A model generated the notes under the pieces. It made no database searches and was not told the origin of the DNA. It was given only the letters and a program-made list of their open reading frames with translations. Below, piece by piece: positions 1 through 64,000 of a stretch of DNA of 64,000 nucleotides; positions within the stretch are counted from its first letter, which is position 1, and each line of letters opens with the position of its first letter. The stretch lies in contig JBNGBT010000003.1 in the NCBI GenBank assembly GCA_049903315.1, positions 170,466 to 234,465 on the forward strand, given 5' to 3'. The DNA comes from Candidatus Cloacimonadota bacterium. Lineage in GTDB: Bacteria > Cloacimonadota > Cloacimonadia > JGIOTU-2. The translations under genes and the position numbers were made by a program.

Positions 1-258
1 CCAATTTCTTGTTTCCATTATTTTGCTGATCTTATAAACGTCCACACAAATGATAAAATAGAGGGGAGCATGAAAGGGATGTTTCTCTTTTTTTCTTGAG
101 AGAAGCACACTATATGCCTGGTAGGCGAATGCTGCCTGCTGACCTGCACGTGTGATGATTTCAATAATATCATCAGGCACTTCTTTGTCTTCGTATTTAC
201 GGATTGATCTGTGCTGAAGGAGCACATCGATCACTGTATTATAATTTTTATCCTTCAT
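1..258 (-). CDS. Nitroreductase family protein (NfsA/FRP-like), 3'-truncated by the window edge
   Basis: Not in the ORF track. Hand translation from ATG at 258 gives MKDKNYNTVIDVLLQHRSIRKYEDKEVPDDIIEIITRAGQQAAFAYQAYSV..., open to base 1. HRSIRKY is the FMN-binding N-terminal motif of nitroreductases. Confidence 0.8.
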   Translation of the reverse strand, partial: MKDKNYNTVIDVLLQHRSIRKYEDKEVPDDIIEIITRAGQQAAFAYQAYSVLLSRKKEKHPFHAPLYFIICVDVYKISKIMETRNW

Positions 259-288
259 ATTTTCTCACATTTTCGATATTTTATCTGC

Positions 289-1269
289 TTATTCCTCCCA
301 CAACCCGCAGTTCTTGTAATACTGTTCAGCGCCGGGGTGGAGAGGAAATCCTGTTTCTTCAAACGCATTCTTTGCTTCTATCTGTTCGATTGCTTTTTCG
401 TTGGTTGAAAGAGATTTTGTGTTTGAGAAGAGTGTTTTTGCAAGTGCAGTCACGACATCAGCAGAAAGGGAGTTGCGCACAAGAAGCACAGTATAATCAC
501 CAATTACATGAGTGTCATGGAAAAGGGATTTGTAGGTGTGTTTTTTCAGTTCATGAGTGGTTGTACCCAATTTGTGACGCATATTTTCACGAAGGTTTTT
601 TGAGCACGGTAGTATGGATATCCGGATTTGATTTTCAAGATCATTCACAATATCGGCAGGTGATGAACCCATAAATATAAATACGTCAATAGCATTTTCC
701 ACAAGATGAATTGCGCCCGTTGTATAGTTGTCAAATTCTACTTTACCTCCAAGTGAAGCAATGTCCTCATATGATGTTCCGAGTTGTAAAAGGATATTTT
801 TTGTAATATATTCGCTCACAGTACCCTGCGTCAATACACCCAGTTTAACAGGCAATTTTTTTGTGAAGATATCGTCGAGTGCAAGCAGATCATTATTTTG
901 AGCATACTCGGTGCGGACAATGCAATACAAATACTGCTTGTATAGATTGCCAATGCATGAGACATTGGTTTGGGCAGTTTCAAAAGGAGAGTATCCCTCA
1001 ATTGCAGCTTTACCCAGAACCGCTGTGGAAAATCCAAGATCAATGTCATTATCATTCAGATCAATAACATTCTTCACGCCACCACCGGGGACGGATACTG
1101 TTTTTGTAAGTGTGTTTGAATATAATTGTTCGAGCAGTTTACCGAAGGTGAACCATGTTCCTCCGGAAGGACCAGAGCCAATAACAAGTTCTTCAGGAAA
1201 TTCAACTTTTGTTTGAGTACAGCTTATTATGAGTGCAATGCCAACCAGAGTGAGAATAATTTTTTTCAT
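289..1269 (-). CDS. TAXI-family TRAP transporter solute-binding lipoprotein
   Basis: Lipobox (LIISC), IGSGPSGGTW, GGGVKNV and C-terminal FPLHPGAEQYY, all TAXI motifs. Start placed at MKKIIL (1269). Confidence 0.85.
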   Translation of the reverse strand: MKKIILTLVGIALIISCTQTKVEFPEELVIGSGPSGGTWFTFGKLLEQLYSNTLTKTVSVPGGGVKNVIDLNDNDIDLGFSTAVLGKAAIEGYSPFETAQTNVSCIGNLYKQYLYCIVRTEYAQNNDLLALDDIFTKKLPVKLGVLTQGTVSEYITKNILLQLGTSYEDIASLGGKVEFDNYTTGAIHLVENAIDVFIFMGSSPADIVNDLENQIRISILPCSKNLRENMRHKLGTTTHELKKHTYKSLFHDTHVIGDYTVLLVRNSLSADVVTALAKTLFSNTKSLSTNEKAIEQIEAKNAFEETGFPLHPGAEQYYKNCGLWEE

Positions 1270-1377
1270 GCAAAGTTCCTTCATTATTCATTTTTATTTT
1301 TTTTCATATTTTGTTAAGTAAAACAAATATTATAAAATACTGCTATGATCACTAGGAACCCTTGGGGGCATGAAATT

Positions 1378-5488
<4,111 letters not shown>

Positions 5489-5489
<1 letters not shown>

Positions 5490-6781
5490 TATTCACCTCC
5501 CTTAGTTCCAAGTGCCATTGAAACGATTTTTGTCATATGTGTTTCCGGACCATACACTTCTGTCGGAATACCGATTCTTTTACCCATATCTTTCATGTTT
5601 TTAAGACCTTCTTTATAATTTGGTCCACCTCTTCTCACATAGATTTTTACATTGGTGTCTTTTAGTTTGTCTTTATATTCTTCGATTGCCTGGATAATTC
5701 CAGTAAATGTTTTTGCAATATCAGTAAAGTTAGCAATGCCACCACCAATGATCAAAAACTTAGGACGTCCCTGAGGATCCTTTTTTCGAGTCATCAGATC
5801 AAGAACTGTTTTTGTGTATCCGTAAGTGAGTTCTGTGGATGGATTTCCACTATATTCTCCATAATTTGCAAGTTCATTTGTAAATCCGAGATCTACTACT
5901 GTATCAGCATAAATTACAGATGCTCCACCACCGGCCACCAGGTTCCAAATTCTTCCTTCAGGATTTAGAACTGTAAGTTTCAGCGATGCGCCTGTTCTTT
6001 CATCAAGTTCATCTACTTTCTCTTCTTCAGGAGATTTTTCAAGGCCAAATGGGCTTGGGAATTTTAGATCTCCCCACATTTCTGCGCATTGGAATGATGC
6101 ATAATCATCAATTTTTGCTACAGCATCCAGTGCTACAGGTGTTCCGTTCACAAACGTGAAGGGATTCAATTCCAGATAAACAAAATGATACTCAACTACC
6201 ATTTTATAAAGAGCTTTAATAAACTCAGCAATGATATCGGATTTTTTCCCAAGCTCTTTTGGTAAAAAATCTTTCACGTCAAGCTCATCAATTTCTGCAA
6301 ATAATGGGACATCCATTGTTACTACAGAATCCCAAACCTCTTCTATATTAACACCACCTTTTGTTGAGAAGTGAATTGTGTCACTCTCTCTTTTGGTGGT
6401 AATTGCTATGTAATATTCATCATCATGAGGGACGAACTTTTCTACGAGAAAGTAATTTAATTCCCCTGTTGTTGTACCTGTTGTTTGAGTTATAGTAACA
6501 GTTTTATTCATACGTTCATTTATCCAGTCCTTTACGTCAGACCAGGATTTATTCACAAATAAAAGATTGTTCAATCCTCTTTTTCCAAATAGCTGATCCG
6601 GCTTTACAACCAGTTTTTCGTCTTTTAGCCAGGAATTTTCTTCCTCTAATTTTTTCAGATCAGTATTTGCTCCGATCAAAACCTGTTTCGTATCAAATTT
6701 GATCTTTCCATCAGAAAATTTTGGTAACGCCTGAGACATCATTCTTTTAGCGTCATATTCTCGAATACCTTTTTGTGCCAT
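5489..6781 (-). CDS. aclB: ATP-citrate lyase, beta (ATP-grasp / citrate-binding) subunit
   Basis: MAQKGIREYDAK, VVKPDQLFGKRG, AGGGASVIYAD, NYGEYSGNP, IGGGIANFT, VRRGGPNY. TAATG overlap with aclA. Confidence 0.93.
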
Positions 6782-6808
6782 ATTATATCCTCTCTATAAT
6801 TGCCTATT

Positions 6809-8770
6809 TTATTCTTTAATGTTAGTCTGCTTTTTTTTTATTAATGCAAGGGTTCCACCTGCAAGCAGAATTTCTTTTTGTCGATCAGACAGATCATACG
6901 TTGTTTCAAACTCTGTTCCTTTTGATACGTTCTTAACAATTATGTTCTTACCTTCTCGTAATGTTTCTTTTATATTTGGAATTTCAAGTTCATCCGCTTG
7001 TTCTATTTCATTGTAATCATCTTCATTTTTGAAATTTAACGGAAGTATGCCAAAATTGATGAGGTTTGCATTGTGAATTCTTTCCATAGACTTTGCAATA
7101 ACAGCTTTCACTCCCATATACATCGGGCAAAGTGCGGCATGTTCACGGCTGCTTCCCTGACCATATGAAAGTCCTGCAACAATAATATTATCTTTTCCGT
7201 TTTCTTTGATTTCTTGTGCGCGATCATGAAATGTAGGATCAACTACTTCAAACAAAAATTCAGAATATTTTGGGATGTTTGATCGATACTTCATTTTCGA
7301 CCCGGCAGGTATTATGTGATCTGTTGTGATCAGGTCTCCTACTTTCAAAGTTACAACACCGGATATTTTATCTTTAAGTGGTTCTGCTGCTGGAGGATCG
7401 CCAATATTTGGGCCACGATAAATCCCCATCTCTCCCTTAATTGATTCAGGGAAAATGAACATGGAGTCATCAATATAAAATTTGTCCGGCATTTTAATTC
7501 TAGGATATTCAATTTCTATTTTCTCAAGATCTCTCGGGTCTGTAAATTTGCCTGTAATTACAGCGGCTGCTGCAGTTTCAGGACTCACCAGATATACATC
7601 TGCAGATTTTGTTCCTGATCTTCCAAAGAAGTTTCTGTTACTTGTTCTAAGTGATACTGCGCCTGTTTTAGGAGATTGACTGTTACCAATACAGAAACCA
7701 CACGCAGATTCTGCGATTCTTGCGCCTGCCGAAACAATGCTTTCAAAACCACCATCATGTATGATATTTTCAATTACCTGTTTTGAACCGGGTGCTACTA
7801 CAAAGCTTGTATCTTTACTTAGTTTTTGATCCTTTAAGATATTTGCTACAGTCATCATATCTTTGTAAGAAGAATTAGTACAACTTCCTATACAGACTTG
7901 ATCAACATTAATCTCACCGATATCTTTTACAGTGCTGATATTTCCGGGACTATGTGGAGTTGCTGCCATTGGAACAAGCTCGGAAAGATCTATATCAACA
8001 ACTTTATCATATTCTGCATCATCATCAGCGACTAGTTCCAGCCAGTCATCTTCACGGTCTTGGGCTTTTAAGAATTCTTTTGTGACTTCATCACTCGGGA
8101 AAATTGATGTTGTTACTCCGCATTCAGCCCCCATGTTTGTGATCGTCGCTCTTTCGGGAACGGATAGTGTGCTTACTCCAGGTCCACCATATTCAAATAT
8201 ACAACCCACATTTCCTTTAGTTGTAAATATTTCAAGAACTTTTAGTATTATATCTTTTGCTGCAATCCAAGGATTTAGTTTTCCCATTAAATTTATTTTT
8301 ATAATCTTTGGATAAGTTATATAGAATGGACCGCCAGCCATTGCCACTGCCACATCAAGACCTCCGGCACCGATTGCCATCATTCCGATCCCACCTCCGG
8401 TCGGAGTATGCGAATCTGAACCAAGAAGAGTTTTGCCAGGTTTGCCAAATCTTTCAAGCTGAACCTGGTGGCAGATTCCGTTCCCAGCCCTGGAATAAAC
8501 GATTCCATATTTTGCTGCAACAGATTGAAGGTATTTATGATCATCTGCATTTTCAAAACCGATTTGAACAGTGTTATGATCAACATAACTTACAGAAAGA
8601 TCGGTTTTCACTTTTGGAACACCCATCGCTTCAAATTGCAAATAAGCCATAGTACCGGTAGCATCTTGTGTAAGTGTTTGATCGATCCTGATACCTATTT
8701 CAGTACCTTTTTCTGGCTTTCCTTCGATAATGTGATTTGATAAGATTTTTTCTACTATGTTTTTTCCCAT
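6809..8770 (-). CDS. acn: Aconitate hydratase (~650 aa type)
   Basis: TQDATGTMA, GICHQV, GSDSHT, IGSCTN, ACGFCIG, TSNRNF, TTDHI, GSSREHAA; three Fe-S cysteines present. Confidence 0.92.
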   Translation of the reverse strand: MGKNIVEKILSNHIIEGKPEKGTEIGIRIDQTLTQDATGTMAYLQFEAMGVPKVKTDLSVSYVDHNTVQIGFENADDHKYLQSVAAKYGIVYSRAGNGICHQVQLERFGKPGKTLLGSDSHTPTGGGIGMMAIGAGGLDVAVAMAGGPFYITYPKIIKINLMGKLNPWIAAKDIILKVLEIFTTKGNVGCIFEYGGPGVSTLSVPERATITNMGAECGVTTSIFPSDEVTKEFLKAQDREDDWLELVADDDAEYDKVVDIDLSELVPMAATPHSPGNISTVKDIGEINVDQVCIGSCTNSSYKDMMTVANILKDQKLSKDTSFVVAPGSKQVIENIIHDGGFESIVSAGARIAESACGFCIGNSQSPKTGAVSLRTSNRNFFGRSGTKSADVYLVSPETAAAAVITGKFTDPRDLEKIEIEYPRIKMPDKFYIDDSMFIFPESIKGEMGIYRGPNIGDPPAAEPLKDKISGVVTLKVGDLITTDHIIPAGSKMKYRSNIPKYSEFLFEVVDPTFHDRAQEIKENGKDNIIVAGLSYGQGSSREHAALCPMYMGVKAVIAKSMERIHNANLINFGILPLNFKNEDDYNEIEQADELEIPNIKETLREGKNIIVKNVSKGTEFETTYDLSDRQKEILLAGGTLALIKKKQTNIKE

Positions 8771-9045
8771 ACAAAAACCCCTTTGGGGAGTAAATTTTTA
8801 ATTAGTTATTTTATAATTTCACTTTAATGTAATAGTTTGATTGAATGTAGTTTCGTTTAGCATCTATTATATTGCAGACCATAAAAAGTCTATGTGTATT
8901 ATTTTCCATAGTTTTTCGGGCTGATGTTGAATCAACCACTACAGTTAATAATTCTGTTTCTATCATTTATATCTCCGCAATAATAATAGCGCTAAAACTT
9001 GGTCACAAAATTTAGTGTCAATAATTTTATGTGTACTTATCTAAT

Positions 9046-9717
9046 TTATTGTTTTTTATTAATTTTTACAACATTTCGTAAAATATACACAAATATAAAA
9101 ATTCCGATTGCATTCCCGAGCACCATCGGCAGTATGATCTCTTTCACAAGCGCAATAGAATTTGCATAAGGTTTTGAGAGGAGCAGTATGAGGATCATAT
9201 GGAAAAGCTCAAGGCATACAACAACTGTTATTGCCATCCAGTAGGACAGGGATTTTTTAAAGGATTTAGAAACAAACCCCGCGATAACTCCTGCGAGAAG
9301 AGTTGCAAGAGAGCAGGGAAGTTGAGTAAAACCCCCTAAAAGAAAACGGTGCAATCCAGCCAGGAATCCTGTGATAATGCCAATGATAGGTCCACCGATA
9401 AAGCCCGCAATAAAGGGAGCTGTATCGCGGATATTCGATATTGCTCCAACAACCGGAATCCCTAGAGTCGTGCCATAGATGCCAATAATTACAAAGAGGA
9501 TTATTGTTCTTGCCGAATCCCAGGCAGTTGCTTTTTCTAAAAATACATTTTTAAAGGTTTCACTTTTACTGAAGAGGAAGAATATAAACATTACAAGCAG
9601 ACTTTCCTGTAGTAGACTATACACAGATTTCAGGATCGCTACGCTTTTTACTGGCGCAGCATTGAGCGTCGTCGCGCACATAATGAGCAAGAATAAAACA
9701 AAGATTAGTTTTCTCAT
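9046..9717 (-). CDS. Stand-alone LytS/YhcK-type 5TM receptor (5TM-5TMR_LYT) membrane protein
   Basis: GAISNIRD, GFIGGPIIG, AGLHRFLLGGFT, ELFHMILILLLSKPY and IILPMVLGN match the LytS membrane domain. The ORF ends with no cytoplasmic output domain. Confidence 0.8.
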   Translation of the reverse strand: MRKLIFVLFLLIMCATTLNAAPVKSVAILKSVYSLLQESLLVMFIFFLFSKSETFKNVFLEKATAWDSARTIILFVIIGIYGTTLGIPVVGAISNIRDTAPFIAGFIGGPIIGIITGFLAGLHRFLLGGFTQLPCSLATLLAGVIAGFVSKSFKKSLSYWMAITVVVCLELFHMILILLLSKPYANSIALVKEIILPMVLGNAIGIFIFVYILRNVVKINKKQ

Positions 9718-9728
9718 TTCGGACCTTT

Positions 9729-10937
9729 CTATTTGCTGTTTATTGAATGATTTTCTTCATAGAATGTTAGATTTGATGTCCACTCATAAGACCCATCCAT
9801 TTCTTCTATTTTCCAGAAATCGTAGTTGCCGAATTTTCTATCTCCGGCTTTGTTCAGCGCAGTCCAGCCGGTGCATCCATAATATGAATTTGCAGTGTGT
9901 ATAAAGGCATTTGCGAGTTCTTTAGGCTTACCTTCTTTTGCTACAATATTGGATAATGCAGCCAGCCAGCATGCATCATAAGCTGCTAACACATAGGATG
10001 AGGGTGTTTCATTATATTTGTTTGTGATTTGCAGATCAATAAAATGCGCTTTCTCAGTCTTATCAGGACTATACATCGGGCAGAGAAAATCTACAGCGAT
10101 AGTTGCCTGAACTGCGATTGGGTTTTTTACAATCAAATCGTTTATGGCTGTTCCATCGCTTCCAAACCATCGCACACTCATAAGATTTGGATAATATGAA
10201 AGTGCTGTAAAAACAGGAACTGCTTCATCAAAAGCAAGGAAATATATACATAGTTCATTTGGCGAGTATGTTTTTAATGAATTTTTGACCAGATCGTCCA
10301 GCCGGCTTAAGTATTTATCAAAATTTACAGAAAGAGGATCAAAAGCAATACCTTCCACAAACTGAATCGGAGAAGTGCCGAGATATTCATCCATTGCATT
10401 AATGAGTCCCCTACCCCATGCATCATCCCGCCAAAATGGGAGCACTGCCTTATACTCCATGTTCTTCATATATGTTGCTATTGCAATTGCCTGGTGATTA
10501 TCATCAGGAATCAAGCGGAAGATAAAATCATTTTCAACTGCAAGGTCTGGAGCTGTGCTCTCTGTACTGATGACGATCATATCGTTCTCGTCCACAAAGG
10601 GTTTGATGGCGGAGAGTTCCGAACTTGCCTGAACACCGATTATTGTTTTTATCCCTTTTGAATGCATCAACTTTGCCTTGCGCAATGCAACTATTGGATC
10701 TGTTTGAGTATCTTGAAATTCAATATGAAAGGAATAGGATTTTCCTATGCAAGTTAGATAAGAGTTGATGTCCTTTTCGGCAATTTCGCATCCTACCTGT
10801 GCCGATTTTCCGAAGGAAGCAAGGTCTCCCGAGAGTGACAGAAACGCTGCGATAGTAATATCTTTTTCAGTAGAACATCCTGCAATAATAAGCAGGACTA
10901 AAATAAAGCTTAACGCAAAAAAAGTAATTTTTTTCAT
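9729..10937 (-). CDS. Periplasmic-binding-protein type 1 lipoprotein (branched-chain amino acid/ANF-receptor-like SBP)
   Basis: Lipobox IIAGC; LSLSGDLASFG, STAPDL, FIFRLIPDD, AYDA, GWTALNKAGDR. Confidence 0.8.
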   Translation of the reverse strand: MKKITFFALSFILVLLIIAGCSTEKDITIAAFLSLSGDLASFGKSAQVGCEIAEKDINSYLTCIGKSYSFHIEFQDTQTDPIVALRKAKLMHSKGIKTIIGVQASSELSAIKPFVDENDMIVISTESTAPDLAVENDFIFRLIPDDNHQAIAIATYMKNMEYKAVLPFWRDDAWGRGLINAMDEYLGTSPIQFVEGIAFDPLSVNFDKYLSRLDDLVKNSLKTYSPNELCIYFLAFDEAVPVFTALSYYPNLMSVRWFGSDGTAINDLIVKNPIAVQATIAVDFLCPMYSPDKTEKAHFIDLQITNKYNETPSSYVLAAYDACWLAALSNIVAKEGKPKELANAFIHTANSYYGCTGWTALNKAGDRKFGNYDFWKIEEMDGSYEWTSNLTFYEENHSINSK

Positions 10938-10959
10938 ATTAGTCCTTTCAATGATTTGA

Positions 10960-11292
10960 TTATTTTAGTTCCTCAATCGCCTCATCGATTGTATTAAAGA
11001 TCGGAAAATCAGAATGGAAGTCAACAAGTTCAAGTATATGAAGAATATCATCATTCACTCTGCAGAGCGCGATTACACCATTGCTGTTCAGTTCGCGAAG
11101 AGCATAGTAAAAGGCACGGATACCCGAACTGCTTATATACTCAAGTTTTGAGCAATCAACAAGGATAGTATACTCTCCGTTAAGTATGTGTTTTATCAGA
11201 GTGTCTTGAAAATCCTTTGATGTGAATGAATCGATTTTTCCGTCAACACTGATGATGCGTATATTCTTTTCCTTATTTGTCGTGATATGCAT
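10960..11292 (-). CDS. STAS-domain anti-sigma factor antagonist (RsbV/SpoIIAA-like)
   Basis: VDCSKLEYISSSGIR phospho-Ser motif; 110 aa from ATG 11292, with GGAG upstream. Confidence 0.88.
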   Translation of the reverse strand: MHITTNKEKNIRIISVDGKIDSFTSKDFQDTLIKHILNGEYTILVDCSKLEYISSSGIRAFYYALRELNSNGVIALCRVNDDILHILELVDFHSDFPIFNTIDEAIEELK

Positions 11293-11296
11293 AAAA

Positions 11297-13369
11297 TTAC
11301 TCCTCTCTATTATTGGCGAAATACTGGATAGCAAGCATTGTGATATCATCGGACTGTGGTGTCCCTTCGGCAAATTTATGAACCTCTTTTATTATCATTT
11401 TTAGAATTTCATTGGGTGCTGCATGAGATTGTGTTCGTAAAGTTTTTTCTAATTTATTTTCCCCAAACAGTTCATCCTTTGTATTTGCTGCTTCGGTAAT
11501 GCCGTCTGTGTACAGGAATATACTTTGATGGTCTGACAATGTCAGGTTTTCTGAAGTATATTCAACCTTTCTCCTTAGTCCAAGTGGTGTTTTATGAGGA
11601 AGTTCAATCAATTCTATTTGATCTTCTTTGAGCAAATATGGAAGATTGTGTCCTGCACTCGTGAGTGAAATATGGCCATTTTTCACGTTAAGAATCCCAA
11701 GTAGAAGCGTGACAAACATGCAATGCTCATTATCCCTGTAGAGTTCTGTGTTCACTTCAGATATTATTTCAGAAGGAGACGGGATGCCGGATTGTTCCCT
11801 TTTGAGCAACATGCTGGTGGCACGTATCAGACTTTTACTTCGAGCCATGAAAAGAGCTGCAGGCACTCCTTTGTCTGATACATCTCCTATCAAAAAGCAT
11901 AAGTGATCATCGTCGATAAAGAAGAAATCATAGAGATCACCACCAACTTCTTTTGCAGGTTCGAGTAGTGCGTAAATATCAATCTCATTTCTGTCCGGAA
12001 AAGCGGGAAAGGCCTGAGGTAGCATGCTCATCTGAATTTCATGAGCTATGCGGAGTTCGCTTCGGATTTTCTCGTTAGCCGCAGTGGTGAGTTTGAGATC
12101 GGTAATATATTGCTGCAGAGTTCTTTCCATGTTGATAAAAGTTCCTGCAAGATGTCCCATTTCATCATGGGAGCTTCTCGTGAGATGAGTTAACTCGGCG
12201 GAATCAGTTATACCAAAATTGTTTTCCGTAAGTTGCCGTGCGTGTGCAGTAAGGGTTTTCACCGGTTTTGTGAAACGGTGAACTATAAAGAAAGTAACCA
12301 TACTTGCTATAAGTAAAGCGGCTAATGTAATAAGGAGTTCTCTGTGAAAGATACGTCGCGAAGGCTCCTTCATTTCATCGATATAGAATGCAGATGCGAT
12401 ATACCAATAAAGTGGTTCAAAATAATCTACATATGCGATTTTTTTGAATTTTTCAGTTCCTTCGTACCCGGGTTTATTCCACAAATATATGTAGGGTTTA
12501 TCCGGATTTTTTGATGCTTTAACAAGATGTTCCCAGTGGTCAATTCCCATTCCTGGCTCATCCACATCTGCAAAATCAACCCCTTCCATTGTAGGATGGA
12601 CAAGAACGATATGGTTCTTATTAAAAATGAAAAAATAACCATTCTCACCGATACGGATCTTTGAAAAGGTTTTTCGAAATTCGCTCAGAATTTCTTCAAG
12701 TTTGTTTTCAATATCCCTGTCAATATCATCGATATAAACTCCCGTTCCGACTATCCAATTCCATGGCTTGAAATAGGAATTGTAGGATAGTTTTTCAACT
12801 GGTTTTGTTTCATCGAGACGGATATACCAAAAAGACTCAAAACAACTCCCTGTTTTATACACATTATCCTTGATCATCTTAAGCGGATAGTTACCTTTCA
12901 TATCCTGGTATTCTGTCATATTAGTGCCTTTAATATTTGGATCGGGATGTGAAATTGCGACAAGATCTGTATTATAAATGTAAAAATAATCATTATTCCC
13001 ATAGCGGAAATTTTCAACACTTCCCAAAGCAAATGCCTTTGCATCCTGCTCAGAAAGTATCCCCTTTTTATAAAGATTGTGGTAATATTCTATGTCTGAA
13101 ATAACAAGCCCGGTGACGTTCTTGAGTTGCTCTTTGTATCGGTTTAAGGCATACTCTTTATGAAAAAGCAAGCTGCGATATTCATTTTCAACATACAATT
13201 TGATGAGCTTCCGCATATCATGAACTGAACCAGTAATAGTATTCCACATGATTTTCTCGACTTCATACTGAGTGAGAAGCATAAATGCAACTGTTGTGCA
13301 AACAAGTATGACAAGAATGAGAAGGAGCATCTTTGTGGTAAAAGAAAGGGAGTGCAATGATATTTTCAT
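11297..13369 (-). CDS. Membrane PP2C/SpoIIE-type phosphatase with tandem Cache sensor domains and HAMP
   Basis: TM, two Cache-like repeats (FRYGNNDYFYI...WIVGTGVYIDD; IGENGYFFI), TM, HAMP (DEMGHLA), and PP2C motifs EVGGDLYD, GDVSDKG, YTDGITEA, DDITM. Confidence 0.9.
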   Translation of the reverse strand: MKISLHSLSFTTKMLLLILVILVCTTVAFMLLTQYEVEKIMWNTITGSVHDMRKLIKLYVENEYRSLLFHKEYALNRYKEQLKNVTGLVISDIEYYHNLYKKGILSEQDAKAFALGSVENFRYGNNDYFYIYNTDLVAISHPDPNIKGTNMTEYQDMKGNYPLKMIKDNVYKTGSCFESFWYIRLDETKPVEKLSYNSYFKPWNWIVGTGVYIDDIDRDIENKLEEILSEFRKTFSKIRIGENGYFFIFNKNHIVLVHPTMEGVDFADVDEPGMGIDHWEHLVKASKNPDKPYIYLWNKPGYEGTEKFKKIAYVDYFEPLYWYIASAFYIDEMKEPSRRIFHRELLITLAALLIASMVTFFIVHRFTKPVKTLTAHARQLTENNFGITDSAELTHLTRSSHDEMGHLAGTFINMERTLQQYITDLKLTTAANEKIRSELRIAHEIQMSMLPQAFPAFPDRNEIDIYALLEPAKEVGGDLYDFFFIDDDHLCFLIGDVSDKGVPAALFMARSKSLIRATSMLLKREQSGIPSPSEIISEVNTELYRDNEHCMFVTLLLGILNVKNGHISLTSAGHNLPYLLKEDQIELIELPHKTPLGLRRKVEYTSENLTLSDHQSIFLYTDGITEAANTKDELFGENKLEKTLRTQSHAAPNEILKMIIKEVHKFAEGTPQSDDITMLAIQYFANNREE

Positions 13370-13443
13370 TCTATCTTACAATCCTTATGCCGTTGTTCGA
13401 TTGATTTCATTCATTAAGCTTTCCTGCTATAAGAATGTTGTAG

Positions 13444-13466
13444 TGTCAAGAATAATTTAATTGACA
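13444..13466. promoter_or_regulatory. Back-to-back TTGACA (-35-like) boxes for divergent genes
   Basis: TGTCAA at 13444-13449 faces the PP2C operon; TTGACA at 13461-13466 faces the small ORF. Confidence 0.5.
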
Positions 13467-13504
13467 GAAATTATTTATTTGTGCAATGCCATGTTAAGGT
13501 AACA

Positions 13505-13678
13505 ATGGGCAAAGAAAGAGATGAGCTTATAAGAAGACTTGGCGGAAAACCAATCAGTGAATTGAATCTTACCGATGAAGACATCGAACGTCTGGCACGA
13601 GAGAGCTATAAAAAAAGAGGGGAGATCCCACCCGATATACGCCAATTGATAGAAGAATGGATAAAATGGAAGGATTGA
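13505..13678 (+). CDS. Small charged hypothetical protein (57 aa)
   Basis: ATG at 13505 after AAGGT, with TTGACA at 13461-13466. Fills the gap between two minus-strand genes. No recognised domain. Confidence 0.55.
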   Translation: MGKERDELIRRLGGKPISELNLTDEDIERLARESYKKRGEIPPDIRQLIEEWIKWKD

Positions 13679-13690
13679 ACGGAGCTTATT

Positions 13691-15196
13691 TCACTTTATG
13701 AGCACGCACTTTCCTGTATCAGTCGCTACGTTATTAACCTTCAAATTATAGAAATAAATTCCACTCGGAACTTGTTGATCAGCATCATTTTTTCCGTCCC
13801 AGATCATTGAATGTGAACCTGTATCAAAATATGAGGGTAGCATGCTTCTAATCTTTTGCCCTTTGAGATTGAAAATATCTATCAGCACCTGTGCTTGTGT
13901 TGCAAGAGAGAAGGAAATCATCGTGGAGTTAGTGAAAGGATTGGGAACGTTCCCAATAAGATCACAGACAGCTTCTTCAATTTGCGGGTCTTGCGCAACA
14001 CCGATATATATAGGATCAAAATCAACAATCCCGTATGATGGATTATCATTCCCATCGATAATAGTTTCTGCAATCTCGGTATAATTGTCACTATCCCACG
14101 AATTATTTTCTGCTTTCATATCTAAAGGGGATCCATTATACACACTAAAAGTTGTTCCCGTTCCATCAATATTGTCGTGTATATTATTCTCACCATCGTC
14201 ATTCGTACTCAAGTTGCCAAGATCTCCAAGATTAGAAGTTGCATTATTGATGCAGTAGAAGCCACAAAAATTGAAAGCAACTTCATTTTGTACGAAAGTG
14301 CCATTCGTGCCTGATCCATAGAGCATGACCCCCGCACCCGAGTTCGGGTCACCGGCAATAAAATTATTACAAATCTCATTATTCTTATAATAGCCTTGTC
14401 CATTATAGAGATATATTCCCGTGAGATTGAATTCTATGATATTATTTTCGACGTGAGGTGCTACTTCACCATAATTATAAAGATTTGCAAGTGTGATGCC
14501 TTGCTTGTCATTATGGTGAATGTGGTTGTTGGTAATCGTTGGATTGCATTCGCCAGTTGAAGTCTGTATGGCGAGTTGAATTGCAGGCCAATAGGAAGTT
14601 CCCTGCCCGCACGCTTTTATGTCACAGTTATCTACAAGAGCATTTGAATTTTCTGTGATGAGGATTCCGCACTGCTCACACGTGGTTATGAAGGAATGAG
14701 AGATTTCCATATAAGAGGGATTTTCATCACTCATTGCAGAAAAATGTATTGCTTTTCTGTGATTATCGAAGAAACAGTTTTGAATGATAACTTGAGCATT
14801 TACCGAGTGAATTCCATACCCGTTTGTGCCGGCAGTATTTGAAATTCTGCAATAACTAAATGTGCTCTGATTGAGCTCATCCTCAAGACGAATGCCTTCC
14901 CAGGTTGTCGTACCTTGTCCATAAAATTTGATTGAATCAGTTTCGGTTCCCTGTACTGTTATAAATCCTTCAGCAGTAATTCTAAAATTTCCCTGTACTT
15001 CGACAAGTACGCCCGGTTCTATAATGAGAGAGTTTCCGGCAGGAATAGTTATTGCACCAATGACGTAATATGGACTACCTGCCAATGTCCAGGTTCCGGA
15101 TTGATTGCCTGATACATTTGTATTACACATGCCGGTACATGGGATGAGTAAAATTGCTAAGATGCTTATAATAATAATCAGTATTTTTTGTTTCAT
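13691..15196 (-). CDS. Secreted right-handed beta-helix protein with C-terminal FlgD-Ig/T9SS-type domain
   Basis: Signal peptide from MKQKIL (AGGAG RBS); WTLAGSPY, Asn-rich PbH1-like repeats; C-terminal NVPNPFT...WDGKN...SGIYFY. Confidence 0.8.
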   Translation of the reverse strand: MKQKILIIIISILAILLIPCTGMCNTNVSGNQSGTWTLAGSPYYVIGAITIPAGNSLIIEPGVLVEVQGNFRITAEGFITVQGTETDSIKFYGQGTTTWEGIRLEDELNQSTFSYCRISNTAGTNGYGIHSVNAQVIIQNCFFDNHRKAIHFSAMSDENPSYMEISHSFITTCEQCGILITENSNALVDNCDIKACGQGTSYWPAIQLAIQTSTGECNPTITNNHIHHNDKQGITLANLYNYGEVAPHVENNIIEFNLTGIYLYNGQGYYKNNEICNNFIAGDPNSGAGVMLYGSGTNGTFVQNEVAFNFCGFYCINNATSNLGDLGNLSTNDDGENNIHDNIDGTGTTFSVYNGSPLDMKAENNSWDSDNYTEIAETIIDGNDNPSYGIVDFDPIYIGVAQDPQIEEAVCDLIGNVPNPFTNSTMISFSLATQAQVLIDIFNLKGQKIRSMLPSYFDTGSHSMIWDGKNDADQQVPSGIYFYNLKVNNVATDTGKCVLIK

Positions 15197-15355
15197 ATTG
15201 CTCCTGCCTGTATAGTTGTTTGCGAGGTTTGTAATTCTCTTAAAAAAATATGTCAAGGTAAAACTTATATCAGAAAATAACTCCAATTCGAGATTGTATT
15301 GGCTTGGAAATTATCGCGATACGAAGAATGAAATCAAAAAAGCTGAGAGGATATA

Positions 15356-17989
15356 TTACGTATCTTCCTCTTTTGGGATCGGCAAATTCTCAGTTTCACA
15401 AATCTCTTTTAGTCTGGAAAACGACCATTCAGCCTGATAATTGAAGAAATAGCCATATGGTTTTTGGAGTATATCAATCAAATCCCGGGTATTAGTATCA
15501 GTATTTTTCTGGCTGTATGATTTAATTTTTTTTAAATCCTTGTCGGAAAGTTTCAGCGTGATAAAAGTCAAAACATTACCCAGTTTTAGTTTGATATGTC
15601 CTAAACCGTCTTCGAGGATTTTTTTTCGAGCCCTGTTCACCTCTCTTTCGCCCACCTTATTTAAGACATTTGTATATTTTTCAAAAAGAATGTATTCATT
15701 CAGCATCTCTAAAATCAAATCATCGGAGAACGCGTTCCAGAATGCAACAGAGTGCTGCTGGCAGAGGAATCTGCCCAGCATGAATGAACCTGCCGTGTAA
15801 CCCTGTAAATTTTTCTTTCTGCAAACTGGAATGATCAACTTGAAAAGTGTGACCTTTCTATCCAAAGATAGAAGTTGATAGAGTTTGTGTTGATCTTGAT
15901 GGCTTCCTAGTTCGCTTTGTAAGAGTTCCTCAATGTAAAAATCTGTATTGGAATCAAACCAGGAGTTCATGAGTTTTTTTGCTTTTTGGGGATCTTTCTG
16001 CAGGTTGTTTCTTACCAATTTTATCAATTCATCAAGTTTTACAATATGATCTACCTGCATATTTTCTATGAGTTGATCGTACACCTTGAATGCTTTCGCC
16101 ATATTCTCGAATACTGTTCTTTCCTTCTTCTCCATTTCCAGTTTTTCGCCGTTCAAATATCTTTGGAATCGAGCCGGCTTATAATCTGCTTGTCCACAAA
16201 AAATGGTCTGTCTTTTACTGGAAATCGTAATTTGATCTCCCTCTGAGATTGTCATACCGTTTTCATTTACAAGATGATTTCCTTTTAGGGTAACACCAAA
16301 TTTTTCCAGATTTAGAAAAGCGGGAACTCCATAACTCCGGCAGGCAGTGACGACATGGATTGCAGCAGGGGTCAGGCTTACTATTGCATCAACCTCTGCC
16401 ATAACCAGAGTGTCAGACGGAACGAAGCTTTCTCTGCATATGCAGACTTTTTCTCCTCGCTTTTTTGCTTCCATGGCAGCGGCTGCTGAAAAATATGCTT
16501 TTGCAGAAACTGCTGTTCTGGGCAAAATTGATACACCTTTGCAGAAAAATTTCAATGTTTTGAATGATCTGTCATCGATTCTGTCTGAAAATATTTGTGT
16601 AAGATGATAGGGCTTGATCAACTCTATTACACGCTCGGCATCAATGACCTTTTTTTGGTAGAGATCAATTGCAGAAAGAAGAGTCGCTCTTCCAGTCAAC
16701 TCGGAAGTGTTTAGCTGTAATACTGCAAAAAGATATGCATCATCATAAGATTCCGCAGCAAATTCTACTGTCACCGGGGACTTTAATTTTTTCTCCAATT
16801 CCCGGAGTAGTGGCTCAAAATGATACACTGCCGGATACATATTTTTAATAGATTCGCGATTAAAAAACTCATGATCATTCGTTTCGATGAGTCCGGTCAT
16901 GATCTCTTCACCAAAAATATTCGGTAGACTCTCTACTTGAATACCTAAACCAGTTCGGGCGTGACGGCTGTATAAAACGCCAGGATAAGATTCGTCTCCC
17001 CGTACAGTCCATACCATTTTTTGCAAAATAATTGATGGGAATTTCTCACCTTTTCTTACAAATGTATGAAGTAAATCCTGATTTTTCTCAAAGTATTCAT
17101 AAGCCCTTCGCAAGAAAAAACAGACCTGATAAAAGGCATCATGTAAAAGCCGTTCGTCTTGAACAGAAATGCGCTTGTAGTGATAGTCGATCTCCTCATC
17201 GATACGATCCACTTCGATATTTTGCTCTGTCTCATATCCTCCAAAGAGGTTCAGTTCGAGGGTTCGCAGATTACTCAGATATATTTTTTTTGCAACAGTT
17301 TTTCCTAAAATTTTACTGAGAACCGGAAAATTTTTGCTGGTCACACCCACATTTAAAAAGGTGGGCATCAAGCCGGGGATATACGAGGGCATCGCAGAGC
17401 GCATTGCAATGATAAGAGGTTTGTCTTCCGAACCAAACTTCTGGGCAGACATCTGCTCCAGATTTTTTATAGCTTTATAAATATTTGCCTTTCTTTCTTC
17501 CTGTGATAGAAAGTAATTGTTGGAAGTAAGTATGCAAAAATCCGGTACAGGATAACCCTCTTGAATAATATCCAGTAACTTAGTGCCCTTATGACTTATC
17601 AAATCTACATCAAACATATTTTGCGTGCAAGAAGGCACTATTGATTCATTTTCCACAAAATTTAAATTTTGAAATTCTCTTTGTCTCTCTGCGATAAAAT
17701 CATGAATTTGGTTTGTTAACCTTTTGGCAGCTTCCACATCCTGACGCGAGGAAAGAATATTTTCAAGAATATCATGTCTTGCAGGAGCTGGATTCATGCA
17801 AAGATACACGCTTTCGCAATCAGTCAGGACGAGTGAGCCCGATTCGCCTCCCATAAGTTGATAATCCATTTCCACTGGCAAATAACCAGGGAGATAGCAT
17901 TTATCCTTATCAATATCTCCATTTAAGAATTGTTGTACCACATTGAAATTAAGATAATTTCCTCTAAATTTGAATGCCTTTAACACCAT
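15356..17989 (-). CDS. PPDK-like protein: nucleotide-binding domain plus phospho-His domain, with unknown N- and C-terminal domains
   Basis: HKGTKL..GYPVPDF, AMRSAMPSYIPGLMPTFLNVG, LQKMV..GVLYSRHARTG, FGEEIMTG and PAAIHVVTACR align by eye to PPDK. No PEP-binding barrel motifs follow. Confidence 0.75.
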   Translation of the reverse strand: MVLKAFKFRGNYLNFNVVQQFLNGDIDKDKCYLPGYLPVEMDYQLMGGESGSLVLTDCESVYLCMNPAPARHDILENILSSRQDVEAAKRLTNQIHDFIAERQREFQNLNFVENESIVPSCTQNMFDVDLISHKGTKLLDIIQEGYPVPDFCILTSNNYFLSQEERKANIYKAIKNLEQMSAQKFGSEDKPLIIAMRSAMPSYIPGLMPTFLNVGVTSKNFPVLSKILGKTVAKKIYLSNLRTLELNLFGGYETEQNIEVDRIDEEIDYHYKRISVQDERLLHDAFYQVCFFLRRAYEYFEKNQDLLHTFVRKGEKFPSIILQKMVWTVRGDESYPGVLYSRHARTGLGIQVESLPNIFGEEIMTGLIETNDHEFFNRESIKNMYPAVYHFEPLLRELEKKLKSPVTVEFAAESYDDAYLFAVLQLNTSELTGRATLLSAIDLYQKKVIDAERVIELIKPYHLTQIFSDRIDDRSFKTLKFFCKGVSILPRTAVSAKAYFSAAAAMEAKKRGEKVCICRESFVPSDTLVMAEVDAIVSLTPAAIHVVTACRSYGVPAFLNLEKFGVTLKGNHLVNENGMTISEGDQITISSKRQTIFCGQADYKPARFQRYLNGEKLEMEKKERTVFENMAKAFKVYDQLIENMQVDHIVKLDELIKLVRNNLQKDPQKAKKLMNSWFDSNTDFYIEELLQSELGSHQDQHKLYQLLSLDRKVTLFKLIIPVCRKKNLQGYTAGSFMLGRFLCQQHSVAFWNAFSDDLILEMLNEYILFEKYTNVLNKVGEREVNRARKKILEDGLGHIKLKLGNVLTFITLKLSDKDLKKIKSYSQKNTDTNTRDLIDILQKPYGYFFNYQAEWSFSRLKEICETENLPIPKEEDT

Positions 17990-18131
17990 ACTCCTCTTTG
18001 AACTATTACACTAAATATTGTGCAAGATTATCATCTATAAAATTTATTTCATGCAAAGACCGGTGTTGGATGGATGAACGGATTAATGAAATTTCATCAG
18101 TATATTGAGGGTAGGTCTTGTTCACGATTTA

Positions 18132-20777
18132 TTAGAAAATGATCGTATATGATGTTCCATTTTTCTGATTTAATTTTAATGTTCCATTCAGCTGGGAAAT
18201 AAGATCCTGAATAAGCTGGAGCCCGAGTGAAGATTGACCGGCATTCTTAAGATCTTCAGTAAATCCTACTCCATCATCTCTAATTATGAGCTTATTTTTT
18301 CCTGCCTTGGTTTTTTTCATAGAGATGTACACTGTTCCTGTTTTGTCATCTGGAAATGCGTGTTTGAAAATATTGGTAAGTATTTCATTGCAGAGGAGTC
18401 CGCACGGAACCGCCTGGTTGAGATCGAGAGTAATAGGCTCTGCATCAATCTCAAAATTGATCTTGCTTTGCGGCATTCCCGTTGAACTAAACAGCGTATT
18501 GAATAATTCTTTTATATAATCTGCGAAATTGATATCGATGAAATTCTCCGACTCATACAGCTTTTCATGTATGATTGCCATTGAACGTATCCTGTTCTCC
18601 ACAATTTTAAACTTATCCACTATTGCTTCATCTTCGATATAAAGTGATTGTAAATGCAAGAGGCTGATGATGATCTGCATATTGTTTTTTACACGGTGAT
18701 GGATCTCTTGCAGCATAACAACTTTTTCTTTCAAAGAATTTTCGACTTCGCGTTGGGAATTTTTTATGTCCGAAATATCCGCAAAAACCCCAAATGAGCC
18801 TACGTATTCATCATTTTCAAAAAGCGGTGTCGCATTGATAAGCAAGGATTTTATTTCCTCATTATAGGTCTGGCATCGAATTTCGAATCTGTCCTGTTTG
18901 CCCTCCTTTCTTCTCTGGGTCTGAAACAGGAGTTGCTCCAAATCCTCTTTCAATATGACATTTTTTAGATTTGTACCTTTAAGGTCTTCGAAAGGTATGT
19001 CAAAAATAACTCCTGCTGCTTGATTTGCAAAAACGATATTCTCATCTTCATCCACAAGCATAATACCTTCTTGCATTGTCTCGATGAGGTTTCTGTATTT
19101 TTCTTCGCTTTTCTGGAGCGCATTGAATATCTCTTTCTGTTCAGTACTATCTCGCTTGATCGCAACATAAAAGATGACGTTCCTGTCATGGTCCATAATT
19201 GGGAATGCTGAAATATCTATATAGAGATCTCGTCCGGCAGAGGTTTTCATATACGTCTCTGCACGGTAGAATTCATATTCGAGAAGCGCATCTCTCATTT
19301 CATTAAAATTTTCTTCACCCATATATACTGCAGGAGTTTCATCTTTAAGAGCTTCATTTGAATAGCCGAACAATTTTCTGTGAGAGGGGTTCTGTTCATA
19401 GAACGTAAAATCGGGTTTGATTATTTCGATGCTGTCAGTCGAGTAGTAAAAAACTTCTTTGAATAGTTGCAGGTTTTCTTCTGCTTTTGTTCTTTCATCG
19501 ATGAGTTTATTGGCAGATTCTGCGATCGCCTGAAATTCGGAAAAATGTACAGTGTCGGGCTGTATTTGTACATTTTCATTTTCTGCTTTTTGAAAGAATG
19601 CTACAAATGTTTTGAAATTATTCTTTAATTTTGCGGAGATATAAATAGAGGTATTTGCGATAATGACAACGATAAGAGCGAGAAGACCTATCACTTTTAG
19701 TATATGATTATTAATGCGTTCCCTTAATACGGTTTTTTCTTGAGCGATCAAGAATTCAATATCATCAAGATATACTCCTGCACCGATGATCCATTTCCAT
19801 TCCGGCAAACCTTCAATGTATGAAATTTTAGGATGAGATTCATTGTCGTCGATTTTATTCCAACTATACTCTATAAAACCACTTCCCTGTTCCTCAACAA
19901 TTTTCCGTTCATCCTGGATAATTTTCATACCCTCACTATCGGTCAGGTTCCAGATATTCTCAGTTCCAAGTGTGATCGTGCCATTTGAAAAAAGAGGATC
20001 ACCGTCGTAGGTAACTCCAAATATGTACCCATTTTCGCCAAACCGGACATTTGCCAGGCGTTCTATTGTAGAATATTTCAATTCTTCAATATAGCTTTCA
20101 TAATAATCACCAAGTGCGATTATCCAGTCATAAGGTTCAAAATATTTGACGTATGTCAGTTTAAGATAAGGTTTTTTTGAAGGATCATTTGGGATTGGAC
20201 GATAATACTCTATAAATCCTTCTCCCTGACTTTTTGCTTTTTTAATGTATTCGCGAACAAAATAAAAACCATTCACATCCCTTTGCTCCAATCGGTTATT
20301 GCCCTCTTCGGATTCAATAGGATTGTTGTTTTTATCAGATTGAAGGAGAAGTGCAGTTCCATCACCAGCTGTCACCGAATAATATCCTCGACCATAATTT
20401 TGTTTAAGAGGACGCAATACCGAGAGTATAAGTTTTTTAAGCTCCTGCTCCGGCATGGAATATCTGTTTTCATAATAGAGGTGTTCTACGATATCATAAC
20501 CCTGATAAAGCTGGGATCGTACCCGATTTCTTAAATCTTCACTGGCTTTATTGATACTTAACGTAATAAATTCAATTGAGTTTTGGACCTCATATTTTAT
20601 AATTTGTTTGTTCTTTTCAATAAATTGTTCGCGGATATCATGTGTTGATTGATTGAACTGTATGTATTCCTGGGAAATAAGGAAATATCCAAGCATTGCT
20701 ATAGAAATGGTCGTAACCAGCAGCATGCTTATAATAAATAGTCTGGATACACTTCGAGCTTTTTTCTTCATATTCAA
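18132..20777 (-). CDS. Membrane sensor histidine kinase (2x Cache, 2x PAS, HisKA_2/HATPase)
   Basis: Two TMs flanking Cache repeats; PAS domains; H-box EIHHRVKNNMQ, N-box NEILTNIFKHAF, DDGVG, SLGLQLI. Confidence 0.92.
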   Translation of the reverse strand: MNMKKKARSVSRLFIISMLLVTTISIAMLGYFLISQEYIQFNQSTHDIREQFIEKNKQIIKYEVQNSIEFITLSINKASEDLRNRVRSQLYQGYDIVEHLYYENRYSMPEQELKKLILSVLRPLKQNYGRGYYSVTAGDGTALLLQSDKNNNPIESEEGNNRLEQRDVNGFYFVREYIKKAKSQGEGFIEYYRPIPNDPSKKPYLKLTYVKYFEPYDWIIALGDYYESYIEELKYSTIERLANVRFGENGYIFGVTYDGDPLFSNGTITLGTENIWNLTDSEGMKIIQDERKIVEEQGSGFIEYSWNKIDDNESHPKISYIEGLPEWKWIIGAGVYLDDIEFLIAQEKTVLRERINNHILKVIGLLALIVVIIANTSIYISAKLKNNFKTFVAFFQKAENENVQIQPDTVHFSEFQAIAESANKLIDERTKAEENLQLFKEVFYYSTDSIEIIKPDFTFYEQNPSHRKLFGYSNEALKDETPAVYMGEENFNEMRDALLEYEFYRAETYMKTSAGRDLYIDISAFPIMDHDRNVIFYVAIKRDSTEQKEIFNALQKSEEKYRNLIETMQEGIMLVDEDENIVFANQAAGVIFDIPFEDLKGTNLKNVILKEDLEQLLFQTQRRKEGKQDRFEIRCQTYNEEIKSLLINATPLFENDEYVGSFGVFADISDIKNSQREVENSLKEKVVMLQEIHHRVKNNMQIIISLLHLQSLYIEDEAIVDKFKIVENRIRSMAIIHEKLYESENFIDINFADYIKELFNTLFSSTGMPQSKINFEIDAEPITLDLNQAVPCGLLCNEILTNIFKHAFPDDKTGTVYISMKKTKAGKNKLIIRDDGVGFTEDLKNAGQSSLGLQLIQDLISQLNGTLKLNQKNGTSYTIIF

Positions 20778-20783
20778 TATATT

Positions 20784-22499
20784 TTAGTGTTCAAAATGAA
20801 TAGTGAGAACAATCTTGTTTTTCTCTTTTTTGGAAGAGGTAGCATCAGCATCTTTTTTGATAAGGTAGCCGGCAAGTTCAGTAGCAGCGCTATCCTCTGT
20901 CATCAAACTTTCTTTTGAAGGTTTCCTTTCTGGGAAGACTAAAATCTTGCCCTGATATTCTATAGTAATGTCCAGGTTAAACTCATCAAAACTCACCTGC
21001 ATACTAATTTCCTTTGAGGTTAATCCAAGATTTGGTGTACTCTCCATAAACTCATTCATTACGGTTATTGCTTTATAAATGATACTTGGACGCGCACCCC
21101 ATGAACCCCCAGCTTTTTGCATAAATTTATAAATCTTGTCAGATGATTCCTGTCCAGCGGCAAGCATGAGTGTTAATTTCTTCTTTACGCCAATTCTCAT
21201 GAGGAGATTGAGCACAACTGCGGTCACAGCTCCTAAAGATAAAGAGGATTGAAAAATAGGTTTGAGCCATGAATGAATGTTTACATAAGCAATAGGGATC
21301 ATGTCAGCGCTGAGCCCGAAAATGAGAGCGATACCAACCACAAAGATCTTTCGGGAATCAAGCATTCTACTCATGATTATTTGAAAACCTGAGATTATCA
21401 TGAAGCTTATTGCATAGATAAGTGTTGCACCCATAACGGGTTTGGGCATTATGATAAATATGTTCGCAAGTTTTGGAAAGAATCCGAGAAATATAAGAAT
21501 GCCGCCTGCGCTGTATGCAATTGTTCTACTCGTTGCTCCGGTAGCAATGGAAAGTCCGACGTTCGTCGAAGAAGTGGACTGGCCAAAACCTCCGAATATT
21601 CCCGGAATAATACCTCCCAGACCATCAGCAAGAATTCCTTTTGAGATGGATTTCATTTCAGGACGTTTCCAATTTGCATCATTAATTTTCTGACACGTGG
21701 TAAGATCACCTACTGTTTTCAGTGCCGAGCAAAGTGCTGCAATGACAAATGGTACGAGTAACCTGGCGTCAAAAGCCCATGATAGACTTTTAAGATAGGG
21801 GGCATCAATAATCCTGGAATGCATTATTTTGTGAAAATCTGCTTCTGTGAACAAGCCGAATATATAGGCAAGTATATAACCTGAAATCATTCCTATCAGA
21901 CAGCTATAAAGGCGAAGTTTTCCTTTGCCGAAAACATTCAATCCTATCATTAAAAGGAGGACAGAAATTCCTACAATCAATTCCGAAGATGTGATAATAG
22001 TATCTGTATCACTCAATCCGACAAAGCTTTTTATCGAAATGGGAATGATCGTGATACCGACCATTGCCACGATAGTTCCTGTTACTTCGGATGGGAACAG
22101 AACTCTGAGCTTGTGCATGAATCTTGAAAAGATGGATTCTGCGACTCCAACAAAAGCAGTCATCCCAAACAGAACAGGTAAACCGCCACCCGATATTGCC
22201 ATGAACGATGCCTGCAGATAGGAAGGACCGCACACAGATGGACACAGATAGCCTGAGCCAACAGGTCCTTTTTTTAGCGCTTGGAGAATTGTCACAATAC
22301 CACTGGAGATCATTGTGATGCTTATAAAACCACTGGCTGTGCGCGGATCGATATTTGTTCCAAAATAATTTACAATCATCACAGGGAATATCATCGCGAT
22401 GAAAATAACAAAAACGTGCTGCAATCCGAGAAAGAATGTGACCGAAAGTGGCGGTTTGTCATTCACGCCATAAATTAGGTTGGCTGGTTTTTGTATCAT
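20784..22499 (-). CDS. NCS2 (xanthine/uracil permease) family protein with a ~135 aa cytoplasmic C-terminal extension
   Basis: LIYGVNDKPP, GLQH, LFPSEVTG, GILADG, NVGLSIATG, MPKPVMGA; hydrophilic tail after about aa 437. Confidence 0.85.
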   Translation of the reverse strand: MIQKPANLIYGVNDKPPLSVTFFLGLQHVFVIFIAMIFPVMIVNYFGTNIDPRTASGFISITMISSGIVTILQALKKGPVGSGYLCPSVCGPSYLQASFMAISGGGLPVLFGMTAFVGVAESIFSRFMHKLRVLFPSEVTGTIVAMVGITIIPISIKSFVGLSDTDTIITSSELIVGISVLLLMIGLNVFGKGKLRLYSCLIGMISGYILAYIFGLFTEADFHKIMHSRIIDAPYLKSLSWAFDARLLVPFVIAALCSALKTVGDLTTCQKINDANWKRPEMKSISKGILADGLGGIIPGIFGGFGQSTSSTNVGLSIATGATSRTIAYSAGGILIFLGFFPKLANIFIIMPKPVMGATLIYAISFMIISGFQIIMSRMLDSRKIFVVGIALIFGLSADMIPIAYVNIHSWLKPIFQSSLSLGAVTAVVLNLLMRIGVKKKLTLMLAAGQESSDKIYKFMQKAGGSWGARPSIIYKAITVMNEFMESTPNLGLTSKEISMQVSFDEFNLDITIEYQGKILVFPERKPSKESLMTEDSAATELAGYLIKKDADATSSKKEKNKIVLTIHFEH

Positions 22500-22517
22500 A
22501 TTTTTATTTTTCCTCGA

Positions 22518-25454
22518 TCATTTGATCAGGTCTGCTTCGCATTTGACACAGTTTTTTCCAAGTTTCTTGCCCATATAAAGAGCCTGATCTGCCTGGTTTA
22601 TAGTTTCGTCAATAGTTTTGTTTTCTTGATAAATGCTTAAACCCATTGTTATTGAAACATGAATATTCTTCCCAAGGAAATCAAATTCCTTGGATTTCAC
22701 TTTCACTCGAATCTTTTCTGCAAGGATGAGTCCTCCATCAATGTCTGTTTGTGGAAGAAGAAGGAGAAACTCTTCTCCACCCCACCTTGAAACTGTGTCC
22801 TGTTTTCTCACATTCATGCACATAATATTTGCAAGAGTTTTCAATACTTCATCCCCGGTATCATGCCCGAACCGGTCATTAATGGATTTGAAATCGTCAA
22901 TATCACAAATTATGATTGCAAAAGGTTTTTCGCTTCTTCCAAAGCGGCGTTTTTCATATTTTATCTTTTCCATGATATCCCGGCGATTTGAAAGCTGGGT
23001 AAGAGGGTCGGTTCTTGCGAGAAGTTCGAGTTTCTTATTTGCATCCTTTAATTTGTCTTCTGCAAGTTTTCTTTCTGCGATTCTGCCCAGTTGATCTGAG
23101 ACTGCATGAAGCAGATGTGATTCTTCTTTTGAAAAAGGTCCGATGAAATCTTCTGGACGCGATTCAAGGTATCCTACCTCTATTGAACCGAGCACTTTAT
23201 TGTATGAAACAATATCCTCGCTGATATGCCAATCGGTTGATTTATAATTTTCTGAAGTAAATATTTCATTATTCCAGGTTATTTTGACATAGGTGATTTC
23301 AGGATATATCCATGCTTGTGCAATGATCTCAAGACTATTTTTGAGAACCATTTCCATTGAAATTTCAGGATCTTCAACAATATCCGAAATTTTATAGAGG
23401 CAGTTCAGTTCTTTTACTCGTTCGTTGAGTTCTTGAGTTCTCTGTCGAAGTGCATCTTCAGCAAATTTCCTGCTGGTTATATCTCTTGCAACTGCCTGAA
23501 ATCCTATTATATTTCCACCTTCTAATAACAATGAGGTATTTTGTCCCAACCATGAATCTTTGCCCGTAAGTGTTACGATCTCGAATTCATGATATGTATT
23601 CATGGTTTTATCAAAGAATTGATGCTGATAAAAATGTTTTAACTTTGCCCGATTCTTTTTTGTTACAATGTCAAGGCTGCTCCTTCCAACAATCTTATCT
23701 GCAGGCATGCCAAAGAATTTTTCTCCAACTGCATTTACATATGTAATATTTCCTTTTACATCCATACGATATATGATATCATTGGCATTCTCGACGAGTT
23801 CTCTATAACGTTCTTCACTCTTTCTAAGAGCTTCCTCAGCAATTTTTCTGTCTGAGATATTTCTATAAATACCATAAACCGCAAGCTGCCCGCCCTCAAA
23901 AATAATCGGTGTACCAAGAATCGACACATCTACTGGAGTGCCGTTCTTGTGCCAGCGAACTGTGTCAAAAGCAACTGTTTCACCATGTGCGATTTTATCG
24001 GTTACGTCTTTTGCTTCATCTCTGTATTCGCCGCGTGTAAGAAGCGTGTCGATTTTTTTGTATCTTGCTTCATCGATAGTATAGCCGAAAGTCCGCGTGA
24101 ATTGCGCGTTCATCCTGAGAATACGGCTTTCGTTATCAATGAGCACGATTGCTTCCGGGGCGTTTTCAAAAAGCTGTTCAAAATATGCGCGCTCGATCCG
24201 TTGGGCATCCTCTGCCCGTTTGTGTGAAATGGCTATTGCAAGCTGTTCAGAAACGAATTCCAAAATTTCAAGATCATCCTTTGTATACAGGTTTTCATCT
24301 TCATAACTTTGAACAGCTACGACACCAATAACTTGTTTCTCTATCCTTAAAGGAACCCCAAGCCATATTTTTGATGGAGATCCCACACTCTCGATCAAGC
24401 CCTTTTTTGTCATTTTTATATTGAGTTTCTCATCAACGAGAAGTGGTTTATTATGTTTGATCACATAGCCAGTGAGAGTTTTTCCAGCCGGGAAAGAGGT
24501 GAATTTATCTTCTTCGTCAATAATGTAGGGAAGAGAGATGGTGTCACTTGCTTTATCATATAGTGCGACATAGAAATTTGTTGTATCAATTATTTCGCCC
24601 AAATGTTTCTGTATAGATTGAAAAAGCTCTTGGATACTCTCTGTAGCATTCACTGCATTTGAGATGTTATAAAGTGCATTCTGAATGCGTTGTGCCTTAT
24701 CTATTATTGTGATGTCCCTGAATGCAAGTACCAATCCCGCTGTCTCTCCGGTCGTTTTAACAGTTGGGGAGATGCTTCCTTCAATTATTTTTTCCGATTC
24801 ATTTCTGGTGATAAGAGTAGAAGAAGGTATTTTTGTTAATTTTTTGATATGTGAAGGATTATCTATGAGTTTGCATGTTTCTTTAGTTGTGTCGATACAT
24901 GTTATTCGAAAAACTGAATTCAGGGGCTGCCCTTTCACCTCTTCAGACCATCCGGTAATCACTTTTGCTATATCGTTGATATACAGGATATTCCCTTTTT
25001 TGTCAGTTGTGATAATGCCGTCACTAATACTCTGGAGCGTGGTTTGAAGAAGCCGTTCATTCTCCCGGATTTTCTGTTCAAGAGCGTACCGTTCAAGTGC
25101 TATTTCGATGCCAGCTAAAAGTTCTTTTTTCTGAAAGGGTTTTATTATATATCCATATGGAGCAGTTTCTTTTGCGCGCTTGAGGGTTTCGTTATCAGAG
25201 TAGGATGTTGCAAAGATTATCGGCACTTTTATTTCATCTAAAATTTTAGCTGCTGTTTGAATGCCGTTAATATCGCCCCCCAGAACAATGTCCATCAAAA
25301 TCACGTCAGGTTTTTTTTCGGTAGCTTCAATGAGTGCTTTTTCTCCCGAAGTGCATATGCCCACGACATTATAATCTAATCCTCTCAACATAGCTTCAGT
25401 ATTTTTAGCGACAATTATCTCATCTTCCACTATGAGAACATTAGTTTTTGTCAT
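22518..25454 (-). CDS. Diguanylate cyclase (REC-PAS-GAF-PAS-PAS-GAF-like-GGDEF)
   Basis: REC (LIVEDE, DVILMDI, KPF), PAS and GAF domains, DPLTQLSNRR, DIDDFKSINDRFGHDTGD, I-site RKQD and active site GGEEF. Alternative GTG start at 25460. Confidence 0.93.
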   Translation of the reverse strand: MTKTNVLIVEDEIIVAKNTEAMLRGLDYNVVGICTSGEKALIEATEKKPDVILMDIVLGGDINGIQTAAKILDEIKVPIIFATSYSDNETLKRAKETAPYGYIIKPFQKKELLAGIEIALERYALEQKIRENERLLQTTLQSISDGIITTDKKGNILYINDIAKVITGWSEEVKGQPLNSVFRITCIDTTKETCKLIDNPSHIKKLTKIPSSTLITRNESEKIIEGSISPTVKTTGETAGLVLAFRDITIIDKAQRIQNALYNISNAVNATESIQELFQSIQKHLGEIIDTTNFYVALYDKASDTISLPYIIDEEDKFTSFPAGKTLTGYVIKHNKPLLVDEKLNIKMTKKGLIESVGSPSKIWLGVPLRIEKQVIGVVAVQSYEDENLYTKDDLEILEFVSEQLAIAISHKRAEDAQRIERAYFEQLFENAPEAIVLIDNESRILRMNAQFTRTFGYTIDEARYKKIDTLLTRGEYRDEAKDVTDKIAHGETVAFDTVRWHKNGTPVDVSILGTPIIFEGGQLAVYGIYRNISDRKIAEEALRKSEERYRELVENANDIIYRMDVKGNITYVNAVGEKFFGMPADKIVGRSSLDIVTKKNRAKLKHFYQHQFFDKTMNTYHEFEIVTLTGKDSWLGQNTSLLLEGGNIIGFQAVARDITSRKFAEDALRQRTQELNERVKELNCLYKISDIVEDPEISMEMVLKNSLEIIAQAWIYPEITYVKITWNNEIFTSENYKSTDWHISEDIVSYNKVLGSIEVGYLESRPEDFIGPFSKEESHLLHAVSDQLGRIAERKLAEDKLKDANKKLELLARTDPLTQLSNRRDIMEKIKYEKRRFGRSEKPFAIIICDIDDFKSINDRFGHDTGDEVLKTLANIMCMNVRKQDTVSRWGGEEFLLLLPQTDIDGGLILAEKIRVKVKSKEFDFLGKNIHVSITMGLSIYQENKTIDETINQADQALYMGKKLGKNCVKCEADLIK

Positions 25455-25498
25455 GTGCACTCTTTTCTAATTATTATCTGATATTAAAGCAGATTATG

Positions 25499-26764
25499 TT
25501 ATTTCAGTAACATCACATAGATGATACCAAAGTACTGGTCTGGTGAAAAAACAGGTTCCAAAATGAATATTGCACTGTCTCCTTCGAGAAGATTTTTTTC
25601 AAAAACAGCAGATTCCTTATTCTCTACTGCACTGATAAATTTTTGATATTGTTCATTTATGCCGTCGCGCGTCTCACGATAATTATAATTTAAAAGTGAA
25701 TGCTCAGACGGGAAGCCAAATCGGCTTGTTGCGGATGTATCCGTCCATTGGATACTGTAGATGTATGGATACGTCGTGTAAAAATTCTCAAAGCACTTTT
25801 TGATGCTTTCTTCATCATTCTCAGAAAGGGCTGTGAGTAATTCGTTCCGCAGGACGAAATCCTTTAGATTCTTCTGGATATATTTTATGGATTCTTTTGA
25901 TTCTTTTGGTGCTTCTGCACCGGATAAAACCGAAGTAAGCACCAGTTTCCATTGAATATCATACAAGCCGACAGTTTCCCAGAAGCACTGTTTTTCTACG
26001 GGTTCGGTCATAGTGTCGGAAAGGAATGTATATGAACCAAAACCAGTTTTATTATCAATAATTTCTTGTCCGAGTATGCGAAGATTTTCATAGGGTTTAT
26101 ACATCTCATCTGTAAAAAGATTTCTTCCGATCTCTTCTTCATTGCGATCGTAGAGGATAATGCCGTCCTTTTGCATAACCCAGATGTTCACAGGGACACC
26201 TTTGATGATAGGTTTGATTATGTCGGGGAACATGTGCTCAGGGCGTATCAGCATACTGAGTGAACCAATGAAGGTGTTATCTTTAGAGAAAATTGGATAT
26301 TGGATATCAACTGCCTGAAATCCCTCGACAGCCAGGAAGGCATTACTCATCACAGGCATATGCGTTTGGTGTATTTTTTGCACCTGTGCCTGATCCTTGA
26401 TATCATGCCCTTCAAATGACCTGAATTCCTCCGGTTCGACCACGATCATGATGCCGTTTGTGTCTACAATACAGCAATCAAAAATAAAAGAATGGCGTGC
26501 AGGAAGCCCTTTTAAAATATTTCGAACTGAATCACTTGTCAGATCGTATTGAGAGATTTGATTGGCTGCATGAGAAAAATCTTTATCGGCATGCGTCAAT
26601 TCGGATTGCACACTCTCTGTTACTTTTCTCAGCACGATAGAGCGAGCTTTTTCTGAGGGTGACATCACTTGCCGCGGACGAAGGACTTGTTTTAAAATTA
26701 CTACTGATACCACGATTACAGCAAGTACAATAATAAAGGGGAGTATTTTTTTCAAATTAATCAC
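25499..26764 (-). CDS. N-terminally anchored extracytoplasmic Cache/PDC-domain protein with no output domain
   Basis: Single N-terminal TM; dCache-like segment (PVMSNAFLAVEG..DIQYPIF, WVMQKDGIILYD..EIGRNLF) followed by a further PDC-like segment. Confidence 0.65.
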   Translation of the reverse strand: MINLKKILPFIIVLAVIVVSVVILKQVLRPRQVMSPSEKARSIVLRKVTESVQSELTHADKDFSHAANQISQYDLTSDSVRNILKGLPARHSFIFDCCIVDTNGIMIVVEPEEFRSFEGHDIKDQAQVQKIHQTHMPVMSNAFLAVEGFQAVDIQYPIFSKDNTFIGSLSMLIRPEHMFPDIIKPIIKGVPVNIWVMQKDGIILYDRNEEEIGRNLFTDEMYKPYENLRILGQEIIDNKTGFGSYTFLSDTMTEPVEKQCFWETVGLYDIQWKLVLTSVLSGAEAPKESKESIKYIQKNLKDFVLRNELLTALSENDEESIKKCFENFYTTYPYIYSIQWTDTSATSRFGFPSEHSLLNYNYRETRDGINEQYQKFISAVENKESAVFEKNLLEGDSAIFILEPVFSPDQYFGIIYVMLLK

Positions 26765-27652
26765 TTATTTAGGAGGATAGTAGCCGCAGCCAACGACAAG
26801 GATTTCTCCATCAACAAGTGCTTTTTTCACAAATACACGTTTCAGGGAAGGTTCTTCCTGTCCGGGTTTGGGCCACATATATTCATTCCAGCACTGATCT
26901 CTGTTCTTGATGATTTCAAGTTCTTTTTTTACAAAAAGCTGTCCATCAGCATCTTTAAGTTCCATAATGTTTGTGCCTTCAAGTTCGGGAAATGCAGCAT
27001 TGAAGAGTTCGTTTCCTTTCATATCCTTAATAAAAATATAGCAATTTATGAATCTGTAGGGTCCTGAAACAGCTCTTAGCTCGTCAAAAGCATCTTTGCC
27101 CTTTTTTGTAAGGAGTTTAGCTGCCTGATCTACATTATATATCACAAAAACTTTATCAACCGGCATTTCATATAAGCCGCTGCCCACGAGATATGCTTTG
27201 CCGGAGGGTGTGACTGCCTTTTTCAAAAAGGTGCTTTTCCAGATAGGAACTTCGCTGTCTGGTTTGGGCCACTCGTAATGAACCCATCCCTCACCTGTTT
27301 CACCGGATACTGCTTCCACAAATAATGTTCCTATCGGTTTTCCGTTGATGTCTTTGAGGTCAAGCATGTTCTTTCCTTCACCGGATATGTCCGGAGGATA
27401 TACATAGCGCATACCGTCCAGCCCCCACACGAAGATATACAGATCGTCATGATACCATTCGCTGCCCTCTATTCTGAACTGTGGGAATGCTTCCTCCCCA
27501 TATTCTCCTATCAGGTCAACAGCTCTATTCACAAAGGATACGAGATCTTTTGTCTTGTTATAGTCATATTGAGGTGTGGTGCTTGTACATGCAAATAACA
27601 AAATAAAAGAAATGCAGAGAATGAAAGAAAGAAAATACGTAATCTTTTTCAT
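26765..27652 (-). CDS. Stand-alone tandem Cache-domain lipoprotein
   Basis: Lipobox LLFAC; two repeats of YIF..D..G...GxNxxxLKDxxG...W..YxWPKP...VGxGxY. No TM or output domain. Confidence 0.8.
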   Translation of the reverse strand: MKKITYFLSFILCISFILLFACTSTTPQYDYNKTKDLVSFVNRAVDLIGEYGEEAFPQFRIEGSEWYHDDLYIFVWGLDGMRYVYPPDISGEGKNMLDLKDINGKPIGTLFVEAVSGETGEGWVHYEWPKPDSEVPIWKSTFLKKAVTPSGKAYLVGSGLYEMPVDKVFVIYNVDQAAKLLTKKGKDAFDELRAVSGPYRFINCYIFIKDMKGNELFNAAFPELEGTNIMELKDADGQLFVKKELEIIKNRDQCWNEYMWPKPGQEEPSLKRVFVKKALVDGEILVVGCGYYPPK

Positions 27653-27789
27653 ATGCACTCCATAGTATGTAGTTTTTGCACACAGTCTGATTAGGAAAAT
27701 ATGTCAAGAATTTTAGATATAATACCACATACTAATCGAGGATATCACTTTTTAAATGATTAATCTGCTAATACTCTTTTAACACCTAA

Positions 27790-28911
27790 TTACTTTTGAG
27801 GAGTAATGTCTTCAATATCTTGTTTTTTAGGGGAGTCAAGCGATATGTGAATAATATTATTGCCAATGTCTGAAAAATCTATCTTATCAAGGTATAAAGA
27901 GCGTACTCGTCTGTTATGTTGTGTGTGATAATTAAGCACATGATCAGTAAGATCCCATGCCGTAGTCCAAATCGTAGAACTCCGCATACCTTCCATGTCG
28001 CTCGAAGTATCGAAGCCCTCAGCAGCGCCAAGAGGTAAATTAAAGTTATCAAGAATTCTAAATACTTCATACACAGTTTCTGCTGAAGTCGGAGTAGGTC
28101 TGGAAGTTCCTGTCCAGGCAACTGCACGAACAAATCGCGAAGGAGGAGTATTATCGCCGGGCAACCCGAGCATTCCGCTGCCTGCGCCCATAGGTGCGAA
28201 GTCAAGTCCATCGATTTTTTTATCTGGATATGGGGCAGCAGAAAGATTTATATAATTTCGTAAATTGGTCATATGCCAATCGTAAGTAGGTCCGTTTGTA
28301 ATAACTCCTAAGGGATTATCGAAGATTTTCATCTCACCATTAGCGAACTCAATAACAATGGAATTACCTTCTGAGTCGGTCACCATCCAATGAGCATAAA
28401 CAGGGATCCCGATTTCTTCTTGTACAACAGGGACAACCCGCACTGTTCTCATGCCTTCTCTCACTTCTGCAATAGTTGAAAACTGCGAAAGTATATAATT
28501 TGTCACATCAAGTGCTGTGATACTGATGTCTGCTTTATCATTTTCATAGCTTGGGTAGCATGCAAATCCTACATGATAGAACAGCCCGGCAGCCAATCCT
28601 CTCTCGTTCATGCCGTCAGCAATGAAATCCTGACCAAGCATATCGAGACCGACAACACCATATTTTGCTTTCCATTTCTTGCCGTTCTCGCCATCCGGAG
28701 TCAAGCCCGTGAAAGAATATCCGCGAGGAATAATGGTAACCCGGGATTGCAGGTCAAATTTTCCCCATTCCATTGTGCGACCGTACACAACACCATTGTC
28801 CGTTGCGATCAATCTGATTCCTGTACACGCATAAACGGAATGAGTGAGGGTTCCAAATACAAGCAGCAATCCTATGAAAATAGGGATGAGCGTTTTTTTA
28901 TTCAGTTTCAT
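27790..28911 (-). CDS. Choloylglycine hydrolase / penicillin V acylase family Ntn hydrolase (exported)
   Basis: Signal peptide ending VYA|CTG (nucleophilic Cys1); GRTME, DGMNERGL, GVITN, LPGDNTPPSRFVRA. Confidence 0.9.
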   Translation of the reverse strand: MKLNKKTLIPIFIGLLLVFGTLTHSVYACTGIRLIATDNGVVYGRTMEWGKFDLQSRVTIIPRGYSFTGLTPDGENGKKWKAKYGVVGLDMLGQDFIADGMNERGLAAGLFYHVGFACYPSYENDKADISITALDVTNYILSQFSTIAEVREGMRTVRVVPVVQEEIGIPVYAHWMVTDSEGNSIVIEFANGEMKIFDNPLGVITNGPTYDWHMTNLRNYINLSAAPYPDKKIDGLDFAPMGAGSGMLGLPGDNTPPSRFVRAVAWTGTSRPTPTSAETVYEVFRILDNFNLPLGAAEGFDTSSDMEGMRSSTIWTTAWDLTDHVLNYHTQHNRRVRSLYLDKIDFSDIGNNIIHISLDSPKKQDIEDITPQK

Positions 28912-29082
28912 TTTTTATCTCCTTCTATTTTGAATTAGTGTGATGAACCAGGATATTTCCGAATTGTTCGTTATTTTCATTTATTGTAAAAAGGAAATTC
29001 TATCCCGTATGTGTCAAATATTTCCCTTTTTATATCTAAGCAATTGAGAGTGATAAATTAGCTATGTCTGGGATGCGCTCAT

Positions 29083-30711
29083 TTACCCACGCTTTCCATA
29101 CGCCTGTTTCTTGTTTTTACCCTCTTTTTTTTTCTTCGCATGAGTGATCAGAGGTTTTTTATCTCTTCCTCTGAAATTCATTATGATCTTCTCTGCTTTA
29201 TCAAAGGGAACGGTTATAAATGAGAAGTTGTCCATAACCTGCACATCTCTGATATCTTTGCCCTTGATGGAGACTTTACTCGTCACAAGATCGACAAGTT
29301 TTCTCGCATCCAACCTATCTTTTTTGCCCAATGCGACAAAAAGCCGTGCTTTACCCTGCCCATCAAGCTGCCTTCCTTTGCCGCTGACCTCTTCTATCTC
29401 ATTATACGCATCAGGATTGAGTTCTTCTTCAAAAGAATAATGGAGTAATGCTGCCAGTATTTCAGTCTGATTATGATCTCCAAGCAATTCCTTTGCCCAT
29501 GCATAAAATTTTGTGTCGACCTTTTGCTCAAGGACAGATTTCAGATCTTCATCGATCTTGTTCTTCTTCGCAGCGATAATATCTTTCACGACAGGAACTT
29601 TTGATTTTTTAATATCAGTCTTTGCTGCTTTTTGTATGAACATCATGCGCTTATATTCGCTGGGAGTAATAAAGGTTATAGCCGTGCCCTCATTCCCCGC
29701 TCTTCCTGTGCGTCCTATCCGGTGAACATAGGAGTCCGGATCCTCGGGGAGAGAATAATTTATCACATGTGAAAGGTTGACCACATCGATTCCACGTGCT
29801 GCCACATCTGTTGCAACAAGGATATTGGCTTTTTGCTTCTTGAATTTTTCCAGAGTTTTTTCTCGTTGAGCTTGCGTGATATCTCCATGAATTGCTTCTA
29901 CATCATACCCTCTATCATTGAGATGGGCTGCAAGATTATTCACATCATTCTTTGTTCGGCAGAAGATCAGCCCGTAAAAACCGTCTTCGATGTCGATTAT
30001 CCTGCAGAGAGCTTCAAATTTATCTGATGCTTTTACCTCGAAGTATATCTGCTCTGTCAGGGCATTTATCAATTGCTCTTTTTTCACCGTAAGAAACTCA
30101 TAACCTTTCATGTATTTGTGAGCAAGGTCCTTTATTCTTTTTGGAATCGTTGCAGAAAACAGGAGCGTTCTTTTGTTGGGATTTGTATGCTTCATGATCT
30201 CTTCCATATCGTCGACGAATCCCATGTTGAGCATTTCATCTGCTTCATCAAGGATCAGGTGCTCGATTTCTCCGATCTTCAGCGTTTTTCTGTTAAGATG
30301 ATCGATGATTCTGCCAGGAGTTCCTACGACTATATGCACACCCTTTTTCAGTCTGCGCAGTTGCTGATCAATTGATTGGCCGCCGTAAATCGGCACTATT
30401 ATGAGATTCTTGTCACCCTTGAGCGAATTAATCTCTTCCGCTACCTGAATAGCAAGTTCCCGAGTTGGAGTCAGAATGAGTGCCTGGACTGTATTCGAAT
30501 CCTGGTTGATCATTTCTATCAACGGCAATCCGAAAGCCGCTGTTTTGCCGGTGCCTGTTTGTGCTTGAGCGATGATGTTCGTGTCATCTCTAAGCATGAT
30601 GGGAATCGTTATGATCTGAATTGCAGTTGGTTCCTCAAATCCCTTTTTATTTATTGCCTCGAGCACTTTTGCCGAAAGCCCGAGATCGCTGAATGATTTT
30701 TTGTTTTCCAT
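29083..30711 (-). CDS. DEAD-box RNA helicase with DbpA-type RNA-binding domain (DeaD/CshA-like)
   Basis: AQTGTGKT, PTRELA, DEAD, SAT, ARGID, HRIGRTGRAG. Start placed at MENKK (30711). Confidence 0.93.
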   Translation of the reverse strand: MENKKSFSDLGLSAKVLEAINKKGFEEPTAIQIITIPIMLRDDTNIIAQAQTGTGKTAAFGLPLIEMINQDSNTVQALILTPTRELAIQVAEEINSLKGDKNLIIVPIYGGQSIDQQLRRLKKGVHIVVGTPGRIIDHLNRKTLKIGEIEHLILDEADEMLNMGFVDDMEEIMKHTNPNKRTLLFSATIPKRIKDLAHKYMKGYEFLTVKKEQLINALTEQIYFEVKASDKFEALCRIIDIEDGFYGLIFCRTKNDVNNLAAHLNDRGYDVEAIHGDITQAQREKTLEKFKKQKANILVATDVAARGIDVVNLSHVINYSLPEDPDSYVHRIGRTGRAGNEGTAITFITPSEYKRMMFIQKAAKTDIKKSKVPVVKDIIAAKKNKIDEDLKSVLEQKVDTKFYAWAKELLGDHNQTEILAALLHYSFEEELNPDAYNEIEEVSGKGRQLDGQGKARLFVALGKKDRLDARKLVDLVTSKVSIKGKDIRDVQVMDNFSFITVPFDKAEKIIMNFRGRDKKPLITHAKKKKEGKNKKQAYGKRG

Positions 30712-30997
30712 ATATTTCTCTTTTTTATTTAAAGCAGTATGATTGATTATTTCCCATTGTATTTTTTTAATATGTCCATGGTTGATGGTGTTCACCAGCA
30801 TAGGATAGGGGATACCGCTATTTATGAACCATAATTTATGTGCCTATTTTCTTAGGCAATTAATATCTTGTTTAATTTGTGAACGCTACAGTAATTGTAC
30901 TCATTTACTAATGCATTTTGATATGATCAATTAATCAATATTTTCTCGTGCTTGTCACAAGCTCTTTAACGTATGACAAGAGTTTTCACATTTATCT

Positions 30998-31609
30998 TTA
31001 CTCTTTCAAGCTCTCGACAAGTAGCCGAATTACAACCATTCCGGGATCGTCTACCCCAATCGTTTTATTGCCGAATATCCGTGCCCTGCCCTGTTTGCAC
31101 GGCAATTCTCTAAAATGATCTAAGGTTTGAGTAGCAGCTTTGTCTACTGTTTCCAATAGTGTATGTTTATTATCAGCATCTTTAAGTGCATCACGAATTC
31201 CTGCTAGTTCATCGAGGACTGTCTTATCGCCCAATTTGCTTTTTCCTCTTAAAGCCATTTTTTCAATCACAACATCAAGGATATGTGGCAATCTTTCCCA
31301 TGGAACTTCTGACATATTTTTTGTTTCTTTAGCAGCAGCCATGAGTCCCGTTGCGAAAAGTGTGGCAAAAGATGAAGCACGGGTACTTGTAAACGCCTGT
31401 GCACACATCATGAATGACATGCCCACATCATCAGGAAATTCAGGAGTTTTAGTCATTATTGCACTAAAGCCATTTTTCATAGTGATGCCTATGTCCCCGT
31501 CACCGATAAAATTATCACGCTTGTTCAATTCATCAGCAGATTTTTCCATCTTATCTGCCATTAATTTGATTGCTGTTATTATGGTCTTTGTAGTGAATCC
31601 ACTACTCAT
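30998..31609 (-). CDS. dhaL: Dihydroxyacetone kinase family subunit L (DAK2)
   Basis: DNFIGDGDIG, GDKTVLD, GRAR, DPG motifs; overlaps the dhaK stop. Confidence 0.85.
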   Translation of the reverse strand: MSSGFTTKTIITAIKLMADKMEKSADELNKRDNFIGDGDIGITMKNGFSAIMTKTPEFPDDVGMSFMMCAQAFTSTRASSFATLFATGLMAAAKETKNMSEVPWERLPHILDVVIEKMALRGKSKLGDKTVLDELAGIRDALKDADNKHTLLETVDKAATQTLDHFRELPCKQGRARIFGNKTIGVDDPGMVVIRLLVESLKE

Positions 31610-32612
31610 AACATCCGACTTTCCAGAAAGCACAATCACATGGTGCTTTGAGAAGAAGCTCAAGCTCTTCATCCAGAAGACAGATCGTGAGTGTCATGCC
31701 TGCCATTTCCATCGACGTTGCATAGCGTCCAACTAAAGGCATGACAATTTCAACACCAATATCATCGAATTTCGATTTTATATATCTATAAGCTATGTAT
31801 AATTCTTCTAGAGGTGTTGCCCCGAGACTGTTTACCAGCACAGAAATCCGATTTCCCTTTTTTAATGGCATATCAGCAAGAATAAGTTCTAACATTTCTT
31901 GAGCAATCTCGTCCGCTTTTTTCAATGTTCCGCGCCATACACCAGGCTCGCCATGAATCCCCATACCCATTTCCATTTCATCCTCTCCGATCTCAAATCC
32001 GGGTTTTCCTGCCTGTGGTACAATGCACGGCGTTAAAGCCATTCCAATTGAGCGGCAAGCATCAGCAGCTTTCTGCGCCACTCTGGTTACTTCAGTAAGG
32101 CCGGCTTTCTCATCGGCTTTTGCACCCGCGATCTTGAACGCATAGACTAAACCGCCAGTTCCACGTCGTTTTTCTTTTTCCTCGGGAGGAGCACTTGCAA
32201 CATCATCAGCCAGTGTCACTGTCGTTGACTCAAAGCCTTCCATCTCAAGCATTTCACCAGCCATGTCGAAATTCATGACATCGCCGCCGTAATTGCCATA
32301 GAGACGCAAAACACCTACACCGCTGTTTGCCTGACGCATGGTTTCTGCGATTTGTTCTGAAGTAGGGGAACAAAATACATCTCCGATCGCTGCAGCATCA
32401 AGGAGTCCTTTGCCGACATAGCCGGTAAAGATAGGAAGATGTCCCGAACCGCCACCTGTAACGATGCCGACTTTTCCTTTTATTGGTGCTTCAGGTCGAA
32501 CAATGACACGTCCTTGTGGACCAGTCTGCTTGTAATATTCAGGATGTGCAGCACATAATCCCTCGAGCATTTCGGCAACATAATTTTCAGGATCGTTTAA
32601 AATCTTTTTCAT
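31602..32612 (-). CDS. dhaK: Dihydroxyacetone kinase family subunit K (DAK1)
   Basis: GGGSGHLP, NYGGDVMNF, DDVASAP, RRG, GMGIHGEPG, TSMEMAG. Confidence 0.9.
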   Translation of the reverse strand: MKKILNDPENYVAEMLEGLCAAHPEYYKQTGPQGRVIVRPEAPIKGKVGIVTGGGSGHLPIFTGYVGKGLLDAAAIGDVFCSPTSEQIAETMRQANSGVGVLRLYGNYGGDVMNFDMAGEMLEMEGFESTTVTLADDVASAPPEEKEKRRGTGGLVYAFKIAGAKADEKAGLTEVTRVAQKAADACRSIGMALTPCIVPQAGKPGFEIGEDEMEMGMGIHGEPGVWRGTLKKADEIAQEMLELILADMPLKKGNRISVLVNSLGATPLEELYIAYRYIKSKFDDIGVEIVMPLVGRYATSMEMAGMTLTICLLDEELELLLKAPCDCAFWKVGCYE

Positions 32613-32636
32613 CAATATGCCCCTTGTATATAGGTG

Positions 32637-33635
32637 TTATTTCATTTCAGCTAATAACTTTTTGATCACATCTTTCGAAGTGATGCCTTCCGCTTCTGCG
32701 GCAAAGTTCAAAAGAATTCTGTGCTGAAGGATCGGTGTGGCAACAAATTCGATATCTTCCATTGATGGTACAGTTCGTCCATTCAACGCAGCGCGTGTTT
32801 TTGCTGCGAGAACAAGATACTGCGAAGCGCGAGGACCAGCTCCCCAGTTAACCCAGTTTTTCACAAAGTCGGGAGCATCTTCAAATTTTGGACGGGAGAG
32901 TCGTGCAAGCTTTACTGCTGTTTCAAGAATGTGTTCGGGCAGGGGTATCTTGAAGATAAATTTTTGCAGCTTTGTGATTTCTTCTCCGCTCACAATTTTT
33001 TGAATGGTTTCAAATTCCCTGCTTGTGGTTATTTCAGCAATTTGTTTTTCTTCTTCATATGAAGGATAATCTATGTCGATATGAAAAATAAACCTATCGA
33101 GCTGAGCTTCTGGTAAAGGGTAGGTGCCTTCCTGTTCGATGGGATTCTGAGTTGCCAGCACAAAGAATGGAGGAGAGAGAGGAAAAGTATGATTTCCAGC
33201 TGTGACCTTTCTTTCCTGCATTGCTTCAAGGAGTGCGGATTGCGTTTTCGGAGGAGTCCTGTTTATTTCATCTGCAAGAATAATATTAGCAAAAACCGGT
33301 CCTTTCACAAACTGGAAAGCGCGCTTGCCTGTTGTCTTATCCTCTGTGAGAATATCTGTGCCTGTGATGTCTGAGGGCATAAGATCAGGTGTGAATTGTA
33401 TCCTGCTGAAATTGAGGTCGAGTACCTGCGAAATAGTGCTGATCAAAAGTGTTTTTGCCAATCCGGGCACACCGACCAGCAGGCAATGTCCATTTGCAAA
33501 AAGAGAGATAAGGAAATATTCGATCACCTTATCCTGTCCCACAATGACTTTGTGGATTTCGTTCACTATCTTTGCTCTGGTTTCAGAGAGGTTTTCTATA
33601 GTTTTTACGTCGCTGTTTGAGACAATATTATCCAT
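32637..33635 (-). CDS. moxR: MoxR-family AAA+ ATPase
   Basis: GVPGLAKT, RIQFTPDLMPSD, ADEINRTPPKTQSALLEAMQE, ATQNPIEQEGTYPLPEAQLDRF. Confidence 0.93.
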   Translation of the reverse strand: MDNIVSNSDVKTIENLSETRAKIVNEIHKVIVGQDKVIEYFLISLFANGHCLLVGVPGLAKTLLISTISQVLDLNFSRIQFTPDLMPSDITGTDILTEDKTTGKRAFQFVKGPVFANIILADEINRTPPKTQSALLEAMQERKVTAGNHTFPLSPPFFVLATQNPIEQEGTYPLPEAQLDRFIFHIDIDYPSYEEEKQIAEITTSREFETIQKIVSGEEITKLQKFIFKIPLPEHILETAVKLARLSRPKFEDAPDFVKNWVNWGAGPRASQYLVLAAKTRAALNGRTVPSMEDIEFVATPILQHRILLNFAAEAEGITSKDVIKKLLAEMK

Positions 33636-33816
33636 GCAATATCCTTTATTAAATACTTTGAGATAGATTCAGGAGTGTTGTTTTTGGATGTCAAGATTGA
33701 GGATAGCAGATTAAAGATGTCTAGTCGTTGCGAGGATTAAAGTGTGACTTTTATCCAGATTTGGTAGATAGGAATACTGGATACATGCTTTTGTAAAATA
33801 ACATATGCGTTCAACT

Positions 33817-33868
33817 AGTTACGCAAAATTCCAATCTTGCGTACTCAACATCGGAATGTTGAGTTACT
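33817..33868. repeat. REP-like inverted doublet of palindromes
   Basis: ACGCAA-aattccaatc-TTGCGT hairpin directly followed by ACTCAACAT-cgga-ATGTTGAGT (perfect 9-bp stem). A 36-bp part recurs inverted at 61155-61190. Confidence 0.65.
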
Positions 33869-33898
33869 CCTCACTTTTAATCCTCTACTCTTTACGCA

Positions 33899-34540
33899 CT
33901 ACGGCTTAATAATACCCAGCCAATCTCCAAGCAGGAAATTCAACCTTCCGATAAGAAGCGAGATACGAGCCATCACCGTGTAACCGAATGCAGCACCGAA
34001 ACTTACCATAAGGAAATATATGCCGACCCGGGCAGTTACTCCGAAAGCTCCCTCATGTTTCTTGCTGAAGAAAAAGTACACAATGCCAGATATTGTGCCG
34101 ATTATGAGAATAAGTTCGCCAGCGATCTGAGCAGCATTACTTGTTGCAAAGGGATTCAGCATGGTCGCTGTTAATTGGTTAAGTACATCTGACTGAAGAT
34201 AACGCTTGAAGAACAATCCGGCAGTTGTTCCCACCACAACTGCAAGTGCGTACCTGCTTACCCAATCAATAGTAGGTATCAACCTGCAGAGCATCAGGAT
34301 ACCGAGGAATGCCGGTATCAGAAGGATGAAATTATGAGTAAAATCCGAAGTAACAGGGATAAAAAGATTCGGCATGAGTATGTTGTAGATTGTATATATG
34401 AACCAATAACCCGCAGAAATTCCGATGAAGATCTGCTCAGCTATTTTGTAAAAAGGATTGTCCTTATAAAGAAAGCTGAAGATAGCGAAAGTAAGAAAAG
34501 CCCCGACCCAAATCCCGATTCTATCCATAATTATTGCCAT
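33899..34540 (-). CDS. Uncharacterised multi-pass membrane protein (DUF6754-type operon)
   Basis: About 6 hydrophobic helices; SFLYKDNPFYKIAE and FGAAFGYTVMARISLL are motifs I associate with this conserved cluster. Confidence 0.7.
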   Translation of the reverse strand: MAIIMDRIGIWVGAFLTFAIFSFLYKDNPFYKIAEQIFIGISAGYWFIYTIYNILMPNLFIPVTSDFTHNFILLIPAFLGILMLCRLIPTIDWVSRYALAVVVGTTAGLFFKRYLQSDVLNQLTATMLNPFATSNAAQIAGELILIIGTISGIVYFFFSKKHEGAFGVTARVGIYFLMVSFGAAFGYTVMARISLLIGRLNFLLGDWLGIIKP

Positions 34541-34551
34541 TTTTCCTCCGC

Positions 34552-35394
34552 CTATGCTTTCAATGTGTCTTTTTGTTTCCTGGTTGCAAAATAGCCGATA
34601 TTGCCGATCAGGATGAACAGGATTATTACGAGATGTGCAACGGATTGGGCATCCATTCCTTTTGTTGCAAAACCAGGTTTATTGATGAGGAGTTCAAATT
34701 CCGCTGCGCCTTTCAATCCGCCAAGCAAACCGACAAGCTGCTGCTGTTCGTTCACATAGGGCAGCATCGTGGGCGCTTGTACTGCGGTTGTACCCCCAGC
34801 AACTGGTTTTCCAAATGTATCATGAACGATCATAACCCACTGTTTCAATCCCGGATCACCTGCAGATAATGAGATCATACAACCGATTTTATCGAAATTC
34901 TTTATGCCCTTCATGATGGGGAATTCGTCGATTGGATTTCCCCCTGCATCGGCAGGAAAGGTGCTTCGAAAATCCTTTGCCATATGATTGATCGTCACCA
35001 TACCGCCCGATTTATAACCGAGATTAATAAAGTCGATACCATATTCGATATTTGGGTATTCCGTACTCACTATTTCGTATGCTTCGTTGCACATCTGCAC
35101 GCCCATGGGCCAGAGTGCTGTTGCAATTATCCGCAATCTAAGTGTGAACGCCTGCTGCATCAAAGCAATTGCCATTGGTTGTATTTCCGGTTTGGTCGAA
35201 GGATCATAATCAAAAGAAATGAGAATGCGTGTACCGGGTTCCAATTCTTGAAGAAGATCATAGACACTCTGCACATTCTCGGTCACTTCCAGGTTGAATC
35301 CCAATGTCCATATTAGAGGAATTGCCACGCCGAGTAGGATGAGCAGGAAAATAATTCGACGATCAATATTAAGGAATCTCTCAAAAATTTTCAT
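34552..35394 (-). CDS. Uncharacterised membrane-anchored alpha/beta protein (DUF6754-type operon)
   Basis: N-terminal TM, soluble domain (SFDYDPS, YGIDFINLGY, GLLGGLKGAAEFE), C-terminal TM. Confidence 0.7.
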   Translation of the reverse strand: MKIFERFLNIDRRIIFLLILLGVAIPLIWTLGFNLEVTENVQSVYDLLQELEPGTRILISFDYDPSTKPEIQPMAIALMQQAFTLRLRIIATALWPMGVQMCNEAYEIVSTEYPNIEYGIDFINLGYKSGGMVTINHMAKDFRSTFPADAGGNPIDEFPIMKGIKNFDKIGCMISLSAGDPGLKQWVMIVHDTFGKPVAGGTTAVQAPTMLPYVNEQQQLVGLLGGLKGAAEFELLINKPGFATKGMDAQSVAHLVIILFILIGNIGYFATRKQKDTLKA

Positions 35395-35395
35395 C

Positions 35396-36091
35396 TTATT
35401 TACCCCCTAAATATGAACGTTCGATGCCAAGAATGATGCGCAGAGAGCTGCCGATCACACCCAAACCGGCGCAGATCATTATCGCTCGCTGACCCGCAGT
35501 ATTGGGATATTTCATAATGAAAGAGGCAATATTAGGCAAATGCAAAAATCCAAGTGAATCAGGGATCCATCCGGTCAAAGTGCTTCCGATCGTTGTTCTA
35601 CCAAGCATGACGAGAACTGCTGCGATAAGGAGTAAAGTAGATTCGGGACTGCGTGCACGAAATGCCCTGTACGATGCGGAAGCCATGAAGAATGCGAGCA
35701 GAGAGAACATCGTGGCAGAAAGGTTTTCAAATAAATATTTAAAGATGTAATCAAAGGGTTTATATCCTAGGAAATTGATCATTTTTTCACTTGCAGGAAT
35801 GAGTCCGGGCTGCTGCTGTGTTCCCCATAAAATACCACAAATGACCATGATGGAAAAACTCACAAGCGCAATAATGAAGTATGGCCAGTTCGGTGCTTTG
35901 CGGGATATTTTTATGATATTGACCTTGAACAAGCTGAGCTGCCCGAGGATGATAGCAAAACCGGAAATGATCAAAAACCATCCTTCGAGACTGGTCGAAA
36001 GACTATTAAAGGGTTTGTGTGGAATGAATTCAGAAACAATGATAAGCATGCCAACCAAGAAGGTGATGAGCATAGGAATTTGTCTTCTCAT
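35396..36091 (-). CDS. Uncharacterised multi-pass membrane protein (DUF6754-type operon)
   Basis: About 6 TMs; ATMFSLLAFFMASASYRAFRAR, PNTAGQRA, LRIILGIERSYLG. Confidence 0.7.
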   Translation of the reverse strand: MRRQIPMLITFLVGMLIIVSEFIPHKPFNSLSTSLEGWFLIISGFAIILGQLSLFKVNIIKISRKAPNWPYFIIALVSFSIMVICGILWGTQQQPGLIPASEKMINFLGYKPFDYIFKYLFENLSATMFSLLAFFMASASYRAFRARSPESTLLLIAAVLVMLGRTTIGSTLTGWIPDSLGFLHLPNIASFIMKYPNTAGQRAIMICAGLGVIGSSLRIILGIERSYLGGK

Positions 36092-36107
36092 GTGTCCTCT
36101 TTATGTA

Positions 36108-37214
36108 TTAGTGGGTTGCCAGAAAATCTTTCAGGAAATGTATGCCGAACATTTCGAGCACTACACCGACAAGAAGGGTAAATATTATAATTGCTTTTCC
36201 CACATCCTGACCTTTCAAACTTCCAAGCTGATTTGGTTCATTTGAAAGATATGCAGATGCAGCGAAGAGTTCTTCACCGATCAACGTATAGTCACAGGCA
36301 GCAACGAAGAAGGGGATCTGGGTGGGCATTGCAGTGCCTGCGATCTGAATTGCACCGCTCTCAAAACCTGTTTCTGCAAGAATAAGAGATTCTGCGTAAA
36401 ATGCGCCGAGATAGAAAGTTGCAGCGGGTTTTTCTCGAAGGATTATGCCGTCAACGCCTGCGACATATCCGAACTGATCATCAGTAAGATAAAATACTGA
36501 ATCCGGCTTAAAGGCATCGGGTCTGCCTGCACGAAGATAGGCTTCCTTTACGATTTCCTTTGCTGTGGAGAGCACCATTGAACGGCATACCGGAACATGG
36601 ATTGTAGAATCATATTGGGCTACTTTTTCTGCGAGATGCCCGAGAATGTTCAGTCCCGCAATAGTCTGCATATCATCGAGATCCATGATGCCGGGAACAA
36701 ATAAAAGGGGTTTTCCCATTTCTGTAGCCCGTCCGACTGCTTCTTCGATCGTGTCAAGTCCGCTGATCTTTCTTATGTAGAGCCGCTTTCCTTTTCGTGC
36801 AGAGAAAATAAAATAAGTGATCGCACTTCCAAGTAGGATTGTCATAATGAGCAAAGATATTTTATCAGTATTGAACCATTCTGCCTTTGCTATAGCTGAC
36901 GCACTGAAACTTTGCAGTGTTTCACCTTCTATGTTCAACACAGAGAGTTTATAGAAATATTCCTGTCCGTCCTCGATATTTTCATCATCAATAAATTGCT
37001 TCATAAGAGGTGTAACCGTAGCGATCTCAATATAATTTTCTTTATCAATACTGCGGCTGATGGTCATCTCGGGAAAAGACAGCGGGACGTTCCATTCCAG
37101 CAGTATCGCACCACCATCATCATTTGGGTTGTCTGCAGCAGTGAAGGTCATATCTTGGGCATATAACGAAAAAGCAAAAAATATACAAAATATAATAAAA
37201 AAAGATACTCTCAT
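36108..37214 (-). CDS. FN3-like extracellular domain plus DUF6754-like domain membrane protein
   Basis: Signal peptide; DNPNDDGGAILLEW...YFYKL (FN3-like); TM; IRKISGLDTIEEAVGRATEMG, AESLILAETG, CDYTLIGEELFAASAYL; C-terminal TM. Start placed at MRVSFF. Confidence 0.75.
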   Translation of the reverse strand: MRVSFFIIFCIFFAFSLYAQDMTFTAADNPNDDGGAILLEWNVPLSFPEMTISRSIDKENYIEIATVTPLMKQFIDDENIEDGQEYFYKLSVLNIEGETLQSFSASAIAKAEWFNTDKISLLIMTILLGSAITYFIFSARKGKRLYIRKISGLDTIEEAVGRATEMGKPLLFVPGIMDLDDMQTIAGLNILGHLAEKVAQYDSTIHVPVCRSMVLSTAKEIVKEAYLRAGRPDAFKPDSVFYLTDDQFGYVAGVDGIILREKPAATFYLGAFYAESLILAETGFESGAIQIAGTAMPTQIPFFVAACDYTLIGEELFAASAYLSNEPNQLGSLKGQDVGKAIIIFTLLVGVVLEMFGIHFLKDFLATH

Positions 37215-37371
37215 GCCTAATACCCCATGCATAAATTTAATTTGAACTATTAATCCCAATTTCCTATTTGAAATGTCAATAAATTACACTTCAATATAAA
37301 TTTATTTGGGAAATTTGCAAAACTTTACAAAAATTTCAGAAATCAACATTTGATTATTTTAGGAATAGTAT

Positions 37372-38370
37372 ATGAATATTTTAATTTCAGGCGGAACAGG
37401 ATTTATCGGATATCATTTAATAAAACGTCTTGTAAACAGAGGTCATGCGGTTACGTGTATTATAAGACAAAATTCAAATATTGAGAAATTGAATGGATTT
37501 AATCTTCAGTATATTTCATATGAAGAAATAAAAAATAGTGAAATAGATTTTTATGGATATGATGTTGTATATCATCTTGCGAGTATACGTCATAAATGGG
37601 GAACAAGCTGGAATGAGTATGTGAAATCCGGGCAAAATTATACTGAGATGTTGTTAAAATCTTCCGTTGGAAAAATAACACAATTTATATTTTGCAGTTC
37701 TGTAGCTGTTTACGGATATACAGATACACTGCCGATCTCGGAAAGTTCAGAGAAAAGCCCCCATAATCTATATGGTAAGATGAAGCTGGAATGCGAAAAT
37801 CTCGTTACATTATATAACGAAAAGTATGATTTACCCTATACAATTCTTCGTCCATCAGTTGTATATGGCGAAAATGATCCACAAGGGATGATGACTCGAC
37901 TTGTCAAGATGATTTACGATAACTCATATCATACTATTGGGAATGGAAACAATAGAATTCAATGTGTTTATATTGAAGATTTTATTGATATTCTCGAAAA
38001 GATAGGAACAAATTTTCATCCAACTAATGATGAATTTATTATTTCATACCAGTATCCAATTACCATTAATGATTTAGTTAAATTAATTAGAAACGAATTA
38101 CATAAGGAAGTTACCCTTGACATTAAGATTCCAGTATGGTTTGCACGATTTTTTGCCATGATAATTGAAAAGGCTTATCAAGTCGGCATTAAATTAACAG
38201 GACCAGAACCAATAATTGCTAAAGAGAAAGTGGATACAATGGTAAAAGATGTTGTCTATGATACTTCAAAAATTAAAAGTGCATATGATTTCGCGTCCAC
38301 CGTTTCATATAAGCAAGGAATTAACAGATTGATACGCAGTTTAATACAGGAGAATAAATGGAAGGTATAA
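37372..38370 (+). CDS. NAD-dependent epimerase/dehydratase (extended SDR)
   Basis: GGTGFIG, SSVAVYG, YGKMK (YxxxK), ILRPSVVYG. Confidence 0.9.
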   Translation: MNILISGGTGFIGYHLIKRLVNRGHAVTCIIRQNSNIEKLNGFNLQYISYEEIKNSEIDFYGYDVVYHLASIRHKWGTSWNEYVKSGQNYTEMLLKSSVGKITQFIFCSSVAVYGYTDTLPISESSEKSPHNLYGKMKLECENLVTLYNEKYDLPYTILRPSVVYGENDPQGMMTRLVKMIYDNSYHTIGNGNNRIQCVYIEDFIDILEKIGTNFHPTNDEFIISYQYPITINDLVKLIRNELHKEVTLDIKIPVWFARFFAMIIEKAYQVGIKLTGPEPIIAKEKVDTMVKDVVYDTSKIKSAYDFASTVSYKQGINRLIRSLIQENKWKV

Positions 38371-38783
38371 TTACACAAGATGTTTGCAAGCGATATAATT
38401 GTGAAATTTTAGGTTTTGGAGAAATATTTGAAATAAAGTCTGTTGAACGGATTAGGAAGAGATTAGTAAAAAAATATAAAAACGGGATTTTATATTTATC
38501 TTCTAATAAGGATCATTCAGGAAGAGGATTTACCAGGGAAGAGATTGAACAGAAAGTCAAGGAAGATGGTTTGGAAATTCTAGAAAGCGGGTATGCAGAT
38601 GCGCCGCCATGGAAATCCGATCCACTTGAATCAGGACAACAATCAAGCAAAATGGAAATCCCTATTTTATCAAAACTAGTTCCTTTTATATTTATATTAT
38701 GGATTCCATTGTTTGAACGATTTTACAGAAAGAGAAGAAAAGCACATATAGCTTGGGTTTTCGGAGCAGTTGATGAAAAATAA
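38358..38783 (+). CDS. Hypothetical protein
   Basis: 141 aa; overlaps both neighbours as in an operon, with AGGAG upstream. The C-terminal half (GLEILESGYADAPPW) resembles methyltransferase tails, but no SAM motif is seen. Confidence 0.6.
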   Translation: MEGIITQDVCKRYNCEILGFGEIFEIKSVERIRKRLVKKYKNGILYLSSNKDHSGRGFTREEIEQKVKEDGLEILESGYADAPPWKSDPLESGQQSSKMEIPILSKLVPFIFILWIPLFERFYRKRRKAHIAWVFGAVDEK

Positions 38784-39759
38784 ACTGAATATTATTATTG
38801 GTATAATAATTGGTGCTGCTTTTCTTGGTTTATGGTTTCTTCTCGTTGATCCAAATGAAATTTGGTCATATCTCAGAGGACTCAATATTTTTCATGTTAT
38901 TTTATTCACTTTTTTTTATATTTTTGCATATTTCATACGTTCCTATAGATGGCGTTTAATATTAAAACCCATTTTTAAAATGAAAATTCTGGAGTCTTTT
39001 TTTTATTTTATGGCAGGAATGCTTATAAATTATCTTGTTCCTGTGAGAGCTGGTGAAGTTGCTAAAAGTTTTTTTCTTAAGAAAAATGAAGGGGTAAAAA
39101 TTTCTAAATCTCTCCCTTCAATCTTTATCGACAAACTAACTGATTTATTCCCAATAATTGTAATTATTATACTTATTCCTATCCTGGCAATTCCTATCAG
39201 TAAAACACTTACATGGATAATCGTTGCGATCTTAATCCTATATGTGATACTTCTTTTTATTCTTATCTTCTCTATGAAAAGTCCGGAGAATATGCATAAA
39301 ATATTGATGAAACTGTCATTTTTCCTTCCTAATAAGTTTAAAAGTAAGCTTGAAGAATTTTATACAAGCTTTATTGAGGGAATGGGCATCCTGAGAGGAA
39401 GAAGGAAAGATACAATAATGATATATCTTTTGACTTTGCTCGCAGTTTTTTCTGAAGGATTTTTTGTATATATGATCTTTCGCAGTCTTGGTTTACAAAA
39501 TATTGGCTACATTAAAATAGTATTTGGATATACATTAATGAACCTTACATACATACTTCCTACTCCACCTGCTCAAATTGGCTCAAATGAATTTATGTGG
39601 GTTATAATATTCTCATTTGCTTTAGGTTTAAATAGAAATTTAACCGGAGCTGCCGTAGCAACCGTTCATATATTAACGACAATTGTAATATTCGCATTTG
39701 GGGCAATCTCACTTTCATCGATTGGAATAAAATTTTCGGAGATTTTTAGAAAAAAATAA
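38770..39759 (+). CDS. LPG-synthase TM / UPF0104 flippase-like membrane protein
   Basis: IRSYRW, NYLVPVRAGE, IDKLTD, PTPPAQIG; multiple TMs. Confidence 0.85.
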   Translation: MMKNKLNIIIGIIIGAAFLGLWFLLVDPNEIWSYLRGLNIFHVILFTFFYIFAYFIRSYRWRLILKPIFKMKILESFFYFMAGMLINYLVPVRAGEVAKSFFLKKNEGVKISKSLPSIFIDKLTDLFPIIVIIILIPILAIPISKTLTWIIVAILILYVILLFILIFSMKSPENMHKILMKLSFFLPNKFKSKLEEFYTSFIEGMGILRGRRKDTIMIYLLTLLAVFSEGFFVYMIFRSLGLQNIGYIKIVFGYTLMNLTYILPTPPAQIGSNEFMWVIIFSFALGLNRNLTGAAVATVHILTTIVIFAFGAISLSSIGIKFSEIFRKK

Positions 39760-39814
39760 ATTCTTGACACAGATCAGAATAAAATTTTAAAAAAGTCAAC
39801 CATGGAGGTGCGAT

Positions 39815-42800
39815 ATGAAAAGTAAGGTAATTATATGCATTCTTTCTCTTGTTCTGCTAGGGATTTTCTATACTTTACAAGCTGATATTATTACTGTTAA
39901 TGCTAATGGCGGATATCAATATTTAACAATTCAAGATGGTATTGATGCCGCAAGTAATGGAGATACGGTATTAGTTTATTCTGGAACTTATATCGAAAAC
40001 ATTAATTTCTATGGCAAGGACATCATTGTAGCTTCCTTATACTTTAGCACTGGAGATGCCGGATACGTAGAGAACACAATTATTGATGGTGGCGGAAACG
40101 GCTTTGTAGTACATTTTGAGAATGGTGAAACCGAATCTGCTTTGCTTCAGGGTTTTACAATTACAAACGGATACGCTGAAGATGGTGGGGGTATTAAATG
40201 TAAAAATGCAAGCATGCCGGTTATTGATCATTTGATTATTACAGGTAATGCAGCTTTTGACGATGGCGGCGGTGTTGCGTGCTATACTAATTCAGCGATG
40301 AGAATTTCGAATTGTGTTTTTTTTGAAAATGTTGCTGACGATAATGGAGGTGGCATCTTTCTGAATCATTCTACAGGATTAATTGAAAACTGTCTGTTTT
40401 ACGAGAATATTTCTAACGGCGGAAGTTCTGCAATAGATTGTTGGTCGTCCGATCCAATGATAATTAATTGTTCTTTTTTTAATAATGTATCCTACGGATG
40501 GGCAACGATTGGTATATGGGACACCTCAAGTCCTTCTATATTAGATTGTATAGTATCAAATAATACTGGTTCGGGATTTGTGTTTCATTCTCAGTCAGAA
40601 GCGATAGTTGAATTTTGTAATTGTTATAACAATTCCTTTGGTTCCTTTTCTGGTTCTGTACCACCAGGTCTTGGAGTAATCAATCAAGTTAATGCAAACA
40701 ATGATCCATGTGACGAGTTTTATAATATTTTTATGGACCCGGAATTAATTGATCCTATAAATTCAGATTTTACGCTGTTCCCTTCATCACCCTGCATAGA
40801 CGCAGGTATTTCCGATACAATCGGGTTCAACCTTCCGCAATTCGATCTCGATGGTAATCCTCGTGTCGTTGATGGAAATGGTGATGGATTAGCAATTATT
40901 GATATGGGGTGTTATGAATTTGATGGAATGACCAATTATGTCTTTACTCGTATTACTAGTGGAGATATTGTTAATGATGCTGGCTATTCTCATGGGAGCA
41001 GCTGGATTGACTATGATAATGATAATGATCTCGATCTCTTTGTTGCTAACTGGAATGATCAGGATAACTTTCTCTACCAAAATGATGGAAATGGAACATT
41101 CACAAAAATCACAAATGGTGTCGTTGTAAACGATGGGGGTAAATCCTACGGATCAAGCTGGGGTGATTTTAATAATGATGGTCATATCGATGCTTTTGTA
41201 AGTAATATTTCAGATCAAGATAATTTTCTCTATCAAAATAATGGAGATGGAACATTTCTTAAGATTACTGAAGGTGATATTGTTAATGACGGCGGCAAAT
41301 CCAACAATTGCTGTTGGGGTGATTATAATAATGATGGATTTCTCGATCTGTTCATAGCTAACAGTGGCTCTCAAAATAATAGTTTGTATTGCAATTGTGG
41401 AGATGGTTCATTTTTGAAAATAACTAACGGTATATTAGTAAATGATGCAGGTCAATCAAAAGGTTGTTGTTGGGCGGATTATAACAATGATGGATACCTT
41501 GATTTGTTTGTTACAAATTCAGATAATCAAAATAACTATTTGTACTGTAATAACGGAAATGGCACTTTTACAAAAATAACAGATGGTCCTATCGTTAATG
41601 ACGGAGGTGATTCTCGGGGTGGTGGTAGCTGGGGAGATTATGATAACGATGGCGATCTTGACCTTTTTGTTTCGAACAGGTTGCAAAACAATTTCCTTTA
41701 TTGTAACGATGGAGATGGCACTTTTACTAAAATCACTGCAGGGGATATTGTAAATGATGGTGGAAATTCTCGAGGAAGCAGCTGGGCTGACTATAACAAC
41801 GACGGATATCTGGACCTGTTCGTATCCAATGACGGTGGAAATAACTTCTTATATAAAAACAATTGTGATGGCACTTTTACCAAAATCACTGATGAAGTTA
41901 TTACTAATAATGACGGCGTTTCTGTAGGATGTGTATGGGGAGATTATGATAATGACGGTGACCTAGACATATTCGTAAGTAATTTCTGGGATGATAATAA
42001 TTACTTATATAAGAATAACGGTAATGATAACAACTGGATAAATATCAAATGTGTTGGTACTATTTCAAATAAAGCTGCCATCGGCACAAAAGTAAAAGTG
42101 AAAACGATCCTGGATGGAAGCCCAATGTGGCAGGTGAGAGAAATTTCAGCATTGAATGGATACAGTAGCCAAAATAGTCTGAATGTCGAGTTCGGTTTAG
42201 AGAGCAGTACACTTATAGATTCGGTAATCGTAAGTTGGCCAAGTGGTACTGAACAAATCCTAACAAACACAGCGTCTAATCAGTTTATTACAATTACTGA
42301 GCCTTTTTCTTCTCCTGATCAAATTGCACTTCAAATTCCCACAGTAAATGCACTTCCCGGAGATACAGTTCTTATGCCTATGAATGTTCAATTTCCCCAA
42401 GATTCGACTTTCACGTCCGCAGAAATTCAAGTAGGTGGATATTTGGGATCATTAGAATTTGTTGAATTAATTGCTGATTGCAGCCTGGTTGGCGATGCCG
42501 GATGGTTGTATGAATCTAATGAAAACGACAGCGTAAACACAATATGGATGGCTGGATCTGAAGCCATATCCGGTGAAGGTACTCTAATCTGGATGAAATT
42601 TATAATACCGGAAACTGCAGCTGGTTTTATTCCAATCATACTTGTAGATGCGTTGTTTGATACGGGTGTGATACCTGTCAATGTAACTTCTGGTGGTGTA
42701 AATGTTGTCACACCATTGTATGGAGATGTAGATTTCAACGGATTGGTACAAGCCTATGATGCTTCTATGATCCTGAAATATCTTGCGGGCTATATTAATC

Positions 42801-43618
42801 TTGATGCTCTGCAACTTACAGTTGCTGATGTGAGTCTTGATTCAACAGTTTCTGCTCTTGATGCAACGCTGATTTTGCAGTATGGTGTTGGCATTATTGA
42901 TACTTTGCCCTATGAACCAGGTCCAGACTACATTGCAGATGGTGATATCTCAATGGAAGATGCAGCCTATACAGGAATTCCGGTTGAAATACCTCTATAT
43001 ATCACAAATTCGGAAAAGATTTATTCATTCGAAGGCTTGATCAATTTTGATTCTCAGCTTCTCACATTATTAAGCATTTCTTGGTCAGAATACTTAGATG
43101 GATGTAATATTCAATATAATGTAAATGAAGGAGAATGTAGGATCGTTGGGGCGGATATCGAACCATACAACCAGAACGGCATATTTGCAACGTTACGATT
43201 CTATGTTAATGAGGAATTTGCTCCAAGCGACTCCACAATTATCTATTTCGACAGGATGCGCTGGAATGAGAACGATGTAATGTATAATGTCGATCGTGCG
43301 AAGATTTTTAACAATTTTGGAATAAATGATCCTCATGAGTACGAATTCATACTTCATCAGAATAGTCCAAATCCCTTTACGCATACAACCAAAATTCAAT
43401 ATTCAATCCCATCGGAAAGCTCAGTCTCTCTCAAAATATACAATATAAAAGGTGAATTTGTTAAGGAACTTATCGATGATTATAAAGATAAAGGGACATA
43501 TGAAGTTGCCTGGGATGGGAGAGATAAATATGGAAATAAGGTTGTAAGTGGTGTATATTTCTATCAATTTATTAGTGGCGATACAAAAGTAATTAAAAGG
43601 ATGATACTACTTAACTAA
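39815..43618 (+). CDS. Large secreted modular protein: beta-helix, 7x FG-GAP-like repeats, ASPIC/UnbV, cohesin, dockerin, cohesin, FlgD-Ig/T9SS-type C-terminus
   Basis: GGAGG RBS, signal peptide, TIQDGID..GDTVLV..GTY.ENI, SPCIDAG, DxDNDGxLDL repeats, SSQNSLNVEFGL..VSWPSG, duplicated dockerin loops, QNSPNPF..WDGRD..SGVYFY. Confidence 0.85.
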   Translation: MKSKVIICILSLVLLGIFYTLQADIITVNANGGYQYLTIQDGIDAASNGDTVLVYSGTYIENINFYGKDIIVASLYFSTGDAGYVENTIIDGGGNGFVVHFENGETESALLQGFTITNGYAEDGGGIKCKNASMPVIDHLIITGNAAFDDGGGVACYTNSAMRISNCVFFENVADDNGGGIFLNHSTGLIENCLFYENISNGGSSAIDCWSSDPMIINCSFFNNVSYGWATIGIWDTSSPSILDCIVSNNTGSGFVFHSQSEAIVEFCNCYNNSFGSFSGSVPPGLGVINQVNANNDPCDEFYNIFMDPELIDPINSDFTLFPSSPCIDAGISDTIGFNLPQFDLDGNPRVVDGNGDGLAIIDMGCYEFDGMTNYVFTRITSGDIVNDAGYSHGSSWIDYDNDNDLDLFVANWNDQDNFLYQNDGNGTFTKITNGVVVNDGGKSYGSSWGDFNNDGHIDAFVSNISDQDNFLYQNNGDGTFLKITEGDIVNDGGKSNNCCWGDYNNDGFLDLFIANSGSQNNSLYCNCGDGSFLKITNGILVNDAGQSKGCCWADYNNDGYLDLFVTNSDNQNNYLYCNNGNGTFTKITDGPIVNDGGDSRGGGSWGDYDNDGDLDLFVSNRLQNNFLYCNDGDGTFTKITAGDIVNDGGNSRGSSWADYNNDGYLDLFVSNDGGNNFLYKNNCDGTFTKITDEVITNNDGVSVGCVWGDYDNDGDLDIFVSNFWDDNNYLYKNNGNDNNWINIKCVGTISNKAAIGTKVKVKTILDGSPMWQVREISALNGYSSQNSLNVEFGLESSTLIDSVIVSWPSGTEQILTNTASNQFITITEPFSSPDQIALQIPTVNALPGDTVLMPMNVQFPQDSTFTSAEIQVGGYLGSLEFVELIADCSLVGDAGWLYESNENDSVNTIWMAGSEAISGEGTLIWMKFIIPETAAGFIPIILVDALFDTGVIPVNVTSGGVNVVTPLYGDVDFNGLVQAYDASMILKYLAGYINLDALQLTVADVSLDSTVSALDATLILQYGVGIIDTLPYEPGPDYIADGDISMEDAAYTGIPVEIPLYITNSEKIYSFEGLINFDSQLLTLLSISWSEYLDGCNIQYNVNEGECRIVGADIEPYNQNGIFATLRFYVNEEFAPSDSTIIYFDRMRWNENDVMYNVDRAKIFNNFGINDPHEYEFILHQNSPNPFTHTTKIQYSIPSESSVSLKIYNIKGEFVKELIDDYKDKGTYEVAWDGRDKYGNKVVSGVYFYQFISGDTKVIKRMILLN
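40943..42022 (+). repeat. Seven tandem ~52-aa FG-GAP/VCBS-like coding repeats
   Basis: Consensus FTKITxGxIVNDGGxSxGxxWGDYxNDGxLDLFVxN...NNFLYxNxGDGT occurs seven times. Confidence 0.85.
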
Positions 43619-43644
43619 ATAGATTCGTTATAATAGAGCCCGGA

Positions 43645-44439
43645 TCACATTTTAAAGATAGACTTCAGTTTATTTTTCAGTGAACCGGGTTTTTTTCTTT
43701 CGTCGAAATAACCTTCAAAATTATGAATGAGTACTTCGTTGTTTAAAATTCGTTTTGGATTTTCATAGAACAATATTTCAGCAAGGTCTTCAGAATAATT
43801 TGAGGCGACAAGATCATAGGTATCTTTCATTAGGATAGGGCGCTTTTTAAGACCGTGAACATCGGATGCAATAACATGAACGCAGCCTAGATTCAGCATT
43901 TCCAATGCGAGGTCTTTCACGGCATTTCCATAGACGCCCAAAATACTGCCGCTGTTCATCTGCACATATATTTCTCTATTTACTATTGTAAGCAGGTAAT
44001 CGATATTATTCATGAAGGGTGAAAATCTCTCTGCATGTGCAATAATTGGTCGAAATCCATTTTGCTGAAAATTAAAGAGGATTTCTTCAAAATTATCAGG
44101 AAACCTTTGCAGTGCGGTCTCAATAAGTACATAATTACTCTGTGCCAGAGTGAGATCTTCTTTTTTTACTTTGCTTACCAGATCAGGTTCACAATAGAGT
44201 TCTGCTCCGGAATGTAGAATCATATTTAGATTATGTTTTTGTATAAGCTCCCGAACCTCATTGACTTTTTCGGTAATAATCTTGTGAGAGTTTTCATACA
44301 CACCTGAAATAATGTGTGGAGTGGCGACAAGTTCTGTTACCCCCTGATCAATGAGCGCTTGTAATATCTCATAACTCTCTTGTAAATCCTGTGCGCCGTC
44401 ATCGATGCCGGGCAGTACATGAGTGTGAATATCTATCAT
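43645..44439 (-). CDS. CpsB/CapC-family PHP phosphatase
   Basis: MIDIHTHVLPGIDDGA, ATPH, IAHAER, IASDVH. Confidence 0.9.
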   Translation of the reverse strand: MIDIHTHVLPGIDDGAQDLQESYEILQALIDQGVTELVATPHIISGVYENSHKIITEKVNEVRELIQKHNLNMILHSGAELYCEPDLVSKVKKEDLTLAQSNYVLIETALQRFPDNFEEILFNFQQNGFRPIIAHAERFSPFMNNIDYLLTIVNREIYVQMNSGSILGVYGNAVKDLALEMLNLGCVHVIASDVHGLKKRPILMKDTYDLVASNYSEDLAEILFYENPKRILNNEVLIHNFEGYFDERKKPGSLKNKLKSIFKM

Positions 44440-44444
44440 CTCAA

Positions 44445-45191
44445 CTATAAGTGAATTGCTTCTGCAAAATCTTTGATAAGATTGGTCTGGTCATTCTTTT
44501 CTATAGCAGTTCCAATCACTATAAAATCAGCACCTGCGGATACTTTTTCTCTGGCTTCCTGAGGAGTTTTTATTCCACCGCCGATGATCATTGGTATAGA
44601 AATGTTCTCTTTGACTTTCTTTATCATATCTGAAGGCACAGATTGTTTTGCTCCGCTTCCTCCGTCAAAAAAAATAAGCTTCATACCAAGATATTGTGCA
44701 GCAAGTGCGTGTGATACTGCAATATCATATTTGGTCCTTGGTATTGGAAGGCTGCTGCTCATAAACTGAACTGAAGTGAGTGATCCGGATTCGATAAGGA
44801 AGTAACCAGTAGGAATAGCTTCCACATCATATTTTTTGATAAGAGGAGCTGTCCTAACTTGTTCACCAATAAGCAATTGAGGATTCCTGCTGCTCATCAT
44901 GCTGAGGAAAAGGATTGCATCTGCATAGGGTGAAACAAAATTGAAAATTCCCGGAAAAACGAGTACGGGTATTGTCACTTGTTCTTTTATGACCCTCACG
45001 GTTTCATTAAAATTATCTCTAACCATCAAGCTGCCACCGACCAAAATGACATCAACACCGCTGAGCTGACATTTTTCTGCAAGCTTTGCGGATTCCGAAG
45101 GTGCTTGTGTGTCAGGATCTATGAGACAAAAGAAACCCGCTTTTTTCTCATTTTTTAATGAATATAAAAATCGTAATATAGTATCTTTCAT
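44445..45191 (-). CDS. Geranylgeranylglyceryl phosphate (GGGP) synthase, group II-like
   Basis: LIDPD, ILVGGS, FPG, FLSMMSSRNP, PTGY, DGGSGA, GGGI, GADFIVIG. ATGA overlap with the upstream gene. Confidence 0.9.
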   Translation of the reverse strand: MKDTILRFLYSLKNEKKAGFFCLIDPDTQAPSESAKLAEKCQLSGVDVILVGGSLMVRDNFNETVRVIKEQVTIPVLVFPGIFNFVSPYADAILFLSMMSSRNPQLLIGEQVRTAPLIKKYDVEAIPTGYFLIESGSLTSVQFMSSSLPIPRTKYDIAVSHALAAQYLGMKLIFFDGGSGAKQSVPSDMIKKVKENISIPMIIGGGIKTPQEAREKVSAGADFIVIGTAIEKNDQTNLIKDFAEAIHL

Positions 45192-46024
45192 TGCGCCACC
45201 CATAAAATAACTAAAAATACAAGCATATGTATTTTCATAAAACTTTCTGAATATTTTGCCGTCTTTGTGATCGGTTTTATTAAAAGAATTATCAAGTTAA
45301 TAAAAAGTAATAATAGGATACCGATTAGTAATACAATAAAGAATGCTAACGAGTAAAATTCCGGATAACCCCAAATAATTGTTGCTGCGAATCCTATCCA
45401 GAACAAAAGTGCCAGGAGAAGGGTTTTTTTGTCACCCCACAAAATCGGCAGCGTTTTTGCTTCCGCAGATCTGTCGCCATTCTTATCTTCTATGTCTTTC
45501 ACAAGTTCTCTTATGATAGTATAAAAAAAAGCACAGAGTCCTACAAAAAAAGCATTTCTGAGATTACTTGTAATAAAGCTTCCAAAGATAAAGGTTGAAG
45601 CGGTCACGAAAGCGACAAGTAGATTTCCCAAGAAATGTATTCTTTTACTTTTCCATGCATATATAAAAAGCAGTAATGAATTAAATGCAGCAATTGCGAT
45701 CATCCAAGGATTGCGCAGAAATATACTGATAATTATTCCCAAGGCAAAAAGGCAGATCCCGTAATATTTTGCTTTTAATGGAGTGATCAGTCCAGAAGGC
45801 AAAACTCTTTCTTTACGATTGATCATATCGATCGAATAGTCATAGTAGTCATTGAGAACGTAACCTCCCCCTGAAATAATCGCTGCAGCAATGCCTGCGA
45901 GAAGGGGAAAAAGAAGCGGGAACACTGCTACTTTGTAGTATGCTCCGAAGAGAACTGCAATCAATACAAAGAAAAAATTCAGCGGTCTGAGAATACGAAT
46001 ATATGCGAAGAAGGTTTTTATCAC
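45188..46024 (-). CDS. DGGGP-synthase-like UbiA prenyltransferase
   Basis: RPLN, NDYYDYSIDMINRKERVLPSG, GNLLVA and RELVKDIEDKNGD..KTLP are typical of the DGGGPS subfamily. Adjacent to GGGPS. Confidence 0.85.
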   Translation of the reverse strand: MIKTFFAYIRILRPLNFFFVLIAVLFGAYYKVAVFPLLFPLLAGIAAAIISGGGYVLNDYYDYSIDMINRKERVLPSGLITPLKAKYYGICLFALGIIISIFLRNPWMIAIAAFNSLLLFIYAWKSKRIHFLGNLLVAFVTASTFIFGSFITSNLRNAFFVGLCAFFYTIIRELVKDIEDKNGDRSAEAKTLPILWGDKKTLLLALLFWIGFAATIIWGYPEFYSLAFFIVLLIGILLLLFINLIILLIKPITKTAKYSESFMKIHMLVFLVILWVAQ

Positions 46025-46935
46025 TAGGGAATTCTGTCATGAATGCGTTCTACAACATCTAGGAGAACGCTATTGTGTGGTATATATTTGATGATATTCT
46101 GTGCGTCTTGGATGAGTTTTTGAGCTTGTCGCTTTGATTCTTCTATGCCAAGAAGAGTAGGATAGGTGACTTTTTCATTGCGCTGATCTTCGCCGGATTC
46201 CTTGTCAAGTATGTCGTCTGCTCCAACCTCATCAAGGATATCATCTATAACCTGATAAGCAAGCCCGATATTCAACGCAAAGTCGCTCAATGCATTGGTG
46301 ATCTGCTCAGTAGCGCCTGCGAGAATGCATGCACAGCGCTCTGCAGAACGGAGAAGTGCCCCGGTTTTTTTGAGATGAATATCCCTCAAAATATGCAGTT
46401 TCACTCTTTTTTGCGAGGCTGTAATATCAACAACCTGTCCGCCGATCATGCCTCTAGTGGATGCTGCTTCGATGAGTTCTTCAAGGCACTGGATCGCTTT
46501 TTTGCTATTGCGCAGCTTGAGAACTGTCTCGAATCCTTTGGTCATAAGTGCATCACCAGCAAGGATAGCTATTGCATTGCCAAATTTCTTATGACAGCTT
46601 GCTTTTCCACGTCGCTCATCGGCATTATCAATAAAAGGGAGGTCATCATGTATCAAAGAGGCGGTATGCAGCATCTCGATTGCACAGGCGACAGGGAGTA
46701 CTGGCTGCACAGCTCTTTTATCGCGTTTGTTTGCAAGCATTTCATAGGTTGCCAACATCAATATAGGACGCAGACGTTTTCCTCCAGCCAATACGGAATA
46801 TCTCATCGCACGATGAATTATCTCGGGTTTTGTGCTGTCAGAATCGAGATATTTCGAAAGAGCTTTATTGATAAGCTCTCTTCTGCTTTCAAAATATTTA
46901 TCTAATATCAACAATCCTCCTAGGATCAATTTCAT
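46024..46935 (-). CDS. Short-chain polyprenyl diphosphate synthase (probably GGPP synthase)
   Basis: GGKRLRP, FARM HTASLIHDDLP..D....RRG, GQVVD, KTG, SARM DDILD. The true start may be a TTG just after the AGGAGG near 46915-46922. Confidence 0.88.
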   Translation of the reverse strand: MKLILGGLLILDKYFESRRELINKALSKYLDSDSTKPEIIHRAMRYSVLAGGKRLRPILMLATYEMLANKRDKRAVQPVLPVACAIEMLHTASLIHDDLPFIDNADERRGKASCHKKFGNAIAILAGDALMTKGFETVLKLRNSKKAIQCLEELIEAASTRGMIGGQVVDITASQKRVKLHILRDIHLKKTGALLRSAERCACILAGATEQITNALSDFALNIGLAYQVIDDILDEVGADDILDKESGEDQRNEKVTYPTLLGIEESKRQAQKLIQDAQNIIKYIPHNSVLLDVVERIHDRIP

Positions 46936-46987
46936 GTCCCGAAAGGTCGGGTTGAACTTATTGTAAAGTGTAAAAGCTGCAATTTCT

Positions 46988-46993
46988 TGTCAA
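46988..46993 (-). promoter_or_regulatory. TTGACA -35-like box upstream of the ether-lipid operon
   Basis: Perfect TTGACA on the minus strand about 50 bp before the polyprenyl synthase ORF. Confidence 0.45.
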
Positions 46994-47025
46994 ATTTTCC
47001 AGTTTCAAATCGTATTTAACTTCCT

Positions 47026-49407
47026 TTATAAAAGCGAAATGGGGTCAATGTCAATCTGCATTTTTATATAGTTTGGAATTTTCACGTTACCCCGGAACCA
47101 TTCAATAAAGTGGTTGATATTTGGTTGATGTTCAGCTTTTATTAATATATGATAACGGTATTGTTTCCTGATTTTGCTAATGGGGGCAGGTGTCGGGCTG
47201 AGTATAATAAGTTTATCTTTTTGAGGATACTGAGCGATCTTATATCTGATGCTGTCCATGAAAGCATGAAGCTGCTCTTCATTATTGAGCAGGAAAAGAA
47301 TCCGAACTAGTTTGGTGAATGGTGGATAATGAAGCTCCTGTCTGAGGTGAAGCTCGTGCTGATAAAAACCAAAAAAGTTCTGTTTTTGAGCATATTGAAT
47401 GCTGTAATGTTTCGGATTATAGGTTTGGACGATCACCTCACCTTCTTTTTCACTCCGTCCAGCGCGTCCGGCGACCTGAATAATATGCTGGAAATTTCGT
47501 TCTGATGCCCTGAAATCCGGCAGATTGAGATTTACATCTGCCGAGACTATTCCAACTAAAGTAATATTCGGGAAATCAAGTCCCTTGATAATCATTTGAG
47601 TGCCAAGTAAAATATCAATATATCCGTTGCGTACCTGGTCAAATACATTTTGGTAACTATTCTTTTTCGTTGTGGTGTCACTATCCATTCGAGCAATTCT
47701 TGCAGTGGGGAAAAGAAATTGAAGGTTCTGCTCGATCTTCTCGGTGCCCGGGGAACCAAAATTAAAAATGTACCCACCGCATTCAGGACACTTGCGAGGC
47801 ATGGAGCGTTCATATCCACAATAATGACACTTGATCTTTTTGTTTCGCGAATGATAGGTCATGCTGATGTTGCAATCTTTGCATTGAAGTACATGTCCGC
47901 ACTTTACACACTGCACGTATGAAGCGTATCCTCTCCTATTCTGAAAGAGAAGGATCTGTTCCTTCTTAAGGAGCCTGTCTTCGATCTTGTTCCTGAGAAG
48001 TTGTGAAAAAATCTTCGTATGATCTTCCTCTTCACGCATATCAACAACAATCAGCTTGGGCAGTATTTGATTTTTCACTCTTTTGGTCATTTTAAGAAGA
48101 GAATACTTCTCATGTTGAGTATTAAAATATGATTCAAGATAAGGAGTTGCAGTTCCTAAAAGCACCACCGCATTATTCGTTTTTGCTCTCAAAACTGCCA
48201 TGTCACGTGCATTATAGAGAGGTGGTCGTTCGTGCTGCTTGTAGGTATTTTCATGTTCTTCATCCACTATAATAAGTCCAAGATTTTCAAGCGGAGCAAA
48301 GAGCGCACTCCTTGGACCAATAGCTATCTTTTTTTCCCCCTTCTTCAATAAATTCCAATAGTGTAAACGCTCTCTGTCGCTAAGCTTGCTGTGTAGAACT
48401 GCAATGATATCACCGAAGTGAGAGTAAAATCTCTCAACTGTCTGGGGAGTTAAGGAAATTTCAGGAATAAGTATTATCGCAGTTTTGCCTTGAGAAAGGC
48501 TTTTTTTCATTGCTCGGATATAGACTTCGGTTTTTCCGCTTGAAGTGACGCCATGAAGAAGAAACGCATGAAAAGTGTGATCATCTATGTGAGTTTCGAG
48601 TTTCCCTAAAACCTCAGCTTGTTCTTCAGTAAGTACGAAGGTTAGAGGTTCATTCTGCACTATATCCGAGAAAATATCAGGATGAATTTCACGCTTATAG
48701 ATTTCAACAAGATTTTTCTCTTTTAATTTATTAATGATGCTGTAGGAAAATTCTTTTGAAATATCTGCCATGAAGATAGGCTCAGACTGGTTTTGGAGGA
48801 AATGGAGGAGCTCCTGTTGTTTGGGACTGAGCACTTCATCAGAGGAATCTGCTATAAGTTTGATGCAGTTCACGGTTTTCTTCTGTACTTTTCTCTTATA
48901 GTGACGTTCGATATCGATGAATCCCTGTTCCTCCATGTCGAGAAGGTTTTTGTAAAGGCGAGAAATTTTAGACTTTTTCAAGTCTTCAATCGAACAGGAG
49001 TTTCCATTTTTTTCTATAAATTTAATTACCTTTAGGAAATCTTTATCCTTGGTTTCGGACTTTTTCAGCGTAATTTTCTGTATTGTATTTACGTTGATAC
49101 CGGCCGGCAGCATTGCTTTGAAAACGAGTCCAATAGGGCAGTGGTAATATTTTGAAATCCATTTGGCGAAGGTCAGAAGCTCTTTATTGATAAGTGGTTT
49201 CTCATCGATAATTTCATGAATTTCTTTTATTTTATCTTCATCATATGCAGGTTTTTCTGTAAGTCCTATAATAATCCCTGTCTGGATACGGTAATTGAAA
49301 CCCACGATCACTCTTTGCCCGATTTTGGGAGAAATACTCTTGGGACAAGAATAGGTGAATGTGTCCTTGATATTAATCGGCAACGCAACTTCGATAAAGA
49401 TTTTCAT
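47026..49407 (-). CDS. priA: Primosomal protein N' (replication restart helicase)
   Basis: GVTSSGKTEVY, PEISLTPQ, DEEH, NRRGY, four CxxC motifs, QVAGRAGR. Confidence 0.96.
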   Translation of the reverse strand: MKIFIEVALPINIKDTFTYSCPKSISPKIGQRVIVGFNYRIQTGIIIGLTEKPAYDEDKIKEIHEIIDEKPLINKELLTFAKWISKYYHCPIGLVFKAMLPAGINVNTIQKITLKKSETKDKDFLKVIKFIEKNGNSCSIEDLKKSKISRLYKNLLDMEEQGFIDIERHYKRKVQKKTVNCIKLIADSSDEVLSPKQQELLHFLQNQSEPIFMADISKEFSYSIINKLKEKNLVEIYKREIHPDIFSDIVQNEPLTFVLTEEQAEVLGKLETHIDDHTFHAFLLHGVTSSGKTEVYIRAMKKSLSQGKTAIILIPEISLTPQTVERFYSHFGDIIAVLHSKLSDRERLHYWNLLKKGEKKIAIGPRSALFAPLENLGLIIVDEEHENTYKQHERPPLYNARDMAVLRAKTNNAVVLLGTATPYLESYFNTQHEKYSLLKMTKRVKNQILPKLIVVDMREEEDHTKIFSQLLRNKIEDRLLKKEQILLFQNRRGYASYVQCVKCGHVLQCKDCNISMTYHSRNKKIKCHYCGYERSMPRKCPECGGYIFNFGSPGTEKIEQNLQFLFPTARIARMDSDTTTKKNSYQNVFDQVRNGYIDILLGTQMIIKGLDFPNITLVGIVSADVNLNLPDFRASERNFQHIIQVAGRAGRSEKEGEVIVQTYNPKHYSIQYAQKQNFFGFYQHELHLRQELHYPPFTKLVRILFLLNNEEQLHAFMDSIRYKIAQYPQKDKLIILSPTPAPISKIRKQYRYHILIKAEHQPNINHFIEWFRGNVKIPNYIKMQIDIDPISLL

Positions 49408-49448
49408 AAATTATTTACATAAAAAAATATTTTTTCCACTTTTGAAAC

Positions 49449-49814
49449 ATGAATAAAACTTTTGGAACCTTTGGTGAGGACACAGCAACAAAATTCCTGG
49501 AAAGCAATGGCTATACAGTGATCGAACGAAATTACCATTCTCCATATGGTGAAATAGATATCATTTGCAGCAGGGATGAAGAACTCATTTTTGTAGAAGT
49601 CAAAGCACGAAGATCTCATACATTTGGAGAAGCATTGGATGCAGTTACAGAGAGCAAAAGACAAAAAATCATTAAAACCGCCTACCACTACCTATCAAAA
49701 AAAGACATCGAAATGCCTGTCCGATTTGACATAATTACGCTTGATTATAACAAAAATTCAAAGGAATATTCGCTGCGTCACATTAAAAATGCATTTCTCG
49801 GAGAGGATTACTGA
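49449..49814 (+). CDS. yraN: YraN family (UPF0102) putative endonuclease
   Basis: GEIDII, FVEVKAR, RFDII, HIKNAF. Confidence 0.9.
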   Translation: MNKTFGTFGEDTATKFLESNGYTVIERNYHSPYGEIDIICSRDEELIFVEVKARRSHTFGEALDAVTESKRQKIIKTAYHYLSKKDIEMPVRFDIITLDYNKNSKEYSLRHIKNAFLGEDY

Positions 49815-51149
49815 TCACTGCAGCTCATTTTCGTCGAAGTAAGGTCCTAAATAATCTTTCCAGTCCGGAACAGTAAACTCGAAATCATCGTTATCCACAT
49901 ACACAAGCTTATAATTTCCCATCTTTGTGAAATCCACAAATACATAGATACGCTTTCCACCAATATAATATTTCCATATGATGTACGGTTTTGCATCGTA
50001 TTCATAACTCTTATCAATCACTTCTTCCGGTTTGCCTTGACGAATGTAAATTCTACCTCTGTCAGATTTCCAGCCATCTCCGTAATGAGAAAAATTCCTG
50101 TTCGTATAGTTCACCCGGCGAATGATCTCTTCTTTATATTCATTCTGTTCTGTCTTTGGATTTGGATCGTTCTGCTCCCAAAAACGCTTCAGAAATTCAG
50201 CGCGTCCTTCATCATCAAGATTCTCATATACACTCTCTTCATAGTTTGTCAGAAAATATTTGGCATACCGGTACTCTTTATCGATTTCCGCCTGCGAAAT
50301 AGCTTGCTGGCTCTCTTGAATGAAAATTAAATCTTCCCGAGATGCAATTGGTTCATCAGGATTATCTTTGGAATAAAGGTTGAGGGTGAGAAGATATGTA
50401 CCGGTTTCCCATTGTGAAATAGGTATCCATTTCCAGAATGGTTTTGTCTTCAACGTTGATGAGAACTTCTTCTCTTCATTATACACGGAGTTTTGATCTT
50501 TGTTCTCAATGCTTAAAACCCATGTCCCTTCCAGGGGATTCTCGAAGGTTGAAACGTTTTGAAAAACTTCAAAATAATAAGTAAAGCCCTCATCCTTCTC
50601 AAGTTCGAAAAGATGATTTGGGTTTACAAGGAAGAGGATATTATTTCGTTTGAAGTCCTGAAATTCTGCTGTTGAATCACTTTGATGAAAAGAGCTTATC
50701 TCAATATCACTGAGATTCATATGAGTGTAATCGAGAGTATTATATGTTTTTTCCCAGGTGATGCTCTCTGAGTTCACACGATCCTGGATGTTAATTGAAA
50801 ACTTATATAACCCCGGTGTTACAGTAGCTTTCATTTTATCAATAAAAAACTCATCGTGATAAATGGAGGTTTTATCAAGATCAACCTTGATTTGCCTGAT
50901 AAAATCTTTGTTATACAGTTCCTGTCCTTGCGCATTATAGATATTAAAATTTACATGCAATTGTGCCATAAGGATATTGTCCTGTGCAGTAAAATCAAGG
51001 TCAGAATCAAAAACTTTGTAGGTTATCTCGAAGGTTGTATTTCCATTTTCTGCAGGAAAACGGTTACAGTCAAAATACACATTCAATTCCGCAATGAGAA
51101 ATATTGGGATGAACACAAGTAGAAGTGTAAATAATAATTTATTTTTCAT
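49815..51149 (-). CDS. GWxTD-domain exported protein
   Basis: Signal peptide; FWEQNDPNP..NEYKEE..RRVNY and GWKSDRGRIYIRQGKP. Confidence 0.85.
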   Translation of the reverse strand: MKNKLLFTLLLVFIPIFLIAELNVYFDCNRFPAENGNTTFEITYKVFDSDLDFTAQDNILMAQLHVNFNIYNAQGQELYNKDFIRQIKVDLDKTSIYHDEFFIDKMKATVTPGLYKFSINIQDRVNSESITWEKTYNTLDYTHMNLSDIEISSFHQSDSTAEFQDFKRNNILFLVNPNHLFELEKDEGFTYYFEVFQNVSTFENPLEGTWVLSIENKDQNSVYNEEKKFSSTLKTKPFWKWIPISQWETGTYLLTLNLYSKDNPDEPIASREDLIFIQESQQAISQAEIDKEYRYAKYFLTNYEESVYENLDDEGRAEFLKRFWEQNDPNPKTEQNEYKEEIIRRVNYTNRNFSHYGDGWKSDRGRIYIRQGKPEEVIDKSYEYDAKPYIIWKYYIGGKRIYVFVDFTKMGNYKLVYVDNDDFEFTVPDWKDYLGPYFDENELQ

Positions 51150-54100
51150 TGAAGTCCACCTTCATATTTTCTATGAAATGTCCATTATTTTGTAAATATC
51201 TGTAAAGATTTTTATGTGGAAATATTTTATACCGCTGCGATTCGATCCTGAGTGTACCGAAAAGTTTTGTGCGGACATTGAACACGACCCTGAAATTACC
51301 GGGATGGGTGAGTATCTGTTCTTCAATAAAATGGTTCAAATCCTTCTCAGAGTATTGCGTTTCATCTATTTCAAAAGATATGTTGCCGGAAATGTCTTTT
51401 TGCCAGTTTTCTTCGAGAATGATCTGATCAGCAACGATTGAAAGATGATCCTTGTTTTCTCTGAGCTTTGATGAAAGTTTGCCAATGACATAAATAATAT
51501 CTTTTTCTTTTATCAAGTCACCGAACTTTGTATACTCATTAGAGAAAAGCACCACTTCAAATTTATCATGCAGGTCTTCACAGGACACAAAGGCCATGGT
51601 TCTTTTCTTTTTATCTTTAATCAATTTCACTTCGTCCACTATACCGATCATCCTAACATCCTGGTTGCGTAGTTCATCACGCTTGCCGTTTTTCATACAT
51701 TTCTTATACTGCAGAGTATTTAGATTTGTAAGTGTTTTAATATCTTTCTCATAAGAAGTGAGGGGATGACCGGAAATGTAAAAACCCAGAAGTTCTTTTT
51801 CCATATCAAGACGCCTGCCGAATTCCCATTCTTTTTTATCAGGAAGGGGAGGGTAGAGATCCTGATCATTTGCCTGCAGAGATGCAAAAAGAGAAGATTG
51901 TCCTTTCTGGCGTTCCCGCAGTTTTTGAGAGCCGAATTCGAGTGCGGTTTCTACTACTGCATAAAGTTGAGTTCTCGTGCCGTCAAGATCATCAAGTGCT
52001 CCTGCTCCTATAAGACTCTCCAGCGCAGTTTTATTGAGTTGATTTGCATCTACTTTTTCGCACAACTCAAAAATATTTTTAAAGATAGGATGATTTTTTC
52101 GAGCCTCAATAATTGCACGGATTGCATTTTCTCCCAAACTCTTTATCGCTTTCAGTCCGAAAATAATTTTCCCGTCTCTGACCGTGAAATTGTAATCGCT
52201 GAAATTCACATTCGGATGAAGCACTTCTATGTTCATCTTATGGCATACTTCTATGTTCCGGGCTATCTTTGCAGCATCATTTTCTACAGTCATCAACGCA
52301 GCCATGAATTCTGCAGTGTAGTGGCATTTCAGGTATGCGGTCTGGTATGCAATCATGCTATATGCTACACTGTGAGATTTGTTAAATCCATACCTGCCGA
52401 ATGTTTCAATACGCTCAAATATCTGGATAGCTTTTTCCCTGGATATACCTTTTTTTACAGCCCCTTCGATGAAAATAGGGCGGTATTTATCCATGAGCGA
52501 TTTGTCTTTTTTGCCCATGGCTTTTCGCAGGATATCAGCTTCACTCAAAGAAAATCCTGCCAAGACATTCACGATTTGTATTACCTGCTCCTGAAAGACG
52601 ATCACCCCGTATGTTGAGCGCAGAATATCTTCAAGCATTGGGTCGAGATAATCGACCTTTTCCTCATTGTTTTTTCTGCGTATATAGACTTCGTGCATAC
52701 CGCTGTCGAGCGTACCAGGACGGTATAAAGCATTGCAGATGGCAAGGTCTTCGATAGAACTCGGCTTTATGCGTTTGAGTATTCCTCTCATTCCTGAACT
52801 TTCAAATTGGAAGACACCATCTGTTTCTGCTGTATGGAAGAGCTTGTAGGTCTCTGTGTCATGCAGGTTTATCTCGTCAATGTTGAGCTCAATGCCATGA
52901 TGCTTCTTGATAAGCTGAAGCGCTTTTTCTATGATGGTCAGGTTTTTTAATCCGAGACAATCGATTTTCAATAAACCAAGTTTTTCAAGGCATTTTCCGT
53001 CATACTGAGTAATGATGGTTTTGTCTTTCGGGCTAATTGCAAGGGGAATATGGTTGGTGAGAGTATCCGGTGCGATCACTACACCTGCTGCATGCACACC
53101 CAGATGCCTGGGCAATCCCTCAAGAGTTTTGGAATATTCCCAAAGTTCTTTATATTCATCTTTACTATTTATCAACTCACGTAACTTTTCATTTTGATCA
53201 TAAGAACTTTCAAGGTATACATCGGGACCTGTTGGGATCATTTTTGCAATTGCATCAACTTCATAGAGAGGAATGCTCATAGTCCGACCAACATCTCTGA
53301 CAACCATCTTTGCTCCAAGACTTCCAAGGGTACCGATCTGGCTGATATTATCCTGTCCATATTTTTTCAGGATATATTCGAGCACTTTTGGGCGTGTTTC
53401 ATTGGAAAAATCCGTATCGATATCAGGCATACTCACTCGTGCTGGATTGAGAAATCGTTCAAAGAAAAGATTGTACCTGATTGGATCGATCTTGGTAATG
53501 TCAATGAGGTATGCGACTATACTTCCGGCGGCAGAACCTCTTCCTGGGCCGACAGTGACTTCCATTTCCCGTGCGGCTTTAATAATATCCCACACAATAA
53601 GAAAATAGCTCCCGAATCCCATTTTTTTTATAACTGCAAGCTCATGCTCGATTCGATCTTTTATTTCATCAGTCAACTCATCATATTTTTTTTCAACTCC
53701 CTCATATACAAGCTTTCTTAAATATTCATATTCATCAGAATATCCTTCCGGAATCGTGAAGTTCGGAAAGAGGAAACCCTCATAATCCAGTTCGAGATTG
53801 CATTTATCTGCTACTTTCAGTGTGTTCTCAATTGCTTCGGGAATATCACTAAAAAGACTCTTCATTTCATTTGGACTGCGGAAGTATATCTGATCCGTAG
53901 TAAATTTCATCCGGTTGTCATCTTCCAGGATTTTTCCTGTTTGAATACACAGCAGTACATCCTGAGCTTTTGCATCGATTTTTTTTATAAAATGACAATC
54001 ATTTGTTGCCACAAGCGGAGCACCGGTTTCTTTTGAAAGTTTCCTAAGTTTTTTAATCAGGTCTTCCTCTTTATCAAGCCCAAGCCGCATAATCTCAAGG

Positions 54101-54609
54101 TAGAAATTTTCCTTTCCGAATATCTTCTGATATTTTTCTACAACAGACACTGCTTTATCGTATTTGTTTTGAAGGATCATCTGGGATACCTCACCCTGCA
54201 TGCAGCCGCTAAGCCCGAGAAGTCCTTCAGAATATTTTGTAAGCAGTTTTTTATCAATTCTCGGTCTGTAGTAATGCCCCTGTATGAAGGCAATACTGGA
54301 AAGTTTCATGAGATTGTGATACCCGATTTGATCTTTCGCAAGCAAGGTGATGTGATGACGGCTTTGCTGTTTATCCTTTTCAGATAAAATGCTTCCGTTT
54401 ATAATGTATCCTTCCATCCCAATAATGGGTTTGATGTGATGAGCTTTCGCTGTTTTGTAAAAATCGATCGCACCAAACATATTGCCATGGTCCGTCATGG
54501 CGAGTGCAGGCATTTGCCACTCGGAAGCCAGCTTCATCAGGTCGGTGATTCGGCTTGCACCATCTAAGAGACTGTACTGAGTGTGGTTGTGAAGATGGAC
54601 AAAGGACAC
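51139..54609 (-). CDS. dnaE: DNA polymerase III subunit alpha
   Basis: FVHLHNHTQYSLLDG, GPGRGSAAGS, SMPDIDTD, HAAGVVI, YGFNKSH; GTG start with AAGGAG RBS. Confidence 0.98.
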   Translation of the reverse strand: MSFVHLHNHTQYSLLDGASRITDLMKLASEWQMPALAMTDHGNMFGAIDFYKTAKAHHIKPIIGMEGYIINGSILSEKDKQQSRHHITLLAKDQIGYHNLMKLSSIAFIQGHYYRPRIDKKLLTKYSEGLLGLSGCMQGEVSQMILQNKYDKAVSVVEKYQKIFGKENFYLEIMRLGLDKEEDLIKKLRKLSKETGAPLVATNDCHFIKKIDAKAQDVLLCIQTGKILEDDNRMKFTTDQIYFRSPNEMKSLFSDIPEAIENTLKVADKCNLELDYEGFLFPNFTIPEGYSDEYEYLRKLVYEGVEKKYDELTDEIKDRIEHELAVIKKMGFGSYFLIVWDIIKAAREMEVTVGPGRGSAAGSIVAYLIDITKIDPIRYNLFFERFLNPARVSMPDIDTDFSNETRPKVLEYILKKYGQDNISQIGTLGSLGAKMVVRDVGRTMSIPLYEVDAIAKMIPTGPDVYLESSYDQNEKLRELINSKDEYKELWEYSKTLEGLPRHLGVHAAGVVIAPDTLTNHIPLAISPKDKTIITQYDGKCLEKLGLLKIDCLGLKNLTIIEKALQLIKKHHGIELNIDEINLHDTETYKLFHTAETDGVFQFESSGMRGILKRIKPSSIEDLAICNALYRPGTLDSGMHEVYIRRKNNEEKVDYLDPMLEDILRSTYGVIVFQEQVIQIVNVLAGFSLSEADILRKAMGKKDKSLMDKYRPIFIEGAVKKGISREKAIQIFERIETFGRYGFNKSHSVAYSMIAYQTAYLKCHYTAEFMAALMTVENDAAKIARNIEVCHKMNIEVLHPNVNFSDYNFTVRDGKIIFGLKAIKSLGENAIRAIIEARKNHPIFKNIFELCEKVDANQLNKTALESLIGAGALDDLDGTRTQLYAVVETALEFGSQKLRERQKGQSSLFASLQANDQDLYPPLPDKKEWEFGRRLDMEKELLGFYISGHPLTSYEKDIKTLTNLNTLQYKKCMKNGKRDELRNQDVRMIGIVDEVKLIKDKKKRTMAFVSCEDLHDKFEVVLFSNEYTKFGDLIKEKDIIYVIGKLSSKLRENKDHLSIVADQIILEENWQKDISGNISFEIDETQYSEKDLNHFIEEQILTHPGNFRVVFNVRTKLFGTLRIESQRYKIFPHKNLYRYLQNNGHFIENMKVDFNEK

Positions 54610-54645
54610 ATTTTCTCCTTAAGAATTTTGATTATTCATAGAGAT

Positions 54646-54677
54646 AAAAAAAAGGCAGTCAAATATTTTCGACTGCC
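54646..54677 (-). terminator. Rho-independent terminator after rpmA
   Basis: Minus strand reads GGCAGTC-gaaaatattt-GACTGCC followed by 8 T. Confidence 0.75.
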
Positions 54678-54706
54678 GATGTGATTTTTATATATTTCTG
54701 AAAAAT

Positions 54707-54991
54707 TTAGTTTAATTTTTCGTACACACTCACCTGACGGGTTCGTTTTCTTGTCGTGCGGAAACCTGTAAATCGATAGGGCTCGAATTTCACAAAACCA
54801 TCTATAAGTGCATATATTGTAAAATCGTTCCCAAGACCTACATTTTTACCAGGATGTATCTTTGTGCCTTTTTGACGAACGATGATATTTCCCTTTTCGA
54901 CAAATTGTCCGGCATATTTCTTCACACCAAGATATTTTGGATTACTATCTCTTCCGTTTTGAGTGCTGCCTACACCTTTTTTATGTGCCAT
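54707..54991 (-). CDS. rpmA: 50S ribosomal protein L27
   Basis: [35 protein letters not shown]. Confidence 0.98.
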
Positions 54992-54999
54992 GATATCCT

Positions 55000-55317
55000 C
55001 TAATTAATAATTATATCTTTAATCTTTATTTCCGTAAAATCCTGACGATGTCCTTGTTTTCGACTGTAACTTTTACGTTTCTTTTTCTTGAAAACAATAA
55101 TCTTTCTGTCTTTTCCATGACCAAGTACTTCAGCGATCACTTTGGCTCCTTTTACAGAAGGTTTGCCAATATGTGTCTTGTTGTCATCATCGAGAAGTAA
55201 AAGGGAATCGATCTCAATTTCCGAGCCGATCTCTTTGTCTTCAAGATATGCAACATGAAGGACATCATCTTTTTGAACTTTTTGCTGCTGCCCTTTAAAA
55301 TCTATTATTGCGTACAT
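55000..55317 (-). CDS. rplU: 50S ribosomal protein L21
   Basis: [30 protein letters not shown]; AAGGAG RBS before ATG 55317. Confidence 0.97.
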
Positions 55318-55367
55318 CTCTAACTCCTTATAATTAGGAACTGCAAACTTCCAATGCACTTTTTGTG

Positions 55368-55373
55368 TGTCAA
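55368..55373 (-). promoter_or_regulatory. TTGACA -35-like box upstream of rplU-rpmA
   Basis: Perfect TTGACA on the minus strand 50 bp before the rplU ATG. Confidence 0.5.
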
Positions 55374-55391
55374 GTTTTATGAAGTTTTACA

Positions 55392-56900
55392 CTACACCTG
55401 ATATAGATCGGTAATATCCTTCTTTGATTTGGATGAAATAATTTTATAATCAGTGATTCTCATCTCTCCATCAAGACTGAATTTCCATGTAAATGGGTAC
55501 TCTGCTTTGATGACCGGTTTTTTTTCCAGAATATATTCATAAACCCATGGATGAATGTGTATTTCAAGCTCATCTTTCGAGTGATATTTTGCTGCACGAT
55601 CCATCCATCGGAAAATATTATCGAGAATACTGATGCGTGACAGCACCCGTCCCGTACTCTGGCAACTGGGGCACTGTTCATAGAAATTGGAAAGCATGTT
55701 TGACTTTGCGCGTTTTCGGGTCATTTCAACCATATTCAAAGGGCTGGAGGAAAATATTTTATTCGGACAGTAGTCCTTACTCATTTCTTCTCGGAAAGTT
55801 TGAAGTACCTTCAGGCGGTTCTCCGGTTTGTACATATCGATAAAATCAATAAAGATCATACCTGTAAGGTCCTGCAGACGGATCTGGCGCGCAACCTCTT
55901 TGGACGCTTCAATGTTTGTGAGTGTCACAGTATTTTCAAGACTTTTATTGCCGACGAAACTGCCTGTATTTACATCAATGGAGACGAGGGCTTCTGTCTG
56001 CTGTATGACAATAAAACCGCCGCTATCAAGATATATTCTGGAGCGGAATATCTTGGAAAGTTCTTTCTCGATCCCATAGGCGTCGAATATATTTGCATCT
56101 TCTCGATACAATCTGATTTTTTTTATCAGATCAGGAGCGATCATTTTCAGCCGTTTAATAATATTTGCTCTCACCTTTTTTGAATCTATGATCACTTTAT
56201 CTATATTTTTGTGAATAAGATCCCTGATGATGGTCGAAGTGAGGTCATTATCGTTATAAATGCAGGTTGGATTGGGTGAGTCTTTGAATTTTTGCTGAAT
56301 CTCATGCCATGTTTTTTTGAGATTTCTATATTCTTTTTTAAATTCCTGCTCAGTATGATACTCCGCAAAAGTTCTGACTATGAGTCCGACATCCTTTTCT
56401 TTTAAATCTGAAAAAATATGTTTTAGGCGACGTTTTTCTTTGCTTGAACTTATTTTTCTGGAGATGGCTATATAATTTTTATTTGGCATATATACCATGA
56501 AGCGTCCGGGTATCGATATCTCTCCTGTGAGCCGTGCGCCTTTTTTAGAAATAGGTGCTTTTTCCACTTCAACCATTACTTCCTGACCGCTTTCGAGGAG
56601 TTCACCCATCTTATAAATATCGTTCTTGATCTCTTTCAGGCTGGAATCATCGATTTCTTCGAGGTCCATAAAATCAGGAACCGCATCGCGGAAATGCAGC
56701 AGGGCTGTTCGTTCCAAACCGATATCAATGAAGCTAGCGCCCATTCCAGGGACGTTATCTTTTACAATTCCCTTGTAGATATTACCTACAATTTCATTCT
56801 GGTCTTCTCGGTGTATAAATAGCTCTACAAGTTTGTTGTTTTCAAGAAACGCCATTCGATTGGCAAAAGTGCTGATGTTGACTACTAATTCACTTTTCAT
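55392..56900 (-). CDS. rng: Rne/Rng family ribonuclease (RNase G-like)
   Basis: GNIYKG S1 domain, KGARLT, IDVNTG, IFIDFIDM, EMTRKR, CxxC; no long C-terminal scaffold. Confidence 0.9.
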   Translation of the reverse strand: MKSELVVNISTFANRMAFLENNKLVELFIHREDQNEIVGNIYKGIVKDNVPGMGASFIDIGLERTALLHFRDAVPDFMDLEEIDDSSLKEIKNDIYKMGELLESGQEVMVEVEKAPISKKGARLTGEISIPGRFMVYMPNKNYIAISRKISSSKEKRRLKHIFSDLKEKDVGLIVRTFAEYHTEQEFKKEYRNLKKTWHEIQQKFKDSPNPTCIYNDNDLTSTIIRDLIHKNIDKVIIDSKKVRANIIKRLKMIAPDLIKKIRLYREDANIFDAYGIEKELSKIFRSRIYLDSGGFIVIQQTEALVSIDVNTGSFVGNKSLENTVTLTNIEASKEVARQIRLQDLTGMIFIDFIDMYKPENRLKVLQTFREEMSKDYCPNKIFSSSPLNMVEMTRKRAKSNMLSNFYEQCPSCQSTGRVLSRISILDNIFRWMDRAAKYHSKDELEIHIHPWVYEYILEKKPVIKAEYPFTWKFSLDGEMRITDYKIISSKSKKDITDLYQV

Positions 56901-56930
56901 GAAAAAAGCCTCCAAAAAATAAATAAAAAA

Positions 56931-59393
56931 TTAATACAGTTCGATTCTTTCTATATAAAAAGTTCCAATTTGCTCTTGTGAATAAAGAAAAGCCCTCTCA
57001 AGGATTTCAAAAATGTTTAGTCCTAATTTTTTAAAAATGTCGACACCATTTGATAACAGTTTCACTTTCACAAAATACTCGCTTAAAAATATTTCTTTAT
57101 TCTTTCTTTCCGAATAAAAATGTATATCCTGAAAACTTAATATCTTTTGCCAATCAATTGATTTATCATCAGAAGTTATTCGTATATGCTCCCCTGTTAA
57201 ACGCATCTTATAAGAAGAGCCCATATACGCAACTTCTTTGAGAACCAGATCTTTTGGCAGATTCACGTCAAGTTTTTTCCTTATTTCCTCTTCATTAATT
57301 ATATTAAGTAGTGAAAAAGAAAAAATTTCCTTTCTTCCAGCCATCCCGAGGCTGAGGGGAGGACCAAAAGATATTTTTGGATGGCGATTAAAACCCTCCG
57401 TATGATAGACAGGCAAAGAACTCTTCCTAAGAATTGTATAAACGAGAGCGGAGAGCTCTTTGTGGGAAATAAAGCGCAACTTGTCGCCCTTTTCATATAC
57501 AACCTTGTATACGAATCGAGAATTAACTTCTTGGATTATTGGGTGAAGTTGCGGGGTATCAATAATTGGAATTGGAGTTTCCTTTGTATAAATTGGCGAC
57601 ATATTATTACATATTCCACACTGTGAACATTCACCATCTCTGCAATCCTCAGTTAAGATGTACTGTTTGGATTTATTATACTCTTCAACAAAAAAATCCT
57701 TTTTGATTCCACAGTCAATATGATCCCAGGGAAGAGCTGAATCAACAGGAATTTCATCGTAATATTTATTAAGATCGATGCCTGTTGTCTCTGCAGATTT
57801 TTCCCACAATGAATAATCAAAAGAGGTATTCCATGCATCGAATTGTGCACCATTTTTATAAGCTTCGTAAATGAGGTTACCAACTATCCTGTCACCTCGT
57901 GCAATAACAACTTCAAGCTTAGATTGCTCAATCGTATGATATTTGATCGTGATCTTTTTAGTTTTTGAAAAATAATGTTTTATAAGCGATACCTTATACA
58001 GAAATTCTTCTGTTGAATCTTGTCGGCACCACTGAAAAGGCGTATGAGGTTTTGGTACAAATGGCGCTATGCTGACATTTATCTTTGCAATTCTTTTAGG
58101 ATTTACTGCATACATTTTTTCAATGAGCGTTATAATCGACTCAATATCATCTTCTGTTTCTCCAGGAAGTCCTACCATGAAATATAGTTTGATAGAGCGA
58201 ATCCCAAGATTTAGAGCATTTGCGACTGAGGTGAGAATTTCTTCCTCGCTGATATTTTTATTAATACTGTCTCTGAGCCGTTGAGAACCGGCTTCCGGTG
58301 CGAGTGTAATTGTCTTACCAAGTATCTTCGCAAGCTTGGGTTGAAAACTATCATCAAACGTATCGATTCTTAAAGAGGGCAAAGAGATCGTGATGTTCGA
58401 TTTTGGAAGCGTCTGCATAAGAGAAGAAAGGAGCGGTTGGATCGCAGAATAATCTGAAGTGGAAAGTGAGTTTAAAGAAATCTCTTCCCATCCGTTGACC
58501 GCAATATCATCATAAATTTGCTTTTCCAACAAACTGCAATCCCGCTCTCTCACAGGACGGTAGATCATGCCTGCCTGGCAAAAACGGCAGCCGCGTGCAC
58601 ATCCTCTCATTATCTCAAATGCAGGTCTGCGATGCACTATGTCTATTATCGGCATCAATTGAGGAGAGTGCATTTTGTTTGGAACGTTAAAATCTTTGAA
58701 AAACCTTCGTGTAATTCTCGTGGGCACATCAACTTGCTTTGGCATGATATACGTTCCCGAATCATCGCTCATTTGCATGTAAAAAAACGGGACATAGATG
58801 CCCTGAATTTGAGAAAGGAGATGTAATTTTTTATCTCTTGATTCCAACTTATTTTGTCTGAGGAGTTCTACAATTTCCAGTATCACATCCTCGCCGTCAC
58901 CGATAACAAATGCATCAATAAAGTAAGATAAAGGTTCAGGATTGTATACTCCGGGACCTCCTGCAATGACGATCGGGTCTGATTCAGTTCTTTCTGCGGA
59001 CAATATTGGAATTTGTGCAAGATCGAGCATTAAAAGGATATTGGTGCAGGAAAGTTCATACTGAAGAGTGAATCCAAGAATATCGAAATCTTTCAATGGA
59101 ACACTATCTTCAATTGAAAAGAGAGGAATAGATTTTTCCCTCAATAATTTTATAAGGTCGACATCCGGCGCATACACTCTGTCTGCTGCAAAATGTTTAT
59201 CATTATTAATTATAGAGTAAAGAATTTTGAGCCCAAGATGGGACATGCCGACTTCATAAAGGTCGGGAAATGCAAGTGCTATATTGAAATATTGTTCAGA
59301 TATTTTTTTCTTTTTAGTATTGTGCTCGTTGTTTGTGTATCGTCCCGGTCTTTTAAGAAAATAGAGGTATTTCGTAATATCGATTGTGCGCAC
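56931..59393 (-). CDS. TIGR03960-type radical SAM protein fused to a TIGR03936/DUF2344-like domain
   Basis: FPDLYEVGMSHLG, RGCARGCRFCQAG, APEAGSQRLR, FVPKPHTPFQW; C-terminal RFISH..GFNRHPKISFGPPL. Confidence 0.88.
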   Translation of the reverse strand: MRTIDITKYLYFLKRPGRYTNNEHNTKKKKISEQYFNIALAFPDLYEVGMSHLGLKILYSIINNDKHFAADRVYAPDVDLIKLLREKSIPLFSIEDSVPLKDFDILGFTLQYELSCTNILLMLDLAQIPILSAERTESDPIVIAGGPGVYNPEPLSYFIDAFVIGDGEDVILEIVELLRQNKLESRDKKLHLLSQIQGIYVPFFYMQMSDDSGTYIMPKQVDVPTRITRRFFKDFNVPNKMHSPQLMPIIDIVHRRPAFEIMRGCARGCRFCQAGMIYRPVRERDCSLLEKQIYDDIAVNGWEEISLNSLSTSDYSAIQPLLSSLMQTLPKSNITISLPSLRIDTFDDSFQPKLAKILGKTITLAPEAGSQRLRDSINKNISEEEILTSVANALNLGIRSIKLYFMVGLPGETEDDIESIITLIEKMYAVNPKRIAKINVSIAPFVPKPHTPFQWCRQDSTEEFLYKVSLIKHYFSKTKKITIKYHTIEQSKLEVVIARGDRIVGNLIYEAYKNGAQFDAWNTSFDYSLWEKSAETTGIDLNKYYDEIPVDSALPWDHIDCGIKKDFFVEEYNKSKQYILTEDCRDGECSQCGICNNMSPIYTKETPIPIIDTPQLHPIIQEVNSRFVYKVVYEKGDKLRFISHKELSALVYTILRKSSLPVYHTEGFNRHPKISFGPPLSLGMAGRKEIFSFSLLNIINEEEIRKKLDVNLPKDLVLKEVAYMGSSYKMRLTGEHIRITSDDKSIDWQKILSFQDIHFYSERKNKEIFLSEYFVKVKLLSNGVDIFKKLGLNIFEILERAFLYSQEQIGTFYIERIELY

Positions 59394-59411
59394 ATCATTC
59401 CTTGCTGTGAA

Positions 59412-60032
59412 TTACCTGTTTTTCACATAACTCGGGAATACATGCCACGGTACATCTTTCCCTTTCAGGATATATTTTTTGTAAAAATCCTCTTTTTTAT
59501 AAGAATATAATTGGGTTTGTTCCAAGTCGCCATCATTGCCGAGCATATTTGTGCTGTCTTGAGCTGCGAGGACTATGCTTTTATCCTCAAACAGGTCGCG
59601 GTGCAAAACTCCTTTTTTCTGGAGATTTAAACCAATAACAAAGAGCACCACAAAGATCACTACAAGCGCAGTTAATTTAAAAAAAACTTTTGGAATTAGA
59701 ACTTTTTTTGCGTTTTCCTTTGATATTTTCGCAAATGGCGTATGCTGTTTTTTCTCTTTAGGAGCATATTGCTCTTTGTAGAGATTCATGGTTTTATCAA
59801 TACTGGCTCCGATATAACGGGCATAATTCAGAATATGCATCCGTGCAAACCTGATATCGAGCAATTCGTGAAGTGAATCATTCTCGATTGCATCCAGAAA
59901 CTGGATCTTGATCATGGTTTTCTCATGCACATCTTCAAGAGATATATTCTTGAAAATTCTGAATGCTTTGAGGTATCCCCCAATGGTTTCAGATGATTGC
60001 TTCTCTTCTTTTTCCGAAAATTTTAATGCCAT
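59412..60032 (-). CDS. RodZ-like HTH membrane protein
   Basis: IGGYLKAFR..SLEDV..IKIQFLDAIEN..YARYIG HTH followed by one TM. Confidence 0.75.
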   Translation of the reverse strand: MALKFSEKEEKQSSETIGGYLKAFRIFKNISLEDVHEKTMIKIQFLDAIENDSLHELLDIRFARMHILNYARYIGASIDKTMNLYKEQYAPKEKKQHTPFAKISKENAKKVLIPKVFFKLTALVVIFVVLFVIGLNLQKKGVLHRDLFEDKSIVLAAQDSTNMLGNDGDLEQTQLYSYKKEDFYKKYILKGKDVPWHVFPSYVKNR

Positions 60033-60041
60033 TAAAATCCT

Positions 60042-60398
60042 TTATTTCCACAGTACATACATCATCAACGAACCTGCGACATTGCAGGCAATATCTTTAT
60101 AACTAAAATGCTGTCCCCGAACTTTATCGTCAAAAATTTCTTTAAATATTCCGTATAAAGTTGTCAGACTAAATGCCCAGGTCCTGCTTATTCCTGATTT
60201 TATGTGCCCTGCGTTTTTCAATGTCTCGTACTGCCAGCAGTACACAAAAGCCGAAGAAAGAAAATGCGAGTATGAATCATGAGCTAGAAGAGGTTCATCG
60301 AAAAGCTTCAACGGTTCTGCTTCAAGGTGTAGAGGACAAAAACATATTGCCAATAAAACCAGAGATATTACAAGAAATCTCATGCAGAAGAATATCAT
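60042..60398 (-). CDS. Small YfiM/DUF2279-like membrane protein
   Basis: HF..S, GIFKEIFD and FSYKDIACNVAG pattern. The start could be 60383. Confidence 0.6.
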   Translation of the reverse strand: MIFFCMRFLVISLVLLAICFCPLHLEAEPLKLFDEPLLAHDSYSHFLSSAFVYCWQYETLKNAGHIKSGISRTWAFSLTTLYGIFKEIFDDKVRGQHFSYKDIACNVAGSLMMYVLWK

Positions 60399-60491
60399 TT
60401 CTCAAATTTTTCTGTCAAAATATCGTTCATTTATACCTGGATCGGATAGGTTATAAAAAAGGTTCGGTAAAAATTCATTCATACTAAAAAT

Positions 60492-60526
60492 AAAAGAATT
60501 GCTGCTCTCGGGCACACAATTCTTTT
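60492..60526. terminator. Putative bidirectional terminator hairpin downstream of the pilin gene
   Basis: AAAAGAATTG-(c)TGC(tctcgg)GCA(ca)-CAATTCTTTT inverted repeat. Confidence 0.6.
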
Positions 60527-60549
60527 GTCGAAATAAATATTCAAAAAGT

Positions 60550-60954
60550 TTAGGGCAACCAACTCTTATCGATCACATCTTCGGCGTTTTCAACTGACCA
60601 ATAGTCTTTTTCAAAATTATAAATGATCTTTGCGCCGGCTTTTCCGAATTTGGGCGTTGTGACTGCTATGACGGTTGTGTCTGTAAGTTCAAAATCGAAA
60701 TAAAATTTGTTTTCGAGCTCGTTGGTGAGATTGAGCATGGTTATGTCAAATGCATTATAGCCTTGTTCTGCATTGAACGCTTCGTTCGCTTGCAAAATGA
60801 TTTCAAAAGTTGGGAAAACCTCGAGGTTCATTCGATCTTTATTTCGTTTTTCTCCAATTGCAGGGAAAACGAGGATCACGATTATACCCACGATCAGTAT
60901 AACCATCAAAACTTCTATCAATGTCGCCTTTTTTGCAGGATCTTGCTGTGCCAT
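60550..60954 (-). CDS. Type IV pilin / pseudopilin-like protein
   Basis: TLIEVLMVILIVGII hydrophobic N-terminus with E+5; GGAGG RBS. Confidence 0.75.
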   Translation of the reverse strand: MAQQDPAKKATLIEVLMVILIVGIIVILVFPAIGEKRNKDRMNLEVFPTFEIILQANEAFNAEQGYNAFDITMLNLTNELENKFYFDFELTDTTVIAVTTPKFGKAGAKIIYNFEKDYWSVENAEDVIDKSWLP

Positions 60955-61154
60955 CGCACCTCCAATTTGGTTATAAAATTTGGAAATACGCTTTGGGTTG
61001 TCAAAATATTTGTAAATGAAAGAGATTATTGTTCAAATTCTTGAATTTAACAAATCACAGAATTGCTATAAGAAATCATGTGGTTCGTCCCCTATATTAT
61101 AAAGAAATATTGACTCACCATTCTAGTCTGTCTTGGTGTAATGATATGAAAGCG

Positions 61155-61190
61155 GATGTTGAGTACGCAAGAATGGAATCTAACGTTACT
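61155..61190. repeat. Degenerate second copy of the REP-like element
   Basis: 31/36 identical to the reverse complement of 33817-33852, with the first 18 bp (GATGTTGAGTACGCAAGA) identical. Confidence 0.65.
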
Positions 61191-61420
61191 AAATACTATA
61201 TTCTCATTTTCTCTATGATCTATGTGGTTTCAATCAGTATAACTAATACACTTTCGCACCGAAATCCCAACCCGAACTTCAAGCTGGCGGATGTAGACCA
61301 GGTCGATTTAGAGGTGCTTTTCCTGGTTAAAATATTTACTTTGGCAGACTTCCAAAAACACAAATTAATTGACACAAAATTCCAATGGCCGCATTCGTAT
61401 TTCATCTTAATCAATAAAAT

Positions 61421-62179
61421 ATGAATCAAAAGATGAAAAAAGCATTAATCATAATCCCGACGTATAATGAATCTGAGAATATTCAAAAGCTCATTCCAAA
61501 AGTGCTTTCTGAAGACAAGCGGGTAGAAATACTGATCGTAGATGATAACTCGCCGGACGGCACTGCCGGACTCGTGAAAGATATCATGAAAACCAATCCG
61601 AAAGTGCATATCCTTGAGCGTGAAGGCAAAATGGGACTTGGAAGTGCGTACATTGCAGGATTCAAATATGCTCTAAAACATAACTATGATTATGTATTCG
61701 AGATGGATGCTGATTTTTCTCACAATCCCGATGATATTCCGGACTTTTTGGAAGCTATCAAAGCAAATGATCTGGTAATCGGATCGCGATATATTACAGG
61801 AGTGAATGTCATAAATTGGCCCTTCCGACGTTTGCTGCTCAGCATTGGTGCATCGAAATATGTACGTTTAATTACATCACTTCCTATCAAAGACCCTACT
61901 GGCGGATTTAAATGCTTCAGGAAGGAAGTTCTCGAAGCGCTCGATCTCGATAATGTGATGTCCGACGGTTACTCGTTTCAAATCGAAGTGAATTACAAAG
62001 TGTGGAAAAAGGGGCTTCGTATAAAAGAGATTCCCATCGTTTTTTACGAACGTATTAACGGGAAATCAAAAATGTCTAAAAAGATTGTACGAGAGGCGAT
62101 TATAAGGGTGTGGCAGTTGCGCTTCTTCCCTGAATACTGGGAGCGTCGTCGAAGAAAAAAGCAGTTAAGAAAATCATAG
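61421..62179 (+). CDS. Polyprenol monophosphomannose synthase-like GT2 glycosyltransferase
   Basis: IIPTYNE, VDDNSPDGT, EMDADFSH, GSRY, GYSFQIE, GKSKMS. Confidence 0.9.
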   Translation: MNQKMKKALIIIPTYNESENIQKLIPKVLSEDKRVEILIVDDNSPDGTAGLVKDIMKTNPKVHILEREGKMGLGSAYIAGFKYALKHNYDYVFEMDADFSHNPDDIPDFLEAIKANDLVIGSRYITGVNVINWPFRRLLLSIGASKYVRLITSLPIKDPTGGFKCFRKEVLEALDLDNVMSDGYSFQIEVNYKVWKKGLRIKEIPIVFYERINGKSKMSKKIVREAIIRVWQLRFFPEYWERRRRKKQLRKS

Positions 62180-62207
62180 TTCATCGTTTTCGCAACAAGT
62201 TGTTTTT

Positions 62208-63071
62208 ATGAAATCCAAATTAAAGATCGTATTAGAATATCTTCTCATTCTCATCGGAGCAGCTCTGATGGGTTTGTCCATTGTGCTGTTTCTATCCCCG
62301 AATAAGATCGCAGCGGGTGGCGTAAGCGGTCTTTCCGTTGTTATCAACCATCTCTTTAATTTTCCCATCGGAATTGTTATGCTGGTATTCAATATTCCCC
62401 TTTTTCTCATCGGATTAAAAGTACTTGGCAAACGATTCGGCATCCGCACGCTCTTTGGTATGATCGCGTTCTCATTATTTACAGATTTTTTTAATAATGT
62501 GCTCCATCTGCCGGCCGTGACAGAAAATCCTCTCCTTGCCAGTCTTTATGGCGGACTCCTTCTTGGTATCGGGCTGGGTATTGTATTCAAGGCAAATGGT
62601 TCGACAGGGGGTTCGGATATCGTAGCCCAGATATTCAGCCAGAAGAGGATCATGACCGCAGGAAATACGTTCATTTTGATAGATTTTATTGTGATCAGTC
62701 TTGCAGGCTTGTGCTTCAAGGGAGTCGAGTATGCACTCTGGGGTTTTATCGCATTATATGTTTCAAGCAAAATCGTTGATGTCATTATTGCCGGACTCGG
62801 CTATGCAAAAGCGTCGCTCATCATATCCGATAAATCTGAAGAAATAAAAGAAATAATATTTGAGAAAATGAACAGGGGCATCACCTTCCTGAAAAGTGAA
62901 GGAGCTTATTCCCACAAAAATCGAGACGTGATCCTGTGCATTGTATCCAGGAGAGAAGTGGCAAAACTCAGTGAAATTGTAAAAGCAACAGATCCCGATG
63001 CGTTTGTGATCATCCAGGAAGTTCATCAAGTTCTGGGCAAGGGCTTCAAACCAAGAGAAAATATTGTATAA
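62208..63071 (+). CDS. YitT family membrane protein (with DUF2179)
   Basis: PNKIAAGGVSG, GSTGGSDI, RGIT, DPDAFV..VLGKGF. Confidence 0.9.
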   Translation: MKSKLKIVLEYLLILIGAALMGLSIVLFLSPNKIAAGGVSGLSVVINHLFNFPIGIVMLVFNIPLFLIGLKVLGKRFGIRTLFGMIAFSLFTDFFNNVLHLPAVTENPLLASLYGGLLLGIGLGIVFKANGSTGGSDIVAQIFSQKRIMTAGNTFILIDFIVISLAGLCFKGVEYALWGFIALYVSSKIVDVIIAGLGYAKASLIISDKSEEIKEIIFEKMNRGITFLKSEGAYSHKNRDVILCIVSRREVAKLSEIVKATDPDAFVIIQEVHQVLGKGFKPRENIV

Positions 63072-63078
63072 TAAAATG

Positions 63079-63155
63079 AACCACGAAATACACGAAAATA
63101 AAATCAATTGGATTTCTATTCTTTCTTATTCTCCTTTTCGTATTTTTTCGTGGTT
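63079..63155. repeat. Imperfect inverted repeat (AACCACGAAA type)
   Basis: AACCACGAAATACACGAAAA (63079-63098) versus TTTTCGTATTTTTTCGTGGTT (63135-63155). Confidence 0.55.
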
Positions 63156-63174
63156 AAAATAAAAAGGAGTTTTT

Positions 63175-63882
63175 ATGGCAAAATTAGGTGTGAACATAGA
63201 TCACATAGCAACAATACGGCAGGCGCGAAAAACCTTCGAGCCGGATCCTGTCGAAGCAGCATTCATTGCAGAAAAACACGGCGCTGATCAGATAACCATT
63301 CATCTACGTGAAGACCGAAGACACATGCAGGACAGAGATTTGCGGATCCTTAGGGAAACTGTGCAGACCAAATTGAACCTTGAAATGGCACCGACCGAAG
63401 AAATGGTCGCTATTGCAAAAGCTGTACGCCCGGACACAGTTACGCTTGTACCCGAAAAACGTGAAGAAGTAACCACCGAAGGCGGTTTGAATCTTGAATT
63501 GAAAGGGCTCGAAGAAAAAATTCAGGAACTCAAAAAAGCCGAGATCTTAGTGAGTGTCTTTATCGATCCTGATAACGAAGTGGTCAAGATGGCACACAAA
63601 CTTGGCGCGGATGCAGTTGAGCTTCATACAGGTTATTTTGCCAATGCCAAAACCGAGGAAGATATCGAAAAAGAAGTAGAGCGCATCAAAGAAGCAGCTC
63701 ATGTAGGTAAAAAACAGGGGCTGTATATTGCTGCCGGGCATGGAATTACATATTTTAATGCCCATTATCTTGCTGATATTAAGGATATTGAAGAATATAA
63801 CATCGGGCACTCGATCATTTCCCGGGCAGTTTTTGTGGGGCTGGGACGAGCAGTTCAAGAGATGAAAACTCTCATTTCCTGA
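63175..63882 (+). CDS. pdxJ: Pyridoxine 5'-phosphate synthase
   Basis: LGVNIDHIATIRQAR, HLREDRRH, NLE, VPEKREEVTTEGG, ELHTG, AGHG, NIGHSII. Confidence 0.97.
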   Translation: MAKLGVNIDHIATIRQARKTFEPDPVEAAFIAEKHGADQITIHLREDRRHMQDRDLRILRETVQTKLNLEMAPTEEMVAIAKAVRPDTVTLVPEKREEVTTEGGLNLELKGLEEKIQELKKAEILVSVFIDPDNEVVKMAHKLGADAVELHTGYFANAKTEEDIEKEVERIKEAAHVGKKQGLYIAAGHGITYFNAHYLADIKDIEEYNIGHSIISRAVFVGLGRAVQEMKTLIS

Positions 63883-64000
63883 ATGATATGCATGCCTACC
63901 TTGCGTTAACCTCTTTTCTCTCCTTTTTGCTCATTCCGTTTTTTCTGGTTAAATTATTAAGAAATCCAATTGAATGGAAGCAGCGATTAGGATTCATCAC

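Follow-up and report, generated by a model that had tools for sequence, protein, structure and literature searches.

PPDK-like proteins of Bacteroidota and Cloacimonadota with a conserved, predicted all-alpha domain at the position of the pyruvate barrel

We analyzed a 64,000-nucleotide stretch of DNA from a Candidatus Cloacimonadota bacterium (hereafter, the window), in which an open reading frame, P0001, encodes an 877-aa protein composed, in this order, of an N-terminal domain, an ATP-grasp domain, a His-containing mobile domain and a C-terminal domain (Table 1). The whole protein was modeled by AlphaFold2 with a pLDDT of 87.4 and a pTM of 0.77. The gene is solitary and strongly conserved, and lies among housekeeping-type surroundings.

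Table 1. Window coordinates of the gene, its domain parts, two histidine codons and the adjoining spacer.
Feature	Position	Strand	Remarks
Whole ORF (P0001)	15356..17989	(-)	ATG start, 877 aa + stop
N-terminal domain, residues 1-125	17615..17989	(-)	Sequence searches and AlphaFold2
PPDK-type ATP-grasp nucleotide-binding domain and first linker, residues 126-475	16565..17614	(-)	
Swivel (PEP-utilizers mobile) domain, residues 476-606	16172..16564	(-)	H545 in PAAIHVVTAC
H545 codon	16355..16357	(-)	CAT, predicted phospho-carrier histidine
C-terminal all-alpha domain, residues 607-877	15359..16171	(-)	
H697 codon	15899..15901	(-)	CAT, invariant His
142-nt spacer	17990..18131	(-)	Up to upstream histidine-kinase gene

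A sequence-only reading of this locus had hinted at a link between the gene and an upstream signalling operon. Neighborhood analysis did not support this connection. When gene neighbors were clustered for 81 loci, no conserved partner was detected, the best being CTP synthase (9/81), and a histidine-kinase neighbor of this type occurred only in the window and in three closely related Cloacimonadota loci; the association is therefore a matter of local synteny only. The spacer gave neither an Rfam match nor a terminator-like site on the (-) strand, and a wider Rfam scan (positions 15200-18300, E<=1) returned 0 matches, thus offering no riboswitch clue. Counts in a promoter and terminator scan were not above those in shuffled sequences (30 vs 25.4 and 6 vs 5.2, respectively), and PADLOC reported 0 families.

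The N-terminal domain, in which strands are mixed with long helices in the AlphaFold2 prediction, is the least conserved region of the protein (mean identity of 31% in alignment A1), its conserved residues being R9, Y12 and N14 in an RGNYxN motif. The same reading had described it as a stretch of some 125 residues without a known family, and we found no match for residues 1-125 in Pfam or among PDB sequences, with either the single sequence or a profile. The best hit of the profile (A4) against PDB sequences and Pfam was a designed protein (E=0.006), and nothing credible was obtained.

On the basis of homology, residues 126-606 are assigned to the ATP-grasp and mobile His domains (PF01326 and PF00391) of the His-swivel phosphotransferase superfamily. 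In a phmmer search against PDB, residues 129-606 aligned to residues 17-515 of C. symbiosum pyruvate phosphate dikinase (PPDK; 1dik, E=1.1e-23), with approximately 25-30% identity over 480 residues. Foldseek matched the whole AlphaFold2 model to PPDK 1kbl (E=9e-32) and also to rifampin phosphotransferase (RPH; 5hv2, E=4e-7), PEP synthase (2ols, E=6e-7) and HpeI (9goj, E=4e-5), and the swivel domain to 2fm4 (target-normalised TM of 0.83). Pfam scores for both domains were sub-threshold in the window protein (PPDK_N, 22.3 bits, cutoff 27; PEP-utilizers, 13.9 bits, cutoff 23.1); the Pfam cutoff was reached by several other members of the family.

Catalytic residues were compared in the 1dik alignment, in which K134, R197, E409, Q425 and H545 corresponded to PPDK K22, R92, E323, Q335 and H455, respectively. 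These five residues were invariant in 54/54 sequences, down to 24% identity and across phyla. The retained swivel His and the Lys, Arg, Glu and Gln of the nucleotide-binding domain had been pointed out before, and their conservation among homologs could now be added. Of the six residues that we take to form this site (K22, R92, D321, E323, Q335 and R337; the numbering agrees with PDB mutant entries), four are kept and two, D321 and R337, are lost throughout the clade. D321 is replaced by T407 in the window protein and by T/V/S in the clade; N427 lies opposite R337 (LQLN vs LQTR, as previously noticed), with N/D at this position in the clade, and the K/R pair following R337 is replaced by non-basic residues. 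The changes at D321 and in the K/R pair had not been noticed before. The His motif reads (T)PAAIH here vs GGMTSH (GGxTSH) in PPDK, A543 and I544 occupying the positions of T453 and S454, in agreement with the earlier remark that the Thr of TSH is absent.

Replacement of D321, R337 and the following basic residues implies that the nucleotide chemistry may differ or be weakened; transfer of the gamma phosphate with ADP as product, as in a simple kinase, could account for the loss of R337 and D321. Loss of D321, R337 and T453, together with the sub-threshold scores of both Pfam domains, could also indicate an inactive relic, i.e., a pseudoenzyme of the PPDK line retained for a structural or scaffolding role. 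We consider this reading improbable, given that H545 and the four ATP-site residues are invariant across phyla and that T407 and N427, the residues found instead, are likewise conserved within the family, which suggests that the chemistry was altered rather than decayed.

The region following the mobile domain is clearly different from that of PPDK. AlphaFold2 predicted, with good confidence, approximately 15 helices and zero strands for residues 607-877 in the whole-protein model, and in a second, independent run with this domain alone (pLDDT 83.2) it was again all-alpha, implying that it is not a TIM barrel. No match was found for these residues in Pfam or among PDB sequences, with either the single sequence or a profile; the profile (A3) retrieved zero PDB chains at E<=10. 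A Foldseek search of PDB with the domain alone did not reveal a fold match (best E=0.29; the 50 matches listed included no PPDK chain), its weak neighbors being helical repeat proteins, and an ESM Atlas search with residues 605-877 gave a best feature score of 0.83, under the lead level of 0.9. In addition, PEP-utilizers_C (PF02896) had no Pfam match in the protein even at E<=1. The description of a C-terminus of about 270 residues lacking the barrel was thus confirmed, and neither of the two findings named as refuting that reading, a PEP-binding barrel or unconserved His and ATP residues, was obtained.

These observations bear on whether the protein might be a divergent but genuine PPDK or PEP synthase. 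PPDK is its best known relative, and the family, which is annotated as hypothetical protein almost throughout, includes occasional members labelled "phosphoenolpyruvate synthase/pyruvate phosphate dikinase" in the source records. However, the PPDK equivalog model TIGR01828 scored only 135.2 bits vs a cutoff of 843.45 and covered profile positions 16-517 of 865. Together with the missing PEP-utilizers_C match, the all-alpha prediction in both independent runs and the lack of any PDB chain for the C-terminal profile, this already contradicts such an assignment and makes it hardly tenable.

The C-terminal domain is conserved to about the same extent as the catalytic core. Relative to the window protein, mean identities in alignment A1 were 53.5% for this domain vs 60.8% and 65.9% for the nucleotide-binding and His domains, respectively, and 36 columns of the C-terminal domain were invariant. 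Conserved motifs included ARFxxY, NxWFD, LGSH(697), AGSFMLGRF(740), LNEYxLFEKY(772) and VGER. G695, H697, G739 and Y772 were invariant in 54/54 sequences, down to 24% identity, and R740 and E765 were conserved in more than 90% of sequences. H697 opens a predicted helix (697-706) and is preceded by the invariant G695.

A homolog search yielded 977 matches to the protein, with full-length conservation, including hundreds of full-length homologs at 48-94% identity, which places this architecture far beyond chance. Relatives were present in 271 GTDB species genomes, mostly of Bacteroidota and Cloacimonadota, with Draconibacterium and Acetobacteroides MAG records among the carriers. In an unrooted tree, the family formed a clade apart from PPDKs on a branch of approximately 2.1 changes per site (SH-aLRT 100). 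Sampled short barrel-less forms, which may or may not include VadK orthologs, nested among canonical PPDKs. Judged by these sequence relationships, the family is a distinct, uncharacterised clade beside PPDK, and a literature search found no paper on it. The protein had been called PPDK-derived, with its pyruvate barrel replaced; this direction of change does not follow from an unrooted tree with a separate long-branch clade, which does not show descent from PPDK.

Compared to PPDK (EC 2.7.9.1; TIGR01828; 1dik/1kbl), the protein has the same order of ATP-grasp domain, linker and swivel His domain, and differs in having a 271-aa all-alpha domain where PPDK has its PEP/pyruvate TIM barrel, as well as an N-terminal domain (125 aa) that PPDK lacks. 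The modular logic, in which ATP-grasp, mobile phospho-His and exchangeable acceptor domains are combined, is shared with RPH, PEP synthase, glucan water dikinase and HpeHI; however, the acceptor domains of RPH and other His-swivel dikinases are unrelated in sequence to the C-terminal domain described here. PPDK, PEP synthase and RPH phosphorylate the His via a pyrophosphoryl-His intermediate. In this superfamily, ATP donates its beta-phosphoryl group, which yields AMP with Pi or PPi and the phosphorylated acceptor. According to the RPH report (PMC4844700), the acceptor domain of that enzyme is located between the ATP-grasp and the C-terminal His domain, whereas here the third domain follows the His domain.

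A parallel in the lack of a barrel is VadK (Rv1127c) of M. tuberculosis. In the VadK report (PMC13400623), this PPDK relative is described as having PPDK-type nucleotide-binding and His domains without the barrel, as in our protein, autophosphorylating its catalytic His and interacting with methylcitrate-cycle enzymes. VadK is a truncated protein of approximately 50 kDa with no third domain, in contrast to the conserved 271-aa C-terminal domain and N-terminal extension found here. This precedent raises the possibility of a regulatory role as protein kinase or phospho-donor, in which H545 would be autophosphorylated, partner proteins would be targeted and the helical C-terminal domain would serve for docking or regulation. 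Such a role would fit the frequent involvement of all-alpha domains in protein contacts, the helical-repeat nature of the weak Foldseek neighbors of this domain and the lack of a conserved metabolic neighbor among the 81 loci. Nevertheless, we find it unlikely: the family is separated from the barrel-less forms in the tree, the VadK/Rv1127c-type model NF004531 scored 105.5 bits vs a cutoff of 456, and the invariant loops, rich in Gly and carrying His, Arg, Glu and Tyr, would seem to resemble a catalytic or ligand site more than a docking surface. A complex prediction for the His domain (476-604) and C-terminal domain (612-877), derived from alignment A2, gave an ipSAE of 0.00 in both runs, which had no controls, and weighs neither way on docking.

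Taken with the conserved residues, the domain comparison makes it reasonably likely that the protein functions as an active enzyme of the His-swivel phosphotransferase (dikinase) superfamily, in which the acceptor domain is new. Because an all-helical domain occupies the place of the pyruvate-binding barrel, the acceptor is probably something other than pyruvate. In the proposed mechanism, the ATP-grasp domain would bind a nucleotide triphosphate and phosphorylate H545 on the mobile domain, presumably with dikinase stoichiometry; the mobile domain would then swivel toward the all-alpha domain, where a conserved polar site would bind the acceptor and catalyze the second phosphotransfer. The putative site comprises N675/W677, G695-x-H697, G734-x-F-x-x-G739-R740, E765, K771/Y772 and E781. 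By analogy only, this cluster may be likened to the Arg/Glu/Lys cluster in the acceptor domain on which second transfer in RPH is reported to rely (PMC4844700). A solitary, strongly conserved gene in housekeeping-type surroundings points to a common metabolite or cellular protein as acceptor, and not to a pathway-specific substrate.

A more speculative scheme, which we regard as a long shot, is that the C-terminal domain is a new catalytic fold in which H697 accepts the phosphoryl group carried by H545, so that the protein by itself would act as an ATP-driven His-to-His phosphorelay. In HPr and in the swivel domain, the phospho-His is likewise situated at a helix N-terminus after Gly. Such a relay, if true, would feed a new phosphoryl-transfer route in Bacteroidota and Cloacimonadota.

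The ATP-grasp and swivel-His chassis serves as a phosphorylation machine that can be reused; to our knowledge, every new acceptor domain so far has meant a new reaction. Known examples include PEP synthesis, starch phosphorylation, rifampin inactivation, aromatic ketone activation and the regulatory kinase VadK. The present family adds a candidate acceptor domain that is conserved across two phyla and for which solved structures offer neither a sequence nor a fold match. Both are phyla of anaerobes abundant in digesters and sediments. Identification of the acceptor would extend the metabolism of the largely uncultured Bacteroidales and Cloacimonadota by a reaction or a regulatory phosphorylation, and would set right the occasional PEP synthase/PPDK labels.

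Finally, a search for split forms detected 47 short matches, many of them located at the ends of contigs. In nine clusters (376-377 aa), the start was an internal Met corresponding to residue 503, within the His domain; these may represent a split gene, a broken gene or a miscalled start.

The PPDK-like protein of the window is homologous to PPDK over its nucleotide-binding and His domains. Residues 129-606 aligned to 17-515 of Clostridium symbiosum PPDK (1dik; phmmer against PDB sequences, E=1.1e-23), pairing K134 with K22, R197 with R92, E409 with E323, Q425 with Q335 and the predicted phospho-carrier H545 with H455, while D321, R337, T453 and S454 of PPDK were replaced by T407, N427, A543 and I544. 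Scores stayed below the cutoffs of the NCBIfam models TIGR01828 (PPDK; 135 bits vs 843, covering only profile positions 16-517 of 865) and NF004531 (short PPDK-type; 105.5 bits vs 456), as well as of Pfam PPDK_N (22.3 bits) and PEP-utilizers (13.9 bits), and Pfam PEP-utilizers_C gave no match in the protein even at E<=1.

The sequence-only reading had proposed an unknown domain in place of the pyruvate barrel, and the predicted structures agree with the absence of a barrel. Residues 1-125 (N-domain) and 607-877 (C-domain) had no Pfam or PDB sequence match in single-sequence searches, nor did profiles of the C-domain (A3, 33 rows) and the N-domain (A4, 26 rows) match anything in Pfam or PDB sequences. 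These profiles comprised the window protein with 32 (A3) or 25 (A4) of 61 eligible loci; four loci without anchor motifs and every family ORF shorter than 860 aa were left out. The AlphaFold2 model of the whole protein (54-row alignment; mean pLDDT 87.4, pTM 0.77) combines a mixed N-domain with a PPDK-like core, and from residue 607 it consists entirely of helices (about 15), without strands; the C-domain modelled by itself from A3 was again all-alpha (pLDDT 83.2, pTM 0.75). In Foldseek against PDB, the whole model matched PPDK 1kbl best (E=9e-32), followed by rifampin phosphotransferase (4e-7), PEP synthase (6e-7) and HpeI (4e-5). The C-domain alone had no PDB match at E<=0.001; its best match (E=0.29) and the others were generic helical-repeat proteins with TM of 0.17-0.36. 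Since the C-domain is predicted to be all-helical and lacks a PDB fold match, it does not appear to be a PEP-binding TIM barrel.

Full-length relatives are numerous. A word-indexed search gave 977 matches at E<=0.001 among 7999 candidates scored; nearly all of the 120 listed were 867-941 aa long with coverage of 99-100%, most were named hypothetical protein, and identity to the window protein among them was 58-94% in Cloacimonadota and 48-53% in Bacteroidota. An identical (100%) 876-aa protein occurs on seven contigs of the sequence collection. In an exhaustive representative search (1937 matches), about 20 matches were full-length 50%-identity clusters, a divergent set (24-31% identity) aligned as far as residues 743-784, and ordinary PPDKs aligned to residues 124-633 or less, with one extending to 678. 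A genome scan found a relative encoded in 271 GTDB species genomes, the best 80 loci belonging to Bacteroidota (57), Cloacimonadota (19), Fidelibacterota, Chlorobiota and Bacillota (one each), with one unassigned. An HMM of A3 detected the C-domain in every full-length family cluster; among the divergent relatives it recovered the first half of the domain.

Several unusual forms were also observed. In P0142 (1550 aa; representative library) the C-domain occurs at 526-746 and again inside a complete family unit (809-1510), so this protein may be a tandem fusion or the product of two merged genes. Nine 90%-identity clusters (P0278-P0285 and P0287; 376-377 aa) begin within the His domain, at an internal Met that corresponds to residue 503, and may represent a split gene, a broken gene or a miscalled start; some of them lie on contigs 9-77 kb long. 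P0312 (807 aa), a divergent relative that shares 44% identity with P0157, is labelled by its source as from a Candidatus Hodarchaeota archaeon MAG; the wider superfamily may thus reach beyond bacteria, or this bin may be mixed.

Conservation was assessed in 30 of the 120 listed matches, each at least 48% identical (A1). Mean identity to the window protein was 31.0% in the N-domain (2 invariant columns), 60.8% in the nucleotide-binding domain (72), 65.9% in the His domain (29) and 53.5% in the C-domain (36). A wider alignment of 54 rows (A2; 29 rows of A1 plus 16 other representatives and 9 divergent relatives) kept K134, G135, R197, E409, Q425, H545, G695, H697, G739 and Y772 invariant and N675, W677, G734, F736, R740 and E765 at least 90% conserved. 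The His and ATP residues highlighted from sequence are therefore conserved, which speaks against an inactive relic. That all 54 rows retain the phospho-carrier His, the four ATP-site residues and a Gly-rich polar site in the C-domain favours an active enzyme, in which the new C-domain would host the second half-reaction.

By analogy, R740, E765 and K771 could correspond to the Arg/Glu/Lys cluster that performs the second transfer in the acceptor domain of rifampin phosphotransferase (PMC4844700). The main rival reading is a regulatory kinase in the manner of VadK (Rv1127c of M. tuberculosis), in which a PPDK-type core without the barrel is functional as an autophosphorylating regulatory kinase (PMC13400623). 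In the AlphaFold2 model, H697 lies at a predicted helix start that follows an invariant Gly. This arrangement resembles other phospho-His sites, and because of this likeness a bolder reading, a phosphorelay via H697, might be proposed.

The ATP site itself differs from that of PPDK. A group-wise alignment set 14 family members and 9 divergent relatives against 8 canonical PPDKs and 10 barrel-less PPDK-like proteins. The replacements proved to be signatures of the whole clade, with S-x-KG instead of GGKG, MPT instead of M(D/E)T, T/V-x-E instead of D-x-E, LQxN instead of LQ(T/S)R and (P)AAIH instead of GGxTSH. Loss throughout the clade of D321, R337 and the basic residues that follow R337 suggests altered nucleotide or phosphate chemistry. 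A quick maximum-likelihood tree was computed for the nucleotide-binding and His region (41 rows, 483 columns). A branch with SH-aLRT 100 separated the 14 family and 9 divergent rows from the 8 PPDKs, among which the 10 barrel-less forms were interspersed; divided at a midpoint root, this branch measures 1.17 and 0.94 changes per site in its two halves. The tree shows the family as a separate, old clade and, being unrooted, does not give the direction of change relative to PPDK. Six other PPDK-like proteins of the representative library without PF02896 (P0222, P0232, P0235, P0236, P0255 and P0256; 754-899 aa), in which the A3 HMM did not find the C-domain, were placed among canonical PPDKs, so the barrel appears to be absent or replaced in several separate lines. 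Full-text literature searches found no description of the family; the PPDK chassis and its modular reuse are already known, so that novelty lies in the acceptor domain, the N-domain and the signature of the ATP site.

Location of the PPDK-like gene and other features of the window
Feature	Coordinates	Strand	Remark
Monomeric isocitrate dehydrogenase, two ATP-citrate-lyase-type subunits, aconitase	1378-8770	-	clustered; reductive-TCA-like set
ATP-citrate-lyase-type subunits	3642-5489 and 5489-6781	-	
Dense signalling region	9046-13369 and 18132-27658	-	either side of PPDK-like gene
Beta-helix/FlgD_ig secreted-type protein	13691-15286	-	69 nt downstream of PPDK-like ORF
PPDK-like gene	15356..17989	-	single ORF, ATG start, 877 aa
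dCache-PAS-HisKA_2 histidine kinase	18132-20777	-	upstream of PPDK-like ORF
Xanthine/uracil-type permease	20784-22499	-	upstream of PPDK-like ORF
Response-regulator-GAF-PAS-GGDEF protein	22518-25460	-	upstream of PPDK-like ORF
Dak2 and Dak1 (DhaL/DhaK-type dihydroxyacetone kinase)	30998-32615	-	13 kb from PPDK-like gene
Larger beta-helix protein ending in FlgD_ig-like domain	39815-43618	+	also FG-GAP, dockerin, cohesin domains
PcrB-family (GGGP synthase-like), UbiA prenyltransferase, polyprenyl synthase	44445-46935	-	in a row

A tie to the signalling operon, hinted at from sequence, did not hold across loci. We clustered by BLASTP the 830 ORFs called in 80 loci and the window. The family was present in 81 of 81 loci, and the largest neighbour cluster in 9. 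The window-type upstream kinase (cluster 14) was limited to the window and three closely related loci; two Bacteroidales loci had a different hybrid kinase upstream. In the 72 loci where immediate neighbours were readable on each side, CTP synthase was the most frequent (9 loci, either side), others being sigma-70, radical SAM proteins, UPF0029 and SelA. No terminator-like site was found in the 142-nt spacer between the histidine kinase gene and the PPDK-like ORF, so the two may be co-transcribed in this organism. An Rfam scan around the gene found no RNA element, and a PADLOC scan gave no match.

Besides the kinase and the GGDEF protein, the signalling region encodes a dCache-SpoIIE phosphatase followed by its STAS partner (beyond the downstream beta-helix gene), an ANF-receptor-type binding protein, a 5TMR-LYT protein and two further Cache sensor proteins; its synteny with the PPDK-like gene is confined to near relatives. 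Dak2 is an all-alpha nucleotide-binding domain, and no Dak2/DhaL chain was among the C-domain Foldseek matches listed. Both beta-helix proteins with a terminal FlgD_ig-like domain are probably secreted surface proteins. The PcrB/UbiA/polyprenyl synthase genes form an archaeal-type ether-lipid trio of the kind reported for FCB-group bacteria, including Cloacimonadota.

Follow-up and report, generated by a model that had tools for sequence, protein, structure and literature searches.

Partner switching, in which a STAS protein, a PP2C phosphatase and an RsbW-type kinase work together, is the textbook way to free or to trap sigma factors. Its outputs other than sigma factors are few and their mechanism is mostly unknown, HsbA-HsbD and SiaB-SiaC being two of these systems. 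The kinases SpoIIAB, RsbW and UsfX (Pfam family PF13581, HATPase_c_2) are stand-alone proteins of the Bergerat fold, on whose active site the STAS protein docks with its phospho-serine loop, and their genes occur in the context of STAS and PP2C genes. An RsbW-type domain can also be a module of a larger protein, as in the RsbU-RsbW multidomain protein Rv1364c of Mycobacterium tuberculosis (PDB 3ke6). In the SLC26/SulP transporters, the cytoplasmic C-terminus after the last helix is a domain of the partner-switching toolkit, in this case STAS, carried in cis. Furthermore, partner-switching systems with non-sigma outputs such as SypE-SypA, BtrU/V/W and RbaV/W are treated in the accessible part of a review on STAS proteins (PMC8256260). 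In these systems PP2C and an RsbW-type kinase toggle a STAS-type protein whose target is not a sigma factor, which is the arrangement proposed here. Where known, their targets are enzymes or secretion systems, and neither that part of the review nor our literature search describes a transporter as the target or a built-in pseudokinase. Likewise, an NCS2 permease with an RsbW-like domain is not mentioned in that part of the review, and no description was found in a full-text search of the literature, with further papers covered as abstracts or listings. The present report deals with such a permease from a Candidatus Cloacimonadota bacterium, where the phospho-switch best known for sigma-factor control probably governs a transporter.

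The DNA analysed, hereafter the window, is a stretch of 64,000 nucleotides, and the features discussed are collected in Table 1. The permease gene is a single ORF in the ORF list and translation, and the full-length AF2 model of its product has a pLDDT of 88.9 and a pTM of 0.82; in it the last membrane helix comprises aa 419-434, after which a folded domain runs to the final residue. The preliminary description, made from the sequence alone, had noticed a tail of about 135 aa after the last membrane segment, which agrees with the domain at aa 437-571 in the AlphaFold model. It had placed the tail at 20784..21190; the lower end holds, with the stop codon at 20784-20786 included, and the upper end falls one base short of the codon boundary at 21191, a trivial difference.

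Table 1. Features at and around the permease gene, in positions of the window (E values from Pfam)
Feature	Position	Strand	Basis and remarks
STAS gene (anti-sigma antagonist type)	10960..11292	minus	110 aa, ATG at 11292; STAS E 6.2e-20; proposed tail partner
dCache-HAMP-SpoIIE (PP2C) sensor phosphatase gene	11297..13369	minus	dCache_2 4.2e-58, SpoIIE 8.4e-46, HAMP 1.3e-5; directly upstream of STAS
dCache-PAS-HisKA_2-HATPase_c histidine kinase gene	18132..20777	minus	Pfam; starts 6 bases after permease stop; same order in L001
NCS2 permease gene	20784..22499	minus	571 aa, ATG start, stop codon 20784-20786; C-terminal RsbW-like tail
HFEH, aa 568-571	20787..20798	minus	85-tail counts; conserved extreme C-terminus (H-F-[D/E]-H then stop)
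Cytoplasmic tail, aa 437-571 (135 aa)	20787..21191	minus	AF2, Foldseek, hhalign; predicted degenerate RsbW/SpoIIAB-type GHKL (Bergerat-fold) domain
G2-box helix relic, aa 542-546 (tail L106-A-G-Y-L110)	20862..20876	minus	hhalign; glycine-rich loop lost; core of modelled STAS contact
G1-box DxG relic, aa 515-517 (tail Y79-Q-G81)	20949..20957	minus	hhalign; adenine-binding Asp replaced by Tyr
FDEFNLD motif, aa 504-510	20970..20990	minus	Hairpin turn; family signature without RsbW counterpart
N-box relic, aa 482-486 (tail N46-E47-F-M-E50)	21042..21056	minus	hhalign; Mg-binding Asn position is aa 487 (S51), just outside
GxxWGAR motif, aa 464-470	21090..21110	minus	Between helices 1 and 2; family-specific
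NCS2/NAT transmembrane core, aa 1-436	21192..22499	minus	Pfam, NCBIfam, Foldseek
REC-PAS-GAF-PAS-GGDEF response regulator / diguanylate cyclase gene	22518..25460	minus	Pfam; ends 18 bases before permease start

Modelled alone by AF2 from a 46-row alignment, the tail reaches a pLDDT of 95.7 and a pTM of 0.89. In tail numbering, which begins at aa 437, the model consists of a strand (4-11), two helices (17-31 and 35-54) and a strand hairpin (61-68 and 72-79), followed by the helices 93-98 and 102-114 and the strands 117-123 and 126-134, that is, the RsbW element order in the Bergerat (GHKL) alpha/beta sandwich. This layout had been read by eye from KIYKFMQK, KAITVMNEFMES, EISMQVSFDEFNLDITIEYQG, ELAGYLIKKDAD and a terminal strand, and each of these lies on a predicted element of the same kind. 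When the model was compared with the PDB by Foldseek, SpoIIAB, UsfX and RsbW filled the top 11 ranks (E 8.4e-7 to 2e-5, TMq 0.63-0.73), SpoIIAB with 1til_E (E 8.4e-7, TMq 0.71), 1th8, 1l0o, 1tid and 1thn, UsfX with 8ih8_D and 8jzt_B, and RsbW with 6m36 and 6m37. Further matches are SiaB, with the SiaB-SiaC entry 6kko, and 3ke6, the RsbW domain of Rv1364c (TMq 0.68, rmsd 2.5); histidine-kinase catalytic domains match only at E ~1e-2. The search led to SpoIIAB, UsfX and RsbW, not to a fold other than the Bergerat fold or to an unrelated known domain.

As for sequence homology, no Pfam model, PF13581 included, matches the window's own tail even at E<=10; collinear sub-threshold matches to PF13581 occur in 6 of 45 relatives (46 tails with that of the window), the best at 20.7 bits, and none of the 45 relatives reaches the cutoff of 27.4 bits. 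No NCBIfam model matches the tail, a sequence search of the PDB with the single tail sequence returned nothing, the same search with the 46-row profile returned two chance-level matches (E 0.17 and 0.65), and the ESM Atlas gave a weak lead (score 0.93), a cluster with PF13581 in 15% of its members. Comparison of the 46-row profile with 14 genuine HATPase_c_2 domains by hhalign gave probabilities of 96.3-97.1% (E 1.4e-10 to 1.8e-9) over 131-137 collinear columns, and the controls, namely STAS, SpoIIE and the reversed tail, gave 0.2%, 1.4% and 0.9%, respectively; the likeness to RsbW noticed by eye is thus beyond chance. By the predicted fold and the profile comparison together, the fold of the tail and its homology to the RsbW/SpoIIAB kinases are regarded as established. 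A STAS-like tail as in SulP was also considered and is ruled out by the GHKL proteins returned in the fold search and by the hhalign value against STAS.

The gene neighbourhood was surveyed at 78 loci from other genomes, which were obtained by a genome scan with the pattern [VA]xFDEFNLD from the 16-row alignment A2; the invariance of FDEFNLD among them therefore follows from the selection and carries no weight as evidence. Neighbours were counted by a six-frame HMM search, and Pfam confirmation was made separately. Genes for STAS, SpoIIE and/or genuine HATPase_c_2 proteins lie within 3 kb of the tailed permease at 49 of the 78 loci, mostly on the same strand; by type, STAS is found at 42, SpoIIE (PP2C) at 35 and genuine HATPase_c_2 at 22 of the 78. 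Where both flanks reach 3 kb, 31 of 48 loci are positive. The density of these genes falls about 28-fold, from 55 in 141.7 kb at a distance of 0-1 kb to 3 in 218 kb at 5-8 kb. STAS, sensor PP2C and often genuine RsbW-type kinase genes preferentially adjoin the tailed permease. The phosphatases at most positive loci carry their own sensor domain (5TMR-LYT, HAMP or dCache), and SpoIIE-HATPase_c_2 fusions adjoin the permease in L017, L025, L029, L032, L052, L053 and L060. Moreover, 14 of the 78 loci are archaeal, the tail family being distributed in bacteria and archaea, and 10 of these 14 have STAS, PP2C or RsbW-kinase genes within 3 kb. To our knowledge, no sigma factor exists in archaea. Sigma-factor genes within two genes of the permease were seen at two loci only, L023 and L026, and Pfam on the ORFs of the window gave no candidate sigma gene beside the permease.

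In the window itself the PP2C-STAS pair lies 7.4 kb downstream of the permease with three unrelated genes between. In L002, a close relative, orthologs of both the dCache-SpoIIE gene and the STAS gene come directly after the permease, the former at a distance of 430 bases. It had been pointed out that the pair has no RsbW gene of its own in the window, and indeed Pfam on 48 non-overlapping ORFs of at least 70 aa found no stand-alone RsbW-type kinase in the 64-kb window, and a six-frame HMM search of ORFs of at least 50 aa over the whole window returned only STAS (10966-11292), SpoIIE (11309-11932) and the tail. HATPase_c_2 itself scores at only one place in the window, weakly (E 1.1e-4), namely on the catalytic domain of the histidine kinase encoded at 18132-20777. 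An active STAS kinase may be encoded elsewhere in the genome. A genuine kinase gene is also missing within 3 kb at 27 of the 49 positive loci, so that the phosphorylation cycle is incomplete as seen there.

The relics of the ATP-binding boxes were placed by hhalign to 14 genuine RsbW-type domains, and residues were counted in 85 tails. The position of the N-box Asn is S51 in the window, with Ser, Ala or Thr in 80 of the 85 tails and Asn in none. The position of the G1 Asp is Tyr (Y79) in all 85, as is G81; among the 45 full-length proteins the corresponding G517 is invariant and Y515 is at least 90% conserved. The G2 sequence 'GGLG' has become 'xxL[S/A]', with L106 in 85/85, Ser or Ala at position 107 in 85/85 and G108 in 68/85. 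Accordingly, the loss of the ATP-binding Asn, Asp and GxG, which the preliminary description had read from the one sequence, extends over the profile alignment to the entire family: none of the 85 tails retains the canonical ATP and Mg ligands (N-box Asn, G1 Asp, G2 glycines), so that kinase activity of the canonical type is not to be expected. The N-box Glu, whose retention is absent from the preliminary description, is kept as E47 in 78 of the 85 tails, and N46 (68/85) and E50 (76/85) stand beside it. RsbW domains of RsbU-RsbW multidomain proteins, in contrast, score well above the Pfam cutoff (101.5 bits in L017), keep the ATP motifs and are fused to phosphatases, not to transporters.

These counts bear on the idea that the tail is an atypical but active kinase, which would bind nucleotide in a non-canonical manner, phosphorylate STAS and serve as the kinase of the module where an RsbW gene is missing. 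Such a kinase would suit the 27 positive loci without genuine HATPase_c_2 and likewise the window, and it would be in keeping with the phospho-serine motif kept in STAS, with the conserved N46, E47 and E50, and with the model described below, in which S54 and S55 of STAS lie against E47. However, every tail lacks the Asn that binds Mg, the Asp that binds adenine and the glycine loop of G2, the kinase would be redundant at the 22 loci where a genuine kinase adjoins the permease, and the lost positions, being invariant, are alike in tails with and without a kinase gene. Activity of this kind is therefore considered the most improbable of the readings discussed here.

The window STAS carries the phospho-serine motif 'ISSSGIR' in its translation, and S54, S55 and R59 are invariant in 21 STAS proteins, 20 of which come from tailed-permease loci. 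Modelled together, the tail and the window STAS form a complex with a score of 0.71, the best of three controls being 0.05, and memory of solved complexes may contribute to this score. Of 157 solved complexes 116 reach the mark of 0.71, as do 2 of 215 mismatched pairs; these counts are only a rough guide here, the alignments being our own. At least 92% of contacts recur between the runs, and the pLDDT of the partner is at least 91. In the model N46, E47, E50 and the residues 90-98 and 102-110 of the tail contact S54-R59 of STAS; the phospho-serine of STAS sits on the relic active site, E47 touches S54 and S55, and the contacts of lowest error from the G2-helix relic are those to S54, S55, I58 and R59. 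The conserved tail residues N46, E47, E50 and L106-Y109 coincide with modelled STAS contacts. The score may reflect the model's memory of the solved SpoIIAB-SpoIIAA and RsbW-RsbV complexes, and it speaks for likeness, not for binding by this copy.

Besides these residues, the tail has motifs of its own. F68, D69 and E70 of FDEFNLD are near-invariant in alignment A1, which was not motif-selected, and the complete motif is present in 51 of 159 stored proteins. In GxxWGAR, G28 and W31 are found in 84 and A33 and R34 in 81 of the 85 tails, and in alignment A3 conservation is at least 90% for the corresponding G464, W467, A469 and R470. At the extreme C-terminus H132 occurs in 83/85 and H135 in 84/85, and the ORFs stop at the equivalent of H135 in nearly all loci. 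These three motifs, FDEFNLD, GxxWGAR and HFxH, are the most invariant ones and lie outside the modelled STAS interface.

One could accordingly imagine a structural or ligand-binding domain unrelated to STAS, which would serve the dimerisation or stability of the transporter or would hold a small molecule in a remodelled pocket, the neighbourhood then indicating shared regulation only. The location of the three motifs fits this, a ligand could stack on the invariant Tyr in the old adenine pocket, both RsbW-type proteins and NCS2 transporters form dimers, and partner-switching genes are absent within 3 kb at 29 of the 78 loci, among them L001, L003 and L004, three of the four close relatives in the Cloacimonadota. 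Nevertheless, STAS, PP2C and RsbW genes are specifically enriched, mostly on the same strand, with an enrichment that decays with distance and extends across bacterial phyla and archaea, and N46, E47, E50 and L106-Y109 are conserved where STAS is modelled to touch the tail, so that a role apart from STAS appears very unlikely.

The membrane core is that of an NCS2 transporter. PF00860 (Xan_ur_permease) matches aa 21-398 with 200.6 bits against a cutoff of 27, and in NCBIfam only the general model NF037981 (NCS2_1) passes (61.1, cutoff 40); for the window permease the pbuX xanthine permease model TIGR03173 (258.7 against 414.15) and the uracil permease model NF007995 (84 against 477) stay below their cutoffs. 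The best Foldseek matches of the core are UapA (5i6c, E 3e-16, TMt 0.74-0.76), SVCT1 and UraA (TMt 0.79-0.80), which indicates a UraA/UapA-type fold. These three, of which UapA and UraA are nucleobase transporters and SVCT1 transports ascorbate, share PF00860 and the membrane fold with the permease, but their solved chains have no match past the membrane core (439-487 of 571 columns aligned). SLC26 structures, of a related 7+7 fold, come after the NCS2 ones in the Foldseek list (E ~1e-7) and represent a different transporter family. Compared with UapA, the Glu of 'CECIGD' in TM8 aligns with Lys261, where Lys or Arg is found in 31 of 45 family members, and the Gln/Glu position of TM10 is Ser, Ala or Thr in the permease family. 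These acidic and Gln/Glu residues are presumably the substrate ligands of UapA, and the acidic and amide ligands of xanthine and uracil NCS2 proteins in TM8 and TM10 are absent at the aligned positions of the window permease.

Such divergence of the nucleobase-binding residues might be shown by a sensor, and the permease could be a transceptor, with fold and STAS docking unchanged but the signal running in reverse: the transport cycle or substrate occupancy would set the hold of the tail on STAS or the kinase, and the permease would feed a partner-switching network with its output elsewhere, for example in a sigma factor or in c-di-GMP synthesis. The permease of the window, like those of L001, L003 and L004, stands within a signalling operon, with the REC-GGDEF gene upstream in the same order and the histidine kinase gene downstream, the gaps being 18 and 6 bases; the 18-base gap means that the REC-GGDEF gene and the permease are probably in one operon. 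In addition, STAS is fused to a PALP enzyme beside the permease in L009, L016 and L031, which means that STAS can have other cargo. On the other hand, the dedicated sensor domain of the phosphatase already supplies an input at most positive loci, archaeal STAS-phosphatase-kinase-permease operons have no other output candidate within two genes, and the core keeps the full NCS2 fold with high model confidence. A sensor permease thus seems rather unlikely, although it is given more credit than a structural domain or an active kinase.

On the best reading, a partner-switching module controls the transporter, or takes information from it, by way of the tail, which would be a docking site of pseudokinase type. 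More specifically, we give a probability of about 0.6 to the proposal that the tail is a dead RsbW/SpoIIAB homologue on which STAS docks and that the transporter is the output of partner switching. The earlier suggestion of a pseudokinase interaction module on a transporter gains support from the neighbours at 49 of the 78 loci, from the L002 operon and from the STAS complex model with its controls, all of them computational. Under this proposal unphosphorylated STAS would dock on the tail in the way that SpoIIAA docks on SpoIIAB, its phospho-serine loop coming to lie on the relic active site; the sensor phosphatase, with dCache/HAMP or 5TMR-LYT fused to SpoIIE, would dephosphorylate STAS, and a separate kinase would phosphorylate it again, so that STAS would alternate between that kinase and the tail of the transporter. 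Transport would change with the occupancy of the tail, and the transporter would be the output of the module in place of a sigma factor.

Compared with SpoIIAB, RsbW and UsfX, the tail shares the Bergerat fold, the element order, the whole-domain homology, the N-box Glu, the gene context and, in the model, the manner of STAS docking. It differs from them in that it forms the C-terminal part of a transporter with 14 helices, has lost the ATP residues, stays below the Pfam cutoff, has no evident sigma partner, is also archaeal and has the three motifs of its own. Compared with SLC26/SulP, the opposite partner is fused: the permease carries an anti-sigma-like, predicted STAS-binding domain, whereas its STAS is a separate and phosphorylatable protein. 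If the proposal is true, the tail is a natural bacterial GHKL pseudokinase serving purely as an interaction module and the mirror image of SLC26/SulP, which would make direct comparison possible, and post-translational control of solute uptake by a phospho-switch joins the partner-switching repertoire. It would also explain why the whole module is kept in sigma-less archaea, where it adjoins the permease at most loci as counted above, and would give a function to the RsbU/RsbV/RsbW homologues of archaea. The target of partner switching seems here to be readable from the sequence alone, as a transporter with a built-in dead kinase copy for a docking site. The chances are about even that this represents an undescribed, widespread class of partner switching in many bacterial phyla and in sigma-less archaea (Methanothrix), in which a transporter with its own pseudokinase 'anti-STAS' domain is the direct output and STAS docks in trans. 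The system is compact, with three or four proteins, and cultured carriers include Sporomusa silvacetica, Pelotomaculum propionicicum and Candidatus Formimonas warabiya.

The tail family comprises 412 representative clusters at E<=1e-3 and, among the species genomes scanned, was found in at least 324. Since neither Pfam nor NCBIfam has a model for it, the family is invisible to current annotation. The tail is always the C-terminus of an NCS2 permease, and all 45 full-length members have PF00860. At 69 of the 78 loci the motif lies inside an ORF of 566-621 aa; the filter for non-overlapping ORFs missed the permease ORF in L012, L019 and L043. Matches of 112 aa that start at an internal Met (e.g., P0011) are either stand-alone proteins or fragment gene calls. 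The end of the ORF is a conserved His in nearly all loci, and L044 has a deviant C-terminal end.

Partner switching involves a STAS protein, a PP2C (SpoIIE) phosphatase and an RsbW-type kinase (HATPase_c_2). What is new here is a form of this module in which a transporter carries the RsbW-like element, as a pseudokinase, within its own chain, and the genomic context of the tailed permeases is the main new result. No description of an NCS2 permease with an RsbW-like tail was found in full-text literature searches, and the available portion of the STAS review PMC8256260 does not mention such an architecture.

The C-terminal tail of the NCS2 permease (see the table) had been delimited in the preliminary description correctly to within one base. 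It has no Pfam or NCBIfam match even at E ≤ 10 and no match in sequence searches of the PDB, and neither Pfam (2025 copy) nor NCBIfam (June 2026) has a model for it. When the tail alone was searched against 1.84 billion representative proteins, relatives were found in 412 clusters at E ≤ 1e-3, 138 at ≤ 1e-10 and 3 at ≤ 1e-30. Among the matches listed, every protein of at least 540 aa has the tail match at its C-terminal end, and the shorter ones look like C-terminal fragments. In addition, PF00860 is present in 45/45 full-length family members; the fusion is fixed. In the tail alignment (A1, 46 tail-only rows), F68, D69, E70, Y79, G81, P91, D116 and H135 (tail numbering, offset by 436 from that of the whole permease) are near-invariant, and a GxxWGAR motif is also seen.

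The tail folds, in an AlphaFold2 model made with A1 (pLDDT 95.7, pTM 0.89), as a strand, two helices, a β hairpin, a loop, two helices and a β hairpin, and each segment that had been assigned by eye to a degenerate RsbW/anti-sigma domain coincides with the matching element of this model. The full-length model (45 rows, pLDDT 88.9, pTM 0.82) gives the same tail. Three independent lines agree, as that assignment had it, that the tail is RsbW/SpoIIAB-like. Firstly, the top PDB structure in Foldseek is SpoIIAB (1til_E, E 8.4e-7, TMq 0.71), followed by UsfX and RsbW; further matches are SiaB and the Rv1364c RsbW domain, while histidine-kinase catalytic domains match much more weakly (E ~1e-2). Secondly, PF13581 matches 6 of 45 tail relatives collinearly, all below threshold (best 20.7 bits versus 27.4, profile positions 7-125 of 127). 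Thirdly, hhalign against a profile of 14 genuine HATPase_c_2 domains found beside tailed permeases gives a probability of 96.3-97.1% (E 1.4e-10 to 1.8e-9, 131-137 columns), and the controls give 0.2% (tail against STAS), 1.4% (tail against SpoIIE) and 0.9% (reversed tail against HATPase_c_2).

The motifs were mapped by profile alignment to RsbW in 85 tails, that is, those of 78 loci from other genomes and the window's own. The N-box Asn corresponds to S51 (S in 44, A in 32, T in 4, never N), G1 Asp-x-Gly to Y79-x-G81 (both residues in 85/85), and the G2 'GGLG' to 'xxL[S/A]' followed by G108 (S/A in 85/85, G108 in 68). By this mapping, the canonical ATP/Mg ligands are missing family-wide, and the supposed loss of ATP-binding residues holds for the N-box Asn, the G1 Asp and the G2 glycines. 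Previously unremarked is that the N-box Glu is retained (E47, 78/85) and that N46 and E50 beside it are conserved.

The transmembrane core is matched by Xan_ur_permease (aa 21-398, 200.6 bits). The general NCS2_1 model is the only NCBIfam model passed (61.1 versus a cutoff of 40), and the xanthine- and uracil-specific models score far under their cutoffs. Structurally the core matches UapA, SVCT1 and UraA, and then SLC26 transporters (Foldseek). The TM8 Glu of UapA aligns with Lys261 (K or R in 31/45 family members), and UapA-type nucleobase transporters have Gln/Glu in TM10 where the permease has S, A or T. These UapA residues are substrate ligands; with the substitutions, the permease substrate may be an anionic or non-nucleobase compound.

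The pattern [VA]xFDEFNLD, run against 185,579 species genomes, gave 362 stretches, of which 324 were confirmed; the best 80 yielded the 78 loci (L001-L078). Hosts include Cloacimonadota, Ignavibacteria, Nitrospirae, Syntrophales and other Thermodesulfobacteriota, Bacillota, Verrucomicrobiota, Binatia and Acidobacteriota, and 14 of the 78 loci are archaeal, mostly Methanothrix. The motif lies within an ORF of 566-621 aa ending at the conserved His in 69 loci (with a deviant end in L044); a contig edge truncates the ORF in 6, and the ORF filter gave no permease ORF in 3, while an HMM search found the tail in 78/78.

In Pfam scans of the ORFs located up to two genes from the permease (259 in all), the recurrent neighbours were STAS proteins; SpoIIE/PP2C phosphatases whose sensor part is 5TMR-LYT, HAMP or dCache; and genuine HATPase_c_2 kinases scoring 88-102 bits, either free or phosphatase-fused. 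In a six-frame search with local HMMs, at least one of the STAS, SpoIIE and kinase domains lies within 3 kb of the permease at 49/78 loci (STAS 42, SpoIIE 35, kinase 22, all three 14), at 31 of the 48 loci with both flanks reaching 3 kb and at 10 of the 14 archaeal loci, mostly on the permease strand. The density drops from 55 matches in 141.7 kb at 0-1 kb to 3 in 218 kb at 5-8 kb, which acts as an internal control for the enrichment. Sigma-factor genes are close neighbours only at L023 and L026. Typically the gene order is STAS, 5TMR-LYT-SpoIIE, kinase, permease in Methanothrix; SpoIIE, STAS, permease in Syntrophales; permease, SpoIIE, STAS in Ignavibacteria and Bacteroidales; and permease, HAMP-SpoIIE-kinase fusion, STAS in Binatia and deltaproteobacterial MAGs. 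A sensor phosphatase and a separate kinase would set the phosphorylation state of STAS. As a less likely alternative, the tail itself may still be catalytic as an atypical active kinase, for which speak the 27 of 49 positive loci that have no kinase nearby.

Several further associations were observed. Two tail HMM matches per locus mark tandem or close pairs of tailed permease genes at L008, L025, L031, L054, L078 and also L011. Directly upstream of the permease at L009:722-2854, L016:235-2361 and L031:2027-4156 is a ~710-aa protein with a nitrile-hydratase-alpha-like N-terminus, STAS and a PALP (PLP-dependent) enzyme, with ACT added in L016; in a Methanothrix locus a free PALP enzyme lies 3' of the permease (L058:8520-9809). 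STAS may here anchor a metabolic enzyme at the transporter, possibly a hint at the substrate. A TIR-domain protein gene precedes STAS, two genes upstream of the permease, at the related loci L050:5113-5901 (labelled uncultured delta proteobacterium) and L063:4124-4915 (a Binatia MAG).

For a model of the complex, the tail (A1) was paired with the window STAS protein (STAS alignment A4, 21 rows; S54, S55 and R59 invariant). The score was 0.71 (runs 0.71, 0.72 and 0.70) versus 0.05 for the best of three controls; the mark is reached by 116/157 solved complexes and 2/215 mismatched pairs, counts which hold only roughly here because the complex was built from our own alignments. The runs share at least 92% of contacts, with partner pLDDT at least 91. 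Tail N46, E47, E50, 90-98 and L106-L110 face STAS 54-59, a geometry which places the STAS phospho-serine on the relic active site of the tail; FDEFNLD, GxxWGAR and the terminal HFxH are outside this interface. Since SpoIIAB-SpoIIAA and RsbW-RsbV complexes have been solved, the high score may stem from similar structures that the predictor had learned, and the model indicates that the tail still resembles a STAS binder rather than actual binding. Quite apart from the model, conservation in the 85 tails extends to the contact residues. Under the docking reading, unphosphorylated STAS would dock on the permease tail and tail occupancy would alter transport, so that the transporter would be the output. 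Less likely rivals are a transceptor, in which the information would flow in the reverse direction, and a tail role unrelated to STAS.

Coordinates of the permease and associated features in the window
Feature	Position	Strand	Remarks
NCS2 permease gene	20784-22499	minus	571 aa, single ORF (ORF and translation)
Tail, aa 437-571	20787-21191	minus	135 residues, last part of permease ORF
Lys261	21717-21719		TM8
aa 310-312	~21564-21572		TM10
REC-PAS-GAF-PAS-GGDEF gene	22518-25460		18 bases from permease (Pfam)
dCache-PAS-HisKA_2 histidine kinase gene	18132-20777		6 bases from permease (Pfam)
~880-aa conserved ORF	15356-17989		after histidine kinase
dCache-HAMP-SpoIIE gene	11297-13369
STAS gene	10960-11292
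Periplasmic-binding-protein gene	9729-10937		same strand as STAS
Stand-alone 5TMR-LYT membrane module	9046-9717		223 aa, same strand as STAS
Carbon-core gene run	1378-8770	minus

In the window, the SpoIIE and STAS genes are 7.4 kb downstream of the permease with three other genes between, and in the relative L002, with 85% identity in the tail, orthologues of the phosphatase and of STAS (84% identity) come directly after it. The preliminary description had noted no RsbW gene beside this pair, and Pfam scans and a local HMM search found no RsbW-type kinase gene across the 64-kb window. The window shares its arrangement of REC-GGDEF, permease and histidine kinase with the relatives L001, L003 and L004.

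The 5TMR-LYT and periplasmic-binding-protein genes lie just downstream of STAS; 5TMR-LYT is fused to SpoIIE in many other loci but is a separate gene here, where the phosphatase sensor is dCache-HAMP. The carbon-core run encodes a monomeric isocitrate dehydrogenase, two ATP-citrate-lyase-type subunits (one with citrate-binding/ATP-grasp, one with CoA-ligase/citrate-synthase domains) and an aconitase, a set that would fit a reductive TCA segment in a Cloacimonadota-like genome. The ~880-aa ORF, also present in Cloacimonadota relatives (L001:10184-12838 and L003:8468-11104), has no Pfam family, the window copy giving only a weak PPDK_N score below cutoff (E 9.3e-5). At L004:8421-9606 (Candidatus Celaenobacter antarcticus), the histidine kinase after the permease is in two ORFs, a 255-aa dCache part and a 152-aa HisKA_2-HATPase part, and the gene may be broken or mis-assembled.

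Follow-up and report, generated by a model that had tools for sequence, protein, structure and literature searches.

What do four tightly packed genes for membrane proteins, three of them without a family entry, do together, and what drives them? The question is raised by positions 33,899 to 37,214 of the window analysed here (the whole stretch of 64,000 nucleotides from a Candidatus Cloacimonadota bacterium). An earlier note, made from the letters alone, had read these genes as a DUF6754-type operon encoding a pseudo-symmetric complex of two plus two subunits, such as a new type of transporter or channel. We propose that the four genes, called A, B, C, and D, probably encode the membrane unit of an undescribed, ATPase-linked machine, most likely a transport machine.

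The Four-Gene Operon and Its Surroundings

The four genes are real open reading frames of the minus strand, i.e., gene A (36108..37214, 368 aa from an ATG), gene B (35396..36091, 231 aa), gene C (34552..35394, 280 aa), and gene D (33899..34540, 213 aa). They are as tightly spaced as first described, with gaps of 16, 1, and 11 bp between A and B, B and C, and C and D, respectively. If A started at the TTG at 37259 instead, it would be 15 aa longer; many relatives likewise measure 368 aa. The described alternation of a soluble-domain protein flanked by transmembrane (TM) helices with a protein of about six TM helices was recovered in the hydropathy of all four proteins and in the AF2 models of A and C.

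A TTGACA hexamer had been placed ahead of the operon. It is indeed present at 37274..37279 (read from 37279 to 37274 on the minus strand), 60 nt upstream of the ATG of A. The promoter scan paired no -10 box with it, and promoter-like sites between 32500 and 37500 are as frequent as expected by chance (13 found against 12.5 +/- 3.4 expected), so the hexamer provides no evidence of a promoter. At the other end, a perfect inverted repeat of 9 bp with a 4-nt loop (33843..33864, minus strand), which we read directly from the sequence, lies 35 nt past the stop codon of D. It contains no T run and was not reported by the terminator scan, whose output was, as for promoters, at chance level; it could be a putative transcript end. 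No RNA sequencing runs were listed for 33700-37400.

Downstream of D, after a gap of 263 bp, the same strand carries the gene for a MoxR AAA+ ATPase (moxR, 32637-33635) already mentioned in the earlier note. The same succession of D and moxR on one strand is found at three related loci (L004, L006, and L020), as would be expected if the four proteins worked with MoxR. We consider such a partnership extremely improbable. Indeed, the adjacency is limited to these 3 of 34 related loci, which are the closest relatives reaching that far, all from Cloacimonadota and with MoxR proteins 84-98% identical; the gap between D and moxR contains the hairpin; and no MoxR is found beside the paralogous cassette or in other phyla. 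MoxR is a local neighbor only.

Gene A, a DUF6754 Protein Spanning the Membrane

Gene A is a full-length DUF6754 member, as its description as part of a DUF6754-type operon implied. It matches the Pfam family PF20539 over residues 110-364 (E 8.5e-124), with 412.2 bits for a gathering score of 27 and with profile positions 2-256 of 257 covered. The protein consists of a signal peptide, an outward FN3 domain (around residues 22-114), a TM helix (119-137), the DUF6754 domain, and a C-terminal TM helix (342-360). The external FN3-like domain was recovered in two ways: a profile search matches the FN3 of titin (E 1.7e-24), and in the AF2 model residues 22-111 superpose on 7jgu_A with an rmsd of 1.7 A for 84 residues and a Z of 12.3. 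The Pfam fn3 model itself is absent among the matches of A at E<=0.01. This outward region is variable, with an FN3 domain in the window copy and about 640 residues in the paralogue of the source genome. The DUF6754 domain is predicted to be cytoplasmic from positive-inside counts over 28-32 homologues. The AF2 model of A has a pLDDT of 71.8, and its most conserved stretch (249-312) reaches only 30-50. When this model was used for a structure search, the result list was filled by FN3 matches, none of them informative for the DUF6754 domain, and comparing that domain with the named ESM Atlas clusters gave no usable match.

Genes B, C, and D, Three Proteins Outside Any Family

B has about six TM helices with both termini predicted inside, and two conserved motifs, ASASYRAFRAR and GIERSYLGG. 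TM3 and TM4 are joined by an outward loop that varies and that, in longer relatives, carries FG-GAP/VCBS or helical inserts. D is polytopic, with 6-7 TM helices by hydropathy and the invariant motifs SFLYKDNP.YK and YFFFSK.H.G, so that B and D together provide 12-13 helices. C is composed of an N-terminal TM helix, an outward Rossmann-like alpha/beta domain, and a long C-terminal TM helix in which Q250, H254, and N265 are invariant in 28/28 sequences. Positive-inside counts over 28-32 homologues place its domain outside the cell.

The AF2 model of C (pLDDT 90.4, pTM 0.86) gave no Foldseek match at E<=1e-3. A wider structure search brought up 1kjn_B (MT0777, Z 10.2) and the TrkA ring 3l4b_A (Z 9.2), the latter superposing on the outer domain with an rmsd of 3.4 A over 128 residues; this fold match is generic, because sirtuins, SDRs, and sugar-binding proteins reach Z 8-10 in the same list.

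No Pfam or NCBIfam family covers B, C, or D, and weak-match Pfam scans over all their members gave nothing consistent. PDB profile searches with the three proteins yielded nothing credible, the best hit being K2P channels for B (E 0.035), and D remained without a PDB match at a threshold as loose as E<=10. Sequence searches with B and D found no transporter family, and the ESM Atlas relatives of B fall in unnamed clusters only, most commonly from Planctomycetota and Chloroflexota. An ABC transporter was considered and rejected: neither A-D nor the flanking genes (30998 to 38370) match ABC_tran (PF00005), and the sole hint was a set of weak TMD0_ABC matches in 13/32 members of B, all below the cut-off (best E 2.9e-4). 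The four-gene set is functionally unassigned, as the earlier note had it, PF20539 being without function and B, C, and D without family. Sequence and profile searches returned no characterised transporter, channel, or enzyme family, and no paper naming DUF6754, PF20539, or PF13941 was found in the literature searched.

The symmetry proposed for the complex fared less well. The motifs quoted in favor of a similarity between the soluble domains of A and C exist, but hhalign gave a probability of 2.5% for A against C and 0.4% for B against D, and at most 1.4% for trimmed domains, with whole and trimmed sequences run in local, low-mact, and global modes. No profile similarity was found within either pair, and the domain of A is cytoplasmic and that of C outside by prediction; the pseudo-symmetric 2+2 arrangement is not supported. 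We keep the idea of a new membrane complex, which is the right frame because the genes form a strict collinear unit and match no characterised family. A complex prediction with B, C, D, and, as the partner, residues 110-368 of A scored 0.75, 0.64, and 0.76; controls in which the partner was replaced scored 0.00 and 0.00, and the control in which chain C was replaced scored 0.70. As regards binding, we give this outcome weight on neither side.

A Collinear Cassette, Widespread and Multicopy

Genes A, B, C, and D are a strictly co-occurring, collinear unit. This was established on 47 A genes from 33 related loci and L003: wherever 2600 bp or more of sequence remains downstream of A (33 genes), B, C, and D come next in this order without exception; at the other 14 A genes, the contig ends too early, and the partial order that is left is consistent with it. 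The co-occurrence in other genomes on which the idea of a complex depended is thereby observed. Seven loci carry whole cassettes in tandem, two or three each, and the source genome possesses a second cassette with the same gene order on another contig. One clean fusion of B and C was found (P0141); an apparent fusion of A and B (P0146) looks like a frameshift artefact and was discarded.

The related loci span several bacterial phyla. DUF6754 is present in 193/201 Cloacimonadota genomes, mostly in 2-3 copies, and in 121/121 genomes of the phylum of locus L025, mostly in 5 copies. A search with the D profile recovered 2697 cluster representatives (E<=1e-3), and the C family numbers at least 3580 proteins. 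The cassettes, diverged copies with around 16 TM helices per unit, number 2-6 per genome.

A Pfam scan of 82 flanking ORFs revealed no conserved neighbor apart from the ATPase module described below, and the flanks hold no conserved clue to a substrate. Some of these flanks could suggest a surface-sensing complex, in which an outward FN3 or FG-GAP domain would bind a ligand and the cytoplasmic domain of A would relay the signal. Indeed, TPR-GGDEF genes directly follow D at three loci (L010, L011, and L012), the cassette is bordered by TPR histidine kinases at two (L018 and L023), and an MCP fragment lies upstream of it at L033. We find signalling very unlikely: such neighbors occur at some Cloacimonadota loci only and differ between loci, A-D contain no known signalling domain, and a machine fits 2-6 diverged copies, around 16 TM helices per unit, and an operon with an ATPase better than a sensor does.

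An Actin-Fold ATPase Linked to the Cassette in Other Lineages

The lack of an ATPase in the operon, which had been pointed out, is correct for this locus, where none is found in or beside the four genes. The picture of a self-contained unit that goes with it is doubtful. The source genome carries on another contig (C69) a module of three genes encoding a 120-aa protein, a 632-aa GlmL-like actin-fold (ASKHA) ATPase, and a partner of 374 aa in which a barrel-sandwich hybrid is weakly indicated, and in other lineages this module stands in one operon with the cassette. The ATPase matches the Pfam MutL domain model (PF13941, E 1.5e-125) and falls short of the cut-offs both of the NCBIfam GlmL equivalog (214.4 bits for 475) and of the GlmL family model TIGR01319 (164.4 bits for 204). 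It is 65% identical between phyla, and the cross-phylum alignment keeps DCGSTTTK and DIGGATTD, which we take to be the two ASKHA phosphate motifs.

In 5/5 genomes of other phyla, the sole PF13941 gene lies near a cassette. Two of the five (loci L041 and L042) show small protein, ATPase, partner, A, B, C, and D in a row on the same strand; at L025 and L027, module and cassette are divergent within 1.3 kb; in G202, the ATPase is 8 kb from the cassette. Metagenomes gave 47 ATPase loci that extend for 3000 bp or more downstream. In 12 of them, the partner gene is followed by A-B-C-D in the same orientation, i.e., 0/24 of the Cloacimonadota-like loci (ATPase identity >=68%) and 12/23 of the more distant ones. 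The genomes with linked operons represent few lineages, partly kin (G201 and G205 belong to the same phylum; G203 and G204 share flanking genes). In G201-G205, a single ATPase stands against 5-6 membrane units per genome. An ORF at L033 (835-2682) proved not to be a homologue of the ATPase, and ABC permease genes beside a fused ATPase-partner gene, present in the source genome and in 0/3 others, we consider coincidental.

Because they form one operon with the actin-fold ATPase in other lineages, A-B-C-D are probably the membrane part of an ATP-linked machine, and the system as a whole probably has an ATPase. In a competing view, the cassette would work alone as a secondary transporter or channel powered by an ion gradient, the ATPase being a frequent neighbor with another job. 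This view would account for the separation of cassette and ATPase in the source genome and in all 24 Cloacimonadota-like loci with enough room, and for two genomes (G069, 93% complete, and G163, 80% complete) that carry PF13941 without a detected A or B. The polar residues conserved in TM helices, i.e., the invariant trio of C and E354 of A (19/32 sequences), would also suit a carrier. On the other hand, ATPase and cassette share a same-strand operon in 12/23 distant loci and in 2/5 genomes, a simple carrier would have no evident use for the large and extremely conserved cytoplasmic domain of A, and none of the known families of carriers and channels matches. Moreover, both gene sets were lost together in the genus g10, whose six 1.6-Mb genomes have neither DUF6754 nor PF13941; this joint absence counts as one event, because it concerns a single lineage, and codistribution within Cloacimonadota otherwise says little, because both sets are near-universal there. 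We therefore regard an ion-gradient-driven device as unlikely.

The partner protein raises the possibility that the complex has the build of Na+-NQR or RNF and is an enzyme or energy converter of the membrane, which would act on a cell-envelope or redox substrate instead of transporting one. RnfC_N matches 4/4 partner homologues (best E 6e-4) and NQRA_N one of the four, and the sizes and layout of the subunits resemble NqrD/NqrE, NqrC, and NqrA. In addition, a gene for the flavin transferase ApbE follows the paralogous cassette in the source genome and in 2/2 genomes of the same family, and the near-universal presence in whole phyla is what a core function would show. Against this, all these partner matches lie below the Pfam cut-offs, no Rnf-Nqr family match appears at E<=1 among 32 B and 28 D homologues, the alignments of B, C, and D contain no invariant cysteine, and ApbE is adjacent in 0/3 genomes of other families, which makes its adjacency a local one. 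NQR and RNF are not known to have an ATPase. Such an enzyme is an improbable answer.

A Proposed Machine

The membrane unit of an ATPase-linked transport machine thus remains the reading that we prefer. A-B-C-D would be one of two copies, in the source genome, of a four-subunit inner-membrane unit, and the three genes on C69 would encode the soluble part of the machine. B and D would form the membrane path, and C would contribute the Rossmann-like domain at the outer surface. A would cross the membrane, exposing a variable domain of the binding type to the outside and keeping a very conserved one in the cytoplasm, where the ATPase module would likely dock. A single module would then serve several interchangeable membrane units, in the manner of group II ECF transporters, and the most likely job would be the ATP-linked transport of a substrate. 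What the analysis shows is the gene set with its order and copy numbers, the topology from charge bias, the folds of C and of the FN3 domain, and the operon fusion with the ATPase module in other lineages; the assembly of the four proteins into a complex, the docking by A, and the transport activity are what we infer. More tentatively, and with considerable doubt, we suggest a complete scheme in which the shared ATPase, its partner, and the small protein dock on the DUF6754 domain of interchangeable units, while the outward domains (FN3, FG-GAP) tune each unit to a substrate; this would define a new class of ATP-driven transporters.

The unit is widespread, but of its four proteins only A belongs to a catalogued family. 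If the complete scheme is true, it would provide a fourth kind of motor for primary transporters beside ABC, P-type, and rotary ATPases, and would be core equipment of whole uncultured phyla. A membrane machine driven by an actin-fold ATPase would be of a kind without precedent, and ATP-driven units would explain a large block of the 'hypothetical' membrane proteins from anaerobic digesters, sediments, and hot springs. For expression and cryo-EM, the seven-gene operons of L041 and L042 offer compact constructs.

Comparison with Known Systems

Pfam PF20539 is a catalogue entry without function and covers A alone, leaving B, C, and D outside any family. The outer domain of C aligns with a TrkA ring subunit, of the RCK/KTN type (TrkA, KtrA), as it does with other Rossmann-like domains, in a generic match. 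The loop after its first strand reads FDYDP..PE..PM without a glycine-rich nucleotide loop in the alignment, and its predicted position is outside the cell, RCK/KTN domains being on the cytoplasmic side.

With Na+-NQR and RNF, the system has in common two six-TM subunits of around 200 aa and bitopic subunits whose domains lie on one or the other side of the membrane; its soluble partner may correspond to their barrel-sandwich-hybrid subunit. The resemblance is architectural only: the membrane subunits have no family match, no cofactor motifs were seen, and an ATPase is present.

The linked ATPase is related to GlmL/MutL, the accessory protein of glutamate mutase, and to Or-4, as it matches PF13941 and the GlmL models. 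Unlike GlmL, it is around 170 residues longer, stays below the GlmL cut-offs, and travels with the small protein, the barrel-sandwich partner, and, elsewhere, A-B-C-D; mutase genes are absent beside all the ATPase loci examined.

Finally, in group II ECF transporters and in some ABC importers, one ATPase is common to several membrane units. The system described here is alike in having one ATPase per genome and several dispersed or tandem units. It has no PF00005, EcfT, or S-component family and no sequence relation to these transporters, and its ATPase bears instead the signature of the actin/Hsp70 fold (PF13941).

Organization of the operon and its surroundings

The window carries four head-to-tail ORFs on the minus strand, i.e., A (36108-37214, 368 aa), B (35396-36091, 231 aa), C (34552-35394, 280 aa), and D (33899-34540, 213 aa), and the tight packing described in an earlier note is confirmed, with intergenic gaps of 16, 1, and 11 bp. 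A likely starts at the ATG at 37214, since 368 aa is also the length of many of its relatives. Its assignment to the DUF6754 type holds (Pfam match, E 8.5e-124), and for B, C, and D neither Pfam nor NCBIfam gives a match at E ≤ 0.01, except a 20-bit match of D to LspA that we attribute to chance. The TTGACA hexamer proposed as a promoter is present where it had been named, but promoter-like sites occur in the region only at chance level. The stop codon of D is followed, 35 nt on, by a perfect 9-bp hairpin, and moxR is indeed located downstream, 263 bp from D, followed by dhaK and dhaL. The 2.96-Mb genome carrying the window is 96% complete, and the nearest public relatives are Cloacimonadota MAGs.

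Upstream of A, about 2.6 kb away, a divergent block encodes a 1267-aa protein (39815-43618) with a beta-helix, six FG-GAP-like repeats, ASPIC/UnbV, and cohesin-like parts; FG-GAP repeats are also found in the inserts of some B relatives, which is probably a coincidence. Farther on, genes for PcrB (GGGP-synthase-like), a UbiA prenyltransferase, and a polyprenyl synthetase stand in a row (44445-46935); archaeal-type ether-lipid genes have reportedly been found in Cloacimonadota of the FCB group. Another block (1378-8770) combines a monomeric isocitrate dehydrogenase, two ATP-citrate-lyase-like genes, and an aconitase.

Conservation and spread of the A-B-C-D cassette

A locus scan taking one genome per species gave 33 loci from Cloacimonadota, Ignavibacteriales, Zixibacteria, Eisenbacteria, and other MAGs, which together with a paralogous locus of the own genome contain 47 A genes. 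B, C, and D follow A in this order in all 33 A genes with at least 2600 bp downstream, so that the conserved gene set described in the earlier note is borne out for these bacterial loci; for the remaining 14 of the 47, a contig end intervenes and B, BC, BCD, or nothing is visible. Two or three whole cassettes stand in tandem in seven loci (L022, L025, L027, L029, L030, L031, and L033). In one locus (L012, 9669-10289), tblastn matches a D homologue across residues 8-213, and the longest ORF there is just 135 aa, possibly owing to a frameshift or sequencing error in D.

The own genome carries a second cassette, diverged from the window copy, on another contig, C69 (L003, 6179-11194), whose A protein of 934 aa has an outward region of about 640 residues replacing the single FN3. 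A genes of this long form (about 945 aa) are also found in further Cloacimonadota genomes. An ApbE flavin-transferase gene (L003, 11233-12297) directly follows this paralogous cassette, an adjacency seen in 2/2 genomes of the same family and 0/3 of other families.

DUF6754 was detected in 193 of 201 sampled Cloacimonadota genomes, mostly with 2-3 matches each (144/151 high-quality genomes; 59/61 genera), in all 121 genomes of the L025 phylum, five matches being the usual number, and in none of 14 well-known control genomes. The C profile retrieves at least 3580 proteins; no Pfam domain is present in the 120 matches listed, and those among them that bear a name are called 'hypothetical protein'. 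At E ≤ 1e-3, the D profile retrieves 2697 cluster representatives, of which 1960 remain when the threshold is tightened to 1e-10. A literature search, covering mainly journals outside subscription, found DUF6754, PF20539, and PF13941 named in no paper.

In a Pfam scan of 82 flanking ORFs, no conserved neighbor was found. The one recurring exception is a PF13941 ('MutL') gene, which in L025 and L027 points away from the tandem cassettes. TPR-GGDEF proteins, TPR kinases, M28 peptidases, and T9SS cargo each flank few loci. A signaling role of the cassette, to which the first two could point, is unlikely, each of them being found beside a few loci only; that the cassette works with MoxR, its downstream neighbor in the window, is unlikely as well.

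Protein architecture and predicted topology

A consists of a signal peptide, an FN3 domain, a TM helix, about 200 conserved residues, and a final TM helix. The FN3-like outward domain proposed earlier is supported by a profile match to titin FN3 (E 1.7e-24), and the AF2 model superimposes there on 7jgu_A (Z 12.3, rmsd 1.7 Å, 84 residues). Across several phyla (32 aligned sequences), about 65 columns of the domain of about 200 residues are invariant. The AF2 model of A (pLDDT 71.8) alternates helix and strand in the first half of this domain, and residues 249-312, the most strongly conserved, have a pLDDT of 30-50; they would fit a surface folding only against a partner.

AF2 models C with confidence (pLDDT 90.4, pTM 0.86) as a Rossmann-like alpha/beta domain preceded by a TM helix and followed by a long one. 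Structure searches returned only generic matches, headed by 1kjn_B (Z 10.2) and a TrkA ring subunit (Z 9.2), with sirtuins and SDRs after them, and Foldseek gave no match at all at E ≤ 1e-3. Averaged over the alignments, Lys+Arg counts are 4.7 after TM1 of A versus 2.0 before it, and 3.9 and 4.2 at the termini of C versus 1.8 and 2.8 on its domain side; on these counts, the conserved domain of A should be cytoplasmic and that of C outside.

The earlier note had read this layout as a pseudo-symmetric 2+2 complex. The A and C motifs that it quoted do exist and both domains alternate helix and strand, but the A versus C profile comparison gives a probability of 2.5%, and the trimmed domains reach at most 1.4% in three alignment modes. 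B versus D (0.4%) likewise gives no support for duplication. With these null comparisons and the opposite predicted orientations of the A and C domains, a simple 2+2 pseudo-symmetry is unsupported.

B and D are polytopic, with about six and 6-7 hydrophobic segments, respectively, and strongly conserved motifs. Sixty B relatives are longer, at least 14 of them with FG-GAP/VCBS repeats; in the one such relative read (P0148), the repeats lie in the loop joining TM segments 3 and 4, and a helical insert occupies that loop in P0124. B and C are cleanly fused into a single protein in P0141, and P0146, an A-B fusion with an aberrant junction, is probably a frameshift artefact.

A GlmL-like ATPase module encoded beside the cassette in other lineages

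Three consecutive genes on C69 encode, in this order, a small protein (120 aa), a protein of 632 aa that matches PF13941 (E 1.5e-125) and is the predicted actin-fold ATPase, and a partner of 374 aa with weak barrel-sandwich-hybrid matches. The PF13941 protein is far under the NCBIfam GlmL cut-off (214 versus 475 bits), a sequence search found no relative of solved structure, and its identity to the L027 ATPase is 65%. Elsewhere on C69, an ATPase-partner fusion of 968 aa (L040, 3211-6117, minus strand), full-length in 5/5 other Cloacimonadota genomes at 42-46% identity, follows two ABC-type permease genes, an adjacency missing in 3/3 other genomes.

Five genomes of other phyla, with 5-6 DUF6754 matches each, have a single PF13941 gene, which lies near a cassette. 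In G204 and G203 (L041, L042), the small protein, ATPase, partner, A, B, C, and D follow one another in this order on one strand; in G201 and G205, the ATPase is divergent from the cassette at ≤1.3 kb; and in G202 (Zixibacteria), the sole PF13941 gene is 8 kb away. The G202 match (C2:2137746-2139180) falls into two adjacent pieces in different open frames, possibly a frameshift or assembly error. In Ignavibacteria-type loci (L025, 3780-4556; L027, 231-986, minus strand) and the metagenome locus L122, an extra protein of about 255 aa, with a signal peptide and a C-terminal TM helix, is encoded between ATPase and partner; the own genome has no such gene there.

Using the ATPase as the query, we retrieved 80 metagenome loci. 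Of the 59 that extend far enough, 56 have the partner gene after that of the ATPase, and in 64/73 the small protein is encoded ahead of it. A downstream stretch of 3000 bp or more is available in 47 loci, 12 of which continue from the partner into A-B-C-D on the same strand; these 12 all belong to the 23 loci whose ATPase is <68% identical to the query, and none is among the 24 at ≥68%, in agreement with the unlinked layout of the own genome. From this layout, and not from taxonomic assignment, we infer that the ≥68% ATPases are Cloacimonadota-like.

PF13941 is found in 195/201 Cloacimonadota genomes. The six others (G002, G005, G008, G017, G023, and G064), complete single-contig genomes of 1.5-1.6 Mb from one genus, g10, also have no DUF6754, while nearly all other Cloacimonadota genomes have both; since the six form one lineage, this joint absence counts as one event. 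Two genomes speak against the link, since they have PF13941 and no match to A or B: G069 (93% complete) and G163 (80%).

Candidate function and comparison with known systems

A-B-C-D is probably the membrane unit of a larger system, in which a soluble ATPase module would be co-transcribed with it in many lineages and a single module would serve several membrane units. On layout alone, an energy-converting or enzymatic complex of the NQR/RNF kind is a real alternative, but it is met by no family matches and no cofactor motifs. Transport would be the most economical function for the combination of roughly 16 TM helices per unit, variable outward binding-type domains, many diverged copies, a conserved cytoplasmic domain, and a linked ATPase. 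Shared energizing modules are known from ECF transporters and some ABC importers, and one ATPase module for several membrane units would resemble them by analogy, with no homology claimed.

Follow-up and report, generated by a model that had tools for sequence, protein, structure and literature searches.

A probable Cloacimonadota example of the known bacterial gene cluster for 'archaeal-like' ether lipids

When genes for both archaeal ether-bond enzymes are found side by side in a bacterial genome, it has to be asked which lipids the bacterium could make with them and whether the locus is new. The presence of both enzymes in bacteria bears on the 'lipid divide' and on the natural stability of mixed membranes, a significance that belongs to the published work on these genes. 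The stretch of DNA analyzed here (the window; 64,000 nucleotides of contig JBNGBT010000003.1 from a Candidatus Cloacimonadota bacterium, assembly GCA_049903315.1) contains genes for a short-chain polyprenyl diphosphate synthase (IDS), a UbiA-family prenyltransferase resembling DGGGP synthase (DGGGPS), and GGGPS, followed by a gene for a PHP-family phosphoesterase (Table 1). This is very probably the Cloacimonadota form of the 'archaeal-like' ether-lipid genes already published from bacteria, and the window adds one further genome in which the lineage has these genes but, again, no G1P dehydrogenase and no CarS.

Table 1. Positions of the cluster genes and of bacterial genes around them, in window coordinates
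Feature	Coordinates	Strand	Length and start	Basis and remarks
Short-chain polyprenyl diphosphate synthase (IDS)	46935/46911..46024	-	303 aa from 46935	Pfam polyprenyl_synt
UbiA prenyltransferase, DGGGPS-like	46024..45188	-	278 aa, GTG start	Pfam UbiA
GGGPS, PcrB family	45203/45191..44445	-	252 aa from 45203	TIGR01769
CpsB/CapC-like PHP-family phosphoesterase	44439..43645	-		Pfam CpsB_CapC, 201.2 bits
PriA primosomal helicase	47026..49407	-		Pfam PriA_3primeBD, PriA_C, DEAD, Zn_ribbon_PriA; directly upstream of IDS
DnaE	51139-54609			Pfam scan
L27 (rpmA)	54707-54991			Pfam scan
L21 (rplU)	55000-55359			Pfam scan

At the IDS/UbiA junction, the TAG stop of IDS and the GTG start of UbiA share one G (TAGTG, 1-nt overlap), and at the UbiA/GGGPS junction, UbiA ends in a TGA that overlaps an ATG at 45191 in frame with GGGPS (ATGA, 4 nt); the longest GGGPS ORF starts 12 nt upstream of this ATG, at 45203, giving a 16-nt overlap with UbiA. 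Such overlaps point to translation of IDS, UbiA and GGGPS as one unit. The PHP gene, the fourth co-directional gene, begins 5 nt past the end of GGGPS and is probably part of the same translated unit. The first-pass annotation had reported the three gene identities, their coupling through the TAGTG and ATGA overlaps, and the bacterial neighbors priA, dnaE and rplU; the junctions were confirmed in the sequence, the identities agree with Pfam and NCBIfam profiles and with solved relatives, and Pfam matches were obtained for PriA, DnaE and L21, and also for L27. The PHP gene behind GGGPS was absent from that annotation.

Transcription signals were scanned across positions 43400-47200, giving 11 promoter-like and 3 terminator-like sites, no excess over the 12.7 and 3.0 in shuffles, in a scan that does not cover FCB-type promoters. 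In one search of sequencing runs, the full stretch was present in DNA runs only (13 runs from 4 studies, seawater or marine metagenomes, possibly including its source), and two metatranscriptome libraries (X19 and X20) contained 5% of its words. Contigs from these libraries, matched to the stretch at ≥85% likeness, are assigned to relatives because they are only 85-99% alike to it. X19 contigs cover parts of all four genes, X20 contigs cover parts of every gene but UbiA, and no contig from either library bridges a gene junction by at least 31 nt. Read without a silent control stretch, the X19 and X20 contigs show neither transcription nor an operon transcript.

The first-pass annotation had referred, correctly, to co-located genes of this kind as published from Ca. 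Cloacimonetes/FCB genomes. Villanueva et al. (ISME J 2021; PMC7852524) described polyprenyl synthase, DGGGPS and GGGPS genes next to priA in NIOZ-UU3, a Ca. Cloacimonetes MAG from the Black Sea, with the scaffold verified by PCR and resequencing. According to the same paper, NIOZ-UU3 GGGPS makes GGGP in vitro with G1P and also with G3P, co-expression of its GGGPS and DGGGPS in E. coli leads to PG-archaeol via the host CdsA and PgsA, and, among bacteria, co-localization of the genes is apparently limited to Cloacimonetes. The window and the NIOZ-UU3 contig are syntenic: the gene order is the same (GWxTD-YraN-PriA-IDS-UbiA-GGGPS-PHP), as are the overlapping starts, and the proteins are 82-90% identical (IDS 90.4%, GGGPS 88.1%, PriA 85.2%, UbiA 81.7%). 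Of 9 named Cloacimonadota loci, 7 have PriA at this place, including NIOZ-UU3. The likeness extends to the whole genome as described in that paper (PMC7852524), with no G1P dehydrogenase and no CarS, and with GGR, two polyprenyl synthases and a bacterial G3P/acyl pathway present. The window comes from a different species-level genome, but nothing differs in kind. The cluster is already known, and what is added here is small: the Ala and Tyr residues of the two IDS paralogues, the finding of a single UbiA-family gene, and the placing of a cassette within an IDS-PHP pair. Neither the PHP gene nor the chain-length residue is mentioned in the main text of the NIOZ-UU3 paper, although its supplements may cover both. 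Cultivation of Cloacimonadota is still called for (PMC7852524, PMC11868695).

The UbiA and GGGPS proteins were assigned by profile scores together with orthology to the tested enzymes. GGGPS scored 213.2 bits with TIGR01769 (GGGP; cut-off 161.55), 291 bits with NF003198 (cut-off 247) and 143 bits with Pfam PcrB (cut-off 23.9), whereas the HepGPS model NF003197 gave 32.8 bits (cut-off 260). When compared with solved chains, GGGPS structures were matched at E values of 3e-53 to 3e-47 (closest 4mm1, 3.3e-53, residues 12-246) and HepGPS/PcrB structures at about 1e-8. By these scores, the window protein is a predicted C20-type GGGPS, far closer to this type than to C35 HepGPS/PcrB. Archaeal GGGPS and DGGGPS (4mm1 and 6m31) are of the same families as the window proteins, with both UbiA Asp-rich motifs conserved; unlike the archaeal systems, the window has a bacterial host without an accompanying G1P dehydrogenase or CarS, and its genes lie in an operon-like unit with a bacterial-type IDS that has a two-residue FARM insertion. 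Bacillales PcrB (HepGPS), with YvoF, is likewise a bacterial PcrB-family enzyme that forms an ether bond to glycerol phosphate, but the Bacillus route, as described in PMC9179154, adds one C35 chain and has no DGGGPS, and the window protein is GGGPS-like. Relatives of the window GGGPS outside the phylum are found in Thermoplasmata (42-46% identity) and at a Bacteroidales locus (50% identity). The latter represents the stand-alone GGGPS of Bacteroidota, a related enzyme in an FCB bacterium, but its short contig has no UbiA, IDS or PHP match; no PHP match was found beside GGGPS in two Thermoplasmata loci either.

The IDS protein matched Pfam polyprenyl_synt at 198.7 bits and contains both Asp-rich motifs (FARM DDLPFID, SARM DDILD). 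Translation probably begins at the TTG at 46911 (295 aa) rather than at the ATG at 46935, because the orthologous ORFs in the NIOZ-UU3 contig and in a second locus (L021) begin at the aligned TTG and because AGGAGG lies 4 nt upstream of the TTG. The genome has two short-chain IDS paralogues, 41% identical, the second of which lies outside the cluster (C71:105631-106329); for neither does PDB similarity tell FPP from GGPP synthases. A trans-IDS whose chain-length position, ahead of the FARM, is not aromatic is expected to form a C20 product. The predicted C20 product of the cluster IDS is drawn from this rule because, of the NCBIfam models, only the FPPsyn subfamily model was passed (305.1 bits, cut-off 275) and the CrtE (GGPP synthase) equivalog was not reached (284.5 bits, cut-off 460). 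The residue at position -5 from the FARM is Ala in the cluster IDS and in each of the 15 Cloacimonadota orthologues read over this region, Tyr in the paralogue of this genome, and Met in the solved GGPP synthases of the printed alignments. Within the cluster, this IDS probably serves as GGPP synthase, the Ala being consistent with a GGPP product, and a division of labor between the two paralogues (Ala versus Tyr) is likely.

The remaining pathway genes were sought by profile searches of the contigs of the genome, which is 96.4% complete. The first-pass annotation had seen no G1P dehydrogenase, CarS or GGR gene in the window, which is correct. Across the genome, too, egsA/araM and carS were not found, but a GGR-family gene is present on another contig. 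For G1P dehydrogenase (EgsA/AraM), the best NF002022 match in the genome was 31.7 bits (cut-off 413), and for CarS, PF01864 gave 0 matches. Two Fe-ADH_2 matches were ruled out as G1P dehydrogenase, one being AroB and the other an alcohol dehydrogenase of a phosphonate cluster. The GGR-family gene (C44:100218-101414) matched TIGR02032 at 222-223 bits (cut-off 158.8) and GGR_cat at 95.8 bits, and its best equivalog was the digeranylgeranylglycerophospholipid reductase model (277 bits, cut-off 780). Elsewhere in the genome, matches were obtained for CdsA (206 bits), CDP-OH_P_transf (four matches), GpsA (154.9 bits), PlsY (179 bits) and IspH (292.5 bits). A weak second CTP_transf_1 match (C44:95332-95991, 25 bits), without an NCBIfam match, lies 4 kb from the GGR gene.

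In the proposed pathway, the cluster IDS would extend MEP-derived IPP and DMAPP to geranylgeranyl diphosphate, as judged from its small chain-length residue. GGGPS would then ether-link the first C20 chain to glycerol phosphate, a reaction that its 88%-identical counterpart from NIOZ-UU3 carries out on G1P and G3P, and the UbiA-family DGGGPS would add the second chain to form DGGGP, given the results with its 82%-identical orthologue co-expressed in E. coli. With no CarS found, DGGGP would presumably be activated and given its head groups by CdsA and CDP-alcohol phosphatidyltransferases of bacterial type, a task that the E. coli enzymes perform, and saturation of the chains could fall to the GGR-family reductase, whose gene lies outside the cluster. 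As no G1P dehydrogenase was found, the glycerol could have either the G1P or the G3P configuration. Since the usual G3P/acyl pathway of bacteria is encoded as well, any such ether lipids would coexist with ester lipids, and the mixed archaeal/bacterial membrane that was put forward in the first-pass annotation, and hypothesized in the published work, would be predicted here.

An alternative is that the enzymes make isoprenoid glycerol ethers, but as minor or specialized lipids (dephosphorylated and modified as in Bacillus HepGP/YvoF, or condition-dependent) and not as bulk phospholipids. The lack of CarS and G1P dehydrogenase matches in the genome fits this account, and Bacillales and Halobacteria are described as dephosphorylating and acetylating (di)ether glycerol phosphates (PMC9179154). 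When 201 Cloacimonadota genomes were sampled and neighborhoods were counted in the best 30 GGGPS loci, the phosphoesterase gene followed GGGPS in 28 of the 30; 108 of the 201 genomes had no GGGPS match, 107 of them making up four families, so the trait is dispensable. Opposed to this is the recovery, as reported in PMC7852524, of the full phospholipid PG-archaeol when the orthologues were expressed in E. coli with the host CdsA and PgsA, and the genome itself has CdsA, four CDP-alcohol transferases and a GGR typical of membrane-lipid saturation. The PHP gene moreover stays beside IDS in genomes without GGGPS, and a BY-kinase, likely the ordinary partner of the PHP enzyme, is encoded elsewhere in the window's genome, so the phosphoesterase needs no ether-lipid role. 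We consider restriction to minor lipids unlikely, and ether phospholipids within a mixed membrane remain the preferred prediction.

The distribution of the genes across the phylum was examined in the same sample. UbiA was adjacent in 29 and IDS in 28 of the best 30 GGGPS loci, and the trio is therefore no chance juxtaposition; the cluster is conserved in at least six families. The PHP gene is present in 190 of the 201 genomes, families without GGGPS included, and in the five GGGPS-less genomes that were examined (picked from the 108) it immediately follows IDS every time. With the BY-kinase, these counts led us to mostly reject the PHP enzyme as a member of the pathway; it is a conserved neighbor gene. 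That it acts on isoprenoid products, dephosphorylating GGGP, DGGGP or polyprenyl diphosphate to yield non-phosphorylated diether core lipids or to control GGPP flux, is very unlikely; if true, the locus would be more than a simple copy of the archaeal phospholipid route. The arrangement suggests that UbiA-GGGPS is a two-gene cassette, either inserted into or cleanly lost from an IDS-PHP pair that is conserved phylum-wide. Its presence or absence within this pair provides a clean comparative system for the timing of gain or loss.

Addition of the second chain requires that the UbiA protein be DGGGPS and not a quinone, heme or other prenyltransferase encoded beside a GGGPS that acts alone, as in Bacteroidota. 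Functions in the UbiA family are hard to infer from sequence, and the window protein (Pfam UbiA 134 bits, cut-off 34.2) does not reach the curated cut-off of any DGGGPS equivalog model, all of them built on archaeal proteins (NF009523, 185.7 bits, cut-off 269; NF009521, 179.9 bits, cut-off 296; NF009522, 145.7 bits, cut-off 353). These DGGGPS-type models nevertheless lead the ChlG, CyoE and UbiA models by more than 100 bits, the heme o synthase model giving 40.9 bits and the 4-hydroxybenzoate octaprenyltransferase model 38.8 bits, so that by profile score the protein did not fall with the quinone or heme enzymes, the outcome that the first-pass annotation had named as contradicting it. The best solved relative is the DGGGP synthase 6m31 (E 1.4e-29, residues 4-273), with which the motifs NDxxDxxxD and DxxDxxxD both align, compared with 2.7e-8 for the next, a chlorophyll synthase. 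The nearest relatives beyond the phylum in the searches were archaeal (Methanobrevibacter and Methanothrix, 38-41% identity), and no UbiA-family gene besides that of the cluster was found in the genome. Its overlaps with the IDS stop and the GGGPS start, its place beside GGGPS in nearly all of the best 30 loci and the report that its orthologue and GGGPS were both needed for the diether in E. coli (PMC7852524) leave a different acceptor scarcely credible. On profile scores and orthology, the UbiA protein is a predicted DGGGP synthase, orthologous to the enzyme of other Cloacimonadota.

That the archaeal-like genes stem from misassembly, from misbinning or from very recent archaeal transfer has next to no chance of being right and is effectively already refuted: the nearest out-of-phylum relatives are archaeal for UbiA and, for GGGPS, include Thermoplasmata, but the genes are interior to a 313-kb contig that also carries dnaE and rplU/rpmA, flanked by priA and further bacterial genes, with a G+C content (0.377-0.415) inside the range of the window (0.309-0.436), genomes of many families, each assembled independently, share the arrangement, the published scaffold was checked by PCR and resequencing (PMC7852524), and the whole stretch is contained in one 37-kb contig of a seawater DNA run that is possibly the source of this DNA.

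Searching with the window's geranylgeranylglyceryl phosphate synthase (GGGPS, PcrB family) returned 22 loci, nine of which were Cloacimonadota records at 70–96% identity, including a Ca. Celaenobacter antarcticus MAG (90%) and MAG NIOZ-UU3 (L017, 88%); behind these came one Bacteroidales MAG at 50% and two MAGs from Thermoplasmata at 46% and 42%. When window proteins were compared with related loci by tblastn, the gene order of L017 was that of the window (identities in the table). The order of short-chain isoprenyl diphosphate synthase (IDS), DGGGPS-like prenyltransferase (UbiA), GGGPS and a CpsB/CapC-like phosphoesterase (PHP) was kept in 9/9 Cloacimonadota loci, with PriA directly upstream in seven; L013 starts inside the IDS gene and L021 had no PriA match. 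The NIOZ-UU3 genome was the subject of Villanueva et al. (ISME J 2021; PMC7852524), where the scaffold carrying GGGPS, DGGGPS, polyprenyl synthase and PriA was verified by PCR, Black Sea transcripts of these genes were reported and purified GGGPS formed GGGP with G1P and also with G3P. That paper found neither CarS nor egsA/araM; geranylgeranyl reductases, two polyprenyl synthases and both the MEP and the bacterial G3P/acyl pathways were present. From the synteny and identity to L017 and that work, the window's cluster is therefore a same-genus orthologue of the published, biochemically tested NIOZ-UU3 cluster and is already known, which upholds the first-pass annotation of archaeal-type ether lipid genes of a kind published in Cloacimonetes. 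Later papers, where they touch on these lipids, still treat them as genomic potential awaiting cultivation, and according to one of them, PMC11868695, the phylum has no Tes homologues.

Genes of the cluster and of the wider pathway (window positions unless a contig, C, of the window's own genome is named), with identity to the NIOZ-UU3 locus
Gene	Location	Strand	Description or match	Identity to L017
GWxTD				82.9%
YraN				83.3%
PriA				85.2%
IDS	46935..46024	minus	303-aa ORF; polyprenyl_synt	90.4%
UbiA	46024..45188	minus	278 aa, GTG start	81.7%
GGGPS	45203..44445	minus	252-aa ORF; PcrB	88.1%
PHP (CpsB/CapC-like phosphoesterase)	44439..43645	minus	Pfam 201.2 bits; fourth co-directional gene	83.3%
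GGR family	C44:100218-101414		TIGR02032 222.2 vs 158.8; GGR_cat 95.8 bits; beside thiamine genes
PlsY family (G3P acyltransferase)	C55:38258-38860		179 bits
PlsY family	C9:17772-18275		102.8 bits
PlsY family	C71:26518-27072		76.7 bits
CdsA	genome		206 bits
CDP-alcohol phosphatidyltransferases	genome		four matches
GpsA	genome		154.9 bits
IspH	genome		292.5 bits

At the IDS/UbiA junction (TAGTG) one G is common to the IDS stop TAG and the UbiA start GTG, and at the UbiA/GGGPS junction (ATGA) the UbiA stop TGA overlaps an in-frame GGGPS ATG at 45191, 12 nt after the start of the longest ORF at 45203. The PHP gene follows GGGPS on the same strand after a gap of 5 nt. PriA lies directly upstream, followed by DnaE, L27, L21 and RNase G, all bacterial flanks. 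ORFs, sequence and Pfam/NCBIfam matches thus agreed with the initial description of three co-directional genes overlapping at TAGTG and ATGA amid bacterial genes, and the overlapping genes would be translated as one unit. The IDS probably begins at a TTG at 46911 (295 aa); AGGAGG lies 4 nt upstream, and the orthologous ORFs of L017 and L021 open at the aligned TTG. A promoter/terminator scan of the cluster was uninformative, and its gene junctions were bridged by no RNA-library contig, contigs from relatives covering gene parts.

GGGPS matched Pfam PcrB (143 bits), TIGR01769 (213.2 vs 161.55) and NF003198 (291 vs 247), and among solved chains matched GGGPS at 3e-53 to 3e-47 and HepGPS at ~1e-8. 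The UbiA protein (Pfam UbiA, 134 bits) scored best among NCBIfam models with those of DGGGPS type (185.7, 179.9 and 145.7 bits, every cut-off being missed), which were more than 100 bits ahead of ChlG (69.9), EboC (59.3), heme o synthase (40.9) and 4-hydroxybenzoate octaprenyltransferase (38.8). Its best solved relative was DGGGP synthase 6m31, aligned over residues 4-273 (E 1.4e-29) including both Asp-rich motifs, the second being chlorophyll synthase (2.7e-8), and its matches outside the phylum in a word-limited protein search were archaeal UbiA or DGGGPS proteins at 38–41% identity. By profile scores and solved relatives the protein does not belong to a quinone or heme clade, the placement that the first-pass annotation had named as refuting; the DGGGPS-like assignment made at first reading was borne out by these scores, the 6m31 match and the archaeal relatives. 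The cluster's copy was the sole UbiA-family gene found in the genome, with no quinone or heme prenyltransferase paralogue that could be mistaken for it.

The rest of the pathway was sought in the whole genome (2.96 Mb, 71 contigs, 96.4% complete). The first-pass annotation had seen no G1P dehydrogenase, CarS or geranylgeranyl reductase gene in the window; genome-wide, the first two were again not found (best NF002022 match 31.7 bits vs a cut-off of 413; no PF01864 match), but a GGR-family gene is present on C44. Two Fe-ADH_2 matches above the Pfam cut-off were rejected as G1P dehydrogenase, one being AroB (TIGR01357, 331.5 vs 305) and the other an alcohol dehydrogenase adjoining phosphonopyruvate decarboxylase. 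Two of the three PlsY-family genes are divergent. In the pathway proposed, the cluster IDS would supply GGPP from MEP-derived precursors, GGGPS and DGGGPS would form the first and second ether bonds, as shown for orthologues, GGR would saturate the chains, and CdsA with CDP-alcohol transferases may complete the phospholipid in CarS's place. Separately, a 219-aa protein at C44:95332-95991 (L040:7333-7992) matched a cytidylyltransferase family only weakly (PF01148, 25 bits) and gave no hit in NCBIfam; it adjoins a GT2 glycosyltransferase and lies ~4 kb from the GGR gene. The window also encodes (31602-32615, minus) a dihydroxyacetone kinase subunit of DhaK type (Dak1, 385.8 bits); this enzyme makes DHAP, from which both enantiomers of glycerol phosphate derive.

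The genome holds two short-chain IDS genes, 41% identical. Five residues before the first Asp-rich motif the cluster copy has Ala and the second, which neighbours dut and a thiamine diphosphokinase gene, has Tyr. Under the chain-length rule established for such enzymes, an aromatic side chain here halts the product at C15; on this basis the cluster IDS is likely a GGPP synthase and the other copy a housekeeping FPP synthase. The cluster IDS matched Pfam polyprenyl_synt (198.7 bits) and the NCBIfam FPPsyn subfamily (305.1 vs a cut-off of 275), and fell below the cut-off for CrtE (284.5 vs 460); PDB similarity did not separate the two copies.

GGGPS was found in 93/201 genomes of the phylum sample, in families f1 (14/14), f7 (3/3), f8 (52/52), f11 (8/8) and f4 (7/8) among others, and in none of f5 (0/6), f6 (0/88), f9 (0/2) and f10 (0/11). 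Among the best 30 GGGPS loci, the window's own included, UbiA adjoined GGGPS in 29 (exception L066), IDS was adjacent in 28 (exceptions L053, which is short, and L066) and the PHP gene adjoined in 28 (exceptions L058, whose sequence ends 31 nt past GGGPS, and L062, with PHP on another contig). By match coordinates, GGGPS-PHP adjacency also occurs in f4, f7, f11, f12, f13 and f15. The PHP gene, present in 190/201 genomes (f6 84/88, f9 2/2 and f10 11/11 included), did not track GGGPS, and in all five GGGPS-less genomes chosen from the 108 without a match (three f6, one f9, one f10) it lay 1–81 nt downstream of the IDS orthologue. UbiA and GGGPS thus form a cassette of two genes set within an IDS-PHP pair that is itself conserved; the cassette was either ancestral and then cleanly lost, or inserted. 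The window's genome also encodes a BY-kinase (TIGR01007, 189.9 bits vs 108), the kind of protein with which CpsB-type phosphatases usually pair, so the PHP protein is unlikely to act directly on ether lipids.

The chain-length position of the IDS is still occupied by a small residue, Ala or Gly, in the GGGPS-less genomes examined. In the three f6 orthologues (L072, L075 and L076, in genomes G003, G007 and G012) the second Asp-rich motif was altered, IEDIEAD, IDDISAD or IEDIIED replacing IDDILD, and identity to the window's IDS was only 37–42%; this degenerate motif and low identity hint at a changed IDS function after cassette loss. The cassette and paralogue observations are of modest added value, and the supplements of the NIOZ-UU3 paper may already cover both.

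Elsewhere in the window, ORFs of 213, 280, 231 and 877 aa (33899-36091 and 15356-17989) had no Pfam match at E ≤1e-5, three of them flanked by a MoxR-type AAA ATPase on one side and a DUF6754 protein on the other. On C44 (15853-19125; locus L003), a gene for phosphonopyruvate decarboxylase (TIGR03297, 373.8 bits) precedes one for an iron-containing alcohol dehydrogenase, a pair that suggests a phosphonate pathway of 2-hydroxyethylphosphonate type. A 1267-aa secreted protein (39815-43618, plus) combines beta-helix, FG-GAP/VCBS-like repeats, ASPIC/UnbV, dockerin, cohesin and a C-terminal FlgD-Ig-like domain and varies widely among relatives (56–85% identity); scaffoldin-like cohesin-dockerin proteins of the phylum are discussed in PMC8542988. 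Monomeric isocitrate dehydrogenase, two ATP-citrate lyase subunits and aconitase stand in a row at 1378-8770 (minus), a reverse TCA cycle gene set described as the same cluster for Ca. Celaenobacter (PMC8542988).
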